A DNA stretch of 64,000 nucleotides. It comes from Bdellovibrionales bacterium. Lineage in GTDB: Bacteria; Bdellovibrionota; Bdellovibrionia; Bdellovibrionales; JAMPXM01. The notes under the pieces are model-generated. The model had not been told where the DNA came from and searched no databases. It saw only the letters and a program-made list of their open reading frames with translations. The position numbers and the translations under genes are program-made. Shown here in pieces: positions 1 to 64,000 of the stretch (position 1 is the first letter of the stretch; each line of letters opens with the position of its first letter). The stretch covers positions 175,206-239,205 of the forward strand of contig JADJOF010000007.1 of assembly GCA_016713885.1 (NCBI GenBank), in the 5' to 3' direction.

Positions 1-2
1 GC

Positions 3-346
3 GGCATCTGGTCGACGCCGGCTCTCGATATAAAACGCGGACAAGTCATCGTCACCACTCACACTGGCGATCTTCTCGCTGTTGATCAAATGACGGGAAA
101 AGAAGTCTTCCGTAAAACTCTTGGTCATCACGAGTGGTCGTCACCCGTCATCGTCGACGATCACTTGCTCGTCGGTCGCTGTGCAAAAGGCGGATTTGAA
201 ATGTTTAACTTAAATCAGCGCGAAAACCCGAGCTACTCTGGAGTCACTCAAAACCAAGCGCCTGTGTTGAGTCAACTCCGGCTGTCTGGCGCGGGCGCAT
301 TTACGTCGGCTCCCGCGATGGGTACTTCTACGCCTTTGGCGACTAA
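3..346 (+). pseudogene. PQQ-like beta-propeller repeat protein, C-terminal part (5' end outside window), apparent frameshift
   Basis: Frame 3 reads GIWSTPALD..GDLLAVDQMTGKEVF..SSPVIVDDHLLVG. The canonical last blade ELLWSHS..VESTPAVWRGRIYVGSRDGYFYAFGD* is in frame 2 (209-346). The switch is at the A4C3 run 223-229. Confidence 0.55.
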
Positions 347-1888
347 GCGGCTCGCAAAGCGCTCGGCCAGTGCTGCGATCGTCAGACTGGGATTTACCCC
401 CAAATTTGACGGGATAACGCTGCCATCACACACGTATAGACCTCGATAGCCATGAACTTCGTGATCAGCATTTACGACACTGGTTCGTTCGTCGTCGCCT
501 AGCACACATCCACCAAGAATATGTGCCGTCGTCGGAGCCGCGAGTAAAACCTCAGGACTCACATTTTGAGGAACCCCATTTATCTGCTGCGCCAAGAAAA
601 CTGCCGCCTTTTGCGCTAGCGGCAAGTAGCTAGGAAGCGAATTCGCCGATACCCGCTTCAGTCGCCAGCCAAAAAATCCGCGTCTCCACGCGAGATCGAT
701 TTTTTCATCAAGACTCTGCATCACGAGAAGAATCACGCTGTTCCGCGCCCAGTCGCCAAAAGCGACTAGTTTCAAAAAATCGACCGGTTTTTTAAAAATC
801 TCAATCGCCAGTCGAAGTGGCCTCAAGAGTCGCCCACCCGATCCAGTGAGCGGCACCGCAAGCAAGCGCATCGCATTGCTCCCACTGGGATACTTAACGG
901 CCTCAACTTTAGTGACGTGGTCTGGATGAAGAGCCGCACCAATCGCGACCCCCTTCGAGTAATCAATATCTCGCCTGCGGCTTGTCGCACCGACAAGACT
1001 CTCACCGTTCGTTCGCACCTGCGCTCCGAGCGCATCCGAAAGCCGAGGCAAAAAGCCAAGCTGTTTCATCTTTGATAGCAGTGTTAATGATCCCGTGACG
1101 CCGGCCGAGACGATGACCTTGTCCGCTTGAATCCACTCCGACTTTGCAAAAATCGACCGTGTTCTTCGCAGACGAATTCGATAACCTTGTCCCACTGTCT
1201 CCGGCAATAGCCGATCGACCTTGCATTCGGAACGGATAACAGCACCCTTTTTTTCAGCGAACCAAAGATAGTTCTTAACAAGCGTATTTTTAGCACCCAC
1301 ACGACAACCCACCATACAGGCGCCGCAGGCATTGCACGGATCCCTGAGCGGCCCCGCGCCCTCAAAATAGGGATCGACAGCAGATCGCTCGCCAAAATAG
1401 ACACCGACGTCGGTTGCATGAAACGTCTCTGCACAGCCAAGCTTCTCCCCCAGCTTCTGCAGCTCTCGTTCCGCCGCACCGAAAATCGGATTCTGCGTTA
1501 CCCCTAGCATCTGCTTGGCCTTCAAAAAATACGGCGCAAGTTCGATCTCCCAATCGATCGACCGAGGCCATGCGCCCGACTGGAAAGCCGCCGATCTCGG
1601 CTGCATCAAAGTGTTCGCGTAGATTAGACTTCCGCCCCCAACACCCTTGCCATGCAAAAGCCACAAGCCGCTCAGTGGCGTGATGGCTTGAACACCAAAA
1701 CACCGAAGCCAAGGCGCCCAAAGATACCGGCGCAAATTCCAATTGGTCTTTGCAAAATCCTCGTCGCGAAATCTGAGGCCCTCTTCGAGCACAACGACGC
1801 GATAGCCCGCCTCCGCCAATCGCATCGCAGCGACCGACCCGCCAAAGCCACTGCCAATAATCGCGAAGTCAACGGCATGATCGTTCAT
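272..1888 (-). CDS. GMC-family FAD-dependent oxidoreductase (cholesterol-oxidase-like)
   Basis: 538 aa. N-terminal FAD Rossmann motif DFAIIGSGFGGSVAA..VVVLEEG. C-terminal GMC-type region HEVHGYRGLYVCDGSVIPSNLGVNPSLTIAALAER. Confidence 0.8.
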   Translation of the reverse strand: MNDHAVDFAIIGSGFGGSVAAMRLAEAGYRVVVLEEGLRFRDEDFAKTNWNLRRYLWAPWLRCFGVQAITPLSGLWLLHGKGVGGGSLIYANTLMQPRSAAFQSGAWPRSIDWEIELAPYFLKAKQMLGVTQNPIFGAAERELQKLGEKLGCAETFHATDVGVYFGERSAVDPYFEGAGPLRDPCNACGACMVGCRVGAKNTLVKNYLWFAEKKGAVIRSECKVDRLLPETVGQGYRIRLRRTRSIFAKSEWIQADKVIVSAGVTGSLTLLSKMKQLGFLPRLSDALGAQVRTNGESLVGATSRRRDIDYSKGVAIGAALHPDHVTKVEAVKYPSGSNAMRLLAVPLTGSGGRLLRPLRLAIEIFKKPVDFLKLVAFGDWARNSVILLVMQSLDEKIDLAWRRGFFGWRLKRVSANSLPSYLPLAQKAAVFLAQQINGVPQNVSPEVLLAAPTTAHILGGCVLGDDERTSVVNADHEVHGYRGLYVCDGSVIPSNLGVNPSLTIAALAERFASRLVAKGVEVPIAGADVNAPAPDSRS

Positions 1889-1899
1889 CTTGACGCGAA

Positions 1900-4800
1900 C
1901 TACGGCCGATAGACCGGCGCCAGAACTTCAGCCTGGCCGTCAGTGCCCAAGCCTCCGAACACACTCTGACCATCGGGATAAAGCATGAGGAGTCGCCCCT
2001 GATCGCCCCCTTTTACGAACGATACCGTCTTCGACTCACCGGCCTTGAGCGCAATGGACTCCGGCAGACCGACAAAAGAAGCACCCGAATCTTTGACATT
2101 CAACAATGCCCAATGCTTTGGATTCGTTGAAAAGAAGTCATCCGGCTCAATCGCCGATCCCGTCTGCGCGCTGGTTGCAATGCGAACCGAAAGTCCCGAG
2201 TTGGATCGAAGCCGAACAGAAGCCAGTGGCACTTCAACAATTGCGATCGATGAGTGCTCAAACGCCTGCATGGGCTGCAAGTCAACAATCGCAGACTTGA
2301 AGTCCAAAACCGGGGCCTTCTCTTCAGGCTTTCGCGGAGTCATCACAGCAACATCGTACTCTTTACGAAGACGCTTGGCCTCGTTCACGTCGAGTAACAT
2401 ACTGGCGTACGTTTTTGCAGTGAGTCCCTCTAAGTGATCTTGCTTTGCTCCAACCAGCTCCTGGTCTGCGAGCTTATCGCCATCGGCATCAATCAAAACC
2501 GAAATTTCACAAAGATCCCACGTCGTCATCGGCTCAAAGAGTTTGGCCGCAATTTGAAGCGTCGGAACTCCGGCCTTATCGATCACACGATACCCAGTCT
2601 CTGCCAAATCGCAGATAGTCGTCTGGAACTGATCAATCGTCGGATTGGCCTTTCGGCCGTCACGCGCGATAAAGTTAAACGGTAGCGCCAGTCCGTCATG
2701 ACGACTTTTGTTTTTCAATTTCAAATCAACGACCGCACCCTGACTATCAAGGCTCGACGTCGAACGCACCGCCAACTCCTCAGCACTGATACGCGATACC
2801 GAACGCACAACACTCAGAACCGGCACTCGCGCAAGCTCAGCCCCATTCGCATCAGTCAACACGACAAGTCCACCGACTTCACCAAAAGCTTCAATCTCAA
2901 AACGCAAAGAGACCCGTTGCTCGGAGTTCGCCTGCAGCTCTAGACCCTTCTGCGAAGCAAGCTTCAGCCCCACTGCGGCCTCACGAAGTTCGACGTGAAC
3001 TGAAACCGGATGCGGCGACTTGTTTTTTATAACGAGCTCACGCTGCATCGACCTTTTACTTTCAAGACCCATCACACCAAGCGAGATCGCCGATGGCTCT
3101 GTCAACAGTGTCTGCGCCAATGCTTTTTCAATCTGCACGCGACCGGCCCCTTGCCGGCTCAGGCTATAGGGCTTCTTTTCAGCGTCTTTAAGACTCCTGG
3201 CTGTCGACATCACAAGCGACTTGAGCTCAGCGGAAGTCAGACCTGGATTCTGCTGCTTGAGAAGTGCCATCACACCTGTCATGTGGGGCGCCGCCATCGA
3301 TGTCCCAGACATTTCAGTACCCGCAGCACCTCCGCCCATTTTTGCAGAAATGATCTTGGCTCCTGGGGCCGAAATCTCAGGTTTTAAAAGAGCATCAATC
3401 GACCGAGGGCCTCGCGAAGAGAAACTTGTGATCGTATCGATCAGTTCTGGCTTTTCAATCTTCTTCGTCGTCGTCAAATCAGCACGGACGGTTCCTTGAC
3501 CGAGCGCCGCCTTCAATTTGATACCCAGCACCTTACTGATCATGACTCCAGGAATTCCAAACTTTTCTCCGTCACCACCACCCATGACAAATGGCGCATC
3601 ATCTTGGCTATTGACAACAACAACGGCGATAGCGCCAGCCGCCTCACTGCGACGAATCTTATCCGCAAACGACACGCCCCCGCGATCAATGAGCGCAATA
3701 TGACCACTCAACGCAGCCGCCGTCTCAGGGGCAAAGTCTTGATCCGCTAGACCTGCGTAAAAGAGCTCTCCGACAAGACTTTGGATTTCACTGAGTGGCT
3801 TCGTGATCGCACCCTCGATCGCTTCGGTGTAAATTTCTGGATCATCAACCGTAGTGAACTTTGCCGCTCGAAACTTCCAGTTCTGATCCATATCATCAAC
3901 CGATGCCGCAACCGAAATCGCGTCGTCAGCAACCCCCGGAGATCCAACGATATACGGTGTATCTCCGCTATTTCCTCCGGAACAAACAACTACGGTTCCA
4001 GATCGAGAAAGGTTCTGAATCGCTTCCGTATAGAGGATGTGTCCATCGCCATATCCCGATCCGAGCGAAAGGTTCACGACATCAAGTCGATCCGAGGTAT
4101 CACCATCGCCATTCGGGTCTGCGGCGTACTCCATCGCGGCAACGACAACGGAATCATTTGTCGAACCATCAGCGCCAAACACTTTCAAAGCATAGAGGCT
4201 CGCATCTGGCGCCACGCCGTCATAGGTGCTCACGCCATCGCCACGCCCCGCAACAGTGCCCGCCACATGCGTGCCGTGCCCACCCTCATCAAGGGGATTC
4301 CCATCGACAATGGGAAGTCGTTTATTGAAGTCGACCGCCCCCGAGTCGTACTCGGTGCCGACGAAATCTAGCCCACCGACGACTTTTACCGACGGGAACA
4401 GTGTCGTTGCCTCGCCAGGTTTAATGTCTTTGTAGGCCTGCTCGGTTCCAACACCGCCAAACATTGAGTGCGTGTAGTCAATGCCACTATCAATGATTCC
4501 AATGCGCATTCCTTGACCGCGAACACCGCGCGCATGCGCCGCTTCGCCGCCAATAAACTTCACCGAGTTTCGCTCTTGGATCGCGCTTGCCAAAATCGAT
4601 TTATTTGTGACTTCAACCGCTGGTCGCGAGAAGAGACCCGCACTCTCCAGATGCGAGACCCCACCGATCGCACCGATCTTTTCCTCAAGAGCCACCGGCG
4701 CCACGATCGCAAAACCGTTCAGAACCAAGCGGTAGCGGTAGACGACTTTGATATCCGCCGACAACTCCGTCAGCGATTTCAAAACCAGATCCTGCTCAAC

Positions 4801-5052
4801 TGTGAGAGCCTGAATTTCATCAGCCGTCGGCTTTGTCGTTACGGTGAGGAGCGGCGCTGTTTTTAACTTCACCAGATAGAAGCCATGCGTTCCTGGCTCG
4901 GGGCGCGTGCTGAATATTCCCGTGTATCCTGGAGCGAGTTCATACGCTCTGGGCTCCGAGGATGTGTTTCCAAAAAAGGAACAACCCGCAGTCGTCAATA
5001 TCAACAATGCCTGGAGCCCGAGAACCAGAATTACATTTTTCGAAACGTGCAT
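1900..5052 (-). CDS. Subtilisin-like S8 serine peptidase, predicted lipoprotein, with PA-type insert
   Basis: 1050 aa. Lipobox LTTAGC. Catalytic triad motifs IGIIDSGID, GHGTHVAGTVAG and SGTSMAAPHMTGVMALL. Confidence 0.9.
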   Translation of the reverse strand: MHVSKNVILVLGLQALLILTTAGCSFFGNTSSEPRAYELAPGYTGIFSTRPEPGTHGFYLVKLKTAPLLTVTTKPTADEIQALTVEQDLVLKSLTELSADIKVVYRYRLVLNGFAIVAPVALEEKIGAIGGVSHLESAGLFSRPAVEVTNKSILASAIQERNSVKFIGGEAAHARGVRGQGMRIGIIDSGIDYTHSMFGGVGTEQAYKDIKPGEATTLFPSVKVVGGLDFVGTEYDSGAVDFNKRLPIVDGNPLDEGGHGTHVAGTVAGRGDGVSTYDGVAPDASLYALKVFGADGSTNDSVVVAAMEYAADPNGDGDTSDRLDVVNLSLGSGYGDGHILYTEAIQNLSRSGTVVVCSGGNSGDTPYIVGSPGVADDAISVAASVDDMDQNWKFRAAKFTTVDDPEIYTEAIEGAITKPLSEIQSLVGELFYAGLADQDFAPETAAALSGHIALIDRGGVSFADKIRRSEAAGAIAVVVVNSQDDAPFVMGGGDGEKFGIPGVMISKVLGIKLKAALGQGTVRADLTTTKKIEKPELIDTITSFSSRGPRSIDALLKPEISAPGAKIISAKMGGGAAGTEMSGTSMAAPHMTGVMALLKQQNPGLTSAELKSLVMSTARSLKDAEKKPYSLSRQGAGRVQIEKALAQTLLTEPSAISLGVMGLESKRSMQRELVIKNKSPHPVSVHVELREAAVGLKLASQKGLELQANSEQRVSLRFEIEAFGEVGGLVVLTDANGAELARVPVLSVVRSVSRISAEELAVRSTSSLDSQGAVVDLKLKNKSRHDGLALPFNFIARDGRKANPTIDQFQTTICDLAETGYRVIDKAGVPTLQIAAKLFEPMTTWDLCEISVLIDADGDKLADQELVGAKQDHLEGLTAKTYASMLLDVNEAKRLRKEYDVAVMTPRKPEEKAPVLDFKSAIVDLQPMQAFEHSSIAIVEVPLASVRLRSNSGLSVRIATSAQTGSAIEPDDFFSTNPKHWALLNVKDSGASFVGLPESIALKAGESKTVSFVKGGDQGRLLMLYPDGQSVFGGLGTDGQAEVLAPVYRP

Positions 5053-5236
5053 GATTTCCCCCTCGAAAGACCAACACCGCGCCTTGTTGAATCACGACTG
5101 ACGCCGCAATTCCAGGAACAAAATCATCCGATCTTTTTCGACAGGATTTGGGATTCAACGGGGCTTGGGCTAAGGTGACACCAGTTCCGCGGCGCAACGT
5201 CTCACTACCAGCGCCGATTCAAGAAGGAGGGCTCCC

Positions 5237-5677
5237 ATGCAGGTCATTTTGCTCCCAGTTCTTATGACATTGACGATGTCAGCGGCATCAGCGGCAACAA
5301 CCTCGGCACTTGCTAGCCAAACACCCCAATTGCAACCCGGCCTTTGGGAAACCAAGGCTGAAATGACACTGAATGGTATCGACCTTCCAGCCATGGACGA
5401 CAGTGATTGTGTTTCAGAAAAGTCGGCAAAGGATGCGCGGCGTTACGTCACTCGGTACCTTGAGGCCAATGATTGCCAAGTGACGGCATGGACCTACAAC
5501 GCCCCAGCGCTCAGTATCGGCGTTCGCTGCGACAACAATTTCGGCAAGGGATCGGGTCTATTAAAGGGAACGCTCACACTCAGTCAGTTTAAGATGAAAG
5601 GTGTGATCAAGACTTCGACGGACATGGAGTTTGGTCTCGACTTTAGCGGCCGCTACACGCGGACCTGCAAAAAATAG
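5237..5677 (+). CDS. Secreted protein of unknown function (possibly DUF3617-like)
   Basis: 146 aa. N-terminal signal peptide ending SAASAAT. AAGGAGG Shine-Dalgarno upstream. PGLWE motif early in the mature part. Confidence 0.5.
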   Translation: MQVILLPVLMTLTMSAASAATTSALASQTPQLQPGLWETKAEMTLNGIDLPAMDDSDCVSEKSAKDARRYVTRYLEANDCQVTAWTYNAPALSIGVRCDNNFGKGSGLLKGTLTLSQFKMKGVIKTSTDMEFGLDFSGRYTRTCKK

Positions 5678-5716
5678 CGTTTGCGAGCCCCAAACAGCAT
5701 CATTGTGCGACTCGCC

Positions 5717-6298
5717 TCACGACCATCGATCCAACGTCAACCACGGCCTTGGCGGCCCCAGATCGCCGTACTGGATCGCACGCGCTTCCTCCCGCGAAAC
5801 TCCCCACACCCCGCCTTCAATTTCGTTGAGATCGACGTAACGCCACACGCTCACGAACGCTCTTCCACTGGCGGCGACGAGCCTTGTCCACGGGCGCTGT
5901 AGCCAAAAACTCTCTGTTCTCGTCTGTCCCTCTTCCATCTTCACTAAAAGCGCAATCGCGCCGCTCACTGCTCTTAGGAAATTTTGAAAGCGCTCTTGCT
6001 CTCGACACTCGACGAGAAAATGCAGGTGATTGCCGGCATTCGCGAAGCGGTGAACGTGAACAAACTGGCGCTTCGCGTGTGCGGTAACCAACTGGGCGAC
6101 TCGCTTTCGTCGCCCACGCTTTAGAAGCGAAAATGCGCTGCGTGTCCGCATCACGACATGAATGGCAGCCCGTGGCGAGAAGGGCCGCTTTGTCTTTGCG
6201 TTCGACTTTTTGAGGAGATCGCCGCCAAAGGCCGTCGAGCCGAGCTCATTTGTCGAGAGCAGGCGCTGCTGTTTTGGCTTTCTATGGCCCAGATGCAA
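5717..6298 (-). CDS. Y1 (IS200/REP-associated RayT-like) tyrosine-transposase-like protein
   Basis: Motifs KRPFSPRAAIHVVMRT and FANAGNHLHFLVE (HxH-type Y1 core). The track ORF extends to 6388, but residues encoded by 6309-6388 lie inside the IS30 left end. The native start is possibly the TTG at 6298. Confidence 0.5.
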   Translation of the reverse strand: MHLGHRKPKQQRLLSTNELGSTAFGGDLLKKSNAKTKRPFSPRAAIHVVMRTRSAFSLLKRGRRKRVAQLVTAHAKRQFVHVHRFANAGNHLHFLVECREQERFQNFLRAVSGAIALLVKMEEGQTRTESFWLQRPWTRLVAASGRAFVSVWRYVDLNEIEGGVWGVSREEARAIQYGDLGPPRPWLTLDRWS

Positions 6299-6308
6299 CT
6301 TTGCCAGT

Positions 6309-7500
6309 GCGACAATTAGTTGAGTGAACCGCCTGTCTTCTTTCAGACTTCTTCTTGCGTAAAAATGAAGGGAGTTTGAGGTGCACATGCACAGAAGTTA
6401 CAGACGGCTCACTCGTGCTGATCGTTATCAAATGGAGAGGTTTTTAGCGAGGGGAAAAACCAAAGATTGGATTGCCCTCGAGATGGGGTTCCACCGGTCG
6501 ACAATTTACAGAGAGTTTGGTCGTGGCAAAGTTGTTAAAAGCACTACGACGAACGTTACGCCGCTTGGAGCATATTCGGCCTACAAAGCTGACTGCGATT
6601 GGAAGTCCAAAACATATCACCGTCGGGATTGTTTGTTTCGCGGATACAAAATTAAGGGCTGGGTTGAGGATCAGATTCGCATCAAGCTCTCGATGGGCTG
6701 GAGCCCGGAGCAGATTTCTGAGCGATTTTCGCTAGAGAAAAACCTCTCCATTAGCCATGAAGCCATCTACAAGTTCATTTCATCTTGCCAGAAAAAGGGC
6801 GAGACGCTTCATCACTATCTTCGACACTTTGGGCGAAGAAAACGACGTTTTAAACGCCGCAGTCGATACTGGGAACTTCAGCATCAACGTCGGAAGTCGA
6901 TTGAGGCACGGCCGAAAGAGGCAAATCAGAGAACTGAAGCGGGACACTTTGAAAGAGATCTGATGCTCGGTCTTCGCGGAACTGGCGCGGTTCTTACTAT
7001 TGTCGACCGTAAAACTCGCTACACGCTACTATCGAAAGTTGAGACGACGCATGCAGAAGTCGTGAACAGCGCAACGGCCGCAGCATGCGTTCACTCAAGA
7101 GCAAAAATTCGCACAATGACCAACGACAACGGCCATGAGTTCGGCGAGTTTTGGAAGTTGGAAGCGAATATGAAAGCACCAGTTTATTTCACACATCCAC
7201 TCTGTCCCTGGGAACGCGGAACAGTTGAAAATACGATTGGACTACTTCGGCAGTATTTGCCTAAGAGGACAGATCTCAGAACTATCGACGAGGAGACGCT
7301 CCAGGCCTGCCAGGACGCTCTCAATTCGCGGCCGCGAAAGTCGCTCGGATATCTAACGCCCGATGAAGCAAGGACCGGAAAGCGTCGAAAACTCATTACG
7401 TAAAAACGTATTGAAAATCCGAAACCTGAGTATTACGAGAAATATTATATGAACGAAGAAGAGATTAAGACTTGGCGATTTTCATAGCTAAACTTGTCGC
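6309..7500 (+). mobile_element. IS30-family insertion sequence (about 1.19 kb)
   Basis: Imperfect terminal inverted repeats: GCGACAATTAGTTGAGTGAA at 6309-6328, versus the reverse complement of 7481-7500, GCGACAAGTTTAGCTATGAA. They enclose the single IS30 transposase ORF. No target duplication could be called. Confidence 0.65.
6381..7403 (+). CDS. IS30-family DDE transposase
   Basis: 340 aa. N-terminal HTH (LTRADRYQMERFLARGKT..STIYREFGRG). DDE region with TNDNGHEF and PWERGTVENTIGLLRQYLPKRTDL. Confidence 0.9.
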   Translation: MHMHRSYRRLTRADRYQMERFLARGKTKDWIALEMGFHRSTIYREFGRGKVVKSTTTNVTPLGAYSAYKADCDWKSKTYHRRDCLFRGYKIKGWVEDQIRIKLSMGWSPEQISERFSLEKNLSISHEAIYKFISSCQKKGETLHHYLRHFGRRKRRFKRRSRYWELQHQRRKSIEARPKEANQRTEAGHFERDLMLGLRGTGAVLTIVDRKTRYTLLSKVETTHAEVVNSATAAACVHSRAKIRTMTNDNGHEFGEFWKLEANMKAPVYFTHPLCPWERGTVENTIGLLRQYLPKRTDLRTIDEETLQACQDALNSRPRKSLGYLTPDEARTGKRRKLIT

Positions 7501-7713
7501 GCTGGCCGGTTGAATTCGGCTTTTGCGCATTGGTAGCGATGGTTTACTTCCTGTCAAAGATGACGTCAAGAAGAACTGATTTGATTGATGATCTGTGGTC
7601 CAAATGCACGATATGGCCCACGATAGGCCGAGGTTTTGTCTTTTCTCTGAAGTCTTGCCCTGTAGCCGCCAGACGACGCCAAACCTCAAACAAAGCGTGT
7701 GCGCTCGCTCGAT

Positions 7714-9066
7714 TTAAAATTCAACGGTCTCAAGAAGGTCAGGAACACGAGCGCGCCAACCGAGCGTCGACTCGATGCGAAGCCGTAGCGCATCCGACGC
7801 CGGAAGCTCGCCATGAGTCACAAAGACTTGCTTTGGCATCTTCAGTCGCTTGAGCCACTGCATGATCTCATCGGAATCGGCATGCGCCGACAGCGATTCA
7901 AGATTCACGACCTCAGCCCGAACCGGCCACATTTGACCATGGATCTTGATCTCTTCAGAACCGCGAACCATGAGATCACCGCGCGTTCCACCAACCTGAA
8001 AGCCAGCAAAGACGACCGAGTTTCGCGGATCTCCCGCGAAGGCTTTGAGGTGATGGAGAATTCGCCCGCCCGTTGCCATCCCACTTGCCGCAACTACAAT
8101 CATCGGACTTGTCAGCTCGTTGATATGAATCGACTCTTCTTGGGTTTTAACAACGCGGGCCGTGCCACAGACAGCACGGGCCTCGACAAGAGATAGTCGT
8201 GTTTCGCGAGCATGCTTCATAAAGACATCATTCACTTTAGATGCCATCGGGCTATTGAGATACACTGGAACATCGGCAATCTCGCCGCGCTCTTTCAATT
8301 GGTGAATATAATAAAGAAGCAATTGCGCGCGTCCGACAGCAAATGATGGGATCAAAACAATACTACCGCGTTCGACAGTGCGATTGATGACATCGCGCAA
8401 CTCATCGAGTGGCTCAACAAGCGCATGGCGTTTATTGCCGTAGGTCGATTCCACAACCACGATATCAGCCGACTCCGGCGCCTCTGGCGCACGCATAACC
8501 GCATCATTCACACGGCCAAGATCGCCAGAAAAAAGAATCGAATCATTCTGGTATTGAAGCCGCACACTCGATGCACCCAAGATGTGACCGGCGGGAGTGA
8601 ACGTGATCTCAAGACCACTCTCTAAGCGAAAAGGCTTTCGCACGTCGACTGCGCGAAAGCGCTCAAGAGATTTTACCGCATCATCTTCTGTATAAAGTGG
8701 GAGTGCAGGCTTGTGTTTCGAAAATCGTTTGCGATTGGCGTAGGCTGCTTCCTCTTCCTGCAAGTAGCCGGCATCGGGGAGCATAATAGCACTCAAGTCA
8801 CAGGTTGCCTGTGTCGCAAACACATCGCCTTTAAATCCATTTTTAACAAGACACGGAATGTACCCGCTGTGATCGATATGAGCGTGAGTTAGAATCACCG
8901 CATCAAGCGTACTGGGATCAACCGGAAATGGCGCCCAGTTCTTCTCTCGAAAGTTCTTATAACCTTGAAACAGCCCACAGTCGATCAGGACTCTCGACGT
9001 GCCAAACTCAACAAGGTAGCGCGACCCAGTTACAGTCTGTGTCGCGCCAAGAAACTTTATTTTCAT
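7714..9066 (-). CDS. MBL-fold metallo-hydrolase of the beta-CASP (RNA-metabolising) type
   Basis: 450 aa. MKIKFLGATQTVTGSRYLV..LIDCGLFQG. HAHIDHSGYIP metal motif. C-terminal beta-CASP-like motifs (VVESTYG.., SAHAD). Confidence 0.8.
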   Translation of the reverse strand: MKIKFLGATQTVTGSRYLVEFGTSRVLIDCGLFQGYKNFREKNWAPFPVDPSTLDAVILTHAHIDHSGYIPCLVKNGFKGDVFATQATCDLSAIMLPDAGYLQEEEAAYANRKRFSKHKPALPLYTEDDAVKSLERFRAVDVRKPFRLESGLEITFTPAGHILGASSVRLQYQNDSILFSGDLGRVNDAVMRAPEAPESADIVVVESTYGNKRHALVEPLDELRDVINRTVERGSIVLIPSFAVGRAQLLLYYIHQLKERGEIADVPVYLNSPMASKVNDVFMKHARETRLSLVEARAVCGTARVVKTQEESIHINELTSPMIVVAASGMATGGRILHHLKAFAGDPRNSVVFAGFQVGGTRGDLMVRGSEEIKIHGQMWPVRAEVVNLESLSAHADSDEIMQWLKRLKMPKQVFVTHGELPASDALRLRIESTLGWRARVPDLLETVEF

Positions 9067-9440
9067 TATCCCTCGAAAACGTTGCGATGTTTGAAGAATG
9101 CATGTGCCTTCTTCTCAATCTCGCCGTCTGTTCCCTCTTCCATTCCATCCATGCCGACAATCTTGTCGCTGACTTTCTTGATCTTATGTTCTTCAAGATA
9201 GTGTTTGAATTCGGTCTTCGCTGTGCCCGAACCAATCACATAGATCTCTTTTGCAGGCTCAAGTGCATGCGCCAAATCCTTGCCGAATTTGTGCATTGCA
9301 GTTTTCTTTTCCTGATCAGTGTGATTGGTCTTGTGGTGATGATTTTCTTCCCGCTTCATCGTCACTCGCTCAACTTTTCCCGGAACGAAAGTGAAGAGCT
9401 TTGCGTGATTGTGATCCATCCAAACTGCGACGTATGCCAT
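9066..9440 (-). CDS. Small conserved protein of the 'translational machinery protein' (eRF1-domain-like) type often paired with beta-CASP hydrolases
   Basis: Start moved to MAYVAVWMDHNHAKLFTF (AGGGGG RBS upstream). His-rich middle region. 1-nt junction with the downstream MBL gene. Confidence 0.45.
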   Translation of the reverse strand: MAYVAVWMDHNHAKLFTFVPGKVERVTMKREENHHHKTNHTDQEKKTAMHKFGKDLAHALEPAKEIYVIGSGTAKTEFKHYLEEHKIKKVSDKIVGMDGMEEGTDGEIEKKAHAFFKHRNVFEG

Positions 9441-9609
9441 TTCTAACCCCCTGAATGTGGGGCGATTTTTACCCGAACGACCCACAAAGCCAACCCCGAA
9501 TGCGGTCTTAGCCCGTAGCATAAAAACGCCGGCAGACCTTTGACCAGAGTTGTCCCAGCGATCGAGACAGAAACTCCCGCCAAGTCTGTATTTAGTCGAC
9601 TATAGACAT

Positions 9610-10839
9610 ATGCTCAAACGCCTTGATTCGATCAGCCTCACCGCCTGGATATTCATCTGCCTCGGTCTTGGACTCGCCCTTGGCGTTTACTTTCCCGACG
9701 CCGCCCATGCCGTAAAACCATTTCGAAGTCTTTTTTTGCACGGCGTGAAGTGCATTATTGCACCACTGATTTTTGCATCGATTGTCAGCGGCATCAACTC
9801 ATCCGGCAGCACCAAGGGGCTTGGACGCCTCGGCTTTCGGTCTATCATTTGGTTTGAGATTGCAACGACCATGGCACTGGTGGTCGGTCTATTTTTTGTC
9901 AACTGGCTCCGCCCAGGGGATGGACTTTCAATTGGTACAACCATCGACCCCGTCGTCGCACAGGCCGCTCAGAACAAGATGACGGCCGCAGGTTTTATCG
10001 AGCACCTCTTACCAACCAATTTCGCAGAAGCGGTAGTGAAGGGCGACGTTCTGCAGATCGTTCTCTTCTCTGTAATCTTTGGTATCGCGGTGCTCATGGC
10101 AGGCCCAAAGGGCAAACCCATTGCTCATTTTTGCGAAGCGCTGAATCAGGTCATGTTTAAGTTCACTGAACTGATCATGAAGCTCGCACCAATCGGTGTC
10201 GGCGCTGCGATGGCCGGATCAATCGCCGAACACGGGCTTAGCGTTTTAGTGCCGATGGCCAAAATGGTCGGTACGCTCTACCTCGCACTGGCCGTCTTTG
10301 TTATTGTAGTTCTGATTCCTGGCCTTATCTGGGCAAAAGTAAAACTGCGACCATTTATTCTGGAGCTTCAGCCGAGTCTCGCTCTTGCTTTCGCAACGAC
10401 GTCGAGTGAATCAGCCTATCCCGGTGCCCTGCAAGCTCTCGAGAAAATGGGCGTATCGAATCGGATCGCAAGTTTTGTGCTGCCACTGGGCTACAGCTTT
10501 AATCTTGATGGCTCAACACTCTATCTCGCCATCGCCTCTGTGTTTATCGCGCAAGCGGCCCATATCGAACTCACGCTTCAGACCCAGCTCGCCATGATGC
10601 TCGCTCTCATGCTCACCACAAAAGGCGTTGCTGCTGTTCCGCGTGCCTCAATGGTCGTGCTCTCGGCAACACTCACAGCGTTTGGCCTACCGCTTGAGGG
10701 TGTCGTGCTTATTATGGGGGTCGATGAATTCATGGATATGGCACGAACATCCGTGAATCTTTTTGGCAACTGTGTCGCCACCACTGTTGTTTCGCGCTGG
10801 GAAGACGAGAAGCTTTCACGTGACTATCAGAATCATTAA
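9610..10839 (+). CDS. Dicarboxylate/amino acid:cation symporter (DAACS, GltP/DctA-like)
   Basis: Polytopic membrane protein. Family motifs FATTSSESAYPG and SFNLDGSTLY. The ATG at 9610 (MLKRLD) is preferred over the TTG at 9550. Confidence 0.85.
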   Translation: MLKRLDSISLTAWIFICLGLGLALGVYFPDAAHAVKPFRSLFLHGVKCIIAPLIFASIVSGINSSGSTKGLGRLGFRSIIWFEIATTMALVVGLFFVNWLRPGDGLSIGTTIDPVVAQAAQNKMTAAGFIEHLLPTNFAEAVVKGDVLQIVLFSVIFGIAVLMAGPKGKPIAHFCEALNQVMFKFTELIMKLAPIGVGAAMAGSIAEHGLSVLVPMAKMVGTLYLALAVFVIVVLIPGLIWAKVKLRPFILELQPSLALAFATTSSESAYPGALQALEKMGVSNRIASFVLPLGYSFNLDGSTLYLAIASVFIAQAAHIELTLQTQLAMMLALMLTTKGVAAVPRASMVVLSATLTAFGLPLEGVVLIMGVDEFMDMARTSVNLFGNCVATTVVSRWEDEKLSRDYQNH

Positions 10840-10958
10840 AGCGGCCCTCCCCGTCGCGATGCAAGCTACTCCCAAGCAGCGCAACCACACCGAGATCTCG
10901 CTATCAAAAAGCTAAAACGGGCTTGCCTGCGGCACCTAAACTGGATCAGCTTATACCC

Positions 10959-11348
10959 ATGGCGAATATTACAGTTTACGAGTACAGCGGCTGCAGTACG
11001 TGCAAAAAAGCATTGCGCTTTCTTGAGTCCAACAAAATGAAATTCGAACGGATCGCGATCGTCGACTCCCCGCCCTCGATCGCGGAACTCAAAACCATGC
11101 TCGAACTCATCAAGGCGGATGGCGGCAACATAAAGAACCTCTTCAATACCTCAGGAGTGCAATACCGCGAGCTGCAAATCTCCGACAAAATCAAAGACGG
11201 CCTCACCGAAGCCGACGCCATGAAGCTTCTTGCTCAAAATGGAAAGCTCATAAAACGCCCATTTTTATTGATCGATCAGAACGGAGAAAAATCCGGCACC
11301 GTCGGCTACGACGAGAAGCGCTGGAGTTCTCTTCTACTCTCCCGTTAA
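10959..11348 (+). CDS. ArsC/Spx/MgsR-family (YffB-like) thioredoxin-fold protein
   Basis: MANITVYEYSGCSTCKKALRFLESN.., later KRPFLLID. The ATG at 10959 is preferred over the upstream start. Confidence 0.7.
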   Translation: MANITVYEYSGCSTCKKALRFLESNKMKFERIAIVDSPPSIAELKTMLELIKADGGNIKNLFNTSGVQYRELQISDKIKDGLTEADAMKLLAQNGKLIKRPFLLIDQNGEKSGTVGYDEKRWSSLLLSR

Positions 11349-11354
11349 ACAGTT

Positions 11355-12632
11355 CTAAGCGGGCGGCTGACGAAGCGGCAAACTCAATAGAAACTGCGTG
11401 TGTGCCGCTTTTATTTGGTAGGCCAATGTTCCGTGGTGCGCTTCAGCGATACCCTTTGAAATACTCAGTCCTAAGCCGGTACCGCGTCCAACCTCTTTTG
11501 TCGTATAGAACGGCTGCATCATCTTATCAACAATAGTCGGCTCAATACCAGATCCTGAATCGACAACCGAAATCACCGCGTTCGCCGATTGTCGATACAC
11601 CGAAACCTCAATCCACTTTTCGTTGCGATTTTCGATGGCGTCATAGTTATTGTTAATAAGATTGACGAGGACCTGCTCGACCTCTGCTGAGCGGCACTCA
11701 AGCAAAAGGTCGTCAATAATCGAAACGCGCAGGTCAATCGAACGCTGGAAAAAACGCTCTCGACTTAACTCAACGACGTCTTCGACGATGCTACGGATAC
11801 TGACGATCTCCATTGGATCGCGTGACGAGTCTCGTGAAAAGGCTTTTAATCCTTTGATGATTCGCGCAATGCGATCTGTGGTGACCTGCATTCTGTACAG
11901 ATCACTTTTCAGACGTTCGGTTTCCACTGGGCCTGCTTCAAGTAGCGTCAAAAGGTGGTCGGCCCGACCTCGAATGATCGCGAGTGGATTATTGATCTCG
12001 TGAGCAACACCGCTGGCCATTTCTCCCAGTGCAGCCATCTTCGCAGCTGCGCTTGCCGACTGTCTTTGTGCCACAAGAATCTTCTCAGTCTCAATGCGAG
12101 CACGATCAAATGAGATCCCTATGCCGTAGGCAAAGCACGCTCCAACAGAGTAAACCAACGTTTTGTAGAATGTGTACTTGCTCGAGTCTACAAGCGGTAC
12201 GATCGCATCGTATTCCTCTGCGACTAAAAGCATGACCATTCCAAAAACCGTCAGTATGACTCCAGTACGCCCGCCGAATCGACCAAGCGACAGGTATCCC
12301 ACGAGCGGCAAAAGCACAAACGCCGCCGAGACTGGAGCTCGCAGACCCCCATTGTTAATTCCACTATTGACTGCAAGCGCAAAAATAGCGGCGAGCAACA
12401 GAAGACCACAAGCGCGCGTGCTCGCACTTTTTCGAATCAAGAAAAAATTGAAAATAAGCAGAAATGCGCTGATGAGATTGGGAATATACATTGCGGGCGT
12501 CATCGGAGAGATGAGTGCCCGCGGAACCATTGCTCCAACAGCCAACAACCCGAGCCACAAGGACACCTTTCCGGTCATGGACCTTCGAAATCGCCCCTCA
12601 GTCCACTCATCATTCTGCTGCATGCTCGGCAT
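11355..12632 (-). CDS. Membrane-bound sensor histidine kinase (no cognate response regulator adjacent)
   Basis: 425 aa. Multi-TM N-terminus. H-box SGVAHEINNPLAII. ATPase boxes NLINNNYDAI, DSGSGI and GTGLGLSIS. Confidence 0.8.
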   Translation of the reverse strand: MPSMQQNDEWTEGRFRRSMTGKVSLWLGLLAVGAMVPRALISPMTPAMYIPNLISAFLLIFNFFLIRKSASTRACGLLLLAAIFALAVNSGINNGGLRAPVSAAFVLLPLVGYLSLGRFGGRTGVILTVFGMVMLLVAEEYDAIVPLVDSSKYTFYKTLVYSVGACFAYGIGISFDRARIETEKILVAQRQSASAAAKMAALGEMASGVAHEINNPLAIIRGRADHLLTLLEAGPVETERLKSDLYRMQVTTDRIARIIKGLKAFSRDSSRDPMEIVSIRSIVEDVVELSRERFFQRSIDLRVSIIDDLLLECRSAEVEQVLVNLINNNYDAIENRNEKWIEVSVYRQSANAVISVVDSGSGIEPTIVDKMMQPFYTTKEVGRGTGLGLSISKGIAEAHHGTLAYQIKAAHTQFLLSLPLRQPPA

Positions 12633-12726
12633 ACTCTGATTTTAAGCAGCAGATACTCATTTGGTGTTTTACTTTCGGCCCGTTCTCGACCCTGGTCTTG
12701 CTTAATTTTAAGTGAAGCATGCAAGC

Positions 12727-14108
12727 TTAAACCGGAAAACCGAGCAGTAAGCTAAAGAGTCGCCAATTCAAGAGATACTCGCCGGGCAACGATCGTTCGA
12801 AAATACGAATGGCTGACCAATACAGTATAAATAAACCAATTCGTGCGAAGCGCAGGCGAAGAGGTGGCCTCACCTCAATGGTCTCCGACACACGCGCCCA
12901 CATAGATGGATAGAGGGCAATGGCAAGCAGAACCGCATAGGTGAGATAACAAACAAATCCTGTGCCATTCCGAAGGAGCAGCTCTTTGGGCTGCTTCCAC
13001 TCTCCACGAAACCACTCATAGCCAGTCGTCAAAAGTGAATTAAAAAGTCCTACAGATAAAAACAGCGCAAGAAAGACCCTGACCTTCTGACTTCGAAAAC
13101 GAAGCGAGATAAAGACAGGCCAAAAAACAACTCCAAATATGACATCATTAAAGTAAAAGAGACTTCTCTGAAAAAAGTCGAACATCGACGTCGCAGCAAA
13201 TGGTCGCCAGGTGTGGCGAAACAAATCAAGTCCCGCAAGGCGCAAAATGCCGACTGCCATCGCGCCCCATACCCAAGCGCGGAAAAAAAATCGAACCAAT
13301 CCAAAAGTACATAGCGCCAAGCCATCGCAATCGAAAATGGGGACTCCGCCTTCAGAAGCTTTAAGAGCTCTAGTATTGGAGAAACCGTTTGTGTCATCTC
13401 TTCCCTTGAGAACAAAGATGCACTCGTTCTTTGAGCAAGAACAACGACTGCTGTCCCCAACAACAGTTTCAAACCCTTTCTTTGCACACGAACCACTTCG
13501 TCAAGCACTCGAGCCTCTCGACTCTCCCAGCGAGCCAGAGCGCCAAACGGATGCTTGATTCCCAACGTCCATCCTTGACAGACAGAAGCCAACACTGACC
13601 AAAAAGACCTTTCAGATTGTGGAAGCGTAATGAGCGTCAGCAGCGCGCACGGGCCAAGCCAAACAAGCGCCCGGAGCGGCCAAGCAATCAAACGCGCATT
13701 CGTCGCATCCTCTATTGAGCTGGCTCCAACAAGACCGAGGCCAACAAGTACGACAAAGGCGCCGACAAGATAAATAAAATGCCGATTGCGTCCATTCTGA
13801 CCAAAGTATCTTACAGCGAGTGTCAATAAAACGGCCTCAACCACGATCAGACCTGATATCAGTACGCACTGAAAAAATGGTATATTCGGCAGCTTCCCCG
13901 TCAGCATAATATCCGGGAATGCGATCGACAAATTGAGGCGCATAAAGAAACTGGCAAGACCGGTGACAAATAGCACTTGGAACTTTGCCTTTGGCCACAG
14001 CAAAATGCCGCCGATCAGAAGCGGCAACAGAGGCCAATCCGACCGACTCATGTAAAAGCAAAGCGGCATAGCGACCGCAGAGCAGACGAACCACCAACGG
14101 AATCTCAT
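12727..14108 (-). pseudogene. MBOAT-like (AlgI/DltB-like) polytopic membrane protein, reading frame broken at an 8-nt homopolymer
   Basis: Two overlapping ORFs (13050-14294 and 12727-13320). Joining them at the A8 run 13283-13290 gives ..WRYVLLDWFDFFFRAWVWGAMAVGILRLAGLDLFRHTWRPFAATSMFDFFQRSL, which fits the MBOAT core pattern. The ATG at 14108 overlaps the upstream stop (ATGA). Confidence 0.45.
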
Positions 14109-15373
14109 GACGGAAAGATCCATAGAGCAAACACGCCAAAAAGAAGCAGCATTAAGGTGTGCGTCGCAACAATTGGCTCCCACCGCTGCCCCTCGGATCT
14201 GAAAAACGGCACTCGGTAGGTTAAAACAATTGCAGCAAGCAGCAGCGACCAAAGAATCAGACCCGTCGCAAACGATGAGAAAATCGACTCCCAAGCAAAC
14301 GGATCCGGCCGTGCCGAAAGCTCCAAAAAGCTGCGATAGATTGGGAATAGCAGCGTATAGATGATCGCGATAACCACGGGACTCCGTGTGAACCTTAAGA
14401 GATTAAAATAAACAAACCGAATCGAAAACTTGTAGGCATGAACATTCTCTCGTTTGAAAAAATCGAGCGGTGAAGATGCCAACCACAAATGATTGCTACA
14501 GTCCGGAATATTTAAAAAGTAAAGACGCCCAAGGCCCGTGATGAAGTTGGCGACGGCCGGTGCGATCAACAGATAGACCGCATACAAGCCCGAAGCTCGA
14601 ACAATACCCAATCCGCTCTCTGGAGACTGCGCCACGCTCAGGGAGAAGATAGTGGCGGCCACTGCCACGAGGAGAAAGCCTTTTACAATCTGAACAAGCC
14701 CACTACACCACACTCGGCTATCATCACGTTGGTAGAGGTTCTCTCCCTCCGGCAACGGGAACACCACCGGTACCGCCAAGTGAGCGGGGCTAAATACGAA
14801 CCGAAGCCGCTCGTCTACTCCCTTTAGAAACGAAGTCATCGCTAACCCGATCATGCCAACCGCGTAGTAGTTAAACTTCATGTAGGTCAGCCACGAGGAA
14901 TGAGGCACGGCACGAATCGTAACGATCACAATCGCAATAACGATCGCGAAATAGCAGAGTGCCCTTCGCCCCGAAGGGCGGTTCGGGCCTAAAAATACAA
15001 ACGTCACAATCCCCACAAGCGGAAACAGCAACAAAAGAGGAAGCGGCGGCCATTGCCCATAGTGAACGACCGCTAGGAAAACCCAACCAGAAACAGAAAT
15101 CAAAACCGAATAATACGCCCGTAGCCGCGGTTTAAGAAACAGCGCAACAGACGACAGCGCAACCAAGAAAACAAGCAACTGCAGCACTGCCACAATGCTG
15201 GGGTAATGCAGAATACTCATTTTGATCATATAAAAGACCGGTGTCATGAAAGCGAACACAGGCAGGAGCAGTATCAGAATCAATAACTGGAGCGGACGCC
15301 CACGAGCACTGAGCCAGTCTACAGCCTGTTCTTCGCGCCTATTCAAAAAGGCTTCACATTGCTCGGGTCTCAT
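14105..15373 (-). CDS. MBOAT-like polytopic membrane protein (paralogue of the downstream gene)
   Basis: 422 aa, more than 8 TM helices. Motif LASSPLDFFKRENVHAYKF resembles the MBOAT P..A.S..DFW.RW.H region with the His retained. Confidence 0.4.
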   Translation of the reverse strand: MRPEQCEAFLNRREEQAVDWLSARGRPLQLLILILLLPVFAFMTPVFYMIKMSILHYPSIVAVLQLLVFLVALSSVALFLKPRLRAYYSVLISVSGWVFLAVVHYGQWPPLPLLLLFPLVGIVTFVFLGPNRPSGRRALCYFAIVIAIVIVTIRAVPHSSWLTYMKFNYYAVGMIGLAMTSFLKGVDERLRFVFSPAHLAVPVVFPLPEGENLYQRDDSRVWCSGLVQIVKGFLLVAVAATIFSLSVAQSPESGLGIVRASGLYAVYLLIAPAVANFITGLGRLYFLNIPDCSNHLWLASSPLDFFKRENVHAYKFSIRFVYFNLLRFTRSPVVIAIIYTLLFPIYRSFLELSARPDPFAWESIFSSFATGLILWSLLLAAIVLTYRVPFFRSEGQRWEPIVATHTLMLLLFGVFALWIFPS

Positions 15374-16188
15374 ACCGACCGCGCGAAAAGTTGCTTCGTT
15401 GCCGACCAGATTGACTGTGCCGGAGTTCCGTCCTTCACTCGGTACTTCTCCAACTCATGAAATGGCACCGATGGATGGTCGTGATGAACGCCATGGAGAT
15501 GCGTCGAGCACGGTAAGAAAATCTCCATCACTAACGGATGACCCGAAATATTGCGCGAGTTTGCCGGCGACTCGAGCCCGTAGACCAAGCCGTGCTGAAG
15601 CGCACTGACAAAGTAGTAGTACGGAATCATCAACAGCAGCGGCAGAAACCAAATGCAGAGAAGCCAAACTCCACCCATTGTGAAGAGCAGCGCGACCAAC
15701 GACAAAACCGCAACTGTGTACTCGAGGTAGTCTCCCGTCCTCCAAGACTCACGAGTCGTCGAGCGCAAGAACTGATTGGCCGGAGTAAAGTATCGCAAAA
15801 AATCCATCAATAAATTGCCACTCAAGAAACTAACAAAAAGCCGCCGAATGAATTTTGTAAAACTCAAAGGATAAAAATTGTAGAGCTTCAAATCCGGATC
15901 GACGGGCCCACCCAAAAAACGGTGGTGTGCAATGTGATTGGTCTGATAGGCATAAAAAGAAACTGCAACCGGGTACAGACAAAGATACTTTGCAACAAGA
16001 CGATTCGCTCGCACATTCCGGCAGATTGCACCATGCAGACCATCGTGTCCGACAAGGTAGTTTGCAAATTGCCGATTCGAGATCACAAAAAACGTCAGTA
16101 AAAAAGCAGCTGGGTGCTGATACGTAATTCCGATGCTGAGAAGAATGATCACCCAATTCATCGCAAGATAGGCGACCGTTTTATTCAT
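15370..16188 (-). CDS. Membrane fatty-acid desaturase-family protein
   Basis: 272 aa. Three histidine boxes: HDGLHG, HIAHHRF and HGVHHDHP. 4-nt overlap with the downstream MBOAT-like gene. Confidence 0.8.
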   Translation of the reverse strand: MNKTVAYLAMNWVIILLSIGITYQHPAAFLLTFFVISNRQFANYLVGHDGLHGAICRNVRANRLVAKYLCLYPVAVSFYAYQTNHIAHHRFLGGPVDPDLKLYNFYPLSFTKFIRRLFVSFLSGNLLMDFLRYFTPANQFLRSTTRESWRTGDYLEYTVAVLSLVALLFTMGGVWLLCIWFLPLLLMIPYYYFVSALQHGLVYGLESPANSRNISGHPLVMEIFLPCSTHLHGVHHDHPSVPFHELEKYRVKDGTPAQSIWSATKQLFARSV

Positions 16189-16189
16189 C

Positions 16190-17577
16190 GCTTATCACCA
16201 AGCGGACTCCGGTAGCGTAAGAAAAAGTGTGTCCAAGCGGCTGCGTCAGGCTGACCAGCGAAAGGACATGAGCTATGAATTTCCAGATGGGAATCATCAA
16301 AGTTGAGATCAAGATTCCAGAGCTTGTTCAAGCGCTGGAGAGCTTCAAGGAGAATCGCGTCCACGCGCTTGAAGTATTGAGCCACGAAATCCGCAACGGT
16401 GTTGGTGACTTCGTGAACGCGCTTCTGCAAACCGAGATGGATTTATATCTTGGGCAAGCTGAACAATCCGCCAACAAAAGAAATGGCATCCGGGAACGAG
16501 AATACGCGATCAAGGGCGTGGGCCTTATTCGCATCAGAATGCCGACAGATCGGAAAAGATCGTTTCAGAGCGTGGTCGTGCCGCCTCACGAGCAAATCGA
16601 TCCACGGCTCAAAGAGGACATCGCAGTGCTTCATCTCGCGGGTCTTTCGAACCGGGTCATGGCTATGGTATCGAAGCGGATACTCGGAGTTGAGGTGTCG
16701 ACAGACACAGTCACGAAGTCACTCGACGTCATCGAAGATCGCGCGCTCGAGTGGCTTGAACGGCCTCTTGAGAAGAAGTACTGGGCTCTGTTCATCGATG
16801 GCACCAACTTCCGAATCCAGCGGAGAGGCTCGACTGAAAAGGAGCCATCGCTCGTCGTACTTGGCATCGATGCCGAGAGCCGTATGAGCATTTTAACGAT
16901 TCAACCCGGCCAAAAAGACAACGCCGAGTCTTGGCGCGAGGCCTTCAAGGATCTTATTAAGCGCGGACTTGATCCTGACGCGGTTCAGATCGGCGTGATG
17001 GATGGCCTTCCTGGTCTCGAAAACGCATTCAGAGAATCGTTCACAAAAGCAGTCACCGGAAGATGCTGGGTCCACTCGCTCAGGAATGCGATGGCGAAAG
17101 TTCCTGAGCGCCTCCGTGAGCCATTTAAAAAGCTCGCCCATCAAGTCATGTATGCCAACAGCGAAGCCTCGGCCAGAGCGGCGTTTGGAGCGCTAAAGGC
17201 AGAAATGAAAACTGACGCTGAGAGATCGGTTCGGGTTATCGAAAAAGATCTCGACTCACTTCTCGTTCACTACAAGTTCGAAAAGCGGTTCTGGCGAACT
17301 CTGCGAACGACGAACCCAATCGAGCGCGTGAACAAGGAGCTTAAGCGTCCAACAAAATCCATGGAGACACTGGGAGAAAGAACGCTCGAGGTGTTGGTTG
17401 CGTTCACCGCGATGAGGCTCGAGTACCACTGGATCAGGGTTCCGGTTGACTCTAGCCATCTTGAGAAGCTAGGAAGCTCGAAACGAAACAAGATTGAAGA
17501 AACTGTTCTGCAACTGATCCATTAATCAACCAGACACACAAAATCTAACGCTACCCGGACTCCCTTTGACCTTTATC
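16190..17577 (+). mobile_element. IS256-family insertion sequence (about 1.36-1.39 kb; ends approximate)
   Basis: Inverted repeats: GGACTCCGGTAGCGTAAGAAAAAGTGTGT at 16204-16232, versus the reverse complement of 17534-17563, GGAGTCCGGGTAGCGTTAGATTTTGTGTGT. The outer right end reads GATAAAGG.., like the IS256 termini. No target duplication was found. Confidence 0.7.
16275..17525 (+). CDS. IS256-family (Mutator-type) transposase
   Basis: 416 aa. LFIDGTNFRIQRRG, CWVHSLRNAMAKVP and LRTTNPIERVNKELKR are family-typical motifs. Confidence 0.9.
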   Translation: MNFQMGIIKVEIKIPELVQALESFKENRVHALEVLSHEIRNGVGDFVNALLQTEMDLYLGQAEQSANKRNGIREREYAIKGVGLIRIRMPTDRKRSFQSVVVPPHEQIDPRLKEDIAVLHLAGLSNRVMAMVSKRILGVEVSTDTVTKSLDVIEDRALEWLERPLEKKYWALFIDGTNFRIQRRGSTEKEPSLVVLGIDAESRMSILTIQPGQKDNAESWREAFKDLIKRGLDPDAVQIGVMDGLPGLENAFRESFTKAVTGRCWVHSLRNAMAKVPERLREPFKKLAHQVMYANSEASARAAFGALKAEMKTDAERSVRVIEKDLDSLLVHYKFEKRFWRTLRTTNPIERVNKELKRPTKSMETLGERTLEVLVAFTAMRLEYHWIRVPVDSSHLEKLGSSKRNKIEETVLQLIH

Positions 17578-17810
17578 TCCAGGAGTTTTGAAATTTCACG
17601 AATAGAACGGAATGTGTCGTAGCTGATATCTCGATTAGGAACCTCGAGGCCAAGACGCTTCTCAATGCCAATGATGAACTGTACGGTCGTCAGTGAATCC
17701 AGGATCCCAAGCTCATAAAGGTTGTCATCAAGGCCCACCGGCGCCTTCGAATAGGAATTGGCACTGACGTCTTTCAGAACGGCTCGAACATCCTTCTCGA
17801 GATCCACCAT
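17526..17810 (-). CDS. Acyl/peptidyl carrier protein (ACP/DltC-like); 3' end replaced by IS256 sequence
   Basis: 94 aa. Phosphopantetheine-attachment motif LGILDSLTTVQFI. The last 12-15 codons (..KGSPGSVRFCVSG*) are encoded by the IS256 right inverted repeat. Confidence 0.65.
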   Translation of the reverse strand: MVDLEKDVRAVLKDVSANSYSKAPVGLDDNLYELGILDSLTTVQFIIGIEKRLGLEVPNRDISYDTFRSIREISKLLEIKVKGSPGSVRFCVSG

Positions 17811-17873
17811 AAGTCTACTGTAGCAGACGAAAACTGAATTTCTACGACTCCAATACCAGACTTATGCGGCGCA

Positions 17874-20800
17874 TCAGCGGCTCCCCTGCTCCACTCTTAG
17901 AACAGCCTTGTCATCAGGCTTTACCCCGCGAATCACACGATTAAAGACATCGCGAAACCACTCTTCAAAGCGATCAATATAGAAGTACGCCGCCGGAATC
18001 ACCACCAAGGTCAAAAGCGTTGAACTGATCGTTCCGCCGATCACCGCAATCCCCAGACTCGTTCTTTGTTTCGACGCCTCATTAAGACCAATCGCAACAG
18101 GAACCATGCCCGCAATCATCGCAAAGCTCGTCATCAAAATCGGCCGCAGGCGCGAACGACCACCGGCAATCAGCGCCTCAACACGCTCCATGCCTTCGTG
18201 CTGACGTTCTTTGACAAAGTCGACAATCAAAATCGAGTTCTTGGTCGCAAGTCCCATCAGCGTCACACAGCCAATCATCGAGAACAGGTCAAGAGAGCTC
18301 CTCGTCACAAACAACGCAACAAATGCCCCACAGGCGGCAAGCGGAATCACCAGCATAATCGTAATGGGCGCAATGAAGGATTCATACAAACTCGCCAAAA
18401 CAAGATAGATAAAGAAAATCCCAAGACCCAGAGAAACCAGGATATTCGTCACAAGCTCTTTGAAGCGTTCGGCTTGACCGACGAACGCAAACTCGACTCC
18501 AACCGGCGGCTTGAGTTCAGAGTTCATGAGCTTCGTGATGTCCGACATTGCACCACCAAGACCTGGACCGCCAGGAGCGATGTCTGCCGAGAGCTGTACA
18601 TACTTGGCGCGGTTCTCGCGCAAAATCTCGGATGGCCCCTGTGCCTCAACCGGAGTCGCTAAAAGCGAAAGCGGTATGAGCTGATTGTTGATATTCGGGA
18701 TTCCAATCTTATTGAAATTCGACGCCAGCTCCCGCTGCTCAGGCCTCAAGCGGACGCGCACGTCGTAGTCGCGACCACTGACCTGCATTGTCGCCGGAAT
18801 CGAACCCTCTATATAGTTTCGAAGCTCTGAACCCAGGGTCTGAAGCGAGACCCCCGTCTCAAGCGCTCGCTCCGTATTCACCTTCACTTGAATCTCGGGT
18901 TTACCCACACGGTAAGAGGTATCGACCTCTTTTAAAGCCGGATGCGATTTGATTCGGTCAAACACCTTTGCTGCATACTCTTGAACCGCAACCAAATCAT
19001 TGCCTACGATATTCATGTTGAACTGTCGCTGACTCTGTCCGCTCGCATCAGGATCCGCAACTTTCAGATTGTACTTCTGAAACTCAGTTAGCCTCTCGCG
19101 CACGATGTCTTTCACTTGTGTCGTGCTCAAGCGTCGTCCCTCTTTTCGCGACTTTAGCCGCACGTAGAACGATCCCTTATGCGCCTGCGCCATGCGGTTA
19201 CCGACCCGCATGAGAGTAAACTCAACTGTATCAAGGTCGTTCAGAACTTTATTGATCTTGTCTCCGACCTCTTGTGTGGCATTTAAGCTCGCACCTTGAG
19301 GCAAATCAAAATCGACTCCGAATTCTCCGTTATCTTGAGGCGGCAAAAACGTAACCGGAACACCTTTTAACAGAAGCACGCTCAAAACAAAGGCCGCGAA
19401 TCCGGCACCAATGGTCATCTTAGGGAACTGGAGGCAGAGCTTCAGAAGTCGCTCGTATTCGTTTTCAAGTCGGGTCTGAAAGCGATCAAATGATTTTAGC
19501 AAACGCTCATTGTGGCGACCGATCACTGTCGTGGGCTTAAGCTTCTCGGCCGATCCGGCAAAGTAAGCCGAGAGCATCGGTGCGATCGTCAGAGCATCAA
19601 AAAGACTAATCGCCATCGCGAAACAAATTGTCAGTCCAAACTGCTTAAAGAACTGACCAATGATCCCCTGCAGGTTTCCGATTGGACCAAATACAGCAAG
19701 CACCGTGAGCGTGGTTGCGATCACCGCAAGCGTCACTTCATTCGTGCCCTTGAGTGCGGCCTCCATCGGCCCCATGCCCTGCTCGATCTTTCGATAGATA
19801 TTCTCACGCACGACAATCGCATCATCGACCAAAAGGCCAACCACAAGCGAGAGCGCAAGTAACGACATGATATTGATGGAAAACCCCATCCACGACATCA
19901 AGATGAACGCACCTAAAAGGGAGTTTGGAAGCGCAAGCCCCGTGATCACCGTCGAGCGAAAACTGCCGAGAAAAAAGTAAACAACAAGAACCGTGAGCAC
20001 AATACCGATCAGAATCGATTCCAACACGTCATCGACATTGGCCTCAATGATCCGTGACCGGTCATTCACAACCGTCACCTTGGGCGAGCCCTTTAGCGCA
20101 CCAAAACGCTCGTTGAGCTTCGCAACGGCCTTATGAACGTCCTTTGCCACTTGAACAGTGTTCGCTCCCGCCTGCCGATAGATCTGAAAAATAATGGCGC
20201 GCTTGCCTTGAAACCAACTGCGAGAGCTTTCATCCTCAAGTGAATCATTGATGTCCGCAACGTCGCCGACGGTAATCGGCCGTTCGCTACCCGTCATGCG
20301 AACGATATAGTAACGAATGGCATCGATTGAATCGAATTGTGCAAGGGTCCGATAGGTCTTTTCAATAAGGCCGTTTTCGACATCTCCCGCGGGAATATTC
20401 TTCCCCGCTCCTTGGAGCGCGCGGGTCACAGCTGACGCTGGAAGCTGAAAGTACTTGGCCTTATCGATATCGATTGTGACGTGCACTTCGCGCTTGCGGC
20501 CACCGATAATATCCACTCGGCCAACCTGATTGACCTGCTCAAAAAGCGGTCGCATTTTCTCGTCGGCCAAATCGAAGAGATCACCATCCGGAAGTTCGGC
20601 ATTGACCGCAATTTCCATAATCGGCGCGTCCGAGGGGCTGATCGAACGAATAACCGGTTGATCAATATCATCTGGAAGTTTTCGACGAACGTTATCGACC
20701 TTCGCTCGCACCTGCTGTTCGGCGTAGCGAATATCCATCTTCAAATCAAACTCCGCCGATACGGTGCTAAACCCCTCCCGACTGATCGAGGCCACTTTCT

Positions 20801-21032
20801 TTACACCAGAAATCGATGTGAGCTCATCTTCAATAACTTTTGAAACTTCTGTTTCAACTTCAGCCGGTCCTGCGCCAGGATAAACAGTTTCGATCATCAC
20901 TGTCGGAAACGACACATCGGGAAAAAGATCGACGGGCAGCCGACTCATGCTGATCAAGCCGAGCACAATCATCAAAATCACAAGGCACGAAATAAAGAAC
21001 GGACGTTTAATCGAAAGCAGAGCTGGTGACAT
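17874..21032 (-). CDS. RND-superfamily efflux transporter (AcrB/HAE-like inner-membrane subunit)
   Basis: About 1050 aa from MSPALLSIKRPFFISCLVILM. Twelve-TM, two-large-loop architecture. No adjacent MFP or OMF gene. Confidence 0.9.
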   Translation of the reverse strand: MSPALLSIKRPFFISCLVILMIVLGLISMSRLPVDLFPDVSFPTVMIETVYPGAGPAEVETEVSKVIEDELTSISGVKKVASISREGFSTVSAEFDLKMDIRYAEQQVRAKVDNVRRKLPDDIDQPVIRSISPSDAPIMEIAVNAELPDGDLFDLADEKMRPLFEQVNQVGRVDIIGGRKREVHVTIDIDKAKYFQLPASAVTRALQGAGKNIPAGDVENGLIEKTYRTLAQFDSIDAIRYYIVRMTGSERPITVGDVADINDSLEDESSRSWFQGKRAIIFQIYRQAGANTVQVAKDVHKAVAKLNERFGALKGSPKVTVVNDRSRIIEANVDDVLESILIGIVLTVLVVYFFLGSFRSTVITGLALPNSLLGAFILMSWMGFSINIMSLLALSLVVGLLVDDAIVVRENIYRKIEQGMGPMEAALKGTNEVTLAVIATTLTVLAVFGPIGNLQGIIGQFFKQFGLTICFAMAISLFDALTIAPMLSAYFAGSAEKLKPTTVIGRHNERLLKSFDRFQTRLENEYERLLKLCLQFPKMTIGAGFAAFVLSVLLLKGVPVTFLPPQDNGEFGVDFDLPQGASLNATQEVGDKINKVLNDLDTVEFTLMRVGNRMAQAHKGSFYVRLKSRKEGRRLSTTQVKDIVRERLTEFQKYNLKVADPDASGQSQRQFNMNIVGNDLVAVQEYAAKVFDRIKSHPALKEVDTSYRVGKPEIQVKVNTERALETGVSLQTLGSELRNYIEGSIPATMQVSGRDYDVRVRLRPEQRELASNFNKIGIPNINNQLIPLSLLATPVEAQGPSEILRENRAKYVQLSADIAPGGPGLGGAMSDITKLMNSELKPPVGVEFAFVGQAERFKELVTNILVSLGLGIFFIYLVLASLYESFIAPITIMLVIPLAACGAFVALFVTRSSLDLFSMIGCVTLMGLATKNSILIVDFVKERQHEGMERVEALIAGGRSRLRPILMTSFAMIAGMVPVAIGLNEASKQRTSLGIAVIGGTISSTLLTLVVIPAAYFYIDRFEEWFRDVFNRVIRGVKPDDKAVLRVEQGSR

Positions 21033-21209
21033 GCGCCCGAACCTCCTCCTCAGGCGTTCTGGAGTCAACTTCCGTGGGCACTTGGCCCACAATTTCGTCC
21101 ATAGTTTCGCGCAATAGTTCACACTCGGTCTTGACGCACACACGGATCAGAGCGAAAGGTGAACCCCTTTCGCTTTGTTTTTTCAATGTCGTCAACGAAG
21201 GAGCTCGTC

Positions 21210-21776
21210 ATGAAAGTCCTCGTTTTTGCCGCCTCGCTTAGAAAAGCATCGCTCAATCGCAAGCTCGCAGCACTGACCGCAAGCCTTCTCGAGCGCGACC
21301 CATCCCTTCAGATCGACCATGCCGACTACCGAGATTTTGAGATGCCTCTCTACGATGGCGATCTTGAGGAATCGTCAGGCCTCCCTTCCGGAAGTCGAGA
21401 GTTTATCAGTCGCATCCAGCAGGCTGGCGCCATCGTGATCTCAACTCCCGAGTACAACGGCAGTATTCCCGGCACTTTGAAAAACGCACTCGACTGGGCC
21501 TCACGCGCAAAGCCCAATCCACTCGATAAGAAACCCGTTCTACTCCTCGGAGCCTCGCCTGGCGCACTCGGCGCCATACGCGGCCTATGGCACACTCGCG
21601 TGCCACTTGAAGCTCTTGGCGCCTTTGTTTATCCGCAAATGCATGGACTCTCGAAAGCTCACGAGGCCTTTGACGACGCTGGCCAACTTCGCGATTCCAA
21701 GGATGCTGAACAGCTCATGAAGCTACTGCAAACCTTCGTTCAGTTTGCAAACGCGACGAACTCCACGGGGAAGTAG
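21210..21776 (+). CDS. NADPH-dependent FMN reductase family protein
   Basis: MKVLVFAASLRKASLNRKLA.. and ISTPEYNGSIPGTLKNALDW. AAGGAG RBS before the ATG at 21210. Confidence 0.75.
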   Translation: MKVLVFAASLRKASLNRKLAALTASLLERDPSLQIDHADYRDFEMPLYDGDLEESSGLPSGSREFISRIQQAGAIVISTPEYNGSIPGTLKNALDWASRAKPNPLDKKPVLLLGASPGALGAIRGLWHTRVPLEALGAFVYPQMHGLSKAHEAFDDAGQLRDSKDAEQLMKLLQTFVQFANATNSTGK

Positions 21777-21812
21777 CGCCCGCTCGTATTCTGGCGGCTG
21801 ATTGATTGAGCG

Positions 21813-22430
21813 CTAGGGCCTGGCGCACTGACCATGAAACTGACAGCGCACCATCTCATTGCGAAAACGGTGCAGCTCAAGCAACTCGTACTGAAGCTCG
21901 CGATCGTAGCCGTTCGCACCAGCACCTTTTTGACCGATCGTGATAAATTGAACGCTTGCACTAAATGCCGTTCGCTCAAAATGCATCGCGCTTGATGTCG
22001 AATAGAACTTCAATTCCTTGCTCGAACGAAGCGCCTTAACGAACCGGGCCCGCTGCTCTCGCGCTTTTTCAAGACCACCGTTGATGTCTTTCCAACATTT
22101 AACTTCGGCAATCTGAACGACGTTCTTCTGGTTCGTCTCGACGTCCGTCTTAAACACCACAACATCGAGCTCGCCAAGCGTCCCATTCTCATCGGCATAG
22201 CCAATGCCATTCAGCACTTCAATTTGAGCGTCCGGAAAATGCATTTCATATTCACGCTCGAGATCAAGACGCGCGATCTCTTCGCAAATGGCGCCAGAAT
22301 CCTCATACGAACGCGGATGATTCTTTAGCTGCTCAAAATCAGACGCCCAATCCGCACTCGCCGGAAGCGAAACCATCAGTGCCATCACAAAAAAGAACAC
22401 CTGCCGCATCGACCTTCTCCTCGACGTCAT
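21813..22430 (-). CDS. Secreted protein with a PD-(D/E)xK-like motif (possible nuclease fold)
   Basis: Signal peptide MRQVFFFVMALMVSLPASA. GELDVVVFK..(20 aa)..IAEVKCW fits D-x(n)-E-x-K. The start is uncertain (22430 or 22409). Confidence 0.35.
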   Translation of the reverse strand: MTSRRRSMRQVFFFVMALMVSLPASADWASDFEQLKNHPRSYEDSGAICEEIARLDLEREYEMHFPDAQIEVLNGIGYADENGTLGELDVVVFKTDVETNQKNVVQIAEVKCWKDINGGLEKAREQRARFVKALRSSKELKFYSTSSAMHFERTAFSASVQFITIGQKGAGANGYDRELQYELLELHRFRNEMVRCQFHGQCARP

Positions 22431-22586
22431 TGATGGCCGATGGCTACCTGGAATGTTCGAAAATTGCAATGCAATCTGCAAATCGCGAATCGGACTCGGC
22501 CCAAGCCAGCCGATTAACGCGACCATTCCCTCGTTGACACGATCAAGAGCCGTTCTATCCTCAAAGCGTCATGGGAGGACATCGTC

Positions 22587-22958
22587 ATGCTCAATAAGCT
22601 TTTCGTTTTCGGACTCGTTTCTCTCTCGCTTTCAACTGAAGCAAGCCCAGTCCATTTTGATTGCGAAAACCCCAGCGGCGACTCGCTCCAGATGAGCCTC
22701 GATGATTCATACTTTTCAACGTCAACACCGGCACCGGAAGCCGCCGACGTGGCCTTTCAATTGAACGGCTCAAGCTATCAGTGGCGCAAAACTCAGTACC
22801 TCTCGTTCCCGATGACCACCGGCGAAACCGCCACGCTGTTTCGTTACGATGCCGTGAACGAGGTCTATGTCCAGATGACTCGCGTATCCGAAGAGGCCTC
22901 GGTGAACCTGACTCATGAACGAGTGGACTACGAATTCACATGCAAGACGTCCTATTGA
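22587..22958 (+). CDS. Small secreted protein, unknown function
   Basis: 123 aa. Signal peptide MLNKLFVFGLVSLSLSTEA. Confidence 0.5.
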   Translation: MLNKLFVFGLVSLSLSTEASPVHFDCENPSGDSLQMSLDDSYFSTSTPAPEAADVAFQLNGSSYQWRKTQYLSFPMTTGETATLFRYDAVNEVYVQMTRVSEEASVNLTHERVDYEFTCKTSY

Positions 22959-23253
22959 GATCGCTCGCATCACAACACTGGTTTTGAATGGATAAAGACC
23001 TTCAATTCCTTTAGAAGACGCACCAACTCGAAGCCGATGGAGTCGCCTAAGGCTTGCTTGACACTGTTGCGCAGACGTTCTCACCTCACTTACGATTTGT
23101 TCCAAATGAAGCTGTGATGACGATGGAAGCGATGGCAGCTTGCAATGCGGTCTTTGCAAGATTTGGTTTTGGTCAGAAAATTTCCTAAGCAATTAGATTG
23201 AAGTTGTTCCGTAGGTCGAATATTTCAAGGCCTATCACGCAGGGAGGGTATCC

Positions 23254-23592
23254 ATGAAATTTCTAAGTGCATTATTATTAGTACTCGCGGCAAGCCAATC
23301 ATTCGCCAATGAATGTTTTGATTTATCGGCTGACGGAAAGACTTGGGATGCAAAGCCATTTACATTGTGTGTTGAGCAAAATACGGGCGGGACGTCCGAG
23401 TACAAACTAACTCTGTCCAGAGATAAGCGAAGCGTCGCTGTTTACTTTCTAAACTCTGTACCGGCGGGAGCAGATTCGCAGGTCTTTGGCGTCAACGCGA
23501 TGACCGGTTCGATCTTAGATGACAGCCTAACGATTTCTATCGGTTACGGTGAGATCAGTATTGGTGGCGGAAAGTACTTCTACAAAGAGTAG
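23254..23592 (+). CDS. Small secreted protein, unknown function
   Basis: 112 aa. Signal peptide MKFLSALLLVLAASQSFA. GGAGGG RBS. Followed by a hairpin terminator. Confidence 0.55.
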   Translation: MKFLSALLLVLAASQSFANECFDLSADGKTWDAKPFTLCVEQNTGGTSEYKLTLSRDKRSVAVYFLNSVPAGADSQVFGVNAMTGSILDDSLTISIGYGEISIGGGKYFYKE

Positions 23593-23630
23593 TCGAGGTT
23601 CCGTACCTATCGAATCACAGCTCGAATCAA

Positions 23631-23664
23631 AAGGCTCGTTGCCTGAAACCGACGAGCCTTTTGC
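23631..23664 (+). terminator. Rho-independent terminator-like hairpin
   Basis: Perfect 10-bp stem AAAGGCTCGT / ACGAGCCTTT with a 12-nt loop, running into a T tract, 40 nt after the stop of 23254-23592. Confidence 0.6.
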
Positions 23665-23846
23665 ATTCGTGACCGGTAAACACTAAATCGAGTCATTCCT
23701 GCCAGAGCGCCCAAGGGGCCCGCGACAGACTATGGGCGTTCAGACGATCGCCCACCACGAACTGAGAAGAACCCGAAGAACCTGAATGGAGCGACGTCAG
23801 AGCGACATTCTCCTAGGTAAACTTGTGTGATTCTAGTGGTTTGAAG

Positions 23847-23894
23847 TGGTCGGGGTGACAGGATTCGAACCTGCGACCTCTTGCTCCCGAAGCA
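23847..23894 (-). other. Orphan 3' half of tRNA-Pro(CGG): prophage attachment-site core
   Basis: The minus strand reads TGC-TTCGGGA-GCAAG-AGGTC-GCAGG-TTCGAAT-CCTGT-CACCCCG-A-CCA. The sequence 5' of it (ATCTATTTGATACTGCTGTCGATACC) cannot supply the CGGGGTG acceptor strand or a D arm. Confidence 0.75.
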
Positions 23895-23931
23895 TGAGGT
23901 ATCGACAGCAGTATCAAATAGATACGACCTA

Positions 23932-23951
23932 TGTCCCGCATTTGTCCCGCA
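23932..23951. promoter_or_regulatory. Tandem TGTCCCGCA x2 (11-bp phase) between att core and int: candidate integrase/RDF binding sites
   Basis: TGTCCCGCA at 23932-23940 and at 23943-23951. Confidence 0.35.
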
Positions 23952-23962
23952 ATGCTTTTTCA

Positions 23963-25009
23963 TCACACAGCACCGCCTATCTGAACGATGTCGGCAACGC
24001 CGCGAGTGTCTTCCTCGGTGAAATGAAGATATGTTTTCTGTGCCTCATCGAGAGAAAGTCCGGCGTAGTGACAGATCAGTGCCGGGTTCGCCGACGTTTT
24101 GAACGCACGCGTCAAGAACGAGTGACGCAAATCATGGAACCGGCCCGACACGAATGCCTTGTTCCGACACGTCTCCCACGCGCTCTTGTTGCCGTCCGAT
24201 CGCTGCCGCTGAGTCGGATCCACCGGTGACGGGAAAAGCCAAACTTGACCATTTCCGGCGCGCTCCTTGAGCCGCTCATAAACGACCGCCGAGATGCCAA
24301 ACTTGCGGGCCTTTCTGATCTTCGTGTCTTCTGCGCGAAGCGTTATCGTCCGCTTTCGCATGTCGATCCGATCCCAACCGAGCCCCATGATCTCGCCCTT
24401 TCGCATGCCCATCGTGACAGCCATGAGGATTTGAAGACTGAGGTCAGCGTCCGCGTTCGCCAAAAGAGCTGCGATCTCTTCGTCGGTGAATACCTTCCCG
24501 GCCGCTCGCTCCGGATCCGGATTGATCAGCTCCGGAGTTTTCTTGATAACGCCGAGTCGTTTGAGCGACAGCAAGAACATGGCAAGCCACTTCCGATCGT
24601 TGAAAAACTTCCGATCCTGCGTGGTCTCGTGCCTTTTCTGTGGAATATAAACGGCCTCCCACCACTTCTCGTCGATCTCTTCAGGCAACATCCGACCAAT
24701 GTACGGCTCAAGATGCTTCCATGAGTTCTCGATGCTGTAGACCGTGGCTGGCGACTTGATGCGCTTTTGATCGATCCATTCAGGAAAGAGCTCAGCGCAA
24801 AGCTTCCGACCGCGCCGAATAGTACCCTCGCCCAGAAACTCAAGACGATATCGGTCGGCAATGATCTTTGCCTGACCAAGTACCGTGGTCTTGGTTGACC
24901 ACTCAATGCGTCCTTTCCCTTTACGAGAAATGCGCAAGTAAATGATTTGAGACTCAGGGTGCCGAAATAGATTCTCGCACCCCTTGCCTTTAATCGGATC
25001 AAGTTTCAT
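23963..25009 (-). CDS. int: Tyrosine site-specific integrase (unit 1)
   Basis: 348 aa. GMRKGEIMGLGWDRI (Arg), HDLRHSFLTRA (HxxR) and QKTYLHF (Tyr). Confidence 0.9.
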   Translation of the reverse strand: MKLDPIKGKGCENLFRHPESQIIYLRISRKGKGRIEWSTKTTVLGQAKIIADRYRLEFLGEGTIRRGRKLCAELFPEWIDQKRIKSPATVYSIENSWKHLEPYIGRMLPEEIDEKWWEAVYIPQKRHETTQDRKFFNDRKWLAMFLLSLKRLGVIKKTPELINPDPERAAGKVFTDEEIAALLANADADLSLQILMAVTMGMRKGEIMGLGWDRIDMRKRTITLRAEDTKIRKARKFGISAVVYERLKERAGNGQVWLFPSPVDPTQRQRSDGNKSAWETCRNKAFVSGRFHDLRHSFLTRAFKTSANPALICHYAGLSLDEAQKTYLHFTEEDTRGVADIVQIGGAV

Positions 25010-25194
25010 TTGTTCGGAAACTTCTTAACAAAAGCCCGGACATCCTCAGGGTCAAAGAGGATCTTCTTTCCAGGCTTGTATGTTTTGATCTGCCCTTCGG
25101 CGACCTTCTGGTAGACCGTCGACTTTGGCATCTGCAAAAGCGCAGAGACCTCTTCGATTGAGAGATACCGCTCAAGCTGCTTCTCACCCATCAC
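25006..25194 (-). CDS. xis: Excisionase / AlpA-type HTH DNA-binding protein
   Basis: 62 aa. YLSIEEVSALLQMPKSTVYQKVAEGQI..YKPGKKILF. Overlaps the int start by 4 nt. Confidence 0.75.
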   Translation of the reverse strand: MMGEKQLERYLSIEEVSALLQMPKSTVYQKVAEGQIKTYKPGKKILFDPEDVRAFVKKFPNK

Positions 25195-25376
25195 TTAACC
25201 TCGATGCAAACTGTTCGAATCTCTTTGACGGTTCCATCCATCAGCTTTTTCAATTCACGCGCTGATGACTCACACGATTCTTTCGATTTGAATCCACTGA
25301 CATTCGTCAAAGCGTTGCTGTTCCCGCTGCCCATCAATCCAACGTGCATCGCTATCACTAAAACAAAACCCATCAC
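25191..25376 (-). CDS. Small exported or membrane protein, unknown function (absent from unit 2)
   Basis: 61 aa. Hydrophobic N-terminus MMGFVLVIAMHVGLMG. Confidence 0.4.
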   Translation of the reverse strand: MMGFVLVIAMHVGLMGSGNSNALTNVSGFKSKESCESSARELKKLMDGTVKEIRTVCIEVK

Positions 25377-27709
25377 ACCAACTCCATGCTTAGCTGTCCT
25401 TCAAGTGGCTCATCAATGATCTCGTCGTCATCCTCAACGATAGCGACTGGCTTGTTTCGATTGTGAAAGTTGACGGCTGCATCTCTAGGATTGACCGTCA
25501 CCTTGAATGAGTCTCGGTCACTCGTCCCATTGATGACTGCGTCTTCAGCGTGCGCAATCATCCGATAAGCTAAATCGAAATAGCTCCGCTTAAGTTCTGC
25601 ACCGACAAATCGACGTCCCATTTGAACCGAAACGACGCCTTCTGATCCGATACCAGTAAACGGCGAGAACACGAGGTCATCTTTCGCCGACCACAGGTCA
25701 AGGCACCGATGAATCAGATCAAGTTGAAGTGGCGCAATGTGACGCTCATCCTCATCTTCTCGGGCGATGCGGCCGTTAAGCGTGTTCGATTGCTTAATGT
25801 CAAACCACACTGGGCTTGCATAATGTTGCCATCTATCCACAGGGAACTCCTCAGGAGTGTGCGCGATCGGCTTCGTATTCACGCCGGGCTTTCGGAATGT
25901 GACCACGTAGTCAGGCAGACCTTGGCGGCTCATTGATGAGTCTTTCTTGATCTGCTTCCAGAGAAGTCCAAGCGCCTTGGTTCGCTGCATCGCCACGACT
26001 GGGTCTTTCCAAATACAGACCTCAGAATGATAGATGAACCCACGCTTTTGAAACTCACGGATGACATCACCTCTGAAATCACGAATGCCGATCACGCCGT
26101 CACGCTGCTTTGACGTTGTCAGATTCATGCAATGAATCGATACATTTCGACCTGGACGCATGATGCGAGCCATCTCATCAACCAAGAATCCGAAATGGAC
26201 CCAGAACTCGTCGTAGTTCTTTGAGTTTCCCATGTCCCGATCACTGTTTGAGTAAGTGTAAAGCGATGAGAACGGCGGCGAGAATACCGAGTAGTCGATT
26301 GAATCGGAATCAATTGAACGAGCGACCTCAACGCAATCACCGTTGTAAATATCAAACAGCCTGCCTGATTCACGGCGAAGATTATATGTCGAGACCTCGC
26401 GAGTGAGCTGTCTGACTTCGCGCTCTTGAAACTCTCTCATGTGCTCAACGAGTGACGCCGCCATTTCTTCGGCCTGCGCCTCTTTCCGTTTGATGTTCTC
26501 AAGGACTGGACCCTCAGCAGCGTGAGCGATCATGGTCACAGTCACGGGCCTAGTCTGACCGAAACGGTAGCAGCGGCGAATCGCCTGATATATCTGCTCA
26601 AAGGAATCACTTAAACCTACGAATGCCATTTGATTGCAGTGCTGCCAATTCAAACCAAACCCTGCGATTTTTGGCTTGCTGATTAGAACGCGAAGCCTGC
26701 CTTCTGCGAAATCAATCAAGGCCTTCTCTTTCTTCTCAAGCTTGTCAGATCCTTTGATCTCGACCGATCCCGGAATCAGACTAGCAAGCTTCTCACTCTC
26801 ATCGTTTCTATGGCACCACACGACGAACGGACCTTCGGACTTGTTGACCAAGTCAGCGCAAGCCGAGACGCGCTCGTCTACCGTTTCGCGCTTTACTTGT
26901 TGACGGGCCTGAATGCCGTACACTTCCGGCGCAGTCTCAGTCATCTCACCAACGCTATGCATATTCATGATGAGCTCTGGCAAGTCGTAGCCTTCAGCCG
27001 AGAACCCGATATCAGATGGCTTTTTGATAAATACAGACCATGTCGCAAGCCACTCCCAGAACTTCGCTTTGCCGTGACCTTTAAGCCGCCACTTTGAAGT
27101 CTCGCCCGAGTCATGGATGAAAAACATCGAGAGCATTTCAACTTGGCTCATGACGCCAAGAAACTCAGCTTGTGAGCCGAGCTCCATGAAGTCATTGGGC
27201 GATGGCGTCGCAGTACAGCTAAGCCTGTACGGTATCTTTGAGCAGAGCTCAATCACCTGCGCCCTGGTCTTTGAATCCTGATGCTTAATGATCGACGACT
27301 CATCAAGACAGACGCCGTCGAAGTATCCGCGCTCAATGCCATCTCTAAAGTTCTCGAGCATCTCGTAGTTCGTGATGTAAATGCCGGTCTCTTCGTCAAA
27401 CTCGCGCGCGTACTTGATCGGAATGCCAAGCTTGTCAGCTTCGCGTATCGTCTGCTGCGCAACGCAAAGAGGCGCCACGATCAACACTCGATTGCCAGTG
27501 TACTGATGAACAGCCTCAGCCCATGCGCTTTGGATGAATGACTTGCCTAGTCCAGTGTCGGCGAATACCGCTGCGCGCCCACGCTTTAAAGCCCATTTTA
27601 CGATTGCGGCTTGAAACGGAAACAGCATCTCAGGCAGTGGCATATTGGCGTCAAAGCCAGACGGCGCATCGTAGCGCGCTTTTGAGTTTAAGAATGTCTG
27701 ATAGTCCAT
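25373..27709 (-). CDS. SNF2-family helicase fused to a beta-class N4/N6 DNA methyltransferase
   Basis: Helicase motifs ADTGLGKS, CLDESS and QAIRRCYRFGQ. Methyltransferase motif IV FSPPFSSLY lies upstream of motif I FSPFTGIGSEG. The start was moved to MDYQTF (GGGGGGA RBS). Confidence 0.85.
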   Translation of the reverse strand: MDYQTFLNSKARYDAPSGFDANMPLPEMLFPFQAAIVKWALKRGRAAVFADTGLGKSFIQSAWAEAVHQYTGNRVLIVAPLCVAQQTIREADKLGIPIKYAREFDEETGIYITNYEMLENFRDGIERGYFDGVCLDESSIIKHQDSKTRAQVIELCSKIPYRLSCTATPSPNDFMELGSQAEFLGVMSQVEMLSMFFIHDSGETSKWRLKGHGKAKFWEWLATWSVFIKKPSDIGFSAEGYDLPELIMNMHSVGEMTETAPEVYGIQARQQVKRETVDERVSACADLVNKSEGPFVVWCHRNDESEKLASLIPGSVEIKGSDKLEKKEKALIDFAEGRLRVLISKPKIAGFGLNWQHCNQMAFVGLSDSFEQIYQAIRRCYRFGQTRPVTVTMIAHAAEGPVLENIKRKEAQAEEMAASLVEHMREFQEREVRQLTREVSTYNLRRESGRLFDIYNGDCVEVARSIDSDSIDYSVFSPPFSSLYTYSNSDRDMGNSKNYDEFWVHFGFLVDEMARIMRPGRNVSIHCMNLTTSKQRDGVIGIRDFRGDVIREFQKRGFIYHSEVCIWKDPVVAMQRTKALGLLWKQIKKDSSMSRQGLPDYVVTFRKPGVNTKPIAHTPEEFPVDRWQHYASPVWFDIKQSNTLNGRIAREDEDERHIAPLQLDLIHRCLDLWSAKDDLVFSPFTGIGSEGVVSVQMGRRFVGAELKRSYFDLAYRMIAHAEDAVINGTSDRDSFKVTVNPRDAAVNFHNRNKPVAIVEDDDEIIDEPLEGQLSMELV

Positions 27710-27729
27710 AGTCGTCCCCCCGGAAACAC

Positions 27730-27942
27730 TCACGGCTTCACCTCTATCCCCTCTAAGACTTCTCGCATTTCGGCGAGCGCTTTGGTTGATATATCGAAGC
27801 AAACATTCCTGTCGACAGTTTCGCACTGGCAATCGATCGAGATTCGCTCCAACGCTTTTATTGCCAACAACATCGCTTTACTGTGTGCAATGGCTGTCAA
27901 TTTAACGCCGTCTAGCATCTTAAGAATTTCGGTGTCGGTCAT
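27730..27942 (-). CDS. Hypothetical phage protein
   Basis: 70 aa. Tightly packed in the early leftward operon. Confidence 0.45.
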   Translation of the reverse strand: MTDTEILKMLDGVKLTAIAHSKAMLLAIKALERISIDCQCETVDRNVCFDISTKALAEMREVLEGIEVKP

Positions 27943-28175
27943 TTGAACACCAGTAAAATTATTGTGACGAGTACCACATGCCCAATAGCGACGACGAGAA
28001 ACGAAATTGGAGTTACCTCAATCACAGTTTCGCCTCGCAAGTATAGACCTTGTCTTTTATAACCATAAGGAATACCGTTCTCGAGGCGATCCTCGATCGC
28101 CAAAACAGCAAGGCCCATTCCAATAAGAACCGACACTACGCCAACCAAAATAACTGTTGGAACCTTAACACTCAC
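27939..28175 (-). CDS. Two-TM small membrane protein
   Basis: The GTG at 28175 overlaps the upstream TGA (GTGA). Hydrophobic segments VILVGVVSVLIGMGLAVLAI and ISFLVVAIGHVVLVTIILLVF. Confidence 0.45.
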   Translation of the reverse strand: MSVKVPTVILVGVVSVLIGMGLAVLAIEDRLENGIPYGYKRQGLYLRGETVIEVTPISFLVVAIGHVVLVTIILLVFK

Positions 28176-28435
28176 GACGCTGCCTCTTTCTCTTTCTCTT
28201 TCTCTGTAACTGTGTATCCGCACCCGCGAAGGTATTCCGCGAGCTCGTCATTGCCGTGAAACTCGATCACCTGATCAAGTGACGCATGCTTTTTTAAATA
28301 TTGAACCATGAGATCAACGCCGATCTCTTTCAGCAGGAGATCCATGTCGCTTAGGCACTTGTAGTATTCCGAGATCAGGCTCGGCGATAGCTGCTCAAGG
28401 ACGTCAGTCGGCTGAACGTAGATGTTGAGTCTCAT
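28172..28435 (-). CDS. Hypothetical phage protein (C-terminal EKEKEKE from a hexamer repeat)
   Basis: 87 aa. ATGA-type coupling on both sides. Confidence 0.45.
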   Translation of the reverse strand: MRLNIYVQPTDVLEQLSPSLISEYYKCLSDMDLLLKEIGVDLMVQYLKKHASLDQVIEFHGNDELAEYLRGCGYTVTEKEKEKEAAS

Positions 28436-28677
28436 TGCGCCCTCTGTTCTGGCTGAATTGCGCGATACGCACGAGAGAACTCTAAGCCGACCGCCTCTTG
28501 CAAGTTCACGCCACGCTCTTCTAAAGCAACGATTGCGTCGCCTGCGATCTTGCCTTCATGCGTGCGGTCTTCACCGTTCACATAGTGCGACACAAGCTCA
28601 ACGTCCTGAGAGAACCCAAAGACGTGCCGAGCTCCTTTGATTTCAAATTGTAGGTAGACGACTCGACGAAAAGTCAT
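28432..28677 (-). CDS. Hypothetical phage protein
   Basis: The ATG at 28677 overlaps the exonuclease stop (ATGA). Confidence 0.45.
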   Translation of the reverse strand: MTFRRVVYLQFEIKGARHVFGFSQDVELVSHYVNGEDRTHEGKIAGDAIVALEERGVNLQEAVGLEFSRAYRAIQPEQRAQ

Positions 28678-29366
28678 GCCCACTGATCTCCCCACTTAAA
28701 ATTAAGCTTTGCGAGCATCTCGTCCATATCTGAAACAAAGCGCGGAATGAGATCAGAAAACGCCTTCATTTTCTCTTCATCGCGGCGAACAGTCAGAACC
28801 TTGATCGGGTTCTTTTTCATGGCCGGATGGTATTGGACGAAGTCCCATGCGTCCGCGTCCATAACCCAAAGACAGAACTGATACTGCCAAACATACTCAG
28901 GCTTGATCTTGTCGTCGGTCGCAAAGCGGACGAAGTGCATTGGATTATACGGGCACTTGATTTCAACGCCGCGATAGCCTTCAAAGTCCTTGACCATGCC
29001 ATCAGGCGAACAGCCGATCCGAAACGAATCATCTTTGAAGACGAACGGCAGCTCCTCAACGATTGTGCCTTTCATGAACTCATACGATGAACGAGCCGCA
29101 TCCTCATGCTGATTGCCCCAATCAAGATACTTTGAATTGAGCTCTTCCATTTGGCCTGTGCAGACCTGAGACACAAGCTCAGCCATGTAGGTCGCCCGAG
29201 TCTCTGAATCAGCCTTGGCAACGACGCGAGCAGCATTGCTTGCCGAGATGACGCCAAGCTTTACGCGAAACCATTCAGCCGATGTTTGTTGAGCGAGGTT
29301 CGCGTTGAATCCGTAGCGCGTGGCGAATACGTCGTGAATCGCTGAAATCTGTTCTCTCGTTTTCAT
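28674..29366 (-). CDS. YqaJ/lambda-Exo-like recombination exonuclease
   Basis: 230 aa. AEWFRVKLGVISASNAARV near the N-terminus and GVEIKCPYNP (PD-(D/E)xK core). Lies directly downstream of RecT. Confidence 0.8.
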   Translation of the reverse strand: MKTREQISAIHDVFATRYGFNANLAQQTSAEWFRVKLGVISASNAARVVAKADSETRATYMAELVSQVCTGQMEELNSKYLDWGNQHEDAARSSYEFMKGTIVEELPFVFKDDSFRIGCSPDGMVKDFEGYRGVEIKCPYNPMHFVRFATDDKIKPEYVWQYQFCLWVMDADAWDFVQYHPAMKKNPIKVLTVRRDEEKMKAFSDLIPRFVSDMDEMLAKLNFKWGDQWA

Positions 29367-30292
29367 GTTTTCGCCTTCTGGTCTATAAACCCGTTAAGCA
29401 TAATGATTGATCTCTGAATCTCTTGATCTGTGAGCTCACCAAGTGATGCGATTTGACGGCTAAAGGTTCTGGCCGCGTGCTCGATGAACTTGTCTTCTGT
29501 TCGCCCGAGCTCTGAGAGCATTGAGCTAATCTGCGATAGCTTCTCATCACGGTCGGAACTAGGTGCCGCAATGGCCGGAGTATTGAAGTCGATCGGATCG
29601 GCTTCGTTTGAAACTGCAATCGCCTCATCAAATCTGCGATGGTCTGTCATCGGCCACGTTTTATAGGCCTTTCGGATCACCGTTTTCTTGATCATGTCAT
29701 GCTTGTCAGTTTGCCATGGCGTTGAGACGCCCTTTGCCTTGTGCGCTTTCCATGAATCGGAGCGATCGCGAATCGACTCGATCTCAATCATGTTCATCGT
29801 GGCAGTTAAGAACTCACCGTCAGTCGTCTTCGCAACGCAGTAGGCGCCGACCAAATCGCCGCGACTTTCGCTGAATGGATTGAACTCATGAATCGGCTTT
29901 ACGCCTGGGCCTCTTGATTCAAACTTATCGCCTGAGAACACAACGTCAGCGTGCGCCCACTTGATCGCACCGCAATCAGTCGCAAGCTTCAGGAGTCCGA
30001 TATACGACACCGCAAGGATGATCTTTTTGTCTCGTGGCAACAGATACGCAAGCTTGTGAACCGGGTTCAATGACAGGCCAATGGCCGCGACATTGATGAC
30101 TGCGCGTTTCAGAGAGTCAGGACTGCTTTGCGCAATGCCCGACAAGTATTGATTGTCCTTCAAGATGCCTATTGCAAACGATGCCTCACGCTCAAAGTTC
30201 ACAGCGCCATGGATCTGCGCAAGCTGTGCGAACTCAGCGCCGGCCGACTGTACGATTTGCCGCATGTTTTCGATTTGGGCTGGCAGACTCAT
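29363..30292 (-). CDS. recT: RecT-family single-strand annealing protein
   Basis: 309 aa. VINVAAIGLSLNPVHKLAYLLPR.. and VSYIGLLKLA. Paired with the YqaJ exonuclease. Confidence 0.8.
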   Translation of the reverse strand: MSLPAQIENMRQIVQSAGAEFAQLAQIHGAVNFEREASFAIGILKDNQYLSGIAQSSPDSLKRAVINVAAIGLSLNPVHKLAYLLPRDKKIILAVSYIGLLKLATDCGAIKWAHADVVFSGDKFESRGPGVKPIHEFNPFSESRGDLVGAYCVAKTTDGEFLTATMNMIEIESIRDRSDSWKAHKAKGVSTPWQTDKHDMIKKTVIRKAYKTWPMTDHRRFDEAIAVSNEADPIDFNTPAIAAPSSDRDEKLSQISSMLSELGRTEDKFIEHAARTFSRQIASLGELTDQEIQRSIIMLNGFIDQKAKT

Positions 30293-30549
30293 TTGCGTTC
30301 ACCTAGCGCCATGACTCGCACCCGCTCCTTGGCCATCCGAACTCGGTCAAACAGATCCTCAACAAGGAACCGAAGGTCCTCGTCGCTTTCGTCGATGAGA
30401 CTCTCCATCGATGCCCCTGCGAGCAGCTCAAGGAATATTCGCCGAGCTTCGGCAATGCCGTCCTGACGACCAAGAGCTTGCGCATCTTTGATCTCTTTCT
30501 TGTATAATTCGAAATCGAGAATGATGTCTTTCCGGCGCAGGTCGCTCAT
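30289..30549 (-). CDS. Hypothetical phage protein
   Basis: 86 aa, acidic. ATGA coupling. Confidence 0.45.
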   Translation of the reverse strand: MSDLRRKDIILDFELYKKEIKDAQALGRQDGIAEARRIFLELLAGASMESLIDESDEDLRFLVEDLFDRVRMAKERVRVMALGERK

Positions 30550-30653
30550 TTCAATCCTCTCAGTATTTTTCGAAGGTTTTCAGCCATGCCCCAGGCGCCC
30601 ATCGCCTCGAGCCTTTGGATCATCGCGTGGAGGCGCTCAACTGATTCGCTCAT
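30546..30653 (-). CDS. Unlisted 35-aa ORF (MSESVERLHAMIQRLEAMGAWGMAENLRKILRGLK)
   Basis: It exactly fills the gap between two genes, with an ATGA overlap at both ends. It is below the 60-aa cutoff of the ORF track. Confidence 0.4.
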   Translation of the reverse strand: MSESVERLHAMIQRLEAMGAWGMAENLRKILRGLK

Positions 30654-30865
30654 GACTCACCAATCCTTTCGCACCTTGAACATGCGCCATCGCTCCAGCA
30701 GCTATCAGTCGCGTGCATTTCGCCAAACTCATCGATAGGTCCGATTTGAAACTTCGTGCAGGCGCCGGCTTCCGCACAGCACATCTCAGCAGCGGCAGCA
30801 CTCATCGGCTGTTTTCCGCAAGCCACAAGCGACAGCGAAAGAAGAATGACAGCGATACGGATCAT
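30650..30865 (-). CDS. Small Cys-rich lipoprotein
   Basis: 71 aa. Lipobox LSLVACG. Seven Cys residues in the mature part. Confidence 0.55.
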   Translation of the reverse strand: MIRIAVILLSLSLVACGKQPMSAAAAEMCCAEAGACTKFQIGPIDEFGEMHATDSCWSDGACSRCERIGES

Positions 30866-31146
30866 CGATCACCGCCAGCTCTCAGCATGTCGAAGTCACG
30901 AATGCGATCGACCTCATCCATTGGATCTGGCGTGAGTGACTCATGCGTGCGCTTATTGGTTTTGAAGTATTGATCGAGCGCCCACTTCGAAAGATCCTGT
31001 CTTTCAACCGGTGTCAGAAAATCAGTGATGTCTGTCTCACGGCCGCTCATTCCCACTTTAAAAACGTACATATCCACGACGGCGCCATATTCGATTTGAG
31101 CTTCGATTCTGAGCGACATCTCAAGATCAGCGTATGTTTCGAACAT
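30862..31146 (-). CDS. Hypothetical phage early protein
   Basis: 94 aa. GGAGG RBS. Confidence 0.5.
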   Translation of the reverse strand: MFETYADLEMSLRIEAQIEYGAVVDMYVFKVGMSGRETDITDFLTPVERQDLSKWALDQYFKTNKRTHESLTPDPMDEVDRIRDFDMLRAGGDR

Positions 31147-31230
31147 TTGGCCTCCGGATTTCGGGTAAAGAATTCCCTCGCGCAGTTTTCACTGCACGGT
31201 TTTTAAGCATCTCTGTTATGGTGCGGAACT

Positions 31231-31274
31231 AACCGGCCTCTTCCTCCCGCTTCAGCGGGTGGAAAAAGCCGGTT
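31231..31274 (-). terminator. Nested GC-rich hairpin after the Cro-like gene (terminator or nut/boxB-like element)
   Basis: The minus strand reads AACCGGC-UUUUUCCA-CCCGC-UGAA-GCGGG-AGGAAGAG-GCCGGUU. Confidence 0.3.
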
Positions 31275-31284
31275 CTCAGGCACG

Positions 31285-31458
31285 CTAAGGACTCGGCACA
31301 AAGCAAGCCGAGTGCTCTGCTTTGCTGGTGCATGTCCTGGCCCGGACCCTGTGAATTGTCGTGGCCGAAACCCTGCTCTTGTATGCCAGTTGGGATACCC
31401 CATCTGGTCCGTTTGCATCTATCCAGCTGTCTAGTACCGACCGATCAACGCGTCTCAT
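31285..31458 (-). CDS. Cro-like HTH regulator (first gene of the leftward early operon)
   Basis: 57 aa from the ATG at 31458. HTH GVSQLAYKSRVSATTIHRV. Divergent from the cI-like gene. Confidence 0.5.
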   Translation of the reverse strand: MRRVDRSVLDSWIDANGPDGVSQLAYKSRVSATTIHRVRARTCTSKAEHSACFVPSP

Positions 31459-31552
31459 GATTAGTATAGTAAGCCTTTCGATATCAAAAGACAAGTCAAA
31501 TGATTAGTTTGGTCTGTTTTTTATCGAAAGGAAACACGTTAGGCTTATTTTG
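31459..31552. promoter_or_regulatory. Immunity switch region with dyad-symmetric operator candidates
   Basis: CCTTTCGATATCAAAAG (31474-31490) is a pseudo-palindrome around GATATC. TATCGAAAGG (31522-31531) is the inverted copy of CCTTTCGATA. Outer inverted pair AAGCCT (31471-31476) / AGGCTT (31541-31546). Confidence 0.55.
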
Positions 31553-31963
31553 ATGAGTGTTTACGGCGGATTAGCCGACAGAATAAGGGACCACAGAAAG
31601 GCCCTAAAATTGACCCAGAGCGGGCTTGCTGAGCGCGCGGGGCTGTCGTTTGCCACGATCCAGGCACTCGAACGAGGGGCATCAAATCCTGAGCGAAAGA
31701 CCTTAGCGGCCATCGCCACAGCCCTCGACATATCGATTGGCGATCTTTTGGGAGAAACCGTTGAGCCGGCACCTATGGCCGCTCGCTCGATCACCCAGGA
31801 GGCGGCGATGCACCCTACCCTAAAGGACGTCGTCGTGATCCTTGATAGGCTTGAATCGGTATCACCTGAGCGGCGGGCGGCGGCTCTTGCGATTCTTTTC
31901 GACGACTCTTCGCTTGCGCCAGAATCTTTCGATCTTGCTCAGCTTGCCTCAACAAAGCGTTAA
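31553..31963 (+). CDS. XRE-family HTH repressor (cI-like; no S24 peptidase domain evident)
   Basis: LKLTQSGLAERAGLSFATIQALERGASNPERKTLAAIATALDISIGDLL. Confidence 0.75.
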   Translation: MSVYGGLADRIRDHRKALKLTQSGLAERAGLSFATIQALERGASNPERKTLAAIATALDISIGDLLGETVEPAPMAARSITQEAAMHPTLKDVVVILDRLESVSPERRAAALAILFDDSSLAPESFDLAQLASTKR

Positions 31964-32102
31964 TTGCCTCGATCACGTCCCGCACAGTGCCGCCCTCAAT
32001 GTCCCAATCGGCTACATCCCAAGCGTCCTTTAGTGCTTAATTGGTTATGACATTTGATTAACAATTGATTGTTCAAGTCAGGCATCCATCAGGCCGATTT
32101 AA

Positions 32103-32612
32103 ATGAACAACCATGGAGGCTATGTGCAATTTGTCGTGATTCTGATCGCTCTCGTGATGGTTTTCGCAAATCAAGATGCAGAGGCTCAGAGCGCTGAAAC
32201 CCTCTGGAGAGCGCGATCCCTCGAGGCTAAGGACAATATCAAACGACTACTGGACTCCAAGAAAGTAGCAAAGAAAGTTGAGTGCGAGTTCCTTATCGAG
32301 CAGGCGTTTGAAGGCCTAAATGATCCAAAGTTCAAAGCGTTTTCAAAGACCGATAAGGGTGGGTTAACGGTACTGCTGACCATCGGCGACCCAAAGACAA
32401 AATCCTTACTCGGACTGGCCTTTCTATTCGGGGACGACAGCCGCAGGCCACTATTCATTCGTCCGATTTTCTTTGAAGACGCCAGCAAAACTGCTTGGAC
32501 ATTTGCAATTACGCCACTCACTTCGGGCGGCACTTTTGGTATAGAGACAAAGGACTGCGAATTTTTATTCTCCTCTGAGAACTATCTGAGTCCATCTGTG
32601 AAGGCCAAGTAG
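32103..32612 (+). CDS. Exported protein, unknown function (moron downstream of the repressor)
   Basis: 169 aa. Signal peptide VVILIALVMVFANQDAEA. Same strand as cI and opposite to all neighbouring phage genes. Confidence 0.45.
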   Translation: MNNHGGYVQFVVILIALVMVFANQDAEAQSAETLWRARSLEAKDNIKRLLDSKKVAKKVECEFLIEQAFEGLNDPKFKAFSKTDKGGLTVLLTIGDPKTKSLLGLAFLFGDDSRRPLFIRPIFFEDASKTAWTFAITPLTSGGTFGIETKDCEFLFSSENYLSPSVKAK

Positions 32613-32704
32613 TCCCGCACCGAGCCTTGATTCTGTCAGGCTTTGACAGATCATTTAAGAATCAGCCACAAGTCTGTTATTCTATGACAGCGGGCTAATC
32701 AAGG

Positions 32705-32983
32705 ATGAGAGGCTCGTTTTTCATGAAACTAAAAGGCGCATTTTTTCCAGAGATCCGAAAGGTCGCATCCGAAAAGCTTCAGATTGAGCTCGGCTGTAGT
32801 CCCGAAGTCGCAAAGATATTTCACCCGAGTATGCGGACCGATATCATCCCAGACGATTCAGCCGTTTGGATTCAAGCCTGCACGCTCCAGCAATGGGAAG
32901 AGTACGCAGGCGAATGGGAGCACGAGGCGGCCCATGGCTTTGAACTGGAAGTCGATCCGCCGCCAGCCTATTTGATGCACTGA
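32705..32983 (+). CDS. Small cytoplasmic protein, unknown function (moron)
   Basis: 92 aa (or 86 aa from the ATG at 32723). Same strand as cI. Confidence 0.4.
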   Translation: MRGSFFMKLKGAFFPEIRKVASEKLQIELGCSPEVAKIFHPSMRTDIIPDDSAVWIQACTLQQWEEYAGEWEHEAAHGFELEVDPPPAYLMH

Positions 32984-33117
32984 CGTTTCGCGATCATCTC
33001 GATTTCATCCTGAAGCCGCTTGATCTGCACAGCTTGGCTGAATGCCAAGTGCGCAAGTGGCAGCACCAGCGCCATGGCGAGAATCATCACAAGCACTGCG
33101 ACGCCAAGCCGGGTCAT
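32968..33117 (-). CDS. Unlisted 49-aa single-TM protein, last gene of the lysis cassette
   Basis: MTRLGVAVLVMILAMALVLPLAHLAFSQAVQIKRLQDEIEMIAKRQCIK. The ATG overlaps the upstream TGA (ATGA at 33114-33117). Confidence 0.4.
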   Translation of the reverse strand: MTRLGVAVLVMILAMALVLPLAHLAFSQAVQIKRLQDEIEMIAKRQCIK

Positions 33118-33395
33118 TCAGAGTCTCGCTGGTCAGCTTCATCCCTCTGGTCGGCGCGCATCTCTGCGAACCTGCCAGTGAGCTCTGCGCCGCCCGTACG
33201 ATTGAGCTCTTGCTCGAGAAGGATATTCTCGATCCGACGAATCTTCACGAACGCGCGCCTACGAGCCCCACGAAGTGCGATGATCACCCGAGAGAAGGCA
33301 GTCATCACCATTGCGGCCCCGCCACACAGCGCACCGACGACCTTCACGAAGTCATCGGCACCCATTCCAAACACGGCCGCGACTGTTTCGATCAC
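33114..33395 (-). CDS. i-spanin-like membrane protein
   Basis: The GTG at 33395 overlaps the endolysin TGA (GTGA). TM segment VVGALCGGAAMVMTAF is followed by a charged coiled region. Confidence 0.4.
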   Translation of the reverse strand: MIETVAAVFGMGADDFVKVVGALCGGAAMVMTAFSRVIIALRGARRRAFVKIRRIENILLEQELNRTGGAELTGRFAEMRADQRDEADQRDSE

Positions 33396-33820
33396 GCGTA
33401 CACCGGCATGAGAATGGCGACGACATCTTTCCGATGATTCCACGGTCTGATTCTGACAAACGCGTTCTGCTCAATCGCGTCCTTTTCAGTGAGCGTCTTC
33501 GAACCGCCGCCGCCAGCTTCAATGACGTGCTGATCATCGATCATGAATGCAATGTGAGTGATCTTGTCTGGCCTTAGGCCATAGAACACCAAGGCGCCAG
33601 GGCCTCTCATCTCACGCTCTGAAACGCTCAAGTAAAACTCAAACATTGCCTGCGCTGACTGATCACCTTTCGGGTCCATACCGACTGATGCAAGAATCTC
33701 TTGCACGAGGCCAGAGCAATCATAGCCACGCATCGGATCATCCCCGCCCCAAATGTATGGCCTACCGACAAAGTGCCACGCGTACTCGCAAGCAATCATC
33801 TTTTTGACCATCATCGCCAC
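33392..33820 (-). CDS. NlpC/P60-family cell-wall hydrolase (endolysin)
   Basis: 142 aa. YIWGGDDPMRGYDCSGLVQEIL (catalytic Cys) and HIAFMIDDQHVIEAGGG (His). Confidence 0.8.
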   Translation of the reverse strand: MAMMVKKMIACEYAWHFVGRPYIWGGDDPMRGYDCSGLVQEILASVGMDPKGDQSAQAMFEFYLSVSEREMRGPGALVFYGLRPDKITHIAFMIDDQHVIEAGGGGSKTLTEKDAIEQNAFVRIRPWNHRKDVVAILMPVYA

Positions 33821-34134
33821 GCCTCACATGATTGAAGTTTTGATTTCAAAAGCACAAGATTCTCTTGTGGCGAACAGAAGAAGTCGAAAAACATCGGCTC
33901 ATCACACTGCACCTTGTGCCCATCGCCGTTCACGATCATGCACTTGCCGTCTTTCTGCATAGGCAGATACACGTCTGGCTTCCAGTCAGGCTCATCGCCT
34001 GATCGCTTTAATGACACGCAAGCGACCGATGCCATGTATGCAAGCGCCAACAGAAAGGCTATAAGCGCAAGCGTCAGGTCATCTCTTCGTCTTGAACGCA
34101 TCTCGTAGTTCTTTCGCGGCTTTGATTTTGTCAT
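33811..34134 (-). CDS. Membrane-anchored Cys-rich protein in the lysis cassette (start uncertain)
   Basis: Basic N-terminus, then LTLALIAFLLALAYMASVAC. The weak lipobox-like SVAC leaves signal-anchor and lipoprotein unresolved. Confidence 0.35.
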   Translation of the reverse strand: MTKSKPRKNYEMRSRRRDDLTLALIAFLLALAYMASVACVSLKRSGDEPDWKPDVYLPMQKDGKCMIVNGDGHKVQCDEPMFFDFFCSPQENLVLLKSKLQSCEAWR

Positions 34135-34282
34135 CCTCAGTCCTTGCCATCTTTGCCTGTTCAACCAAAAGCCTGACCTGTTCAAGATCCGCTGCATTCG
34201 TGCGTTTCACCTGCGCTTCGATGATGAGATCGATCACGCGCTGAAGTGCGATGAGAAGCTCGATGATCTTGACTACGGTCAT
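34079..34282 (-). CDS. Hypothetical small protein (coiled, charged)
   Basis: 67 aa. The ATG overlaps the stop of the holin-like ORF (ATGA). Confidence 0.4.
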   Translation of the reverse strand: MTVVKIIELLIALQRVIDLIIEAQVKRTNAADLEQVRLLVEQAKMARTEDDKIKAAKELRDAFKTKR

Positions 34283-34431
34283 TCTGGTTTTGGCTCTTTG
34301 CCGAGTAGCTTTTTTGACACGTTGATCACGAACTGCAAAATGCCGTTCGACTTCAGTGCCGGGATAAGCGCAAGAGCCTCGCTCACTGCGAGAAGTGCTG
34401 CTAAGATGATGACCAGTGATTCATTTTCCAT
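34279..34431 (-). CDS. Unlisted 50-aa holin-like membrane protein
   Basis: MENESLVIILAALLAVSEALALIPALKSNGILQFVINVSKKLLGKEPKPE. AAGGAG RBS 6 nt upstream. Below the ORF-track cutoff. Confidence 0.5.
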   Translation of the reverse strand: MENESLVIILAALLAVSEALALIPALKSNGILQFVINVSKKLLGKEPKPE

Positions 34432-34460
34432 TGTTTACTCCTTTGAAGTTACGTGTTTAC
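34432..34460 (-). promoter_or_regulatory. Direct repeat GGAGTAAACA x2 (22-bp phase) upstream of the holin-like gene
   Basis: Plus-strand TGTTTACTCC at 34432-34441 and 34454-34463. The proximal copy doubles as the RBS. Confidence 0.35.
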
Positions 34461-34489
34461 TCCGACGATCCATTCAACGTGTGCCTTCA

Positions 34490-36310
34490 TTAGCGGGGTC
34501 CACTCAGGAAAACCGTTGCGGCAGCGGAAGTACACGCTGACCCGGAACAATAGTACGAAATCGTGCATGCCGTTGCCGACGTGCAATTTGCCGCCGGTTT
34601 TGTGTCATTCGCCGCATTGGCATTTAGATTTGTAACGATATCTGGCGCGGCGCTAAACTTGCCTGCTGCAAGTGTCAATGAGCATGTTCCAGACGAGATG
34701 TTTCCAATTGAGGAAATGAGTCCGCCAAGATCACGAGTGATTGAAGACGACGATGAGCATAGAACGGTTGCCGTGTCGAATACTCTTCCATTTGCTATTC
34801 CAGTGCTCACGCTGTTAGCGATTACAATCGCGGGGCTATTCTGCGACACGTTCTTGATCGAGATGTACGCTCCGGCCTCCGCGTAGCAAGTGCCATTGCC
34901 AGATACTCTCTGTCCACGAAGGACGACATTGATTGTTCCGGCACTCGAGAGCTGAAATAAACCCGTTATTGTAGCGACAGAGTCGTTACTTTCAACGCTG
35001 AGACCGCCAGGCGCAATAGCATAGACCGACGGTGAGTAGTTCGTCCCATCGTACCATCGGAATTCGCATATCGTTCTAGTCCCAGTTGTCGCCGCACTCG
35101 ATGCATAAAACTTTCCGGATGCTGTGACTTCGTACATTGCAGCGGGCGCCCCGGTCATTCGAATACCGAAGTCATTGGCTGTCGTCGGCGCAAGAGCCTG
35201 TCCTTCAAGCGTATTGGTCCCGAACCCTGCGACGTTGAATGTTGTGAGTGATCCACTCGTCACCGTTGATGAACCTGACGCAAACGAAATCGATCCGCGT
35301 TTCGAGATGGCGTCGATTGATGCTGTGGTCTGAGCGGTCCAGCCTACGATTGGGAACGACGCCTTTATGGTGACGCTATCACCGTTCGCAAATGTCTGAG
35401 GAGCCGCTTGGTTCAAGACACCGTTGTAAACATACGCTTCGTCACCGCCCATGCTCCGAGCAAGAAGCGAAGTTGTTGAATTGTATAGAACTTGCCCCGG
35501 ATAAGTTCGTGTTGCGCTGCTGTCATAAAAAGTAAGCTCTCCAAGAACTGTCTCAACCGATGAGGCAGTGAGCTTTGTCGTGTCAATCGTATAGCCGGAA
35601 GGGATATTGACCGTTAGAGACGCACTCGTTGGCGCTCCTGTCACATCGACCTTGATTTGAACGTACATCGTGTCGCCGTCACGCCGCCATTTTCCTTGAT
35701 AGGTCGTGTTTGTTGACCATGACCCGGTCGGAGTAAACGAAGCCCACTCACTGATAAGCTGCGTGCTGCCTACTCGCTTCGAGCGCCCGATATATCCAAC
35801 ATCAACCGCAATCAACGGCTCATCGGCGTTTGCGTATATTTGGAGCGCAATCGTGCCACTCTGCGGACAGGGGAAAGTTACGGGGTTCCATCTTGGGGTC
35901 GTTGACGAAATTATCGCTTGATAAGCTTGAACATTCGTCCCGTCATACGCGCGCACATAATGAGTCGCCGTGCCGCTTGGCACTTGCGCCAATATCTCAA
36001 CTTCGCAGTCAAGACCGTAGTAGCCCTTAGGAATGGTGATCGCCTGCGATGTTAGCGTCTGCCCCGATGCGCCTGCATCCCACGTGGCAGAACCTTTGCC
36101 AGCAAGTAAATTGGTGCCGCTTGTGACTGCCGCAAGCGTGCCGCCCGATGCGGTCCACTTGGCTTTGCCTGATTCGAATCCTGAGTTGTACGGTGCGAGC
36201 AGGTTCTCAAACGCAAGCTCCTGACGATCGAAGTCAGTCAGTGCCGCATTTGCGAGAATCGGATTGAGTACCGTTAGAAGAACCAAAAGCCATTGAGTTA
36301 TGAATCTCAT
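34490..36310 (-). CDS. Tail-fibre/receptor-binding-like protein with a signal-peptide-like N-terminus
   Basis: 606 aa, Ser/Thr/Gly-rich. N-terminus MRFITQWLLVLLTVLNPILANA|A. ATGA-coupled to the upstream tail-fibre gene. Confidence 0.45.
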   Translation of the reverse strand: MRFITQWLLVLLTVLNPILANAALTDFDRQELAFENLLAPYNSGFESGKAKWTASGGTLAAVTSGTNLLAGKGSATWDAGASGQTLTSQAITIPKGYYGLDCEVEILAQVPSGTATHYVRAYDGTNVQAYQAIISSTTPRWNPVTFPCPQSGTIALQIYANADEPLIAVDVGYIGRSKRVGSTQLISEWASFTPTGSWSTNTTYQGKWRRDGDTMYVQIKVDVTGAPTSASLTVNIPSGYTIDTTKLTASSVETVLGELTFYDSSATRTYPGQVLYNSTTSLLARSMGGDEAYVYNGVLNQAAPQTFANGDSVTIKASFPIVGWTAQTTASIDAISKRGSISFASGSSTVTSGSLTTFNVAGFGTNTLEGQALAPTTANDFGIRMTGAPAAMYEVTASGKFYASSAATTGTRTICEFRWYDGTNYSPSVYAIAPGGLSVESNDSVATITGLFQLSSAGTINVVLRGQRVSGNGTCYAEAGAYISIKNVSQNSPAIVIANSVSTGIANGRVFDTATVLCSSSSSITRDLGGLISSIGNISSGTCSLTLAAGKFSAAPDIVTNLNANAANDTKPAANCTSATACTISYYCSGSACTSAAATVFLSGPR

Positions 36311-37821
36311 GTGAAAGTTACCTCGCTTGAATATGGTGGGAACATCGCGTCGACCGTCGCCGTATCTGTCGCCGTATCGCGCGTGAGCCTGATCAAAATC
36401 AAATCACCGGCTGAAACTGAATCGCTGTTGATCTGGCCCGTTGATGAGGTCAAATCACAGACAAACGCATTCGGACGGTTCGCCGTAGTCGCAAGCGTCA
36501 CCGCTGAATTTGTCGACGTCCGTTGGTTCGTCGTACTCGACACTGCATCAGTGCCAGTGCGAATCAGAGTTGCAACCGTCTTCATAAGCACGGTGTTCGC
36601 CGTAGCGTTACCGTAGAAAAGCCCGCGAAGGTTGATCTGCCCGCCTGCTGTGTATGTCGACGGCACTCGCACTGCTGCGTAGAGGTATTGCGTCTCGCCA
36701 TCAGCGAATGCATAAACGCGTTGGCCGTATTCGCTCGATGCGACCGGCGCCAATGCGTCTTCAATCCAATTGAGTGACGAGCCGCCGCCGCCAGATCCTA
36801 CAGCGATGAGCGCTGCGCCAGTATCGACATACGCCTTCGCTTGATCTGTGGCGTAGACGATCGTGCCCTCTTTGCGCGTTAACGCATCGAGGTTCGCCTT
36901 CGTGTTCTTCGGAATCGTGATCCGCTGAGTGTTTGAAGCTGTGCCGCCATCAAAGTCAGCGGTGATTGTACCGCCAGTGATCGCGACCGCGCTCGCCGCC
37001 TGCGTTGCCATTGTGCCAAGACCAAGATTTGTCCTAGCTGTGCCGGCGTTCGCGAGATCAGAAAGATTCGATGCAATCTTGAGCTGAGCGTCGTTTGAGA
37101 CGTTTGAAAGTCCGACTTGCGTCTTTGTCACTGAATGCGGGTTTGAAGTGTTCGCAATATGCGTTGTCGCAGCTCCAGCCGAAGCGGCCGCCGCAGTCTC
37201 AGATAGCGCAGCAGCATCAGCCGATGCGTCAGCCGCCACAGCACTTGCGGCCGCATCCACGGCACTCGCCGCCGCCGCAATGGCCGACGCGTTCGCCTCT
37301 CCGGCTTTTGTTGTGGCAATCCCAGCTTGGGTCGTAGCGGTTGAGGCACTTGTCGAAGCATTGCTCGCTGAAGTTGAAGCGTTACTCGCCTGAGTCGTGG
37401 CTGTAGCAGCGCTCGCCGCAGCGTTTGTTTCAGCCGTTTCAGCATTCGTTTCGGCTGTCTCGGCGTTGTTCTCACTGACAAGTGCCGCAGCCGCACTGAT
37501 CGCAGCAGCAGCAGCACTCGCCGCCGCCGCCTCATCACTGCCATCAACTGGCTCAACGCGGATCTCATTGATCGTGTTGAGCGTCTGGTCGTTTGCATCC
37601 ATGATGATGAACTTATAGAGCCCGGCTGAGCACCATATCTCAGCTTCACCGGCCGAGTTTAATATGACTGGATTCGTGTTCTCAGTGTCTCCGGCCCGAT
37701 TGGTGTATGTCGCTTTTGGCGTTGTCGAGTTGGCCTCATAGGTCCAAATCTTCCCACCGACGAGCGGATCGCCGTTTTCATCGAAGAACTGCTGCTTAAT
37801 TTGCGGTATATTTTTCGCCAT
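36307..37821 (-). CDS. Tail fibre protein with an Ala-rich repeat shaft
   Basis: 504 aa. The N-terminal domain (QFFDENGDPLVGGKIWTYEANSTTPKATYTN..NPVILNSAGEAEIW) is shared with 38490-38924. Central AETAETN / SNASTSA repeats. Confidence 0.65.
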   Translation of the reverse strand: MAKNIPQIKQQFFDENGDPLVGGKIWTYEANSTTPKATYTNRAGDTENTNPVILNSAGEAEIWCSAGLYKFIIMDANDQTLNTINEIRVEPVDGSDEAAAASAAAAAISAAAALVSENNAETAETNAETAETNAAASAATATTQASNASTSASNASTSASTATTQAGIATTKAGEANASAIAAAASAVDAAASAVAADASADAAALSETAAAASAGAATTHIANTSNPHSVTKTQVGLSNVSNDAQLKIASNLSDLANAGTARTNLGLGTMATQAASAVAITGGTITADFDGGTASNTQRITIPKNTKANLDALTRKEGTIVYATDQAKAYVDTGAALIAVGSGGGGSSLNWIEDALAPVASSEYGQRVYAFADGETQYLYAAVRVPSTYTAGGQINLRGLFYGNATANTVLMKTVATLIRTGTDAVSSTTNQRTSTNSAVTLATTANRPNAFVCDLTSSTGQINSDSVSAGDLILIRLTRDTATDTATVDAMFPPYSSEVTFT

Positions 37822-37827
37822 AATTCC

Positions 37828-38924
37828 TCAGAGTTCGAATGCGATGAGTTTCCAGTTTTGCAGACCGATCGTGAACGCGGCGTCTGTGACTTTCGCTTGG
37901 ACGAGGTATGTGTAGGTGCCAGCCGCAGGGACATCGATCGTCCAAGGCCCAGACGGGCTGACCACTGTGCTACCTGCCGCACGGGTCGCAAGTGCTGAAA
38001 CGTACAACTCAGAAATGCTCGTACTGTCGCGAAGTATCTGAATGAGGCCATCCCATGCTCCGCTGAAGTCCTCGACGTCGCCCAATCGACTCTGAAGGTT
38101 AGCTATGACCTTGAGCACTGAATTGCCTTCGTCCTTTGACGCAAATCCATACGCAGTACCAGCCCCGGAACTGACGAAGTCCTGAATTGCATAGTCCGGC
38201 GTTACGGGCGCAGTGTGCGTCAATCCAGTCAGTGTCGACGGAGTATTGGCGCCAGGGCCTCCGATGCTGATGTAGGATTGCGAACCCTCGCCGCCAGCCG
38301 GAATCATCCCGACAAATACTGGGCGTCCGGTTGTCGTGATTGAAACTGAAAGATTGGTGACATTCCCAAATGTCGCGACGGATCGCGAGTACGTGCCGCA
38401 CGACGAGCTCACCTGCTGTCCAAGTGCAACGCGCTTTGCTTGAGTCAGAAAGCCATCGGCCATCTTCGCTCTGCCATCGGTGTCAGCGGTCAAAATGCCA
38501 GTCGCAAGCTTCGGAAGAGTGATGAACCCATCTTCCATCTTCGCCCGGCCTTCAGAAGTCGCCGACAAAAGCCGTCTTCCATTCTCGCTCGGCCAGCCGT
38601 ACTTGCGTGCAGAAGCACTGACGGCATCATCGCGAGCGTGATCGAGTTCGCATTGTTGTGCGCAACGCCGTCTTGCGTCCATTGAACGACGTCGTTCGAG
38701 TCCTTAAGCACAAGCTTATATGACCCGCTGCCAAGCCAGATCGTGCCGACGCCTTCGCTATCGAGGATCAATGGATTGTCGTTTGTCGTGCCCTCATCTC
38801 GATCAGTGTACGTGGCAAGCGGCGTCGAAGTCCCAGCCTCATAAGTGTAGAGTTTGCCAGCCGCCAGCGGATCACCGTTTGAGTCAAGAAACTGATAGCG
38901 CGGGTTTACGAATGGATGCGCCAT
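37828..38924 (-). pseudogene. Second tail-fibre gene, reading frame broken at a 4-nt homopolymer
   Basis: ORFs 38490-38924 and 37828-38682 overlap. Adding one T at the run 38567-38570 gives ..GRARMEDGFLSATSEGRAKMEDGFITLPKLA..GRAKMADGFLTQAKRVA, three in-frame repeats. Confidence 0.55.
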
Positions 38925-41617
38925 CAGTCACGCCCCTTTGAAAGTCGACTATTGAGTTTCGCCACAAGCTGATTCATGGCCTTCGACCCTGGTTTCAGAT
39001 CAGACGCTAGAACCAGCATCTCTTTTGCCTTCGGGTCCTGCATGATTGAATCGCGATCGATGCCAAGCTCTGGCGAGTGTTTTGAGATGTTGTCGAATCC
39101 ATCGTTCGCCCATTTCTCACGGCCGCGCTTTGGCGGCGGTGCCTTTGACCCATCTTTGTCGGAAGGACCTGGCTTTTGGGGCTCGTCTGGATAAACGCGG
39201 TACTGAGACGGCGTGCTCGAATCCATGTCGAGCTCTGACGGTGCCGATGGACCGGCGACTTTAGGAAGCGCTGTCTCGCCAGCATGTGCTGCTGCGGCTC
39301 GTCCAGCTAGGACAGTCGATTTGAATTGTTGAATCAGCTCAATCTTTAGAGGCTCGGGAATGTCTAGGGAGCGAATCGCATTTGGCGAAATCGTTCTCAT
39401 TTTCAAAACGCCGTCCAAGACCCTTTTTGTTACGGCCGGTCCGTAGACGTCCATCATCGCGCCGGTTACAGCGCCGAACGCCATGCCGACCGGACCGCCT
39501 AAAGCAAAGCCCGCTGCGCCGCCAGCGCCGCCCTTGCCCGCCGCTGACTGTGCCAGATTCCCGATCACAGACCACAAGTTAACATTCCGAGATCCATTAA
39601 ATGCGGTCTTCGTAAATGCTGCCGCGTCACTTGCAGCGCGAACCGCCTCGACGAAATCTTGATCGGACAGATCAGAAAGATCTTGAAGAGTCTTGGTTGC
39701 GAATTTCCGACCTTGGGCGACTTGCTTTAGTTTCGACTCGGCCGACTGCTCGCCGAATCCTTTGAATTTACCCGCCAGGTCCTTTGCGGTCTTTAATTTC
39801 GCTTGTGCAGACTTCTGATTAAAGAATGCCGCACTTCGTTCGATTGATTTTTGAATCTCCCTAGGCTTTGCCAAGCGTTTCGCGGACGCCGCCTGCATTT
39901 CTGATTGCCTGAGCATCGCGTTTTCTGGGAGAGATTGTCTAATGCCTTCAAGCTTCATCGGGCTTCTCAGCGTTCGCTGTGCTCCGACCATTTCATCAAC
40001 GGTTCGCGGCAATGCGCCGCCTTGTTTTTGAGCAAGCTTCTGCAGCGTCTCGAGCTCGTACTTTGCCGACGGCTTGCCAATACTTTGAAGCCGATTGAAC
40101 CGAGCCGAATCAGCTCCGAATTGTTTCGTCGCGTTCGACAAAACTCCAGTATCATCGGCGACGGTAAGCATCTTTTCTTTGTACGCCGGATTCTGCTTTA
40201 GCTGTTCATCGAGTCCGCCTCGAATCGATTTGAATGCTCTCTGAACGTCGTTAGTGAAGAGGCGAGAATCATAGATGATCTTTTCGGCCTGATCGATTTG
40301 TTGGATTATTTGCTTTGCGTCAGCCGCGCTCATGCTTGACGGCAACTTCCCGAGCGTGTCGCGAAGCCCTCGAATTTCTGCCTGAGCAGCTCGTGCCTGC
40401 GGAGTTGATGGCGCAACGCCTGCAACATTCAAGCTCTCTTCAGCTTTTTTCAGCCCATCCCAAGTACCCTTGAAGTTGATCGGCTCTTTCTGTTGTCGCA
40501 ATATTTCGTAGGACTCGTTTGAGCCCTTTACGACCTTCTCTTTTAAGTTATCAATTGCATCGCCGATCATCGGCTCAACACGCGAAGGCGATGCTTTTTC
40601 TGTTAACACCTGCTTTTGTGAGCTGAATGATTCATCGAGAAGCGTCCGAGCTTTCTGGACCTCTTCCATCGCCTTAGCTTTACCCTCGACGCGTGAATCT
40701 TTAATGCCTGCGGCGACTTCGTCGAGTTTTGACTTCGCTGAATCGTAGCCGATTTTGGCGTTATCAAGATCGTCGCCCAGTCCATTCACGACCTTAGTCA
40801 CTTGCTCATAGAGCTCATCAAATGTGCTGGCGTTTCGAATGCGCTCTGGGTTTTGAAGGTACGAGTCAATGACCTCTTCTTTGACGCCACCGACCGCGCT
40901 CAGTATCTTCTTTGGCGCCGCCGCTGCGAGCTTTCCAGCGCCCTTTAATACTTTGCCGCCGACGTGCAAAGCGCCTGGCATCAGGGCGCCAGTGACTCCG
41001 TTGATTGCCGCATTCTTCGCGCGAGCGCCGACATCGGTAAACCCAGTTTCAGGAGTGTATGCGGTACCGAGCAGAACGCCTTCAGCACCAAGCCGTGCGC
41101 TTTGAGCCCCTATGCTTGATCCAGATGCGAATCGTGCAGCTTTCTCTAAAGCATTAACCCCTGCAGCACCTTTGATCCCTGCGCCAACTGCCTTGGACGC
41201 AGCCGATCCAGGCACGACAAAGCCAGCGAATTGACCGCCCATGGCATAGCCTGGTGCCTTTTCTTGAAGATCCTTGCCTTGCTGTCTGAATTTATTTACG
41301 CGATCAGAGAATTTCGTTTCATCTGCATCTGATCCGCTTAGCGCTTGCGATGCCATGTCCGATAGAACTTCGCCGCCTGCTTTCAAATATGGGAGCGTCC
41401 CGATTGATGCGCTCTCGGCATAGCCCTCTGTTGCCGCGCGAAGCTTGTCGCCAGCACTCGGTACCGATGGCTCCGTAGACGAATCGGTCGGCGCCCACTG
41501 GTCTTGACCAATCTTTTTATAGACCTCACCGGTTTTCGCCGTGCGCGTTACTGGCTCCCAGTGATCAGGGCCAACTTGGTGATAGAATGTCCCGTCTTTT
41601 GCCTGGCGCTCCATCAT
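38924..41617 (-). CDS. Large virion-associated protein (ejection/internal-protein or tape-measure-like), function unknown
   Basis: 897 aa, Ala/Gly/Lys-rich. Gly-rich hydrophobic segment GKGGAGGAAGFALGGPVGMAFGAVTGAMM. Sits between tail and fibre genes. Confidence 0.35.
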   Translation of the reverse strand: MMERQAKDGTFYHQVGPDHWEPVTRTAKTGEVYKKIGQDQWAPTDSSTEPSVPSAGDKLRAATEGYAESASIGTLPYLKAGGEVLSDMASQALSGSDADETKFSDRVNKFRQQGKDLQEKAPGYAMGGQFAGFVVPGSAASKAVGAGIKGAAGVNALEKAARFASGSSIGAQSARLGAEGVLLGTAYTPETGFTDVGARAKNAAINGVTGALMPGALHVGGKVLKGAGKLAAAAPKKILSAVGGVKEEVIDSYLQNPERIRNASTFDELYEQVTKVVNGLGDDLDNAKIGYDSAKSKLDEVAAGIKDSRVEGKAKAMEEVQKARTLLDESFSSQKQVLTEKASPSRVEPMIGDAIDNLKEKVVKGSNESYEILRQQKEPINFKGTWDGLKKAEESLNVAGVAPSTPQARAAQAEIRGLRDTLGKLPSSMSAADAKQIIQQIDQAEKIIYDSRLFTNDVQRAFKSIRGGLDEQLKQNPAYKEKMLTVADDTGVLSNATKQFGADSARFNRLQSIGKPSAKYELETLQKLAQKQGGALPRTVDEMVGAQRTLRSPMKLEGIRQSLPENAMLRQSEMQAASAKRLAKPREIQKSIERSAAFFNQKSAQAKLKTAKDLAGKFKGFGEQSAESKLKQVAQGRKFATKTLQDLSDLSDQDFVEAVRAASDAAAFTKTAFNGSRNVNLWSVIGNLAQSAAGKGGAGGAAGFALGGPVGMAFGAVTGAMMDVYGPAVTKRVLDGVLKMRTISPNAIRSLDIPEPLKIELIQQFKSTVLAGRAAAAHAGETALPKVAGPSAPSELDMDSSTPSQYRVYPDEPQKPGPSDKDGSKAPPPKRGREKWANDGFDNISKHSPELGIDRDSIMQDPKAKEMLVLASDLKPGSKAMNQLVAKLNSRLSKGRD

Positions 41618-42693
41618 TCAGCCCAATCAATTTCGTTTGTTTTAAAAACCTTCGGTGCAGGTGCGGCATTTGCCCTGTCAATGCCATATGCTGAGTCGTC
41701 TCCCTTTTTCATTTTGCTAATATCAACATCGGCAACGCCTACCTCTTGCGGATTGAATCCTAGAGTCCCGAGTCTGGACCTCATTTCGCTCTGCAAGTAT
41801 TCAAGTTTCTTCTTCTGAATTGCCGGGCTATCGCGCCACGTCGGTGCCATTGCCTTGAATCTCTCCTCCTCTGGTTTTGAAATTGCGCCGCCGGACTGCA
41901 TTCGACCGAGTGATTCTTCAAAGAGCGCACGTTGCTGCGTGAAGTCGTTATCTCCAATAACTGAGAATGTGTTTTGATCGTTACGAAGAAGGGCATCGGC
42001 CATGCCCTGCACGGTTTTCAATCCAAGTTTGGCGTTGTCGAAACGCTGCTTTCCTTCGGCACCAAGCCCCTGCAGTCGACCTTCCGGCGTTTTCTTGAAC
42101 GCTGCTTCTTCCTGCTTGCGCCTGTGGTCAGCCAATCGCTGATACTTCATTTCGTCCGCAAACGGATCGCCAGCGCCCTTGCGCATAGCTTCCATTTCTC
42201 TAATTTTGAGTTCTCGCTCTTTATTTTGTTGCGACATTCGATCTTGAATTGTCAGCGCACGTCCGCGAAGCGAGTTCACCAAGCCCGGATCGTATTGCAT
42301 CGGAACCTGAGAAACGTCGAGGCCCATCGTTTTCGCTTGGCCCAGAGCACTTTCCCAAGACGGCTGATCCTTAACGTCAGCCGTGAGCTGCGCGATCATC
42401 CCGGCTTGCTTGAACTGATCATCAAGCTTTGAGCGCTTATCAGCGTCGGCTTGCCGGGTGAGCTCATTCGCCTCTTTCCCGAAGCCGCCTTTCGCAAGCG
42501 CCGATGCTGTCAGAGATGGATCAAACGTCGTTTTGCCATCAGGGCCAACGACTGCTCCGGCCTTGTACGCTTCGCGCTGAGCCTCTTGATCGCGACGTTG
42601 CTTGATCATGTCGCTCATCTTCATGCCCTCTTGCCTTGCGGCGCCAAGGTCAAGACCTCTCATGTTCGAATACATTGAGTTATCGATCGGCAT
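41614..42693 (-). CDS. Virion-associated protein, unknown function
   Basis: 359 aa, charged and coiled. ATGA-coupled. Confidence 0.35.
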   Translation of the reverse strand: MPIDNSMYSNMRGLDLGAARQEGMKMSDMIKQRRDQEAQREAYKAGAVVGPDGKTTFDPSLTASALAKGGFGKEANELTRQADADKRSKLDDQFKQAGMIAQLTADVKDQPSWESALGQAKTMGLDVSQVPMQYDPGLVNSLRGRALTIQDRMSQQNKERELKIREMEAMRKGAGDPFADEMKYQRLADHRRKQEEAAFKKTPEGRLQGLGAEGKQRFDNAKLGLKTVQGMADALLRNDQNTFSVIGDNDFTQQRALFEESLGRMQSGGAISKPEEERFKAMAPTWRDSPAIQKKKLEYLQSEMRSRLGTLGFNPQEVGVADVDISKMKKGDDSAYGIDRANAAPAPKVFKTNEIDWAE

Positions 42694-42696
42694 TGC

Positions 42697-43572
42697 TTAG
42701 CCCTCCGCCATCGTTGCAAGGAAAAGCATCAAGACACGAGAAAGGTCGATCAGCTTCACACCGTCAGCGTCTTCATAGACGAGAGTTTTCCCGAGTTTTG
42801 ACTTCTCGAGGTCCTGCGCCATCACGCCGACATAGTCGCCCGATCCATGGATTGGTGACTTGTAATTGAACGAGTAGGCTTTGAGATGAGACTTCATTTC
42901 AGCCAAATCTTCTTTTGAAACCGGCTGAATGTTCGTTTTCACGCGCTCGTCACAGAAGGCCAGACTTGCAGCGCCCTGGATGAACTGTTGCCTCTGACCG
43001 GCCTGACCCATCGCCTGCGCAGCTACGGCATTTGCACCGCCTTGCACGTTCTGGCTATATGCGTTCGCATAGTTCTGCCCGGCTTGAGCAACTTGAGTGT
43101 TCGCAGTCTGTCCAACGCCGGCGATCTGCGATAGCCGTCCGAACCTGCGATCACGGTCAGCATTAAAACGGTTGTATGCGTTGTTGTATTCTTCGGACGC
43201 CATGCCCTGATTCTGGCGCATGAGTTCTTTCATGAATCGACCAGACGTTAAACCGCCGCGAGCGGCCGATGACCGCTCAAGCGCTTTACTCGCCTCATCC
43301 ATTCGAAACTGATATCCAGGGTCTTGTTGAAAGTCAGACGCTGTGAAGTCTCGCTGATAGTCAGCATCTTGAAGACCCGTGAGCGCCTTTGCTCCAGCGT
43401 CTCGCCACGGCTGAGCATCCGCGCGCTGCTGATCAAACATATAGCGCTGAGTATTGTTTGAATCGCGCACTGCACCTTGCTGAGCCGAAAGCGCCTGGTC
43501 ACTGCCAGACGAGTCGCTCAGGTTCATACCCGTTACGTCTTCAATTAATCCACCGACTCCGCCGCTACCCAT
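42697..43572 (-). CDS. Gln/Ala/Asn-rich protein with a C-terminal S74-type intramolecular-chaperone domain
   Basis: The C-terminal 85 aa start at FCDERVKTNIQPV..AYSFNYK..YVGVMAQDLE..LIDLSRV, matching the (S)DxRxKxNI autocleaving chaperone pattern. Confidence 0.55.
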   Translation of the reverse strand: MGSGGVGGLIEDVTGMNLSDSSGSDQALSAQQGAVRDSNNTQRYMFDQQRADAQPWRDAGAKALTGLQDADYQRDFTASDFQQDPGYQFRMDEASKALERSSAARGGLTSGRFMKELMRQNQGMASEEYNNAYNRFNADRDRRFGRLSQIAGVGQTANTQVAQAGQNYANAYSQNVQGGANAVAAQAMGQAGQRQQFIQGAASLAFCDERVKTNIQPVSKEDLAEMKSHLKAYSFNYKSPIHGSGDYVGVMAQDLEKSKLGKTLVYEDADGVKLIDLSRVLMLFLATMAEG

Positions 43573-43573
43573 G

Positions 43574-43927
43574 TCATTGCTCCTTTAGCTTCAGTGAAAT
43601 CAAAAGCACGTCTTGACCAGACTTCGAGACCTCAAAGCCGCATGAAATTGCAGCAATCAATGTCTTATTTGCGTTCTGGTCCCATAGATGAATATTTGCC
43701 GTCACCACGTCGCAACCATTGCCTTTGGCGATATCGACTAGGTCATTGAGTAGCTTTCGCCCGTTTCCGAGCGTTCTCTTCTCGCGATGAATGAACATCT
43801 CAGCGATGAAACATTCCTTGTTTGACATCTTGTAAGCGATGAATCCGAAATCACGCCACAGGCTCGATTGCCCCATGCGCTCGTAGATATATTGAGAGTA
43901 AAGTCTATCCTCATTGCTCATGTGCAT
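43574..43927 (-). CDS. GNAT-family N-acetyltransferase embedded in the tail module
   Basis: 117 aa. Acetyl-CoA motif A HREKRTLGNGRKLLNDLVDIAKGNG (RxxGxG). Confidence 0.6.
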   Translation of the reverse strand: MHMSNEDRLYSQYIYERMGQSSLWRDFGFIAYKMSNKECFIAEMFIHREKRTLGNGRKLLNDLVDIAKGNGCDVVTANIHLWDQNANKTLIAAISCGFEVSKSGQDVLLISLKLKEQ

Positions 43928-44259
43928 TCTCGTCCTGACATTCTGATGATGACCGCACTGGAAAGACTGACCTCGACATTCACAATGTCACCAGCGGCTA
44001 AGATCTGATTCTGCATTTGAGTGATGTCTTTGGTTTCGGCGGCCGTGATCGAGAGCGTTTTCACTATCTTGTTTGAACCGCCGTAAGAGCCGCCGCTTGG
44101 AATGATATGAATCGATATCGTTTGCGCGCTCGCATCGGTATTCGTTGCCGTGAACTTATCGATGATCGTTCGAGTTGACGCTGGCGCCGTGTATTCGGTC
44201 TGCTGTGCGTTCGCCGCGTACTTTGCGTTGATTAGTACCTTTGCCGTGACTGCCATCAA
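43918..44259 (-). CDS. Hypothetical structural protein
   Basis: 113 aa, beta-rich composition, in the tail module. Confidence 0.4.
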   Translation of the reverse strand: MMAVTAKVLINAKYAANAQQTEYTAPASTRTIIDKFTATNTDASAQTISIHIIPSGGSYGGSNKIVKTLSITAAETKDITQMQNQILAAGDIVNVEVSLSSAVIIRMSGRECT

Positions 44260-44555
44260 AGCACCGGGCCTTGGTTAAGATCATTGATCTGAGTCGTGTG
44301 AGTTGAAATGGTCGTGCCTTGGCTTGTCGTGAGTAGCTGAAGTGCTGCGATGTCTGATTCAGTCGCAGTCACTCGCGCCTCAACTGCCGCAAGTTCAAGA
44401 GCCGGAAGATCAGCAAGCTCAGTGTTTGAGAGTGCTGACGTGCCGCCAATTCTTAAAAAGAATTGCTTAAACCACGCAGTCCACGCAGGAGCGAGATAGC
44501 CTTTGGCGTCGAGCACTGGCGCTTTGTATGGAACCGGAGGGAGAACGACTGCCAT
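44256..44555 (-). CDS. Small tail-associated protein
   Basis: 99 aa. The N-terminal PAWTAWFKQFFLRIGG motif resembles adaptor-binding N-termini of podovirus fibre proteins. Confidence 0.35.
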   Translation of the reverse strand: MAVVLPPVPYKAPVLDAKGYLAPAWTAWFKQFFLRIGGTSALSNTELADLPALELAAVEARVTATESDIAALQLLTTSQGTTISTHTTQINDLNQGPVL

Positions 44556-45985
44556 CAGGCGCCTCCAGGTACGGCGTTTATTTCAGCGCCAATGAGAATG
44601 ACCTTCACAGGATCAGTGATCGTGACGCTATAGACGCGGTCTCGGGACATCCCGAGCCTTCTCCACAGCGCGCGGATCTTCCTTTGACCGATACGGCCGC
44701 AATCAACCCACTTCTCGTTTGACCAAACGTGACCGCCGTCGTCTGAAAACTTCATCATGACTTGCGGGTCAATGCCCTGGCCTGAGCCATCGAGACCGAC
44801 GCCGACTTCCATATCGAGTTGAAAGCTATTGTGGCGAACGAGCTTAAGGCCCGATGTCGCATGAGGCGCAATTCTAGTCCGCGAGATCTCATCGCCCGCA
44901 TCGGAGTAAACAGAACTCGACATCGAGTAGAGCTTGCCGTTTGCATAATCGCCCACAATATGCGTCGAATATGCATAAGCGTGACACTGGGCGCGATGGC
45001 GTTCAAAGACGCCTTCGTTTGTATAGACGCGCTCATGCCACATACCGGTTGATGAATCAAAAACCCACGTAGTCGAAGCGTTCGGGCAATTCAGAACATA
45101 GAAAAAATGACCATTTTCCTGATATGTAAACGCGCAAGCTGTTGAAATGTCACCGTACCCGCGAAGCGCTTCTTCAACTGCGTGCGTTGAAACCCGCTGC
45201 GGCTGATAGCCCGTTGCCATGTAGACGATGCCAGCACCGCGCTCATCTTGGCCAAGCCAGAAAACAGTGTTATTCATCTTTGCAACAGAGAATGCGGCAG
45301 CGCACCCATGCTCGATGAACGCACCTTGAACGCGCTCAAAAGGAAAGTCAGCATTGCCGGAGTTGAAAAAGACCTCTGTCGTTTTCGCGTTAAAGATCCA
45401 AAGATCGCGGTGATCTGACATCACGGCCACGACGTTGTCTGGATTCCCCTCGCTCGTTGCGATGTCGAGCGCATCGAATGCCGTTGAGTTAAGGCCAGAG
45501 ATGAAAAACCGGCCAGTGTCAGGCTCATTGAAAATGAAATAGCCATCTTGGAATGTGACCTGATCAGCGCCTGGGAAATCGACGTCTACGATTTCAGCGA
45601 AGGCATCGGTCGCAAGCGTCACGACATAACCGTCAGTGCCATCAACCATGCAAAGATGCGTGCCGTTGTCGGCCATTGAGACAGGACCAGTTGATGAATT
45701 GAGCGTGCCTAATTCAGTCGCAGACCAAGCCGATGAGACCTTGTAGCACTTCGCCCCGTAGACCGCGTAAAGGATGCCGTTTGTCGCAGTCCACATCCCA
45801 CGACACACACTCGCGGCCATTGTCGCAAGCGTTGAGAGCCCAGGCGTACCGATCAGGTAGGCGACTTCGCGCTCTTTGCCGGTGCCGAGCTCGTTCATTT
45901 CAGGATACAAGTTAATGCAGCGCTGACAGTCGACGTTGACTGATTTCAGCGTGTAACTTGGACCAATGAAACCAGCGAACCGCAT
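44555..45985 (-). CDS. Phage stabilisation protein (P22 gp10-like)
   Basis: 476 aa. N-terminus MRFAGFIGPSYTLKSVNVDCQRCINLYPE. Size and position after the coat/adaptor genes fit. Confidence 0.5.
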   Translation of the reverse strand: MRFAGFIGPSYTLKSVNVDCQRCINLYPEMNELGTGKEREVAYLIGTPGLSTLATMAASVCRGMWTATNGILYAVYGAKCYKVSSAWSATELGTLNSSTGPVSMADNGTHLCMVDGTDGYVVTLATDAFAEIVDVDFPGADQVTFQDGYFIFNEPDTGRFFISGLNSTAFDALDIATSEGNPDNVVAVMSDHRDLWIFNAKTTEVFFNSGNADFPFERVQGAFIEHGCAAAFSVAKMNNTVFWLGQDERGAGIVYMATGYQPQRVSTHAVEEALRGYGDISTACAFTYQENGHFFYVLNCPNASTTWVFDSSTGMWHERVYTNEGVFERHRAQCHAYAYSTHIVGDYANGKLYSMSSSVYSDAGDEISRTRIAPHATSGLKLVRHNSFQLDMEVGVGLDGSGQGIDPQVMMKFSDDGGHVWSNEKWVDCGRIGQRKIRALWRRLGMSRDRVYSVTITDPVKVILIGAEINAVPGGA

Positions 45986-45990
45986 CGGAT

Positions 45991-46689
45991 CTATTCTCCG
46001 GTTAAGATGTTGAAGCTAACGCCACGACTCAAAAGTGCTGAGTCACAGCCAATAAATTCAGGTTGGACGTTCTTTCGTTTGATTGAGGCTTTCGAGTCTG
46101 TCGCGATCGTTGCGACTTCGGCCGTGATCGACTGACCGAAATCAGGCGCCAAGCGGATTGCGAGGTTGAAAACAAGCGCCTCCTCGTATCCTGGAAGGAA
46201 AGCAAGATCAGTCGACGCACTTGTGAATGTCGTGAGCCGTTTTTCTGAATACAGAACAAGCGTCACCGAGCCAGAAGGCACTGGTGAGAAATAGATCGTG
46301 CCGGTTGGATTGCCGTCCTCGAAATAGATCTTTGTCAGCAGGCTTGAGGTCGAATCCTTATTTGAAACTGCGGCCCATTGATCAGCCGTTAAGACCTCGA
46401 CAGGCGTTTCATTGCCTGATGCGTCCATTGTTGCGGCCGCATGAATCCTGACAGGGCGAGCCGTGTTGAAGTTACCGCCAACGCCAATTGTGCGCGAAGC
46501 TTGCGCGGCCGTGATCGAGAACTCTTCTCTGACTCTGACCGGAACAGTGAGACCCTCAATCGACCAAGAGTCGAGCATCATGTTGAGCGCAGAGATCCCG
46601 TCTTGAATCTCTTCAGCCGATGGCGTCTCGCCTGTCGCAATGGCGCCAATCTTTCGCATCGAGCTCTTGATCAGGTCTCTGGCTGTCAT
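45991..46689 (-). CDS. Head-to-tail adaptor-like protein (gp4-like position)
   Basis: 232 aa. Called from synteny only. Confidence 0.3.
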   Translation of the reverse strand: MTARDLIKSSMRKIGAIATGETPSAEEIQDGISALNMMLDSWSIEGLTVPVRVREEFSITAAQASRTIGVGGNFNTARPVRIHAAATMDASGNETPVEVLTADQWAAVSNKDSTSSLLTKIYFEDGNPTGTIYFSPVPSGSVTLVLYSEKRLTTFTSASTDLAFLPGYEEALVFNLAIRLAPDFGQSITAEVATIATDSKASIKRKNVQPEFIGCDSALLSRGVSFNILTGE

Positions 46690-46692
46690 CGG

Positions 46693-46938
46693 TTACTTCC
46701 TTGACCGCTTGGGTTTCTTTGGCTCATCGAGATCAAGCTTGAACTCTGGCATTTCTGAAACGTCCTCGGCCTGTAGCTCTTGTGACTCGATCTGTGGCTC
46801 GACAACGGCCTGAAAGAACTTCGCAGGCGTATCAACCCAGCCGGGGCCAAGTGCCGCGAGCTCAGCAGGAGAATTGACGATCAGTCCTTCTGGACTCTTT
46901 GACTCGTGATAGATCCACGTCGGAAAGATTTGAGACAT
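46693..46938 (-). CDS. Hypothetical head-module protein
   Basis: 81 aa, acidic with a basic tail KKPKRSRK. Confidence 0.4.
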   Translation of the reverse strand: MSQIFPTWIYHESKSPEGLIVNSPAELAALGPGWVDTPAKFFQAVVEPQIESQELQAEDVSEMPEFKLDLDEPKKPKRSRK

Positions 46939-47021
46939 TGAAAACTCCAGGCAAAAGGCGGACGCGCGCGGTCACGTTTGGATCGAAGGAATCCATTCGC
47001 GCCACACGCGCCCAAAGATGA

Positions 47022-47288
47022 TTAGTTGGCATCAACCGCGTTGAGACCTTCGAGAATCGCCTCGACCTCGAGAAGTCGAACTTGAAGGTTTGCGACGACC
47101 TTCAAGAGTGACCGAGCTTCGTCGGCTGTGACGAATCCATAAGGCGACGAGTTCGTCGGAGCTTGGATCGCGTAGTCGGGCGTTCCGGGTTCCGAATAAG
47201 TGATTGTGGTGAGCTGCGCAGTCATCGCGGCTGGCTGACTGCCTGTCACCGGAAGCTTTACTGCAAGTGAATCTGTAGCTGTGTTCAT
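47022..47288 (-). CDS. Small protein downstream of the coat gene, sharing a 55-aa motif with the tail fibre
   Basis: 88 aa from MNTATDSL (AAGGAGAA RBS). TPDYAIQ..YGF..DE..LKVVANLQVRLLEVE matches tail-fibre residues encoded at 38065-38226. Confidence 0.5.
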   Translation of the reverse strand: MNTATDSLAVKLPVTGSQPAAMTAQLTTITYSEPGTPDYAIQAPTNSSPYGFVTADEARSLLKVVANLQVRLLEVEAILEGLNAVDAN

Positions 47289-47380
47289 TTCTGTTCTCCT
47301 TGGAGAAAATTTGGTTTTGAAAAAGAAGAGAGACAAAGAACTGTGGCCCAATCACTCAGGCCACAGCGTCAAGCGTTTGG

Positions 47381-48616
47381 TTACGCGGGCTGACCGACAA
47401 CTCGGCAAGCAAGTTCTGGATAGATACATTTCCATCCGCCAAGCCAGTCGAGACGAGTCACTGTGCGATAGTTCACAATGTCGAACTGCGAAGTCATCGT
47501 GAGCGACAGACCTGCATCTGGATCAACTGCGCGCGAAGCTTGAACGCCGCCAGAAGGAAGTTCGAAGTCCACAGACGCGAGCGCGAATGCTGCCTTGTGG
47601 AATACGAGATTCTGCGGAGCGACGATCGCCGAGTACGAGTTCGCATGACCGAACACCGATACCAGCGCATCGTTCAAAGGCAATGCGTTGACGTTCTGGT
47701 ACTGACCAGACGCATAGATTGCGCGGTCAATAGTGATTGTCATTGCGCCAGCGGTATCGCTGATGTCGGCCGCAACCACGAACTGAGCGAGTTCGCCAGT
47801 TGATTGGCGAGTCTGTGGGTTAACCGCATAAACTCCGGCGATCGTGATAACGTCACCCTGTTTCAGCGAGTTCACACCGCTTGACCATCCGTCAGTGACG
47901 AGAGTCGTAGCGCCAGCAGCAGTCGTGCCGTTCATCGCACCAGCGGCCGATGTGAGCGTTCCGATTGTGTGCTTTGGCACGTTCTGGCTCATCATGAACT
48001 TCGAACCAGCGGCCCGACCCATGATGCCCTCTTCGTACTGCTTTGAAATCTGATCCGAAGATTGGAACAGACCCTTCAAGCCCTCAACGAGCGACGCTTC
48101 AACCAATGGATCAACGATCGCAATCGTCTGACCTTTTGGCGCACCAGCAAGTGCCATCTTTGCACGAGCGAGCGTGAAGCCTTTTAGCGTGCTTGGCAAA
48201 GCCGATGCTGAAGGAACGCCAACCGAGTGGAATACGTTCTTGTACATCTCAGCGATGAAGGCGCTATCGATCTTGTTTGCCAGAGCGATTGCTGCGGGCT
48301 CGATATAGCGCTCGCGGAACTTGTCGACTGAAAGCGTGCGGTCTTTCTCCGCAAACGCCATGCCGACATGGTAGTGCTTGTCAGCAGTCAAAGCGACTGA
48401 CTGATCTTGCGAATCCTGAATATTCAGAGACGCGCCCTCGGTCACTTCATAGCGAAGTGGCTTTCGGATGTTGATCGAAGCACCTTTCTTGGCGCCGCTT
48501 TGAGCGAATTGATCGCTGTATTCTGTCGTCACGTTCTTTGAGAACGACAGATGGTTTTTGAGACTCATCATGGTCTCTTTTAAGATCACGCTGTCTGTTA
48601 ACAGTGAGTTTGCCAT
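47381..48616 (-). CDS. Major capsid protein (P22 coat-like)
   Basis: 411 aa from MANSLLTDSVILKETMMSLKNHLSF (AGGAG RBS). Size and position between the scaffold and adaptor genes fit. Confidence 0.65.
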   Translation of the reverse strand: MANSLLTDSVILKETMMSLKNHLSFSKNVTTEYSDQFAQSGAKKGASINIRKPLRYEVTEGASLNIQDSQDQSVALTADKHYHVGMAFAEKDRTLSVDKFRERYIEPAAIALANKIDSAFIAEMYKNVFHSVGVPSASALPSTLKGFTLARAKMALAGAPKGQTIAIVDPLVEASLVEGLKGLFQSSDQISKQYEEGIMGRAAGSKFMMSQNVPKHTIGTLTSAAGAMNGTTAAGATTLVTDGWSSGVNSLKQGDVITIAGVYAVNPQTRQSTGELAQFVVAADISDTAGAMTITIDRAIYASGQYQNVNALPLNDALVSVFGHANSYSAIVAPQNLVFHKAAFALASVDFELPSGGVQASRAVDPDAGLSLTMTSQFDIVNYRTVTRLDWLGGWKCIYPELACRVVGQPA

Positions 48617-48670
48617 TTCCGACTCCTGGCCCCTGAGTATATGGGGCAAAGTTTTGGCTCTAAGCTTTCA

Positions 48671-49627
48671 TCAATCCTGTTGCGCCATCTGTGCGCGGCG
48701 AAGCTTCTCGTAGTCTCGCTGCGACATATTGGCGACGGCCGGGTCATAGATCGACTTCGGTGAAGAATTCGACCGCTGCCCGACTGGATTGATTGGAGCT
48801 GGAGCGTTTGATTTTTTTACTTCTGGTTTTTTCGCTTCAGTTTGTTTCGCGATGCGTGCTGTGAACTGACCCATGGCAAAAGCGGCGTCTTTCGCGTTCA
48901 TACGGCAAATGCGCTCGTAGTTCTTGCGATCTTTCGCCAGCTCATACATGAGTTCGGCACCGTTCTCAGCGTCGAGGAGTATGTCTTGAACGATTGGCGA
49001 CATCTGAACATCGTCAACGGCCTCGATCACGTCCGCGAAATCATCGTGAGTTTCTTGAAAGGTTTTGACCTGTGTTCGGAACGAATCAGTGCGCTTTTGA
49101 TACTCGGTCTTTATGCGAGTCTCTTGCTCACGCTGATCGCGCTCCTTTTGCTTCTGCTCGACTTTCCAATCCGTTAACGCTTCGACATAGTCGGCGTGCG
49201 TATCGAAATCATCGGGCGTTGGCTTGCCATCAGTTGAAGCGGCTTGCTTTGGCGGTGTCTTGGCGGCTGGCTCTTTTTCAGTGTCACCACTGCGCTTTAA
49301 AGCCTCTTGCCTCCAATATTCGAGCTCCTGTTCTTTCGCCGAAAGGCGAGAGTTCAGTTTGTCGATCCGCTTTTTAAAGCCGTTCTTCTTGGGCTTGTGG
49401 TCTTCCTTTGCCTCAAGACTCTCATCTTGATCGTCGTCTGATTCGGTCTCAGTCGACTCCGCATCGTTTTCCGACGTGTCCGATTCGTCAGTGATTTCAT
49501 CCGAAGCCTCAAGAGCCTCAGACGCGGACTTGGTTTCGTCTACCTTCACGGGCTGAGCGGCGCCTTTTGCTGCGTCAGCAGCTACGCTCTCTTTTGTGTC
49601 AGAAGTTGAAACGACTGTGATTGCCAT
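48671..49627 (-). CDS. Scaffolding protein
   Basis: 318 aa, very acidic N-terminal half and helical charged remainder. Lies between the portal and coat genes. Confidence 0.5.
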   Translation of the reverse strand: MAITVVSTSDTKESVAADAAKGAAQPVKVDETKSASEALEASDEITDESDTSENDAESTETESDDDQDESLEAKEDHKPKKNGFKKRIDKLNSRLSAKEQELEYWRQEALKRSGDTEKEPAAKTPPKQAASTDGKPTPDDFDTHADYVEALTDWKVEQKQKERDQREQETRIKTEYQKRTDSFRTQVKTFQETHDDFADVIEAVDDVQMSPIVQDILLDAENGAELMYELAKDRKNYERICRMNAKDAAFAMGQFTARIAKQTEAKKPEVKKSNAPAPINPVGQRSNSSPKSIYDPAVANMSQRDYEKLRRAQMAQQD

Positions 49628-49632
49628 GGTGT

Positions 49633-51831
49633 TTACTCCACGAATTGACCGGGTGATAAGCCGCCCGTAGCTGGTTGATCGGATGGCTGAGCGCCCATTT
49701 CTGGACCCTCGGCCATTTCAAAATCTTGGTTTTCTTGTGATTCATCCTCGATCGGCTCGTTTTGCCGAAGGAGATTCATGCGCCGCTCAAGCTGAGCCAT
49801 CTCGGCCTTGAAAAGCGCCAGTGAGTCGGTGGCGTCGATCTTTGCCATCTCGATTTGGAGTTGAACTTGAAGCTTCTGCATCTCGATGCGCTCGCGCGAC
49901 TCAAGCTCGATGGTCTTATTCTCAAGCTTGTCCATTGCTTCGTTATGCTTAGCTGTGAGCTGCTCGATGATTTGATTCATCTGAGCCATCTGCGCTTGTG
50001 CTTCAGGCGGCAATGGCTGTTTCTTCGGATCGTCGGCAAGTCCTGGCGGCAGCGTTTTTCTGAGACGCTCGGCCAACTCCTGAGCTCCAGGGAGATCGAG
50101 GTTCTTAACGATAAGATCCGGTGCGGCTGTGCCCATTGCTGGAACCGATTTCGCAAGTTCGAGCATTGAGCTCGCGGCTTCTTGGCGCTTAGTCGCGTAA
50201 CTTGGACCAGTCTCAATCGACACGTCGTATTTTCCGACGCCAAGATTGAACTGCGTTTTCTTCCCGTTTCGCTCGAACATCTCGTTAATGCGAACGATCT
50301 CCTCTGTGCCGTCTTCGCCTAGGATGCGAACCGCGCGACCCGTATCCATGACCTTTGGGATCAGCTCAACGAGCTGACGGCCGCAGTGACGAATCGAGCG
50401 AGAAAGATTGTCGACGAAATGGAAGTTTGAAGTCTGCGCCTGGTTCGCTCTGCGCTGGATAGCAACGCCTGATTGCTCATTTGAACGCTGACCAAGAGCT
50501 GCGTCATAGACGCCGGTCGTGGCCTTCATATCTTCACTCGCCATCATGCCGGCTTGAGTGATCGCCTGAATCGGCGGCTCAAACACGTTACGCTGAGGCG
50601 GTCCTACCGGTTGGCCATTGAGTGAGACCGGCTTATAAGGAAGGTACGCATGCGATTGTACGTTCGCTGTCTTCCAGATCTGTTTATAGTCTTCGATCTG
50701 GCCTTCGGCTACGATCCACGGCGCCTTTGGGGCCATCGCGATCGTCTCGGTCTCAGCCGACTTCCAATAGTTGTACATTCGCTGCGAGTCTTTCGCGTGG
50801 CGAATGATGCCCTCAAGAACGCGCTTTCCTTCAATGTCGAGCTCTTCGCCAAGGACTGGAATGATTGGAATCCATCGCCCTGGCCAATCGGTCTTTTCTA
50901 AGGCCTCGACTGCGTTTATTTTGCACCAACGAACTACTGGCACCTTTGATTTTCGCTCACCAATGACTTGAAGTGGCTGGCCGTCGGCCGATGGCGGGAA
51001 TATCGTCTCTTCTGATTCGACGAGCACTGGAAACCCATCGTCGCCAATCGCCTCAGTCACGACCTTCGTCTTCTCGAGATCCTCTTTGATGACAGTGCTG
51101 CCATCGGACATTTTGAGAAGCGTGACGTCTCGGTAGTCTTTGTAGAAATATTCGGCAATGCGAACCGTATCATCTGCGATCCAGCCAACGCGGTGCTGAC
51201 CGATAGCGTCCCAGCTATCCATCGACGAGAGTTCGCTATCAGGATAGAGGCGCTTGTACTCTTCGTGTGGAACGTCATCAAAGATGAATCCCCACTCAGC
51301 ATCAGAGCCGTCTGGCATTTTGTACGATGGGTCAAGGTAGGCCGAGAATCGGTTCTTTATCGGCTCGATTCTGATATCGAGATCAAATGACATTGGATCG
51401 CTGTAGGCCGTGCGGATTCTGAAATATCCAAAGCCAGTGCGAACAGCGGAATCAAACGCCGTGTCATAAGCGACATCGGCGTCAGAGGAGTTTTCAACGT
51501 GGCGAATGATCCCTTGCAGAATCTTCGCTGTTTCAATATCGGCTTTGTCGTCGACAGGTGAGACCTTAACGGAAGGTCTATTTTGACGCTGATCATTTAC
51601 GATCTGGCGAATGAATTGTGGTAGGCGATTGATAGTTAAGCACGGCCGACGATCAAGCTCGCGCTGGTCTTTATCGCGCAGGTCCCACTGTTCACCTGCT
51701 CCGAATTTGAGATCCTCAAGAGCGAGCTCTCTGACCTCGCGTTCGGCCTCAGCCGCTAGGTCAAAGCGCGCCCTTGCGATCTCGAGAAGCTTCGATTCAT
51801 CTTGATTCTGATTCTCTTTTTCGGATTGCAC
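49633..51831 (-). CDS. Portal protein (large, P22-like, with a long C-terminal coiled barrel)
   Basis: 732 aa. C-terminal heptad-rich QMNQIIEQLTAKHNEAMDKLENKTIELESRERIEMQKLQVQLQIEMAKI. GTG start. Follows terL. Confidence 0.7.
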   Translation of the reverse strand: MQSEKENQNQDESKLLEIARARFDLAAEAEREVRELALEDLKFGAGEQWDLRDKDQRELDRRPCLTINRLPQFIRQIVNDQRQNRPSVKVSPVDDKADIETAKILQGIIRHVENSSDADVAYDTAFDSAVRTGFGYFRIRTAYSDPMSFDLDIRIEPIKNRFSAYLDPSYKMPDGSDAEWGFIFDDVPHEEYKRLYPDSELSSMDSWDAIGQHRVGWIADDTVRIAEYFYKDYRDVTLLKMSDGSTVIKEDLEKTKVVTEAIGDDGFPVLVESEETIFPPSADGQPLQVIGERKSKVPVVRWCKINAVEALEKTDWPGRWIPIIPVLGEELDIEGKRVLEGIIRHAKDSQRMYNYWKSAETETIAMAPKAPWIVAEGQIEDYKQIWKTANVQSHAYLPYKPVSLNGQPVGPPQRNVFEPPIQAITQAGMMASEDMKATTGVYDAALGQRSNEQSGVAIQRRANQAQTSNFHFVDNLSRSIRHCGRQLVELIPKVMDTGRAVRILGEDGTEEIVRINEMFERNGKKTQFNLGVGKYDVSIETGPSYATKRQEAASSMLELAKSVPAMGTAAPDLIVKNLDLPGAQELAERLRKTLPPGLADDPKKQPLPPEAQAQMAQMNQIIEQLTAKHNEAMDKLENKTIELESRERIEMQKLQVQLQIEMAKIDATDSLALFKAEMAQLERRMNLLRQNEPIEDESQENQDFEMAEGPEMGAQPSDQPATGGLSPGQFVE

Positions 51832-51855
51832 GCTCTAAGAGTCGACGTGCTCCGA

Positions 51856-51894
51856 TGTTTACTCTACGTATACAAAAGTTTACTTTGCGTTTAC
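51856..51894 (-). promoter_or_regulatory. GTAAAC x3 array upstream of the portal gene (paralogue of the terS-upstream array)
   Basis: Plus-strand GTTTAC at 51857, 51878 and 51889. It shares TGTTTACTCTAYGT and GTTTACTTTG with 54481-54512. Confidence 0.4.
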
Positions 51895-52151
51895 TTCGAT
51901 GCCGACAAAGGCCCCGCGACTTCCGGCTGAGCGCCGACGCTGTATCGGATCTTTTCGGCAAAGTTTCCCTCTTTCATCGCGACCGAACGAATGCCAAAGA
52001 ACATCGCCTCTTCAAGCTTCGTCTTAAAGATCGCTTTCTCTCGACCTTCGGGCATGATCTTGAGCACAGCTTCAACTGCCTCAGTCATGATCATCTTGAT
52101 CGCCTTCACTTCATCGAAGCCTTTGTCGTTCAGTTTGTACGTTTCAAACAT
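51891..52151 (-). CDS. Hypothetical phage protein
   Basis: 86 aa. Confidence 0.4.
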   Translation of the reverse strand: MFETYKLNDKGFDEVKAIKMIMTEAVEAVLKIMPEGREKAIFKTKLEEAMFFGIRSVAMKEGNFAEKIRYSVGAQPEVAGPLSASK

Positions 52152-52470
52152 GACTTGCTCCTTTTGATTGCAGTTGACGAATAACCCGAATCATCTCCCT
52201 AACTTTTCGCGCCTCATCTATTGGAAGTGTAGACGGCTGTGAGTCGAGATGACAGTTTTTAAACTTCTTTCCGCTGTCACACGGGCATGGCTCATTTCGT
52301 CCGTAGCCTAGAAGCGGATTCCATTCCGTTCCTGGATTTGGCGTGTAGTGATACTTCGCTCCAGACAGAATTTTCTCTCTGTTCTCATTGGCCTCTTTTT
52401 GCATCTTTTGGACGATAGCCCGATGCCTGAGACCAACGATAAACGCGATGATGAACTTGATAAGCTTCAT
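52144..52470 (-). CDS. Membrane-anchored protein with a SEC-C metal-binding motif
   Basis: 108 aa. N-terminal TM segment LIKFIIAFIVGL. CPCDSGKKFKNCH motif. Confidence 0.5.
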   Translation of the reverse strand: MKLIKFIIAFIVGLRHRAIVQKMQKEANENREKILSGAKYHYTPNPGTEWNPLLGYGRNEPCPCDSGKKFKNCHLDSQPSTLPIDEARKVREMIRVIRQLQSKGASHV

Positions 52471-52473
52471 ATT

Positions 52474-53934
52474 CTACCCCATCCAACTGCCGCCGTTGCC
52501 AAAGTTCGACAGCTCTTGATGTTCTTTCGCTCTTGATTTGCCAGTGACCGGCACTGCAAAACTCAGAGCCAAAGCATCGGCTCTGTTTGGACTTGGCAGG
52601 CCGCGCGCCTTCATGTCTTTCTTCGACTCAAGCTGAAGCTTCCCGTCCATTCGTGGCACTGTTTCAGGCCCGGTGAGTTCCATGTGGAGCTTGTTGTCGC
52701 CGTTGATTGAGCCGCCTTCTTTGAGCCAATCGCGCGTGAGCTTCCACATTTCAGCCCGTTTATTGAGACATCCCTCGTCATTCGGCGCACCTGAAAACCA
52801 AATCAAATGCCAATTGCGACGCATGGTTTTGCCGGCCGAGACGATGCCAGTTCCATAGCCTGCATCAACGATCACAGCGTCGGCTTTCTCTTCGTCTTCG
52901 ATCGAGGCGATAAGCGACGCCATTTGAAGGTCATTGTCGTTCTTTGGAATCGTGCGCATGATCTTAAACGACAAGCCTTGCCTCATGCCTATCACGAACT
53001 CATCGTCACCTTCCCACGCAGGATCGACAGTGATGATCTTAGGCGCAAAGTCGAACTGCTTTGTCTCAAGCTTTAGCGAAAGTGCTCGGTCAGCATCCTC
53101 TGTCGAAATGAATTGCTTCATCGACATATTCGGGAACAGCCCGCGAACGCGAACCTTCACAAAGTCAGAGTCTTCGCCGTAGTCTTCAACCCACTTCTGG
53201 ATCTGAGCCTTATTTGTACCTTTGACAGTCCTGGAATCGATCTGCCACGTCCGCCATCGATGGCGAAGCCTGCCGAAACAGTCCTTAAATCGCCCGGTGT
53301 TTCTCGTTGGGTTTCCGAATGCGATCCAGACGATCTCGGTCTCTTCGTCGGTGAGAGCGCCTTCTGTCACATCCCAGACCTTATCTGAGATCGCCGATGC
53401 CTCATCGAATATGACGATGATTCTCTTTTTCTTGTTGTGAAGACCGGCAAACGCTTCAGTATTGTTGTCAGACCACGTCACCTGATCGGCGCGCCAAGTC
53501 TTCTCATGCCCCGTCTCGATTGAATGAACGGCCGTTGCTGTTGTTTTAAACCAGTGTGATGTGATCGATCGCCTGGTCCAAGTTGTGAGCTCTGGCCAAG
53601 TCTTAGTCCTGAGCTGCGTTTCAGTGTTCGCGGTGATCACGACCTTGCAATCTTCACAAGTCGAAAGGCCCCAATTGACGATGATTGAAATGAGCGCTGA
53701 TTTCCCGATCCCGTGACCTGAGGCAACGGCTAAAAGCAGCGGCATGAATCTAGTTTCAGTATTTTGAAGATGCTCGTCGATTGCGCACAAGACTTCGTCT
53801 TGCCATTCTCTTGGCCCGTCTTCTTGGTCTAGTTCAGCCTCGCCCCATGAATACGAGAAACGCGCAAAGCCGCGCGAATCGTGAGTGAACCGCGCCATCT
53901 CCTCGATGAGCTCAATCTCTGCGTCATTCGCCAC
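52474..53934 (-). CDS. terL: Terminase large subunit
   Basis: 486 aa. Walker A-like VASGHGIGKSALI. Walker B IIVIFDEASAI. C-terminal nuclease region with acidic residues. Confidence 0.8.
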   Translation of the reverse strand: MANDAEIELIEEMARFTHDSRGFARFSYSWGEAELDQEDGPREWQDEVLCAIDEHLQNTETRFMPLLLAVASGHGIGKSALISIIVNWGLSTCEDCKVVITANTETQLRTKTWPELTTWTRRSITSHWFKTTATAVHSIETGHEKTWRADQVTWSDNNTEAFAGLHNKKKRIIVIFDEASAISDKVWDVTEGALTDEETEIVWIAFGNPTRNTGRFKDCFGRLRHRWRTWQIDSRTVKGTNKAQIQKWVEDYGEDSDFVKVRVRGLFPNMSMKQFISTEDADRALSLKLETKQFDFAPKIITVDPAWEGDDEFVIGMRQGLSFKIMRTIPKNDNDLQMASLIASIEDEEKADAVIVDAGYGTGIVSAGKTMRRNWHLIWFSGAPNDEGCLNKRAEMWKLTRDWLKEGGSINGDNKLHMELTGPETVPRMDGKLQLESKKDMKARGLPSPNRADALALSFAVPVTGKSRAKEHQELSNFGNGGSWMG

Positions 53935-54457
53935 GGACGCGCTTTCTGGCCTTCGCCAATCGATCAGAGATCGTGACTGATCCGCTGACCTCGACCTTGT
54001 CTGTGAGAAGCTTCAAATGCCTTGCGAGAATCTCAAGCGACTTCGGCTTATCCCAGAACTTCACCTCGCGGACTTCGCCGATCTTCACTCTGTCGGCGCC
54101 GAATCCTTCGAACTCCTCAAAGACCTTGACCCCGGACATCGCGCGCCTGGTGTCTTCTGGTATTTCATGGATCGGCTTGAGTCTGCCTTGCTCATCGTAG
54201 GCCCCGGAAAGATCAGCCGTTGCGATTCGCATGAGTTCTTTTAGGACATTGTCGGCGGTGATGTTGGTTCGCTTTGAGCGTTTGTCCATTTCGGCTTGGA
54301 TTGCGGCCGCTACTTCTGGTTTCTTGAGGTTTTCAGAGCCAATTTTTTCAGCGGTCTTCTCTGAATACTTCGCCCTGATCGCCGCCTGCGTCGCATTAAG
54401 ATCGATGAGGTACTCTTCAACAAAGCGTTTCTGTTTGGGCGTGAGGTCGCTTGCCAT
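53924..54457 (-). CDS. terS: Terminase small subunit
   Basis: 177 aa. LTPKQKRFVEEYLIDLNATQAAIRAKYSEKTAEKIGSENLKKPEV is typical of Terminase_2-type small subunits. Confidence 0.7.
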   Translation of the reverse strand: MASDLTPKQKRFVEEYLIDLNATQAAIRAKYSEKTAEKIGSENLKKPEVAAAIQAEMDKRSKRTNITADNVLKELMRIATADLSGAYDEQGRLKPIHEIPEDTRRAMSGVKVFEEFEGFGADRVKIGEVREVKFWDKPKSLEILARHLKLLTDKVEVSGSVTISDRLAKARKRVRGE

Positions 54458-54480
54458 GGCTCAATTGTCCACGTCTTAAA

Positions 54481-54509
54481 TGTTTACTCTATGTTTACGT
54501 TGTGTTTAC
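54481..54509. promoter_or_regulatory. Three TGTTTAC repeats at exact 11-bp phase in the terS / RHH divergent intergenic region
   Basis: TGTTTAC at 54481-54487, 54492-54498 and 54503-54509. Confidence 0.5.
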
Positions 54510-54550
54510 TTTGTCCCTAGATAGGCTCTTGCTGTGATGAGGGGGCTCTC

Positions 54551-54766
54551 GTGGGAAAGAATCAGTCAGCCAATGAATTTGACTTCAACCAGATCAAAGA
54601 ATTCGACATCAATGACCGACTGATCACGATTCGCGTCCCTGACGAGTACAAGACGAAGTATGACATCATCCAGGCGATGTCTCGAAAGCGCTTCGCCGAT
54701 CACCTTCGGCAGCTTATCGTTGCGGCAATCGACCGCGTTGACCTTGATTCAACCAAGGCTTGTTAA
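54551..54766 (+). CDS. Ribbon-helix-helix (Arc/Mnt/CopG-like) DNA-binding protein
   Basis: 71 aa. Beta-strand LITIRVPDE followed by two helices (YKTKYDIIQAM, RKRFADHLRQLIVAAI). GTG start with a GAGGGGG RBS. It is the only plus-strand gene between 33 and 61.6 kb. Confidence 0.45.
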   Translation: MGKNQSANEFDFNQIKEFDINDRLITIRVPDEYKTKYDIIQAMSRKRFADHLRQLIVAAIDRVDLDSTKAC

Positions 54767-55201
54767 GTCAACCCCGAAAGCCTTAAGTGCGGCCATACAG
54801 ATCACGTGAGGCGCAGATTCTCCAGATTCAAACTCCAGGTAGGCGTCTGGACCGACTGTCCACAGAGAGCGGCCATGCCACTTGCGATCAAAGCAAGCGA
54901 ACCAGTCTTTTACAGTGTCGGTCGGCGAGTAGAGTGAAAAGCAGTCGCTGTTAGATACTGGATCGCGCATCTTTTTGACCACTTCCCACGCTGCGGCGAT
55001 GTCCGTGGAATATGGCGCTGGAAATGAACACTCATCTCCGATCCAGAAATCATGCGATGTTCCTTCACATCCGCACTTTGGTCCACATCTACGAAGATGT
55101 TCATACTCGCTTTGCGAAAGCCCTTCGTCAGTCGCTCGCAGGACTTTGCATCCGAAGACTTTCTCGGCGACGAGCACGTCTAGTTCTATTCCTGTTTTCA
55201 T
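54749..55201 (-). CDS. Phage ABA-sandwich-domain-like protein
   Basis: 150 aa. LDVLVAEKVFG.. and PYSTDIAAAWEVVKKM. Confidence 0.4.
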   Translation of the reverse strand: MKTGIELDVLVAEKVFGCKVLRATDEGLSQSEYEHLRRCGPKCGCEGTSHDFWIGDECSFPAPYSTDIAAAWEVVKKMRDPVSNSDCFSLYSPTDTVKDWFACFDRKWHGRSLWTVGPDAYLEFESGESAPHVICMAALKAFGVDLTSLG

Positions 55202-55530
55202 TTCAAAGCCTCCCTCATTAGCGCGCCGAGCAAGTACGCATGCGGCTCGTCGTTCATTGGATCAAACTTGTAGCCTCGCTCGGACAGCATCCAGTTAGTC
55301 ACATGCAGACACTCGTGAGCTACAATTGATGCGTCTTTGGAAATTGTCCAAATCAAGTACCGACTTTCGTCACCACGATCCATAACTAAAGCTCTGCCTT
55401 TCGCCGCTCCGATGTTCGCGCTATGTCCATATGTTTTTAAAACATACTTCTCGAAATCAGCAGGCTTCCAGCCAATGAAGAAATAAAAGTTCTGCCGCCA
55501 TGTCGGGCAGTAGTACCACTTCGGCTTCAT
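55198..55530 (-). CDS. Small putative zinc metallopeptidase-like protein (HExxH)
   Basis: 110 aa from MKPKWYY (ATGA coupling). VAHECLHVTNW contains HExxH. Confidence 0.35.
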   Translation of the reverse strand: MKPKWYYCPTWRQNFYFFIGWKPADFEKYVLKTYGHSANIGAAKGRALVMDRGDESRYLIWTISKDASIVAHECLHVTNWMLSERGYKFDPMNDEPHAYLLGALMREALK

Positions 55531-55748
55531 CGCCTCATCTCCTCGCACCAACGGTCGTACTCTTGCCACTGTCGCATGGTCAGCGTTCCCATCGGCACAT
55601 CAGAGACAGCGGGGTCAGTGAGCAGCAACAGTGCTTTGAGCTTCTCGACCTTCATCTCTGCGATCTGCGAGCGCTTCATGTACTCGCCCCATTTGAGGAA
55701 GTTGTACTGGCTTTCGCGGACCTTTGCTTTCCAGCCTGTGTCGCTCAT
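55527..55748 (-). CDS. Hypothetical phage protein
   Basis: 73 aa. Confidence 0.4.
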   Translation of the reverse strand: MSDTGWKAKVRESQYNFLKWGEYMKRSQIAEMKVEKLKALLLLTDPAVSDVPMGTLTMRQWQEYDRWCEEMRR

Positions 55749-55978
55749 TGTGGTAGCTTCTCCACTCGGTATTGATTCCCATCTAAGACAAACGGTCGAC
55801 CGCTAGACAAGAGCGCCTCAATTTTAACCCGACGGCTCATCTCCTCAAACCTAGCACGGCGAAACTCATCAATCTGTGCCTTGGTGTCCATAAACTTGCT
55901 ATCTCTAAACAACGAAAAACCAATAAAAAATCCATTAGTTACAACGTAAAATGTTGCTAGATGCTCTATGTAGCTCAC
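55745..55978 (-). CDS. Hypothetical small membrane protein
   Basis: 77 aa. Hydrophobic segment ATFYVVTNGFFIGFSLF. Confidence 0.4.
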   Translation of the reverse strand: MSYIEHLATFYVVTNGFFIGFSLFRDSKFMDTKAQIDEFRRARFEEMSRRVKIEALLSSGRPFVLDGNQYRVEKLPQ

Positions 55979-56325
55979 GCCTCACCTCTCTCGATTTCTG
56001 CGATTTCTGCTTCAAACTTTTTAATTTTCTCTTTGTACTTAGCCAAAGATTGGCCGTGATGTCTGTCCGCTGCTCGATTTCGTTGTTCTGTTAACTTCTC
56101 AATCACCTTCGCCTGCTTGGCGATGGTCTGTTCATCTTGAAGGCATTGATTATCAACATCTCGAAGGATTCTCTTTAGTTCCTCAACCTCCGCCCTCAGC
56201 TTAGCAACGATGCTGTCGTGCTTCGGAGCTTGTATGAATTCAGCTCCCGCCACAAATCCGCCAAGCTTGCAGCACATTGAGGCTATTTCTCCTGCTGTCC
56301 ACAGTTTCGGCTCATCGTTATTCAT
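55975..56325 (-). CDS. Coiled-coil protein
   Basis: The start MNNDEPKLW at 56325 is ATGA-coupled. Confidence 0.4.
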   Translation of the reverse strand: MNNDEPKLWTAGEIASMCCKLGGFVAGAEFIQAPKHDSIVAKLRAEVEELKRILRDVDNQCLQDEQTIAKQAKVIEKLTEQRNRAADRHHGQSLAKYKEKIKKFEAEIAEIERGEA

Positions 56326-56585
56326 TGTCGACCACCTCTTGTGATTAAAAATACAAATCCGATTCCGCACGACACGACAAAGAAGCTAACAAAAATAAGA
56401 CCGAAGTCGATCCCGCCGCTCTCTTGAACAACAGCCGGGTCAGTAAGAACAGCGCGGCTTTCAGATACGAGCGTGCCAGTATCGAAGAGCAGTTTCCCGT
56501 TCTTCGTCTTATGAATGACCGACTTGTATTCGTATGTTCCTGGCTCAAGGTTGCGCGGGATATCGATGATAATTTGATCGGTCAT
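56322..56585 (-). CDS. C-terminally membrane-anchored small protein
   Basis: The start MTDQIIID at 56585 is ATGA-coupled. C-terminal TM segment LIFVSFFVVSCGIGFVFLI. Confidence 0.4.
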   Translation of the reverse strand: MTDQIIIDIPRNLEPGTYEYKSVIHKTKNGKLLFDTGTLVSESRAVLTDPAVVQESGGIDFGLIFVSFFVVSCGIGFVFLITRGGRQ

Positions 56586-57031
56586 GGCTTGGTCTCCATA
56601 GCGTCGTGACCGCACAATGGCTTACTGCACTCATCAAGCAATTCACCTAGCGTGCTAGTTTTTACCTCAACAGCTTTTCCCGATGAAGTATCAAACCATT
56701 TTTCACAGCCGCAATCACACTGGCGAATATTTTCCGGCATCTTTCCGAATGTGAGCTTATTTTGAATTATCTCTCTGTCGTGATATATCTTGCCGCGAAC
56801 AAAGCTCATCCCTGCCCCGCAATCTCGTCTCTCCACATAGACGGTTGAGTGCTGAGCGAAATGCTTCCAAAAATTGGCACATTCAAACTCAGATACCCAT
56901 AGCCGTTCGTTGAATCGTAGTGCAGCTTTGGCAACACAAATAACTTTCGCGGCAGTGAGTACCATATCGACCATCGCCACGTTATAGAATCGGGATGATG
57001 GTACGCCGCCACGACATACGATCCTCGACAA
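56582..57031 (-). CDS. Cys-rich (zinc-finger-like) protein; the 5' end is possibly displaced by a frameshift
   Basis: CDCGCEKW and CSKPLCGH motifs. An ATGA-coupled start at 57111 in another frame suggests the true gene is 56582-57111. Confidence 0.4.
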   Translation of the reverse strand: MSRIVCRGGVPSSRFYNVAMVDMVLTAAKVICVAKAALRFNERLWVSEFECANFWKHFAQHSTVYVERRDCGAGMSFVRGKIYHDREIIQNKLTFGKMPENIRQCDCGCEKWFDTSSGKAVEVKTSTLGELLDECSKPLCGHDAMETKP

Positions 57032-57107
57032 TTTGTTTTCTTGAATAGATGAACCGCGTAAATAAGCTTTCTGACTTTCAATTTCAGTTCGTCATGCTTG
57101 GAATTAC

Positions 57108-57404
57108 TCATCCCTTCCCCACAATCTCGTCGAGTTCTTCATCATCTTCGTCTGACCACTCTTCTGCCGGCCCAATCCAATGATCAACGTCGCCATTTTG
57201 CACGCTCTTGTATGCGTGCGAGCGCTGCTCCTTCAGCTTCTCGATTATCGCGAGGAGCTTCGGAACTGCGTCTTCGACATAGAATTGATACTCGCCGGAC
57301 TCCCAACATAGTAGCGCTTGAGTGTCATGACCGAAGTCATCCGACCGCTTCACGACTTCGCTTCGCTCCTTCACCTGCTTCAAAAACTCTTCATGCTTCG
57401 CCAC
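57108..57404 (-). CDS. Hypothetical acidic protein
   Basis: 98 aa. C-terminus EEWSDEDDEELDEIV. Confidence 0.4.
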   Translation of the reverse strand: MAKHEEFLKQVKERSEVVKRSDDFGHDTQALLCWESGEYQFYVEDAVPKLLAIIEKLKEQRSHAYKSVQNGDVDHWIGPAEEWSDEDDEELDEIVGKG

Positions 57405-57642
57405 GTTTCACCGCCTCTCTATACATGAGCACAGCGAGCTGCCGCGCTAGTTGTGACTCGAAGTCATATTCAAACATCTCCGGCAGCATTATTGAGGTGT
57501 CTACAAAGTCCGCATAATGAAGGAGGGCGCTATCACCACAGTATTTCTCAACGGCGGTGCATGAATACCTATGAGGTCCTTGAACCCGTAGACTCTCAGC
57601 CGCACGCATGAGCCTGTCGAGTCGTTCACGCTTAGTCATCAA
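57391..57642 (-). CDS. Hypothetical phage protein
   Basis: 83 aa. Confidence 0.4.
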   Translation of the reverse strand: MMTKRERLDRLMRAAESLRVQGPHRYSCTAVEKYCGDSALLHYADFVDTSIMLPEMFEYDFESQLARQLAVLMYREAVKRGEA

Positions 57643-58129
57643 GCACCTCTGTCAAATTCAAATTAGCAAACTCTCCGAAAAGGTTTCTTGCCGCCGCGTC
57701 ATATGCCTTCGCTGCGTCTTCTCTTTGCTCGAATAACCCTAAGTTAAACCTGTCCCCATTGTGCGTGATGATCGCACGCCATTTGTTACGAACTGCATAG
57801 ACGCCCTTGATTCCAGAAGTGCTATTCAGGTACTTCCGCTTGTTCATCATGTTTTGCGCGCTAGAGCATACCCTCAGGTTTGATCGGCGGTTATTCAACC
57901 CGTTCCCGTCTATATGATCCACCTGGAGTTTTGATTCGGTGACTCCGAGAATTAACCTGTGCAGTCGGATCGTCTTCTGTTTTCCGTTCTCATATATAGA
58001 AGTTCCAGCGTAAGACGAACGGGGAGACTTCATCACATACCAAGCATGTTTTCTCACGAGGTCAAAATCAGCCTCATCGATCAGTGTGACCGCACCTTTT
58101 GTAAGTTGAATTTCCATCGGCTTATTCAT
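57632..58129 (-). CDS. HNH homing-type endonuclease with an AP2 DNA-binding domain
   Basis: LHRLILGV..QVDHIDGNGLNNRRSNLRV (HNH_3-type). IKGVYAVRNKWRAIITHNGDRFNLGLFEQREDAAKAYDAAA (AP2). Confidence 0.75.
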   Translation of the reverse strand: MNKPMEIQLTKGAVTLIDEADFDLVRKHAWYVMKSPRSSYAGTSIYENGKQKTIRLHRLILGVTESKLQVDHIDGNGLNNRRSNLRVCSSAQNMMNKRKYLNSTSGIKGVYAVRNKWRAIITHNGDRFNLGLFEQREDAAKAYDAAARNLFGEFANLNLTEVLDD

Positions 58130-58424
58130 TTTCTAAACTCTCGATAAACTTCACGCACGCGATGCGGTCCTTGCAGGCGTTCTTGTCGGCAAACTCTTTC
58201 GAGTCGTAAAGTTGAATCACATGATGGCCGTCGATCGTTTTATTGTATTCATTGCCCCACAGCACTCGCGGCTCGCGCTTCTCTTTCCACTCGCCGAAAA
58301 CCATTTCGTATGACCAGTCCCCAATTGAGTCAGAATCGAACTCGTCCTTGTCGAACGCAAGGCCATTAGGGCCAATCACCGTCTTGCCAGCCATCGCCGC
58401 TTCTCTTGCTTCAATTATGTTCAC
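58122..58424 (-). CDS. Hypothetical phage protein
   Basis: The GTG at 58424 behind a GAGGAG RBS is preferred over the ATG at 58466. Confidence 0.4.
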   Translation of the reverse strand: MNIIEAREAAMAGKTVIGPNGLAFDKDEFDSDSIGDWSYEMVFGEWKEKREPRVLWGNEYNKTIDGHHVIQLYDSKEFADKNACKDRIACVKFIESLENE

Positions 58425-58594
58425 CCTCACTCCTCTCAAGTGCCCCGTTTTGCCGGGGCCACGCATTCGCCGATTCCTGGATCTGACGGGCGACCTCGCC
58501 TAATTACGCATAGCCAGTTTGCGGAGGGTTTTGTATCCGAACTTTTCACCCTCATTCTGTTCGCAAGCGGCTCGGACAGAATAAAATTTTAAAA

Positions 58595-58762
58595 GACCTC
58601 TCCGCCCGTGCCCCGCGCGACTGTGGCCATGACGCTTCATAAGTCGGGACGTCATCGACGCTCACGTCATCCGTTCTTGCTCGTGCACTTCTCTAGTGGC
58701 ACCTCGGCCCGACCAATCGGGCTGGCACTCCACAGCTTCCAGTGCTGACGAGCGGGGAGGTC
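58595..58762. other. 168-nt nested-hairpin element in a 340-bp coding gap (candidate small RNA or origin)
   Basis: Closing helix GACCTCTCCGC (58595-58605) / GCGGGGAGGTC (58752-58762). Internal hairpins GCCCGA-CCAA-TCGGGC (58707-58722) and GCACT..AGTGC (58725-58745). TGACG repeats. Flanked by the AT-rich AATAAAATTTTAAAA. Confidence 0.3.
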
Positions 58763-58766
58763 AAAA

Positions 58767-59177
58767 TCATTCAACAGATTGGGTTTCAGACTCAGACGCG
58801 CAGTGAGCGTAACCTCCGCTTGGAACTGCCACTTGCCGACTGAAAGACTTGATCACAGTCGGATTTCTAAACGCGGCCATTGCCAGCTCTCGGATCTCTC
58901 TCGAGATACACTTCTGCGACTCAAGCTCGTACTTCAGTTTCTCGATCTCGAATTTTCTTTTTACATCAGCAGCGTCAGATATTTCTGTCTCAGCTTTTGC
59001 AATCTTGCTCCGAACAGATGAAAGATCTATTTCAAGGCGATTGTTTTTCTCTCTTAAAACGCTGTTTTCTGAAAGCACGGCGTCGTACTTACTGGCTTTC
59101 TCGAGGTCTTTTCTCAAGACTTCCATTTGCATTGATGGCAGCGACTTCTCGATTGCATCCATTATTTCTTTTGTCAT
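58767..59177 (-). CDS. Coiled-coil protein
   Basis: 136 aa. GGAGGAAGA RBS. Confidence 0.45.
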   Translation of the reverse strand: MTKEIMDAIEKSLPSMQMEVLRKDLEKASKYDAVLSENSVLREKNNRLEIDLSSVRSKIAKAETEISDAADVKRKFEIEKLKYELESQKCISREIRELAMAAFRNPTVIKSFSRQVAVPSGGYAHCASESETQSVE

Positions 59178-59186
59178 TCTTCCTCC

Positions 59187-59294
59187 TCAGTTAAACTTCA
59201 AAACCAGATTCGCGAATCCAACCCACACGCCAACGCCGAATGCGAAGAGTGCGGCCCAGATCAATTTAAAAATAAAGTTGTCAAAAGTATTCAT
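59187..59294 (-). CDS. Unlisted 35-aa single-TM ORF (MNTFDNFIFKLIWAALFAFGVGVWVGFANLVLKFN)
   Basis: The ATG overlaps the upstream TGA (ATGA at 59291-59294). Its stop lies just before the RBS of the next gene. Confidence 0.4.
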   Translation of the reverse strand: MNTFDNFIFKLIWAALFAFGVGVWVGFANLVLKFN

Positions 59295-59512
59295 CCCAAC
59301 ACCAGCGCAGCTTCACCGACTGTGTATCTCGATTTATTAAGCCAAGACTTCGCTTGATTGCAGAGTACCTTCACTGCGTAGTGACCGTTTCTGTCTGGCC
59401 CGTTTAGTATTTCAACCGGAACAGGTGCCGTTGCTATCGGATGCCCGTAGCATTTGGCTCTTGCTTTGACTGGCTTCCAGATTGCGCGTGTGCCTTTCTG
59501 AAATGTGCTCAT
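59291..59512 (-). CDS. Hypothetical phage protein
   Basis: 73 aa. Confidence 0.4.
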   Translation of the reverse strand: MSTFQKGTRAIWKPVKARAKCYGHPIATAPVPVEILNGPDRNGHYAVKVLCNQAKSWLNKSRYTVGEAALVLG

Positions 59513-59937
59513 TTCTCTTCTCCTGAAGGCGTTGGGATATCCCCAACGGTTGATTGATTTTCTTCAATTCGTGCGATCTCAATTTCGACTCTTGCCTCAC
59601 CGCCGAACGACTTCGACGCGTGCAGGATGTGGATAAGTTTGTCGTCTTCAATGACGCCTGACTTCTGGAGCGCGTCGCTTACACCTTCAACGAGGTTCGA
59701 TGTGTCGGCCTCGCCTTGCCGGTTGACGAAGAAGAACCGGTATCGGACTTCGAGCGGGTCTGCGATTGGCTCACGTCCGGCCCATTGCCGTTTCATGTGA
59801 AGCATTGCGATTCGTTCCCAAGCGATGAATTTGGGCGAATAGATCGCGTGCTTTCGTGAGCCCGAGCCTACAATGCGCTGCGTGTTTTTCTTTACGATGA
59901 CGCGGCCAGGGATTGAGCAGGTGAAGAGTGGGGTCAT
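59509..59937 (-). CDS. rusA: RusA-family Holliday-junction resolvase
   Basis: 142 aa. IPGRVIVKKNTQRIV and GEADTSNLVEGVSDALQKSGVIEDDKLI. Confidence 0.75.
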   Translation of the reverse strand: MTPLFTCSIPGRVIVKKNTQRIVGSGSRKHAIYSPKFIAWERIAMLHMKRQWAGREPIADPLEVRYRFFFVNRQGEADTSNLVEGVSDALQKSGVIEDDKLIHILHASKSFGGEARVEIEIARIEENQSTVGDIPTPSGEEK

Positions 59938-60833
59938 GCGCCCGCCTTTCCAAATCGAGTTTGGATTTCTTGCTTCAGCCGCGCAGCCTGTTCCGCAGAA
60001 AGTGGCGGCGGAGACTGGGCCTGGTCTGGTTGTGACGAGGATTGGGCGGGCGGCGCGTAAAGCTGAGCCCTAGGGGTGCAACGGTACTCCCCCTCCATGA
60101 CGGCAATATGCGTCCGTGGGCGAGTGAGGAAATCAAATGTCGCCAACCACTCCCGGTCGTTCTTGCCACGGCAAAACTCCGACCTCGCGATTCTGTCGAT
60201 GACATCGACCCACCTTGCTCGATCAGGCTCCTCGCAGATTCTTGCAGATGCAGCTTTCCAGCGTTCTTGTGTTTTTTTGAATCGGCCCATATCCACTAGC
60301 GGCATTGGCTTTCCCGCCACAGACTTCATCCCCGACATTCTCGCGTTCCAAAGTTGAGCGAGCTCGGGCGGCTCAAAAGTTTCTCCCGTACCCTCTTCAA
60401 AAGAATCTACTACACAACACTCCACTACACTTGGAGTGTCGGGTGACACTTCGGTAAGTGTCGGTGAAGTGTCGGGTGACACTCTAGGTACCTTTAAATT
60501 CGAGTCCATAAGACCAAGTCTCTGAAGTTTGTTGACGGCCGCCTGCTTAGCGCGGAAGCCATCCTTCGACTCGCCGTATTGAAACTCGAAGAACGTGACG
60601 AGGAAGAACTTGTCTGTATCAAATTTGATAACCTTCTCGCCAAACCACTCAGTCAGATTTGACTCTGTGACAGGAAATCCAAGATGAAAAGACATCTGAG
60701 GAAAGTCGCCGGGCCATATTCCGGCGTGATCGCACTGGTCGCAAAGATACAGAAACGCAAGCTTTGCCTTGAACGGTAGCTCACGGAACGACGGCCGCTT
60801 CCACTTGTCGGTGTCGGTGAATCGCTTAGGCAT
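59934..60833 (-). CDS. Replisome-organiser-like replication protein
   Basis: 299 aa. N-terminal FTDTDKWKRPSFRELPFKAKLAFLYLCDQCDHAGIW is typical of phage replisome-organiser N-domains. Confidence 0.45.
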   Translation of the reverse strand: MPKRFTDTDKWKRPSFRELPFKAKLAFLYLCDQCDHAGIWPGDFPQMSFHLGFPVTESNLTEWFGEKVIKFDTDKFFLVTFFEFQYGESKDGFRAKQAAVNKLQRLGLMDSNLKVPRVSPDTSPTLTEVSPDTPSVVECCVVDSFEEGTGETFEPPELAQLWNARMSGMKSVAGKPMPLVDMGRFKKTQERWKAASARICEEPDRARWVDVIDRIARSEFCRGKNDREWLATFDFLTRPRTHIAVMEGEYRCTPRAQLYAPPAQSSSQPDQAQSPPPLSAEQAARLKQEIQTRFGKAGA

Positions 60834-61623
60834 CGATCACCTCTGCCATCGAATCATTAAACTGCATGATGCCAGTCGAATTCATGACGTTTGCCGAAAT
60901 GAGATCGAGCGATAGGCCATGTTTTTCGTGGTACGTTAAAATGTCACGATGGAGTGACTGCCTATTGCAATGATACCAACGCTTTGATGCAAGACCGACG
61001 ATGCGATTTACCTGCGCAATCATCGGATTCTCGCGTTCCAGTTTCTGCCAATAGCAGATCCTTGGGATGTAGTAAAGGAATGCGTCAACAGACTGAGTCG
61101 AGGTGTCCTTCAGGTAGGTCATAACCGATTTGTCGATAGCCGAATAAATGTCTTCAACGGAGTAACGCCGGAGCATATTGCGTATGTCCGATAGATACGT
61201 GTCTGATATTTTGAATTCCGAACTTCTGAGGTTACGATTTATATAGTCAGCGATAGACTTGATAGCGTTCTCCTCGAGACCGACCATCGAGTTTCGCCAC
61301 TCTGCCATCATCGCGAGCTGTTCTTGCCTTAAGCTGATCGCCTTCATTTGATCGAGCTGCTTTTTGACGACGGTAGAGTCACTGAGAGTCCTGGCGCCCT
61401 TTCCTAGATTGCAGGAAACGCAGGAGGTGACGAGGTTTAGAACTTCGTTCTGGCCACCGGCCGCGACCGGATTGATATGATCGACGTGAAGGATTGCATC
61501 CGGCGCTGACATGCCACAATACTGGCAAGTAAAGGCATCACGTTTAAATACCTCAAAACGAAGCTTTTTCGAGATCGCCTTTCTGCTTACCTTCTTCTCA
61601 TTCTGAATCGGATCTTGTTCCAT
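60826..61623 (-). CDS. HNH endonuclease-domain protein with a C-terminal domain of unknown function
   Basis: 265 aa. FKRDAFTCQYCG..LHVDHINPVAAGGQNEVLNLVTSCVSCNLGKG. Confidence 0.7.
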   Translation of the reverse strand: MEQDPIQNEKKVSRKAISKKLRFEVFKRDAFTCQYCGMSAPDAILHVDHINPVAAGGQNEVLNLVTSCVSCNLGKGARTLSDSTVVKKQLDQMKAISLRQEQLAMMAEWRNSMVGLEENAIKSIADYINRNLRSSEFKISDTYLSDIRNMLRRYSVEDIYSAIDKSVMTYLKDTSTQSVDAFLYYIPRICYWQKLERENPMIAQVNRIVGLASKRWYHCNRQSLHRDILTYHEKHGLSLDLISANVMNSTGIMQFNDSMAEVIDA

Positions 61624-61649
61624 TACCTGCCCCCCGGCGGTGCAAAACT

Positions 61650-61670
61650 TTGTTGAGTTCTTGTTGAGTT
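61650..61670. repeat. Tandem TTGTTGAGTT x2 (11-bp period)
   Basis: 61650-61659 and 61661-61670, followed by a T7 run. Confidence 0.5.
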
Positions 61671-61740
61671 TTTTTGATATGATGACGATGAGTGGTGCGC
61701 GCGACTGCGCCCGAACAGCCTCAAAACAACACCCGAAAAG

Positions 61741-61757
61741 TTCACCAGTTTTTCACC
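61741..61757 (+). promoter_or_regulatory. Arm-type repeat TTCACCAGTTTTTCACC (copy 1)
   Basis: An identical 17-mer recurs at 61978-61994. The two copies bracket the tRNA-Arg half. Confidence 0.45.
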
Positions 61758-61890
61758 AGATACTTCTCTGTTTCGTCGTTTTTGATTGTACTTAGCTGGA
61801 CTCTCAAAATGATGGTCAAACCATTGATAGGCTTGGGTTTCAGCGGAATGATTCGGGTTCTTCGGATTTGGTGCCTTACGTCTGGAACAG

Positions 61891-61936
61891 CCTTCTAAGC
61901 AGAGGGTCGCAGATTCGAGTTCTGCCGGGGCCACCA
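61891..61936 (+). other. Orphan 3' half of tRNA-Arg(UCU): attP-like core of unit 2
   Basis: CCTTCTAA-GCAGA-GGGTC-GCAGA-TTCGAGT-TCTGC-CGGGGCC-A-CCA. The T arm is perfect. The upstream 45 nt lack the GGCCCCG acceptor strand and a D arm. Confidence 0.65.
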
Positions 61937-61977
61937 TAGCGTCAGGGCCAGTTGTCGGAAATTGAGAAAAATGGCAT

Positions 61978-61994
61978 TTCACCAGTTTTTCACC
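61978..61994 (+). promoter_or_regulatory. Arm-type repeat TTCACCAGTTTTTCACC (copy 2)
   Basis: Identical to 61741-61757. It overlaps the int2 stop codon. Confidence 0.45.
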
Positions 61995-63102
61995 CCACAC
62001 TTTCGCGTCCTGTTCCGAGGCGGAAGTGCGCCGCAACTGCGTTTAATTGCTTCTCGTCGAATCGGATGTAGTGCTTCATCGCGACCTTCATCGACATGCC
62101 TAGAGCTGAACAGACCACGACAGGGTTGAGCGCAGGATTTGAAAACGCCCGCGTCGCATAGCTCGCGCGGAAGTCATGGAATCGGCCGTCGATACCGAGC
62201 GCCTGCCTAAGCTTTGTCCACGGTTTCTTGAATCCGCCCTTGTCCATAGGGCGCTTTTCGTCCCACGCGTTCGGGAAAACATACGGGCTTTTCGGATAGT
62301 CGGCGCACTGTTTCTTCAGCGCCTCAATGACCTCGGAATGGATCGGAACCACACGACTCTGTCCGGTCTTCGTGTCTGTTTTCTTGAGCCTGATGCAGCC
62401 TGCGCCCCAGTCCATTCGGTCTTTGGCGAGCTGCGTAATTTCACTCGACCGCATGCCCATGTACTGGGCCATGATGATCCAAAGCCTGACGGCCTGTTCC
62501 GGGGCCTGGACGCCATCCTTGCCGTCGCGGAACTGCATCAACTGCTCGTCTGTGTACGACTTCCCGACGCCATCGTCCTCGTCGTACTCTGCATCAGGGT
62601 TGTAAATGTCAGGCGCACGAATGATATACCCGACAGCAAGGCACCAACTAAAGAACCCGGAAAGGTACTTCCAATGGTTCAAAAACTTGGTCGCGTCCCC
62701 TGACTTCGACTTCTCTTTGACGTGGGCCATGTACTCAACCCAAGCGTCACCCGTGATCTGATCAACGCGCATCGATCCAAAGAATGGTTTATACCATCGC
62801 TCTCCGAAGTGAATGTATTCCTTGATCGTGCGCTCACGGACCTTCGCAATGCCTCGAACCTTGCCCGTGGCCTTCGCTTCGATGAACTCTTCCCACGCGT
62901 CTTCAAAGATCTCTTTTTCACGACGCCAGTCCTCACCAAGAAGGATCGCCTTCTCGATGTCTTCAGCAAGCTTTTGCGCAACGGCAAAGTTCTTTGTGTT
63001 CAGCGCTTTCTGCACACGTTGGCCCTTGCAAGAAAACCTTGCATGGTACCACTCGCCGATGCGCTTGATGCGGCTGTCTCTGGTGTCCTGATAGTGATTC
63101 AT
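61990..63102 (-). CDS. int: Tyrosine site-specific integrase (unit 2; not similar to int of unit 1)
   Basis: 370 aa. GMRSSEITQLAKDRM, HDFRASYATRA and AMKHYIRF. Confidence 0.9.
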   Translation of the reverse strand: MNHYQDTRDSRIKRIGEWYHARFSCKGQRVQKALNTKNFAVAQKLAEDIEKAILLGEDWRREKEIFEDAWEEFIEAKATGKVRGIAKVRERTIKEYIHFGERWYKPFFGSMRVDQITGDAWVEYMAHVKEKSKSGDATKFLNHWKYLSGFFSWCLAVGYIIRAPDIYNPDAEYDEDDGVGKSYTDEQLMQFRDGKDGVQAPEQAVRLWIIMAQYMGMRSSEITQLAKDRMDWGAGCIRLKKTDTKTGQSRVVPIHSEVIEALKKQCADYPKSPYVFPNAWDEKRPMDKGGFKKPWTKLRQALGIDGRFHDFRASYATRAFSNPALNPVVVCSALGMSMKVAMKHYIRFDEKQLNAVAAHFRLGTGRESVG

Positions 63103-63311
63103 GACGCGTTCTTACGCTTGATCCATTTCCTAATTTCGTCCGGATCAAATCGACGATGCCGCCCGATCTTGATTGACGGTATCTGATTCGTCGCAACGTA
63201 GAGCTTCAATGTCGATATTGGAATCGACGTGAACTCGCGAACGTCTTCGATCAACCAAAGTCGCTCCATCTTTTGCTGTGAAATCTTTGATGATTTTCTC
63301 TCTTCCATCAC
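63099..63311 (-). CDS. xis: Excisionase / HTH_17-type DNA-binding protein (unit 2)
   Basis: 70 aa. WLIEDVREFTSIPISTLKLYVATNQIPSIKIGRHRRFDPDEI. Confidence 0.75.
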   Translation of the reverse strand: MMEERKSSKISQQKMERLWLIEDVREFTSIPISTLKLYVATNQIPSIKIGRHRRFDPDEIRKWIKRKNAS

Positions 63312-64000
63312 ACCAACTCCATGCTTAGCTGTCCTTCAAGTGGCTCATCAATAATCTCGTCACCATCCTCAACGATAGCGACTGGCTTGTTTCGATTGTG
63401 AAAGTTGACGGCTGCATCTCTAGGATTGACCGTCACCTTGAACGAGTCTCGGTCATTCGTGCCGTTCATGACTGCGTCTTCAGCGTGCGCAATCATTCTA
63501 TGAGCAAGATCAAAGTAGCTCCGCTTAAGTTCTGCACCGACAAATCGACGTCCCATTTGAACCGAAACGACGCCTTCTGATCCGATACCAGTAAACGGCG
63601 AGAACACGAGGTCATCTTTCGCCGACCACAGGTCAAGGCACCGATGAATCAGATCAAGTTGAAGTGGTGCGATGTGACGCTCGTCCTCATCTTCGCGAGC
63701 AATGCGGCCGTTGAGAGTATTTGACTGCTTGATGTCAAACCACACTGGGCTTGCATAGTGCTGCCATCTATCCACAGGGAACTCCTCAGGAGTGTGCGCG
63801 ATCGGCTTCGTATTCACGCCGGGCTTTCGGAATGTGACCACGTAGTCAGGCAGACCTTGGCGGCTCATAGATGAGTCTTTCTTGATCTGCTTCCATAGAA
63901 GTCCAAGCGCCTTTGTCCGTTGCATCGCAACGACTGGATCTTTCCAAATACACACCTCAGAGTGATAGATGAATCCACGCTTTTGAAACTCACGGATGAC
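63305..64000. repeat. Long direct repeat, partner at 25370-26065 (offset 37,935 bp)
   Basis: Colinear by eye, with about one mismatch per 15-20 nt. Homology starts abruptly at CATCACACCAACTCC and runs to the window end. Confidence 0.85.
63308..64000 (-). CDS. DNA methyltransferase C-terminal part of a second helicase-methylase gene (5' end outside window)
   Basis: 214 residues align to the C-terminus of 25373-27709 with only 4 substitutions (Y/H, I/M, S/N, D/G). Confidence 0.85.
   Translation of the reverse strand, partial: VIREFQKRGFIYHSEVCIWKDPVVAMQRTKALGLLWKQIKKDSSMSRQGLPDYVVTFRKPGVNTKPIAHTPEEFPVDRWQHYASPVWFDIKQSNTLNGRIAREDEDERHIAPLQLDLIHRCLDLWSAKDDLVFSPFTGIGSEGVVSVQMGRRFVGAELKRSYFDLAHRMIAHAEDAVMNGTNDRDSFKVTVNPRDAAVNFHNRNKPVAIVEDGDEIIDEPLEGQLSMELV

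What the first reader, a model, noticed from the sequence alone, without database searches (positions are those of the whole stretch)
61624..63311. The junction between two tandem phage units looks like an unrecombined attP with its own unrelated integrase
**Seen in the sequence**
- 61891-61936 (+) holds an anticodon loop (UCU), 3' anticodon stem, variable loop GGGTC, a perfect T arm GCAGA-TTCGAGT-TCTGC, the 3' acceptor strand CGGGGCC, and A-CCA.
- The 45 nt upstream cannot form a 5' acceptor strand or a D arm, so this is only a tRNA-Arg 3' half.
- An identical 17-mer, TTCACCAGTTTTTCACC, lies on both sides (61741-61757 and 61978-61994).
- A tandem TTGTTGAGTT x2 lies at 61650-61670.
- To the right are int2 and xis2, unrelated in sequence to int and xis at 23963-25194, then a second helicase-methylase copy.
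- To the left is phage DNA (HNH and replication genes), not host DNA.

**Established knowledge.** Phages that target tRNA genes carry the tRNA 3' segment as the attP core, with Int arm sites on both flanks. An integrated copy must have host DNA on one side of the core.

**Inference.** Unit 2 is not integrated through its own att site here. The order attL(Pro)-int1-...-attP2-int2-... is what homologous (Campbell-type) insertion of a circular relative into a resident prophage would give. Exchange of integration cassettes within a tandem lysogen would give the same order.
Basis: partly seen in the sequence, partly recalled or inferred. Interest (0 to 1): 0.72.

Follow-up and report, generated by a model that had tools for sequence, protein, structure and literature searches.

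The report
Intact phage attachment site between prophage copies
The junction is a genuine, unused phage attachment site (a copy of the last 46 bases of a tRNA-Arg gene flanked by integrase-binding repeats) with its own integrase and excisionase. This is an ordinary kind of module, and whether the two phage copies around it are really joined in one chromosome or were strung together by the metagenome assembler cannot be decided from the sequence.

Summary
Window 61690-63311 is the attP-int-xis module of a temperate phage ('phage 2').

**attP2 anatomy**
- Core: 46-nt 3' part of tRNA-Arg(UCU), 61891-61936.
- Two direct CTGGTGAA arm pairs: 61741-61759 and 61978-61995.
- IHF-consensus site: 61817-61829.
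- Then int2 and xis2.

**It is unrecombined**
- Independent phage contigs (L021/L022) are collinear with window 61599-64000 at 95%.
- More distant Int2 relatives carry the same architecture with other tRNA-Arg 3' parts.
- The T stem stays paired through compensatory changes.

- Int2/Xis2 are distant homologs of Int1/Xis1 (29% and 33% identity), not unrelated.
- The TTGTTGAGTT tandem belongs to a replication-operon leader shared with int1-type phages.

**Source.** The window comes from a 259.5-kb contig of a Bdellovibrionales MAG. It is probably from a CANU Nanopore assembly of activated sludge.

**Unit 2**
- It continues for at least 25 genes.
- Its last large genes are identical to unit 1.
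- No further duplicates exist in the MAG. Phage genes of the DnaB-type replication region sit on another contig.

**Verdict on the tandem.** A true tandem and 'integrated prophage 1 plus circular phage 2' differ by a single crossover inside at least 12.5 kb of identical sequence. Short-read contigs suggest that unit-2 DNA is in excess. The tandem lysogen is unproven. This is a known kind of module and of modest interest.

The parts
61614..61689 (-). Conserved leader or promoter region of the HNH/replication operon. It contains the TTGTTGAGTT x2 tandem (61650-61670). It is not specific to attP2.
   Evidence: 94.7% identical to the region upstream of the 251-aa/DnaB operon in the int1-type contigs L023-L025. 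The left end of the Illumina contig L001 (61632) falls inside this block.
61741..61759 (+). Distal (P) arm: two direct TTCACCAG (= CTGGTGAA) repeats, 11 bp start to start. Putative arm-type Int2 binding sites.
   Evidence: The same pair sits at the same distance from the core in L021, L017 and L027 (Int 58-97% identical). In L028 (Int 44%) a different 18-mer is repeated on both sides instead.
61817..61829 (-). IHF-consensus site TATCAATGGTTTG between the core and the distal arm.
   Evidence: One of only 2 matches to WATCAANNNNTTR in the 64-kb window on both strands. It lies in a block invariant between the window, L021 and L017. Function is inferred.
61891..61936 (+). attP2 core: the 3' 46 nt of tRNA-Arg(UCU), from 2 nt before the anticodon loop to CCA. 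The crossover is inferred to lie in the anticodon loop.
   Evidence: The L021 version is identical to the 3' 46 nt of a complete tRNA-Arg(TCT) gene in L026. The T stem is paired in 25/25 cells across 5 phages, and 3 of 5 pairs show compensatory changes.
61978..61995 (+). Int-proximal (P') arm: TTCACCAG plus TTCACCC, overlapping the int2 stop codon.
61990..63102 (-). int2, a tyrosine integrase of 370 aa.
   Evidence: PF00589, E 6e-18. The H309-x-x-R312 and Y346 motifs are present. 29% identical to Int1. The exact sequence is in Illumina contig L001. NCBI accession MBK7892862.1.
63099..63311 (-). xis2, an HTH_17 excisionase-like protein of 70 aa.
   Evidence: PF12728, E 9e-8. 33% identical to Xis1.
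63305..64000 (-). Start of unit 2: the 3' end of a second SNF2-helicase/N6-N4-methylase gene.
   Evidence: 94.4% identical to 25370-26065. 100% identical to Illumina contig L031, which extends this copy to 5.9 kb.
60826..61623 (-). HNH endonuclease gene. It is the first gene of the operon that starts next to attP2 and marks the right end of unit 1.
   Evidence: PF01844. MBK7892860.1; there is no second copy in its 90% cluster.
23847..23896 (-). tRNA-Pro(CGG) 3' fragment at the left end of unit 1. This is an attL-type junction with host DNA to the left.
   Evidence: The 118-nt block 23783-23900 is 93% identical to the attP1 core region of L023-L025 and similarity then ends. The left flank carries chromosomal genes.
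23934..23951 (+). Arm repeats of the int1 cassette: TCCCGCA x2, 11 bp apart.
   Evidence: TGCGGGA repeats are conserved in attP1 of L023/L024.
23963..25194 (-). int1 (23963-25009) and xis1 (25006-25194).
   Evidence: PF00589 and PF12728. int1 is MBK7892804.1.
34490..47010 (-). Structural-gene segment. It is identical in both units at protein level (34490-42693) and unbranched in the Illumina graph (36583-47010). This is the only place where a crossover, or an assembler switch, is needed.
   Evidence: Double accessions for the 606-, 504-, 897- and 359-aa proteins. L030 equals window 36583-47010 at 99.99%.

Best explanation
**What it is.** Window 61690-63311 is the complete, unrecombined integration module of a roughly 38-kb temperate phage ('phage 2') of an uncultured Bdellovibrionales bacterium.

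**How it works (inferred from the lambda/P4-type paradigm).**
- Int2 binds the CTGGTGAA arm repeats on both sides, probably helped by IHF at 61817-61829.
- It also binds the core, which copies tRNA-Arg(UCU) from the anticodon loop to CCA.
- It exchanges strands in the anticodon-loop region of the host tRNA-Arg(UCU) gene.
- In a lysogen the tRNA's 3' part would then be the phage copy, lying next to int2. This explains why the phage-borne T arm stays base-paired through compensatory changes.
- Xis2 would direct excision.

**Why it sits here.** In this contig the site has not been used. It lies between the last gene of one phage genome copy (HNH) and int2-xis2 of the next copy. Unit 1 starts at a tRNA-Pro attL with a distantly related cassette (int1).

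**Most likely reason for the order, though not by a wide margin.** The metagenome contig threads from integrated prophage 1 into co-resident circular or concatemeric phage-2 DNA through at least 12.5 kb of identical structural genes. It goes once round phage 2 and stops when it re-enters that segment. On this reading the tandem is an assembly path or a mixed-population consensus, not a demonstrated double lysogen.
For: **attP identity**
- tRNA-Arg 3' part without a 5' half.
- The exact 17-mer occurs only at the two flanks.
- L021/L022, independent NCBI metagenome contigs of 23.4 and 38.1 kb, are collinear with window 64000-61599 at 95.2%. They then continue into a different replication module.
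- In the 300-nt attP2, the window and L021 differ at 9 positions. Five of these fall in the 17-nt T arm and are compensatory.
- Int2 relatives at 75%, 58% and 44% identity all carry an antisense tRNA-Arg 3' part directly after int, with phage genes on both sides and no complete tRNA. T-stem pairing is 25/25 cells.
- A complete tRNA-Arg(TCT) gene matches the L021 core.

**Assembly reading**
- The source is a Bdellovibrionales MAG contig of 259,518 bp.
- Short-read contigs from SRR11674035 match the window at 100%, 99.99% and 100% (L001, L030, L031). That run is Fredericia activated sludge.
- The MAG catalogue that includes that plant was assembled with CANU 1.8 at correctedErrorRate 0.105.
- Unit 2's 606-, 504-, 897- and 359-aa proteins are identical to unit 1's (accessions 825/882, 826/883, 829/885, 830/886). 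The next seven proteins tested (831, 834, 835, 836, 840, 841, 845) have no second copy in their 90% clusters.
- Variants of the later genes (accessions 899, 905, 906, 909, 911) lie on a 70.8-kb contig. These include a DnaB-type helicase like that next to int1 in L023-L025.
- Illumina contig L031 runs 5.9 kb through 24 places where unit-1 and unit-2 31-mers differ. It matches the unit-2 copy at all 696 checkable positions, which include all 39 unit-1/unit-2 differences.
- Exact Int1, YqaJ1 and RecT1 are not listed from Logan, whereas Int2, YqaJ2 and RecT2 are. This suggests unit-2-type DNA is in excess over unit-1-type DNA.
Against: - CANU normally breaks contigs at unspanned repeats. An uninterrupted path int1 - early region 1 - shared segment - HNH - attP2 may therefore mean that at least one long read spanned it, which would indicate a real tandem molecule.
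- I could not read the contig beyond 64000, contig B, read depths or reads.
- The link between this MAG and the CANU study is inferred from exact matches to that sample's reads, not shown directly.
- Excess unit-2 DNA is also compatible with a tandem lysogen that releases phage 2.
- The argument from L031 continuity depends on how Minia pops bubbles. Only one of the 24 bubbles exceeds the limit I recall, so this is weak.
- No host tRNA-Arg(UCU) with the window's own T-arm variant was found.
Confidence: 0.5

Rival explanations
1. True tandem hetero-dilysogen. A circular phage-2 genome with attP2-int2 recombined by homologous recombination into resident prophage 1 at tRNA-Pro. The exchange could use host RecA or the phages' own YqaJ/RecT and would fall within the identical structural-gene segment. 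The result is attL(Pro)-int1-...-HNH-attP2-int2-...-DnaB-type region-attR(Pro).
For: - The order in the deposited contig is exactly this, and unit 2 is not a short remnant (at least 25 genes).
- A segment of at least 12.5 kb, identical at protein level in 34490-42693 and unbranched in the Illumina contig L030 over 36583-47010, offers an obvious crossover substrate.
- Both units encode YqaJ exonuclease and RecT.
- The single-copy HNH module next to attP2 and the DnaB-type module on contig B fit the reciprocal products of one crossover. The DnaB-type module is the type found next to int1 in L023-L025.
- CANU is conservative at unspanned repeats.
- The pathway is considered plausible for natural tandem prophages in M. 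abscessus (PMC9934374). It is classical for lambda (my own knowledge).
Against: - The second unit is not followed to an attR or to host DNA. The contig appears to stop inside sequence identical to unit 1.
- Short-read contigs carry only unit-2 alleles in the early region. This is not what equal-depth tandem copies would give.
- The source is a population-level metagenome assembly.
Confidence: 0.4
2. Phage 2 is integrated here through its own site. Either prophage 1 carried a tRNA-Arg gene or a secondary attB, or a host tRNA-Arg gene lay here, and the tRNA's 5' half has since decayed (a prophage-in-prophage or attL remnant).
For: - cmscan can force a full-length alignment in which 5 of 7 acceptor pairs form with GGTGCCT at 61870-61876.
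- Integration of phages into attB copies inside prophages is documented in E. coli (PMC8112680).
Against: - The same upstream sequence, distal arm repeats and IHF-like site are present in the free phage contigs L021/L022 and L017. Everything left of the core up to 61599 is therefore the phage's own P arm, not a target.
- The hit scores below the tRNA threshold and the D arm is absent.
- No second core copy exists in the window.
Confidence: 0.03
3. A single phage genome carries two alternative integration cassettes, or the repeat is a simple wrap-around of one circular genome (a terminal duplication artefact).
For: CANU contigs of circular genomes end in duplicated sequence. The copy spacing of 37,935 bp is close to the 38,113-bp contig L022.
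Against: - The two copies differ by 5.6% in the helicase-methylase region and have different cassettes. They are not one molecule read twice.
- Unit 1 is joined to 23.8 kb of chromosomal genes.
Confidence: 0.02

Closest known systems
attP sites of tRNA-targeting tyrosine-integrase phages and islands (lambda-type architecture; P4, P22, HP1, L5 and anticodon-loop integrators as classified by Williams 2002 - my own knowledge)
   Same: - A tyrosine recombinase with the H-x-x-R and Y motifs.
- An HTH excisionase gene directly upstream of int.
- A core identical to the 3' part of a tRNA gene, starting at the anticodon stem-loop and ending at CCA.
- Direct arm-type repeats on both sides and an IHF-consensus site.
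- The phage copy would replace the tRNA 3' part in lysogens.
   Different: - Nothing essential differs.
- In this phage group two homologous cassettes (Int1 and Int2, 29% identical) target different tRNAs (Pro-CGG and Arg-UCU). Their cores have opposite polarity relative to int.
- Recombination activity is untested.
Tandem prophages or double lysogens formed by homologous recombination of a superinfecting phage with a resident prophage (lambda int-minus dilysogens, my own knowledge; discussed as one pathway for M. abscessus prophiT36-2, PMC9934374)
   Same: Two related genome copies lie head to tail, with an intact attP at the internal junction and hybrid att sites only at the outer ends. The two phages share long identical segments.
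   Different: - Here the outer right junction is not seen, and the second copy stops inside sequence identical to the first.
- The evidence is one metagenome contig, not an isolate genome or PCR.
- For the M. abscessus case the authors favoured two integrase-mediated events at the same attB, which leave attR/attL hybrids rather than an attP.
Integration-module exchange in mosaic temperate phages (modular evolution of lambdoid phages and mycobacteriophages; my own knowledge)
   Same: - The same attP2-int2-xis2 module, with sharp boundaries at 61599-61690 and 63305, sits next to different replication modules. These are HNH/299-aa in the window, DnaB-type in L021/L022 and another type in L017.
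- The same helicase-methylase and structural genes occur with either int1 or int2.
   Different: Nothing unusual. The window would merely show both cassettes in one contig.
Prophage-in-prophage integration (attB copies inside prophages; PMC8112680)
   Same: Two phages occupy one chromosomal locus.
   Different: In that system the internal junctions are recombinant attL/attR sites with a duplicated core. Here the junction is an unrecombined attP and no second core copy is present.

Membership tests
tRNA-targeting tyrosine-integrase attP module | An adjacent tyrosine recombinase with catalytic motifs | tested here: met
   PF00589, E 6e-18. H309-x-x-R312 and Y346 are visible in the translation.
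tRNA-targeting tyrosine-integrase attP module | A core identical to the 3' part of a real tRNA gene | tested here: met
   - The 46 nt have the anticodon loop UCU, variable loop, T arm, acceptor strand and ACCA.
- The L021 variant equals the 3' 46 nt of a complete ARAGORN-called tRNA-Arg(TCT) in L026.
- No gene with the window's own T-arm variant was found in the two collections scanned.
tRNA-targeting tyrosine-integrase attP module | Arm-type repeats on both sides of the core, conserved among relatives | tested here: met
   - The exact 17-mer occurs only at 61741 and 61978.
- The motif and spacing are kept in L021, L017 and L027.
- A different repeat occupies the same positions in L028.
tRNA-targeting tyrosine-integrase attP module | A recombination directionality factor gene next to int | tested here: met
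   xis2 matches HTH_17, E 9e-8. The same gene order is seen in all relatives.
tRNA-targeting tyrosine-integrase attP module | Int-dependent attP x attB recombination | not testable with these tools
   This needs an in vivo or in vitro assay, or attL/attR junctions in a lysogen. No integrated relative with a complete tRNA next to int was recovered.
Unrecombined attP (as opposed to attL/attR) | Phage DNA on both sides and collinearity with free phage genomes across the site | tested here: met
   HNH, RusA and replication genes lie to the left and int2-xis2-methylase to the right. L021/L022 align continuously with window 64000-61599 at 95.2%.
Unrecombined attP (as opposed to attL/attR) | No tRNA 5' half joined to the core | tested here: met
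   ARAGORN finds 0 genes. Rfam at gathering threshold finds 0. The tRNA model scores 18.3 bits, below the threshold of 29.
Tandem double lysogen by homologous recombination | A second unit of full length ending in attR plus host DNA on the same molecule | tested here: inconclusive
   - Unit 2 runs at least from int2 (MBK7892862) to MBK7892886 on the same contig.
- There are no second copies of proteins 831-845.
- Later genes lie on another contig.
- The sequence beyond 64000 is not available.
Tandem double lysogen by homologous recombination | Equal copy number of the two units and the host | tested here: inconclusive
   This is an indirect test. Illumina contig L031 keeps unit-2 alleles throughout, and unit-1-specific exact proteins are absent from Logan. 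This hints at unequal depth, but no read depths are available.
Tandem double lysogen by homologous recombination | Single molecules spanning unit 1 - attP2 - unit 2 and both outer junctions | not testable with these tools
   This needs the Nanopore reads of SRR11673978.

The most novel reading that the evidence does not exclude
The contig is right. A wild, uncultured Bdellovibrionales (predatory-bacterium order) population carries a hetero-dilysogen. A tRNA-Arg-targeting phage entered a resident tRNA-Pro prophage by homologous, possibly RecT/YqaJ-driven, recombination and kept an intact attP and a second integrase inside the array. This would be a natural intermediate of integration-module exchange between mosaic phages.
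Probability: 0.38. Interest if true: 0.45.

Novelty: new member of a known kind. Interest (0 to 1): 0.27.

Why it matters
- It gives a cleanly delimited attP/int/xis module for a phage group of an uncultured Bdellovibrionales host, with comparative support for each element. It predicts the attB as tRNA-Arg(UCU).
- It shows that phage-borne tRNA 3' parts evolve under tRNA-like constraint, with compensatory T-stem changes.
- It shows one phage backbone using two distantly related cassettes with different tRNA targets.
- If the tandem were real, it would be a natural example of homologous insertion into a prophage and a plausible intermediate in cassette exchange.
- If the tandem is an assembly path, it is a useful warning. 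Long-read metagenome contigs can concatenate an integrated prophage with a co-resident circular relative.

Tried and rejected
**Attempts to extend the contig to the right all failed.**
- The genome-contig scan with HNH returned only relatives of 53% identity or less.
- Exact-protein look-ups do not index this MAG.
- Int2 has no relatives in viral contigs.
- Gene content beyond 64000 had to be inferred from NCBI accession and locus-tag numbering in cluster listings.

**Searches for the window's exact 46-nt core**
- Viral and JGI metagenome contigs gave 0 hits.
- A pattern degenerate in the T arm found one complete tRNA-Arg gene matching the L021 variant.

**Uninformative search**
- The terminase search, meant to see whether contig B carries a divergent structural module, told nothing. 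Only cluster representatives are listed.

**Readings rejected**
- A decayed full tRNA or an integrated state. The upstream sequence is the conserved P arm of free phage contigs.
- A coding function for ORF 61623-62036. Its apparent conservation in L017 comes from reading the arm repeats and the antisense tRNA.
- TTGTTGAGTT x2 as an attP2 arm site. It is shared with int1-type phages.
- A simple circular wrap-around. The copies differ by 5.6%.

**Promoter and terminator scan**
- The scan of 61400-62200 gave nothing above shuffle expectation.
Full report
**1. Observation**

The sequence at 61891-61936 (+) is CCTTCTAAG CAGA GGGTC GCAGA TTCGAGT TCTGC CGGGGCC A CCA. This is the anticodon loop (UCU), 3' anticodon stem, variable loop, T arm, 3' acceptor strand, discriminator and CCA of a tRNA-Arg.
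- ARAGORN finds no tRNA in the whole window, and Rfam at gathering threshold finds nothing.
- With permissive settings the tRNA model scores 18.3 bits (threshold 29, E 0.49) over 61870-61933. The 3' half aligns cleanly and the D arm is missing.
- Aligned against a genuine tRNA-Arg(TCT) gene (L026), the 31 nt upstream of the core match at about 8 positions.
- The 17-mer TTCACCAGTTTTTCACC occurs exactly twice in the window, at 61741 and 61978. Allowing up to 3 mismatches, 0.17 matches are expected by chance.
- TTGTTGAGTT starts at 61650 and 61661.
- 63305-64000 repeats 25370-26065 at 94.4%, with a spacing of 37,935 bp.

All listed features are therefore real.

**2. The genes**

| Feature | Coordinates (strand) | Evidence |
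|---|---|---|
| int2, tyrosine recombinase | 61990-63102 (-) | PF00589; H309-x-x-R312 and Y346 |
| xis2, HTH_17 excisionase-like | 63099-63311 (-) | |
| HNH | 60826-61623 | |
| 299-aa protein | 59934-60833 | |
| RusA | 59509-59937 | |
| int1 / xis1 | 23963-25194 | |
| SNF2-helicase/methylase fusion | 25373-27832 | |
| YqaJ, RecT | 28674-30292 | |
| Chromosomal genes with IS elements | 1-23.8 kb | |

Nearly all phage genes are on the minus strand. In the circular phage the order is ...RecT-YqaJ-helicase/methylase-xis-int-attP-HNH-replication-...-terminase-head-tail.

Only the DNA is dissimilar.

**3. attP2 is a real, conserved, unrecombined attP**

*Close relatives.* Int2 has many relatives on 35-47 kb contigs. 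L021/L022 are NCBI metagenome contigs of 23.4 and 38.1 kb whose Int falls in the same 90% cluster as Int2.
- They align continuously with window 64000-61599 at 95.2%.
- They then continue into a different replication module (66 aa, 260 aa, DnaB-type helicase) and re-join the window at RusA.
- Phage DNA therefore flanks the same site in independent assemblies.

*T-arm changes.* Within the 300-nt attP2 (61690-61989) the window and L021 differ at 9 positions.
- Five of these lie in the 17-nt T arm.
- They convert GCAGA-TTCGAGT-TCTGC to GCTGG-TTCAAGT-CCAGC, which are compensatory changes.

*More distant relatives.*
- L017 (Int 75%) carries tRNA-Arg(UCU).
- L027 (Int 58%) carries tRNA-Arg(CCG).
- L028/L029 (Int 44%) carry tRNA-Arg(UCU) with other stems.
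- All carry an antisense tRNA-Arg 3' part right after int. All have phage genes on both sides and no complete tRNA.
- Across the five versions the T stem is paired in 25/25 cells, and 3 of 5 pairs show double changes. Slid controls pair in 20-60% of cells.

*attB type.* A complete tRNA-Arg(TCT) gene whose last 46 nt equal the L021 core, with identity ending at CCA, exists in metagenome contig L026.

*Arm sites.* The CTGGTGAA pair on the distal side and the CTGGTGAA/GGGTGAA pair next to int keep their positions in the window, L021, L017 and L027. L028 has a different 18-mer (GCTGTACAAAATCCGTAC) on both sides. This is the behaviour expected of arm-type sites that co-vary with the integrase.

*IHF-like site.* A perfect IHF consensus (TATCAATGGTTTG, 61817-61829) is one of two in the window and lies in a block invariant among three phages.

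*Mechanism (inference from the lambda/P4 paradigm).* Strand exchange occurs in the anticodon loop of the host tRNA-Arg(UCU) gene. The lysogen then uses the phage-supplied 3' part. This explains why the self-contained T arm may vary only in a compensatory way. The strands that must pair with the host 5' half are unchanged among the closest relatives (the window, L021 and L017).

**4. What is not part of attP2**

The block 61614-61689, with the TTGTTGAGTT tandem and the ribosome-binding site of HNH, is 94.7% identical to the region upstream of the 251-aa/DnaB operon in the int1-type contigs L023-L025. It is a leader or control region of the replication operon.

ORF 61623-62036 looks conserved only because it reads the arm repeats and the antisense tRNA.

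**5. The int1 end**

A tRNA-Pro(CGG) 3' fragment lies at 23847-23896 (-).
- The 118-nt block 23783-23900 is 93% identical to the core region of attP1 in L023-L025. Similarity then ends on the chromosomal side.
- TGCGGGA arm repeats are conserved.
- L023-L025 are unrecombined attP1 states: int1, a 626-bp insert, arms, core, P arm, leader, 251 aa, DnaB, RusA.

The core is sense relative to int1 but antisense relative to int2.

**6. Source and what lies beyond the window**

*Source.*
- The HNH protein is MBK7892860.1 of 'MAG: Bdellovibrionales bacterium', on a 259,518-bp contig.
- Short-read contigs from SRR11674035 match the window: L001 = 61632-63334 exactly, L030 = 36583-47010 at 99.99%, and L031 = 63305-64000 exactly.
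- That run is the Illumina data set of Fredericia activated sludge.
- The MAG catalogue that includes that plant was assembled with CANU 1.8 (correctedErrorRate 0.105) and polished with Racon/medaka/Illumina-Racon.
- That this MAG belongs to that study is my inference.

*Accession order.* Accession numbers rise with window coordinate.

| Protein | Accession (MBK7892...) |
|---|---|
| int1 | 804 |
| YqaJ1 / RecT1 | 811 / 812 |
| 606 aa | 825 and 882 |
| 504 aa | 826 and 883 |
| 897 aa | 829 and 885 |
| 359 aa | 830 and 886 |
| RusA | 858 |
| 299 aa | 859 |
| HNH | 860 |
| int2 | 862 |
| YqaJ2 / RecT2 (variants) | 868 / 869 |

All of these are on the 259.5-kb contig.

*Where duplication stops.*
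- No second copy exists in the 90% clusters of proteins 831 (tail fibre), 834, 835, 836, 840, 841 (732 aa) or 845 (small terminase).
- HNH and the 299-aa protein are also single-copy.
- Variants of later genes are on a 70,836-bp contig: 899 (a 96-aa version of the 150-aa protein), 905 (HNH-AP2), 906, 909 (RusA) and 911 (DnaB-type).
- Locus tags show no unnumbered genes between 886 and 899.

*Consequence.* Unit 2 is not a short remnant. The deposited contig very probably ends inside sequence identical to unit 1. The candidate right end, a DnaB-type module like the one next to int1 in nature, is on another contig.

**7. Tandem or assembly path?**

Label the parts as follows.
- A1 and A2: the diverged early regions (L031 against unit 1 is 96.3% identical, with patches of 0% and up to 15% divergence).
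- S: the shared segment. It is identical at protein level in 34490-42693, and it is unbranched in the Illumina graph over 36583-47010.
- R_A: window 47-61.6 kb.
- R_B: the second contig.

The tandem structure is host-int1-A1-S-R_A-attP2-int2-A2-S-R_B-host. The alternative is host-int1-A1-S-R_B-host plus a circle attP2-int2-A2-S-R_A. The two have the same sequence content and differ by one crossover in S.

For the tandem:
- CANU usually breaks at unspanned repeats, so the uninterrupted A1-S-R_A path may rest on spanning reads.
- The biology is plausible. Both phages encode YqaJ/RecT, and homologous insertion into a resident prophage is a known route (PMC9934374).

For the assembly or mixed-population reading:
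- The contig stops in the second S while the first was traversed.
- L031 runs 5.9 kb through 24 k-mer bubbles without switching to unit-1 alleles. It matches the unit-2 copy at all 696 checkable positions, which include all 39 unit-1/unit-2 differences.
- Exact Int1, YqaJ1 and RecT1 are not recorded from Logan, whereas Int2, YqaJ2 and RecT2 are. This suggests an excess of phage-2-type DNA.
- Phage-2-like genomes exist as independent 38-kb contigs.

I rate the assembly reading at about 0.5 and the true tandem at about 0.4. Only reads can decide.

**8. Comparison and novelty**

- The module meets every sequence-level criterion of a tRNA-targeting tyrosine-integrase attP. Recombination itself is untested.
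- Cassette exchange on a shared backbone and tandem prophages are both known (PMC9934374; PMC8112680 for other tandem and nested configurations).
- The finding is a new member of a known kind.
- Its modest points of interest are the compensatory evolution of the phage-borne tRNA part, the opposite core polarity of two homologous cassettes, and the host lineage.

Noticed in passing
window 38570 (ORFs 37828-38682 and 38490-38924): The MAG has T4 where Illumina contig L030 has T5. This homopolymer deletion splits a 365-aa gene into two ORFs. It is a residual Nanopore error in the segment that is duplicated in the contig.
   Followed up: yes
window 25370-31243 versus L031: The early regions of the two units form a mosaic. 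Some stretches of 0.9-1.6 kb have no difference. Others reach up to 15% divergence (28.2-30.2 kb, YqaJ/RecT). This is typical of recombination between related phages.
   Followed up: partly
window 23847-23896 and 61891-61936: The tRNA fragment is in the same direction as int1 but opposite to int2, although the two integrases are homologous and the arm layout is the same. In lysogens int2 would lie next to the rebuilt tRNA, and int1 would lie at the far end.
   Followed up: partly
L023 11047-11675 (also L024, L025): Int1-type phage contigs carry a 626-bp insert with a 200-aa ORF between int1 and the attP1 arm repeats. The insert is absent from the window. Their tRNA fragment reads CGT where the window reads CGG at the anticodon.
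   Followed up: no
window 61614-61689: A 76-nt leader with two ACTCAACAA repeats 11 bp apart is conserved upstream of three different replication modules (HNH/299 aa, 260 aa/DnaB, 251 aa/DnaB). It is probably an operator or promoter of that operon.
   Followed up: partly
window 61623-62036 (-): A 137-aa ORF spans attP2. It may correspond to accession MBK7892861, the only number between HNH and int2 (inferred from the numbering, not checked). Its similarity to an ORF in L017 comes from the arm repeats (GEKLV) and the antisense tRNA, so it is probably not a gene.
   Followed up: yes
window 5717-7403 and 16275-17525: The host flank carries an IS200-like Y1 transposase gene, an rve-type transposase gene and a Mutator-family transposase gene.
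   Followed up: no
window 25373-27832 and 63308-64000: Both units encode a fused SNF2-helicase / N6-N4 DNA methylase directly upstream of xis. The same fusion is present in L021-L025.
   Followed up: no
JGI contig of 77,286 bp carrying P0045 (no DNA available): A contig about twice phage length has phage genes on both sides of an Int2 relative (44% identity). It could be another tandem or concatenated case.
   Followed up: no
window 61870-61876: GGTGCCT upstream of the core can pair with 5 of 7 bases of the acceptor 3' strand. It also resembles the 5' end of the real tRNA (GGTCCCG). This is chance or a very old remnant, and it is only weakly kept in L017.
   Followed up: partly
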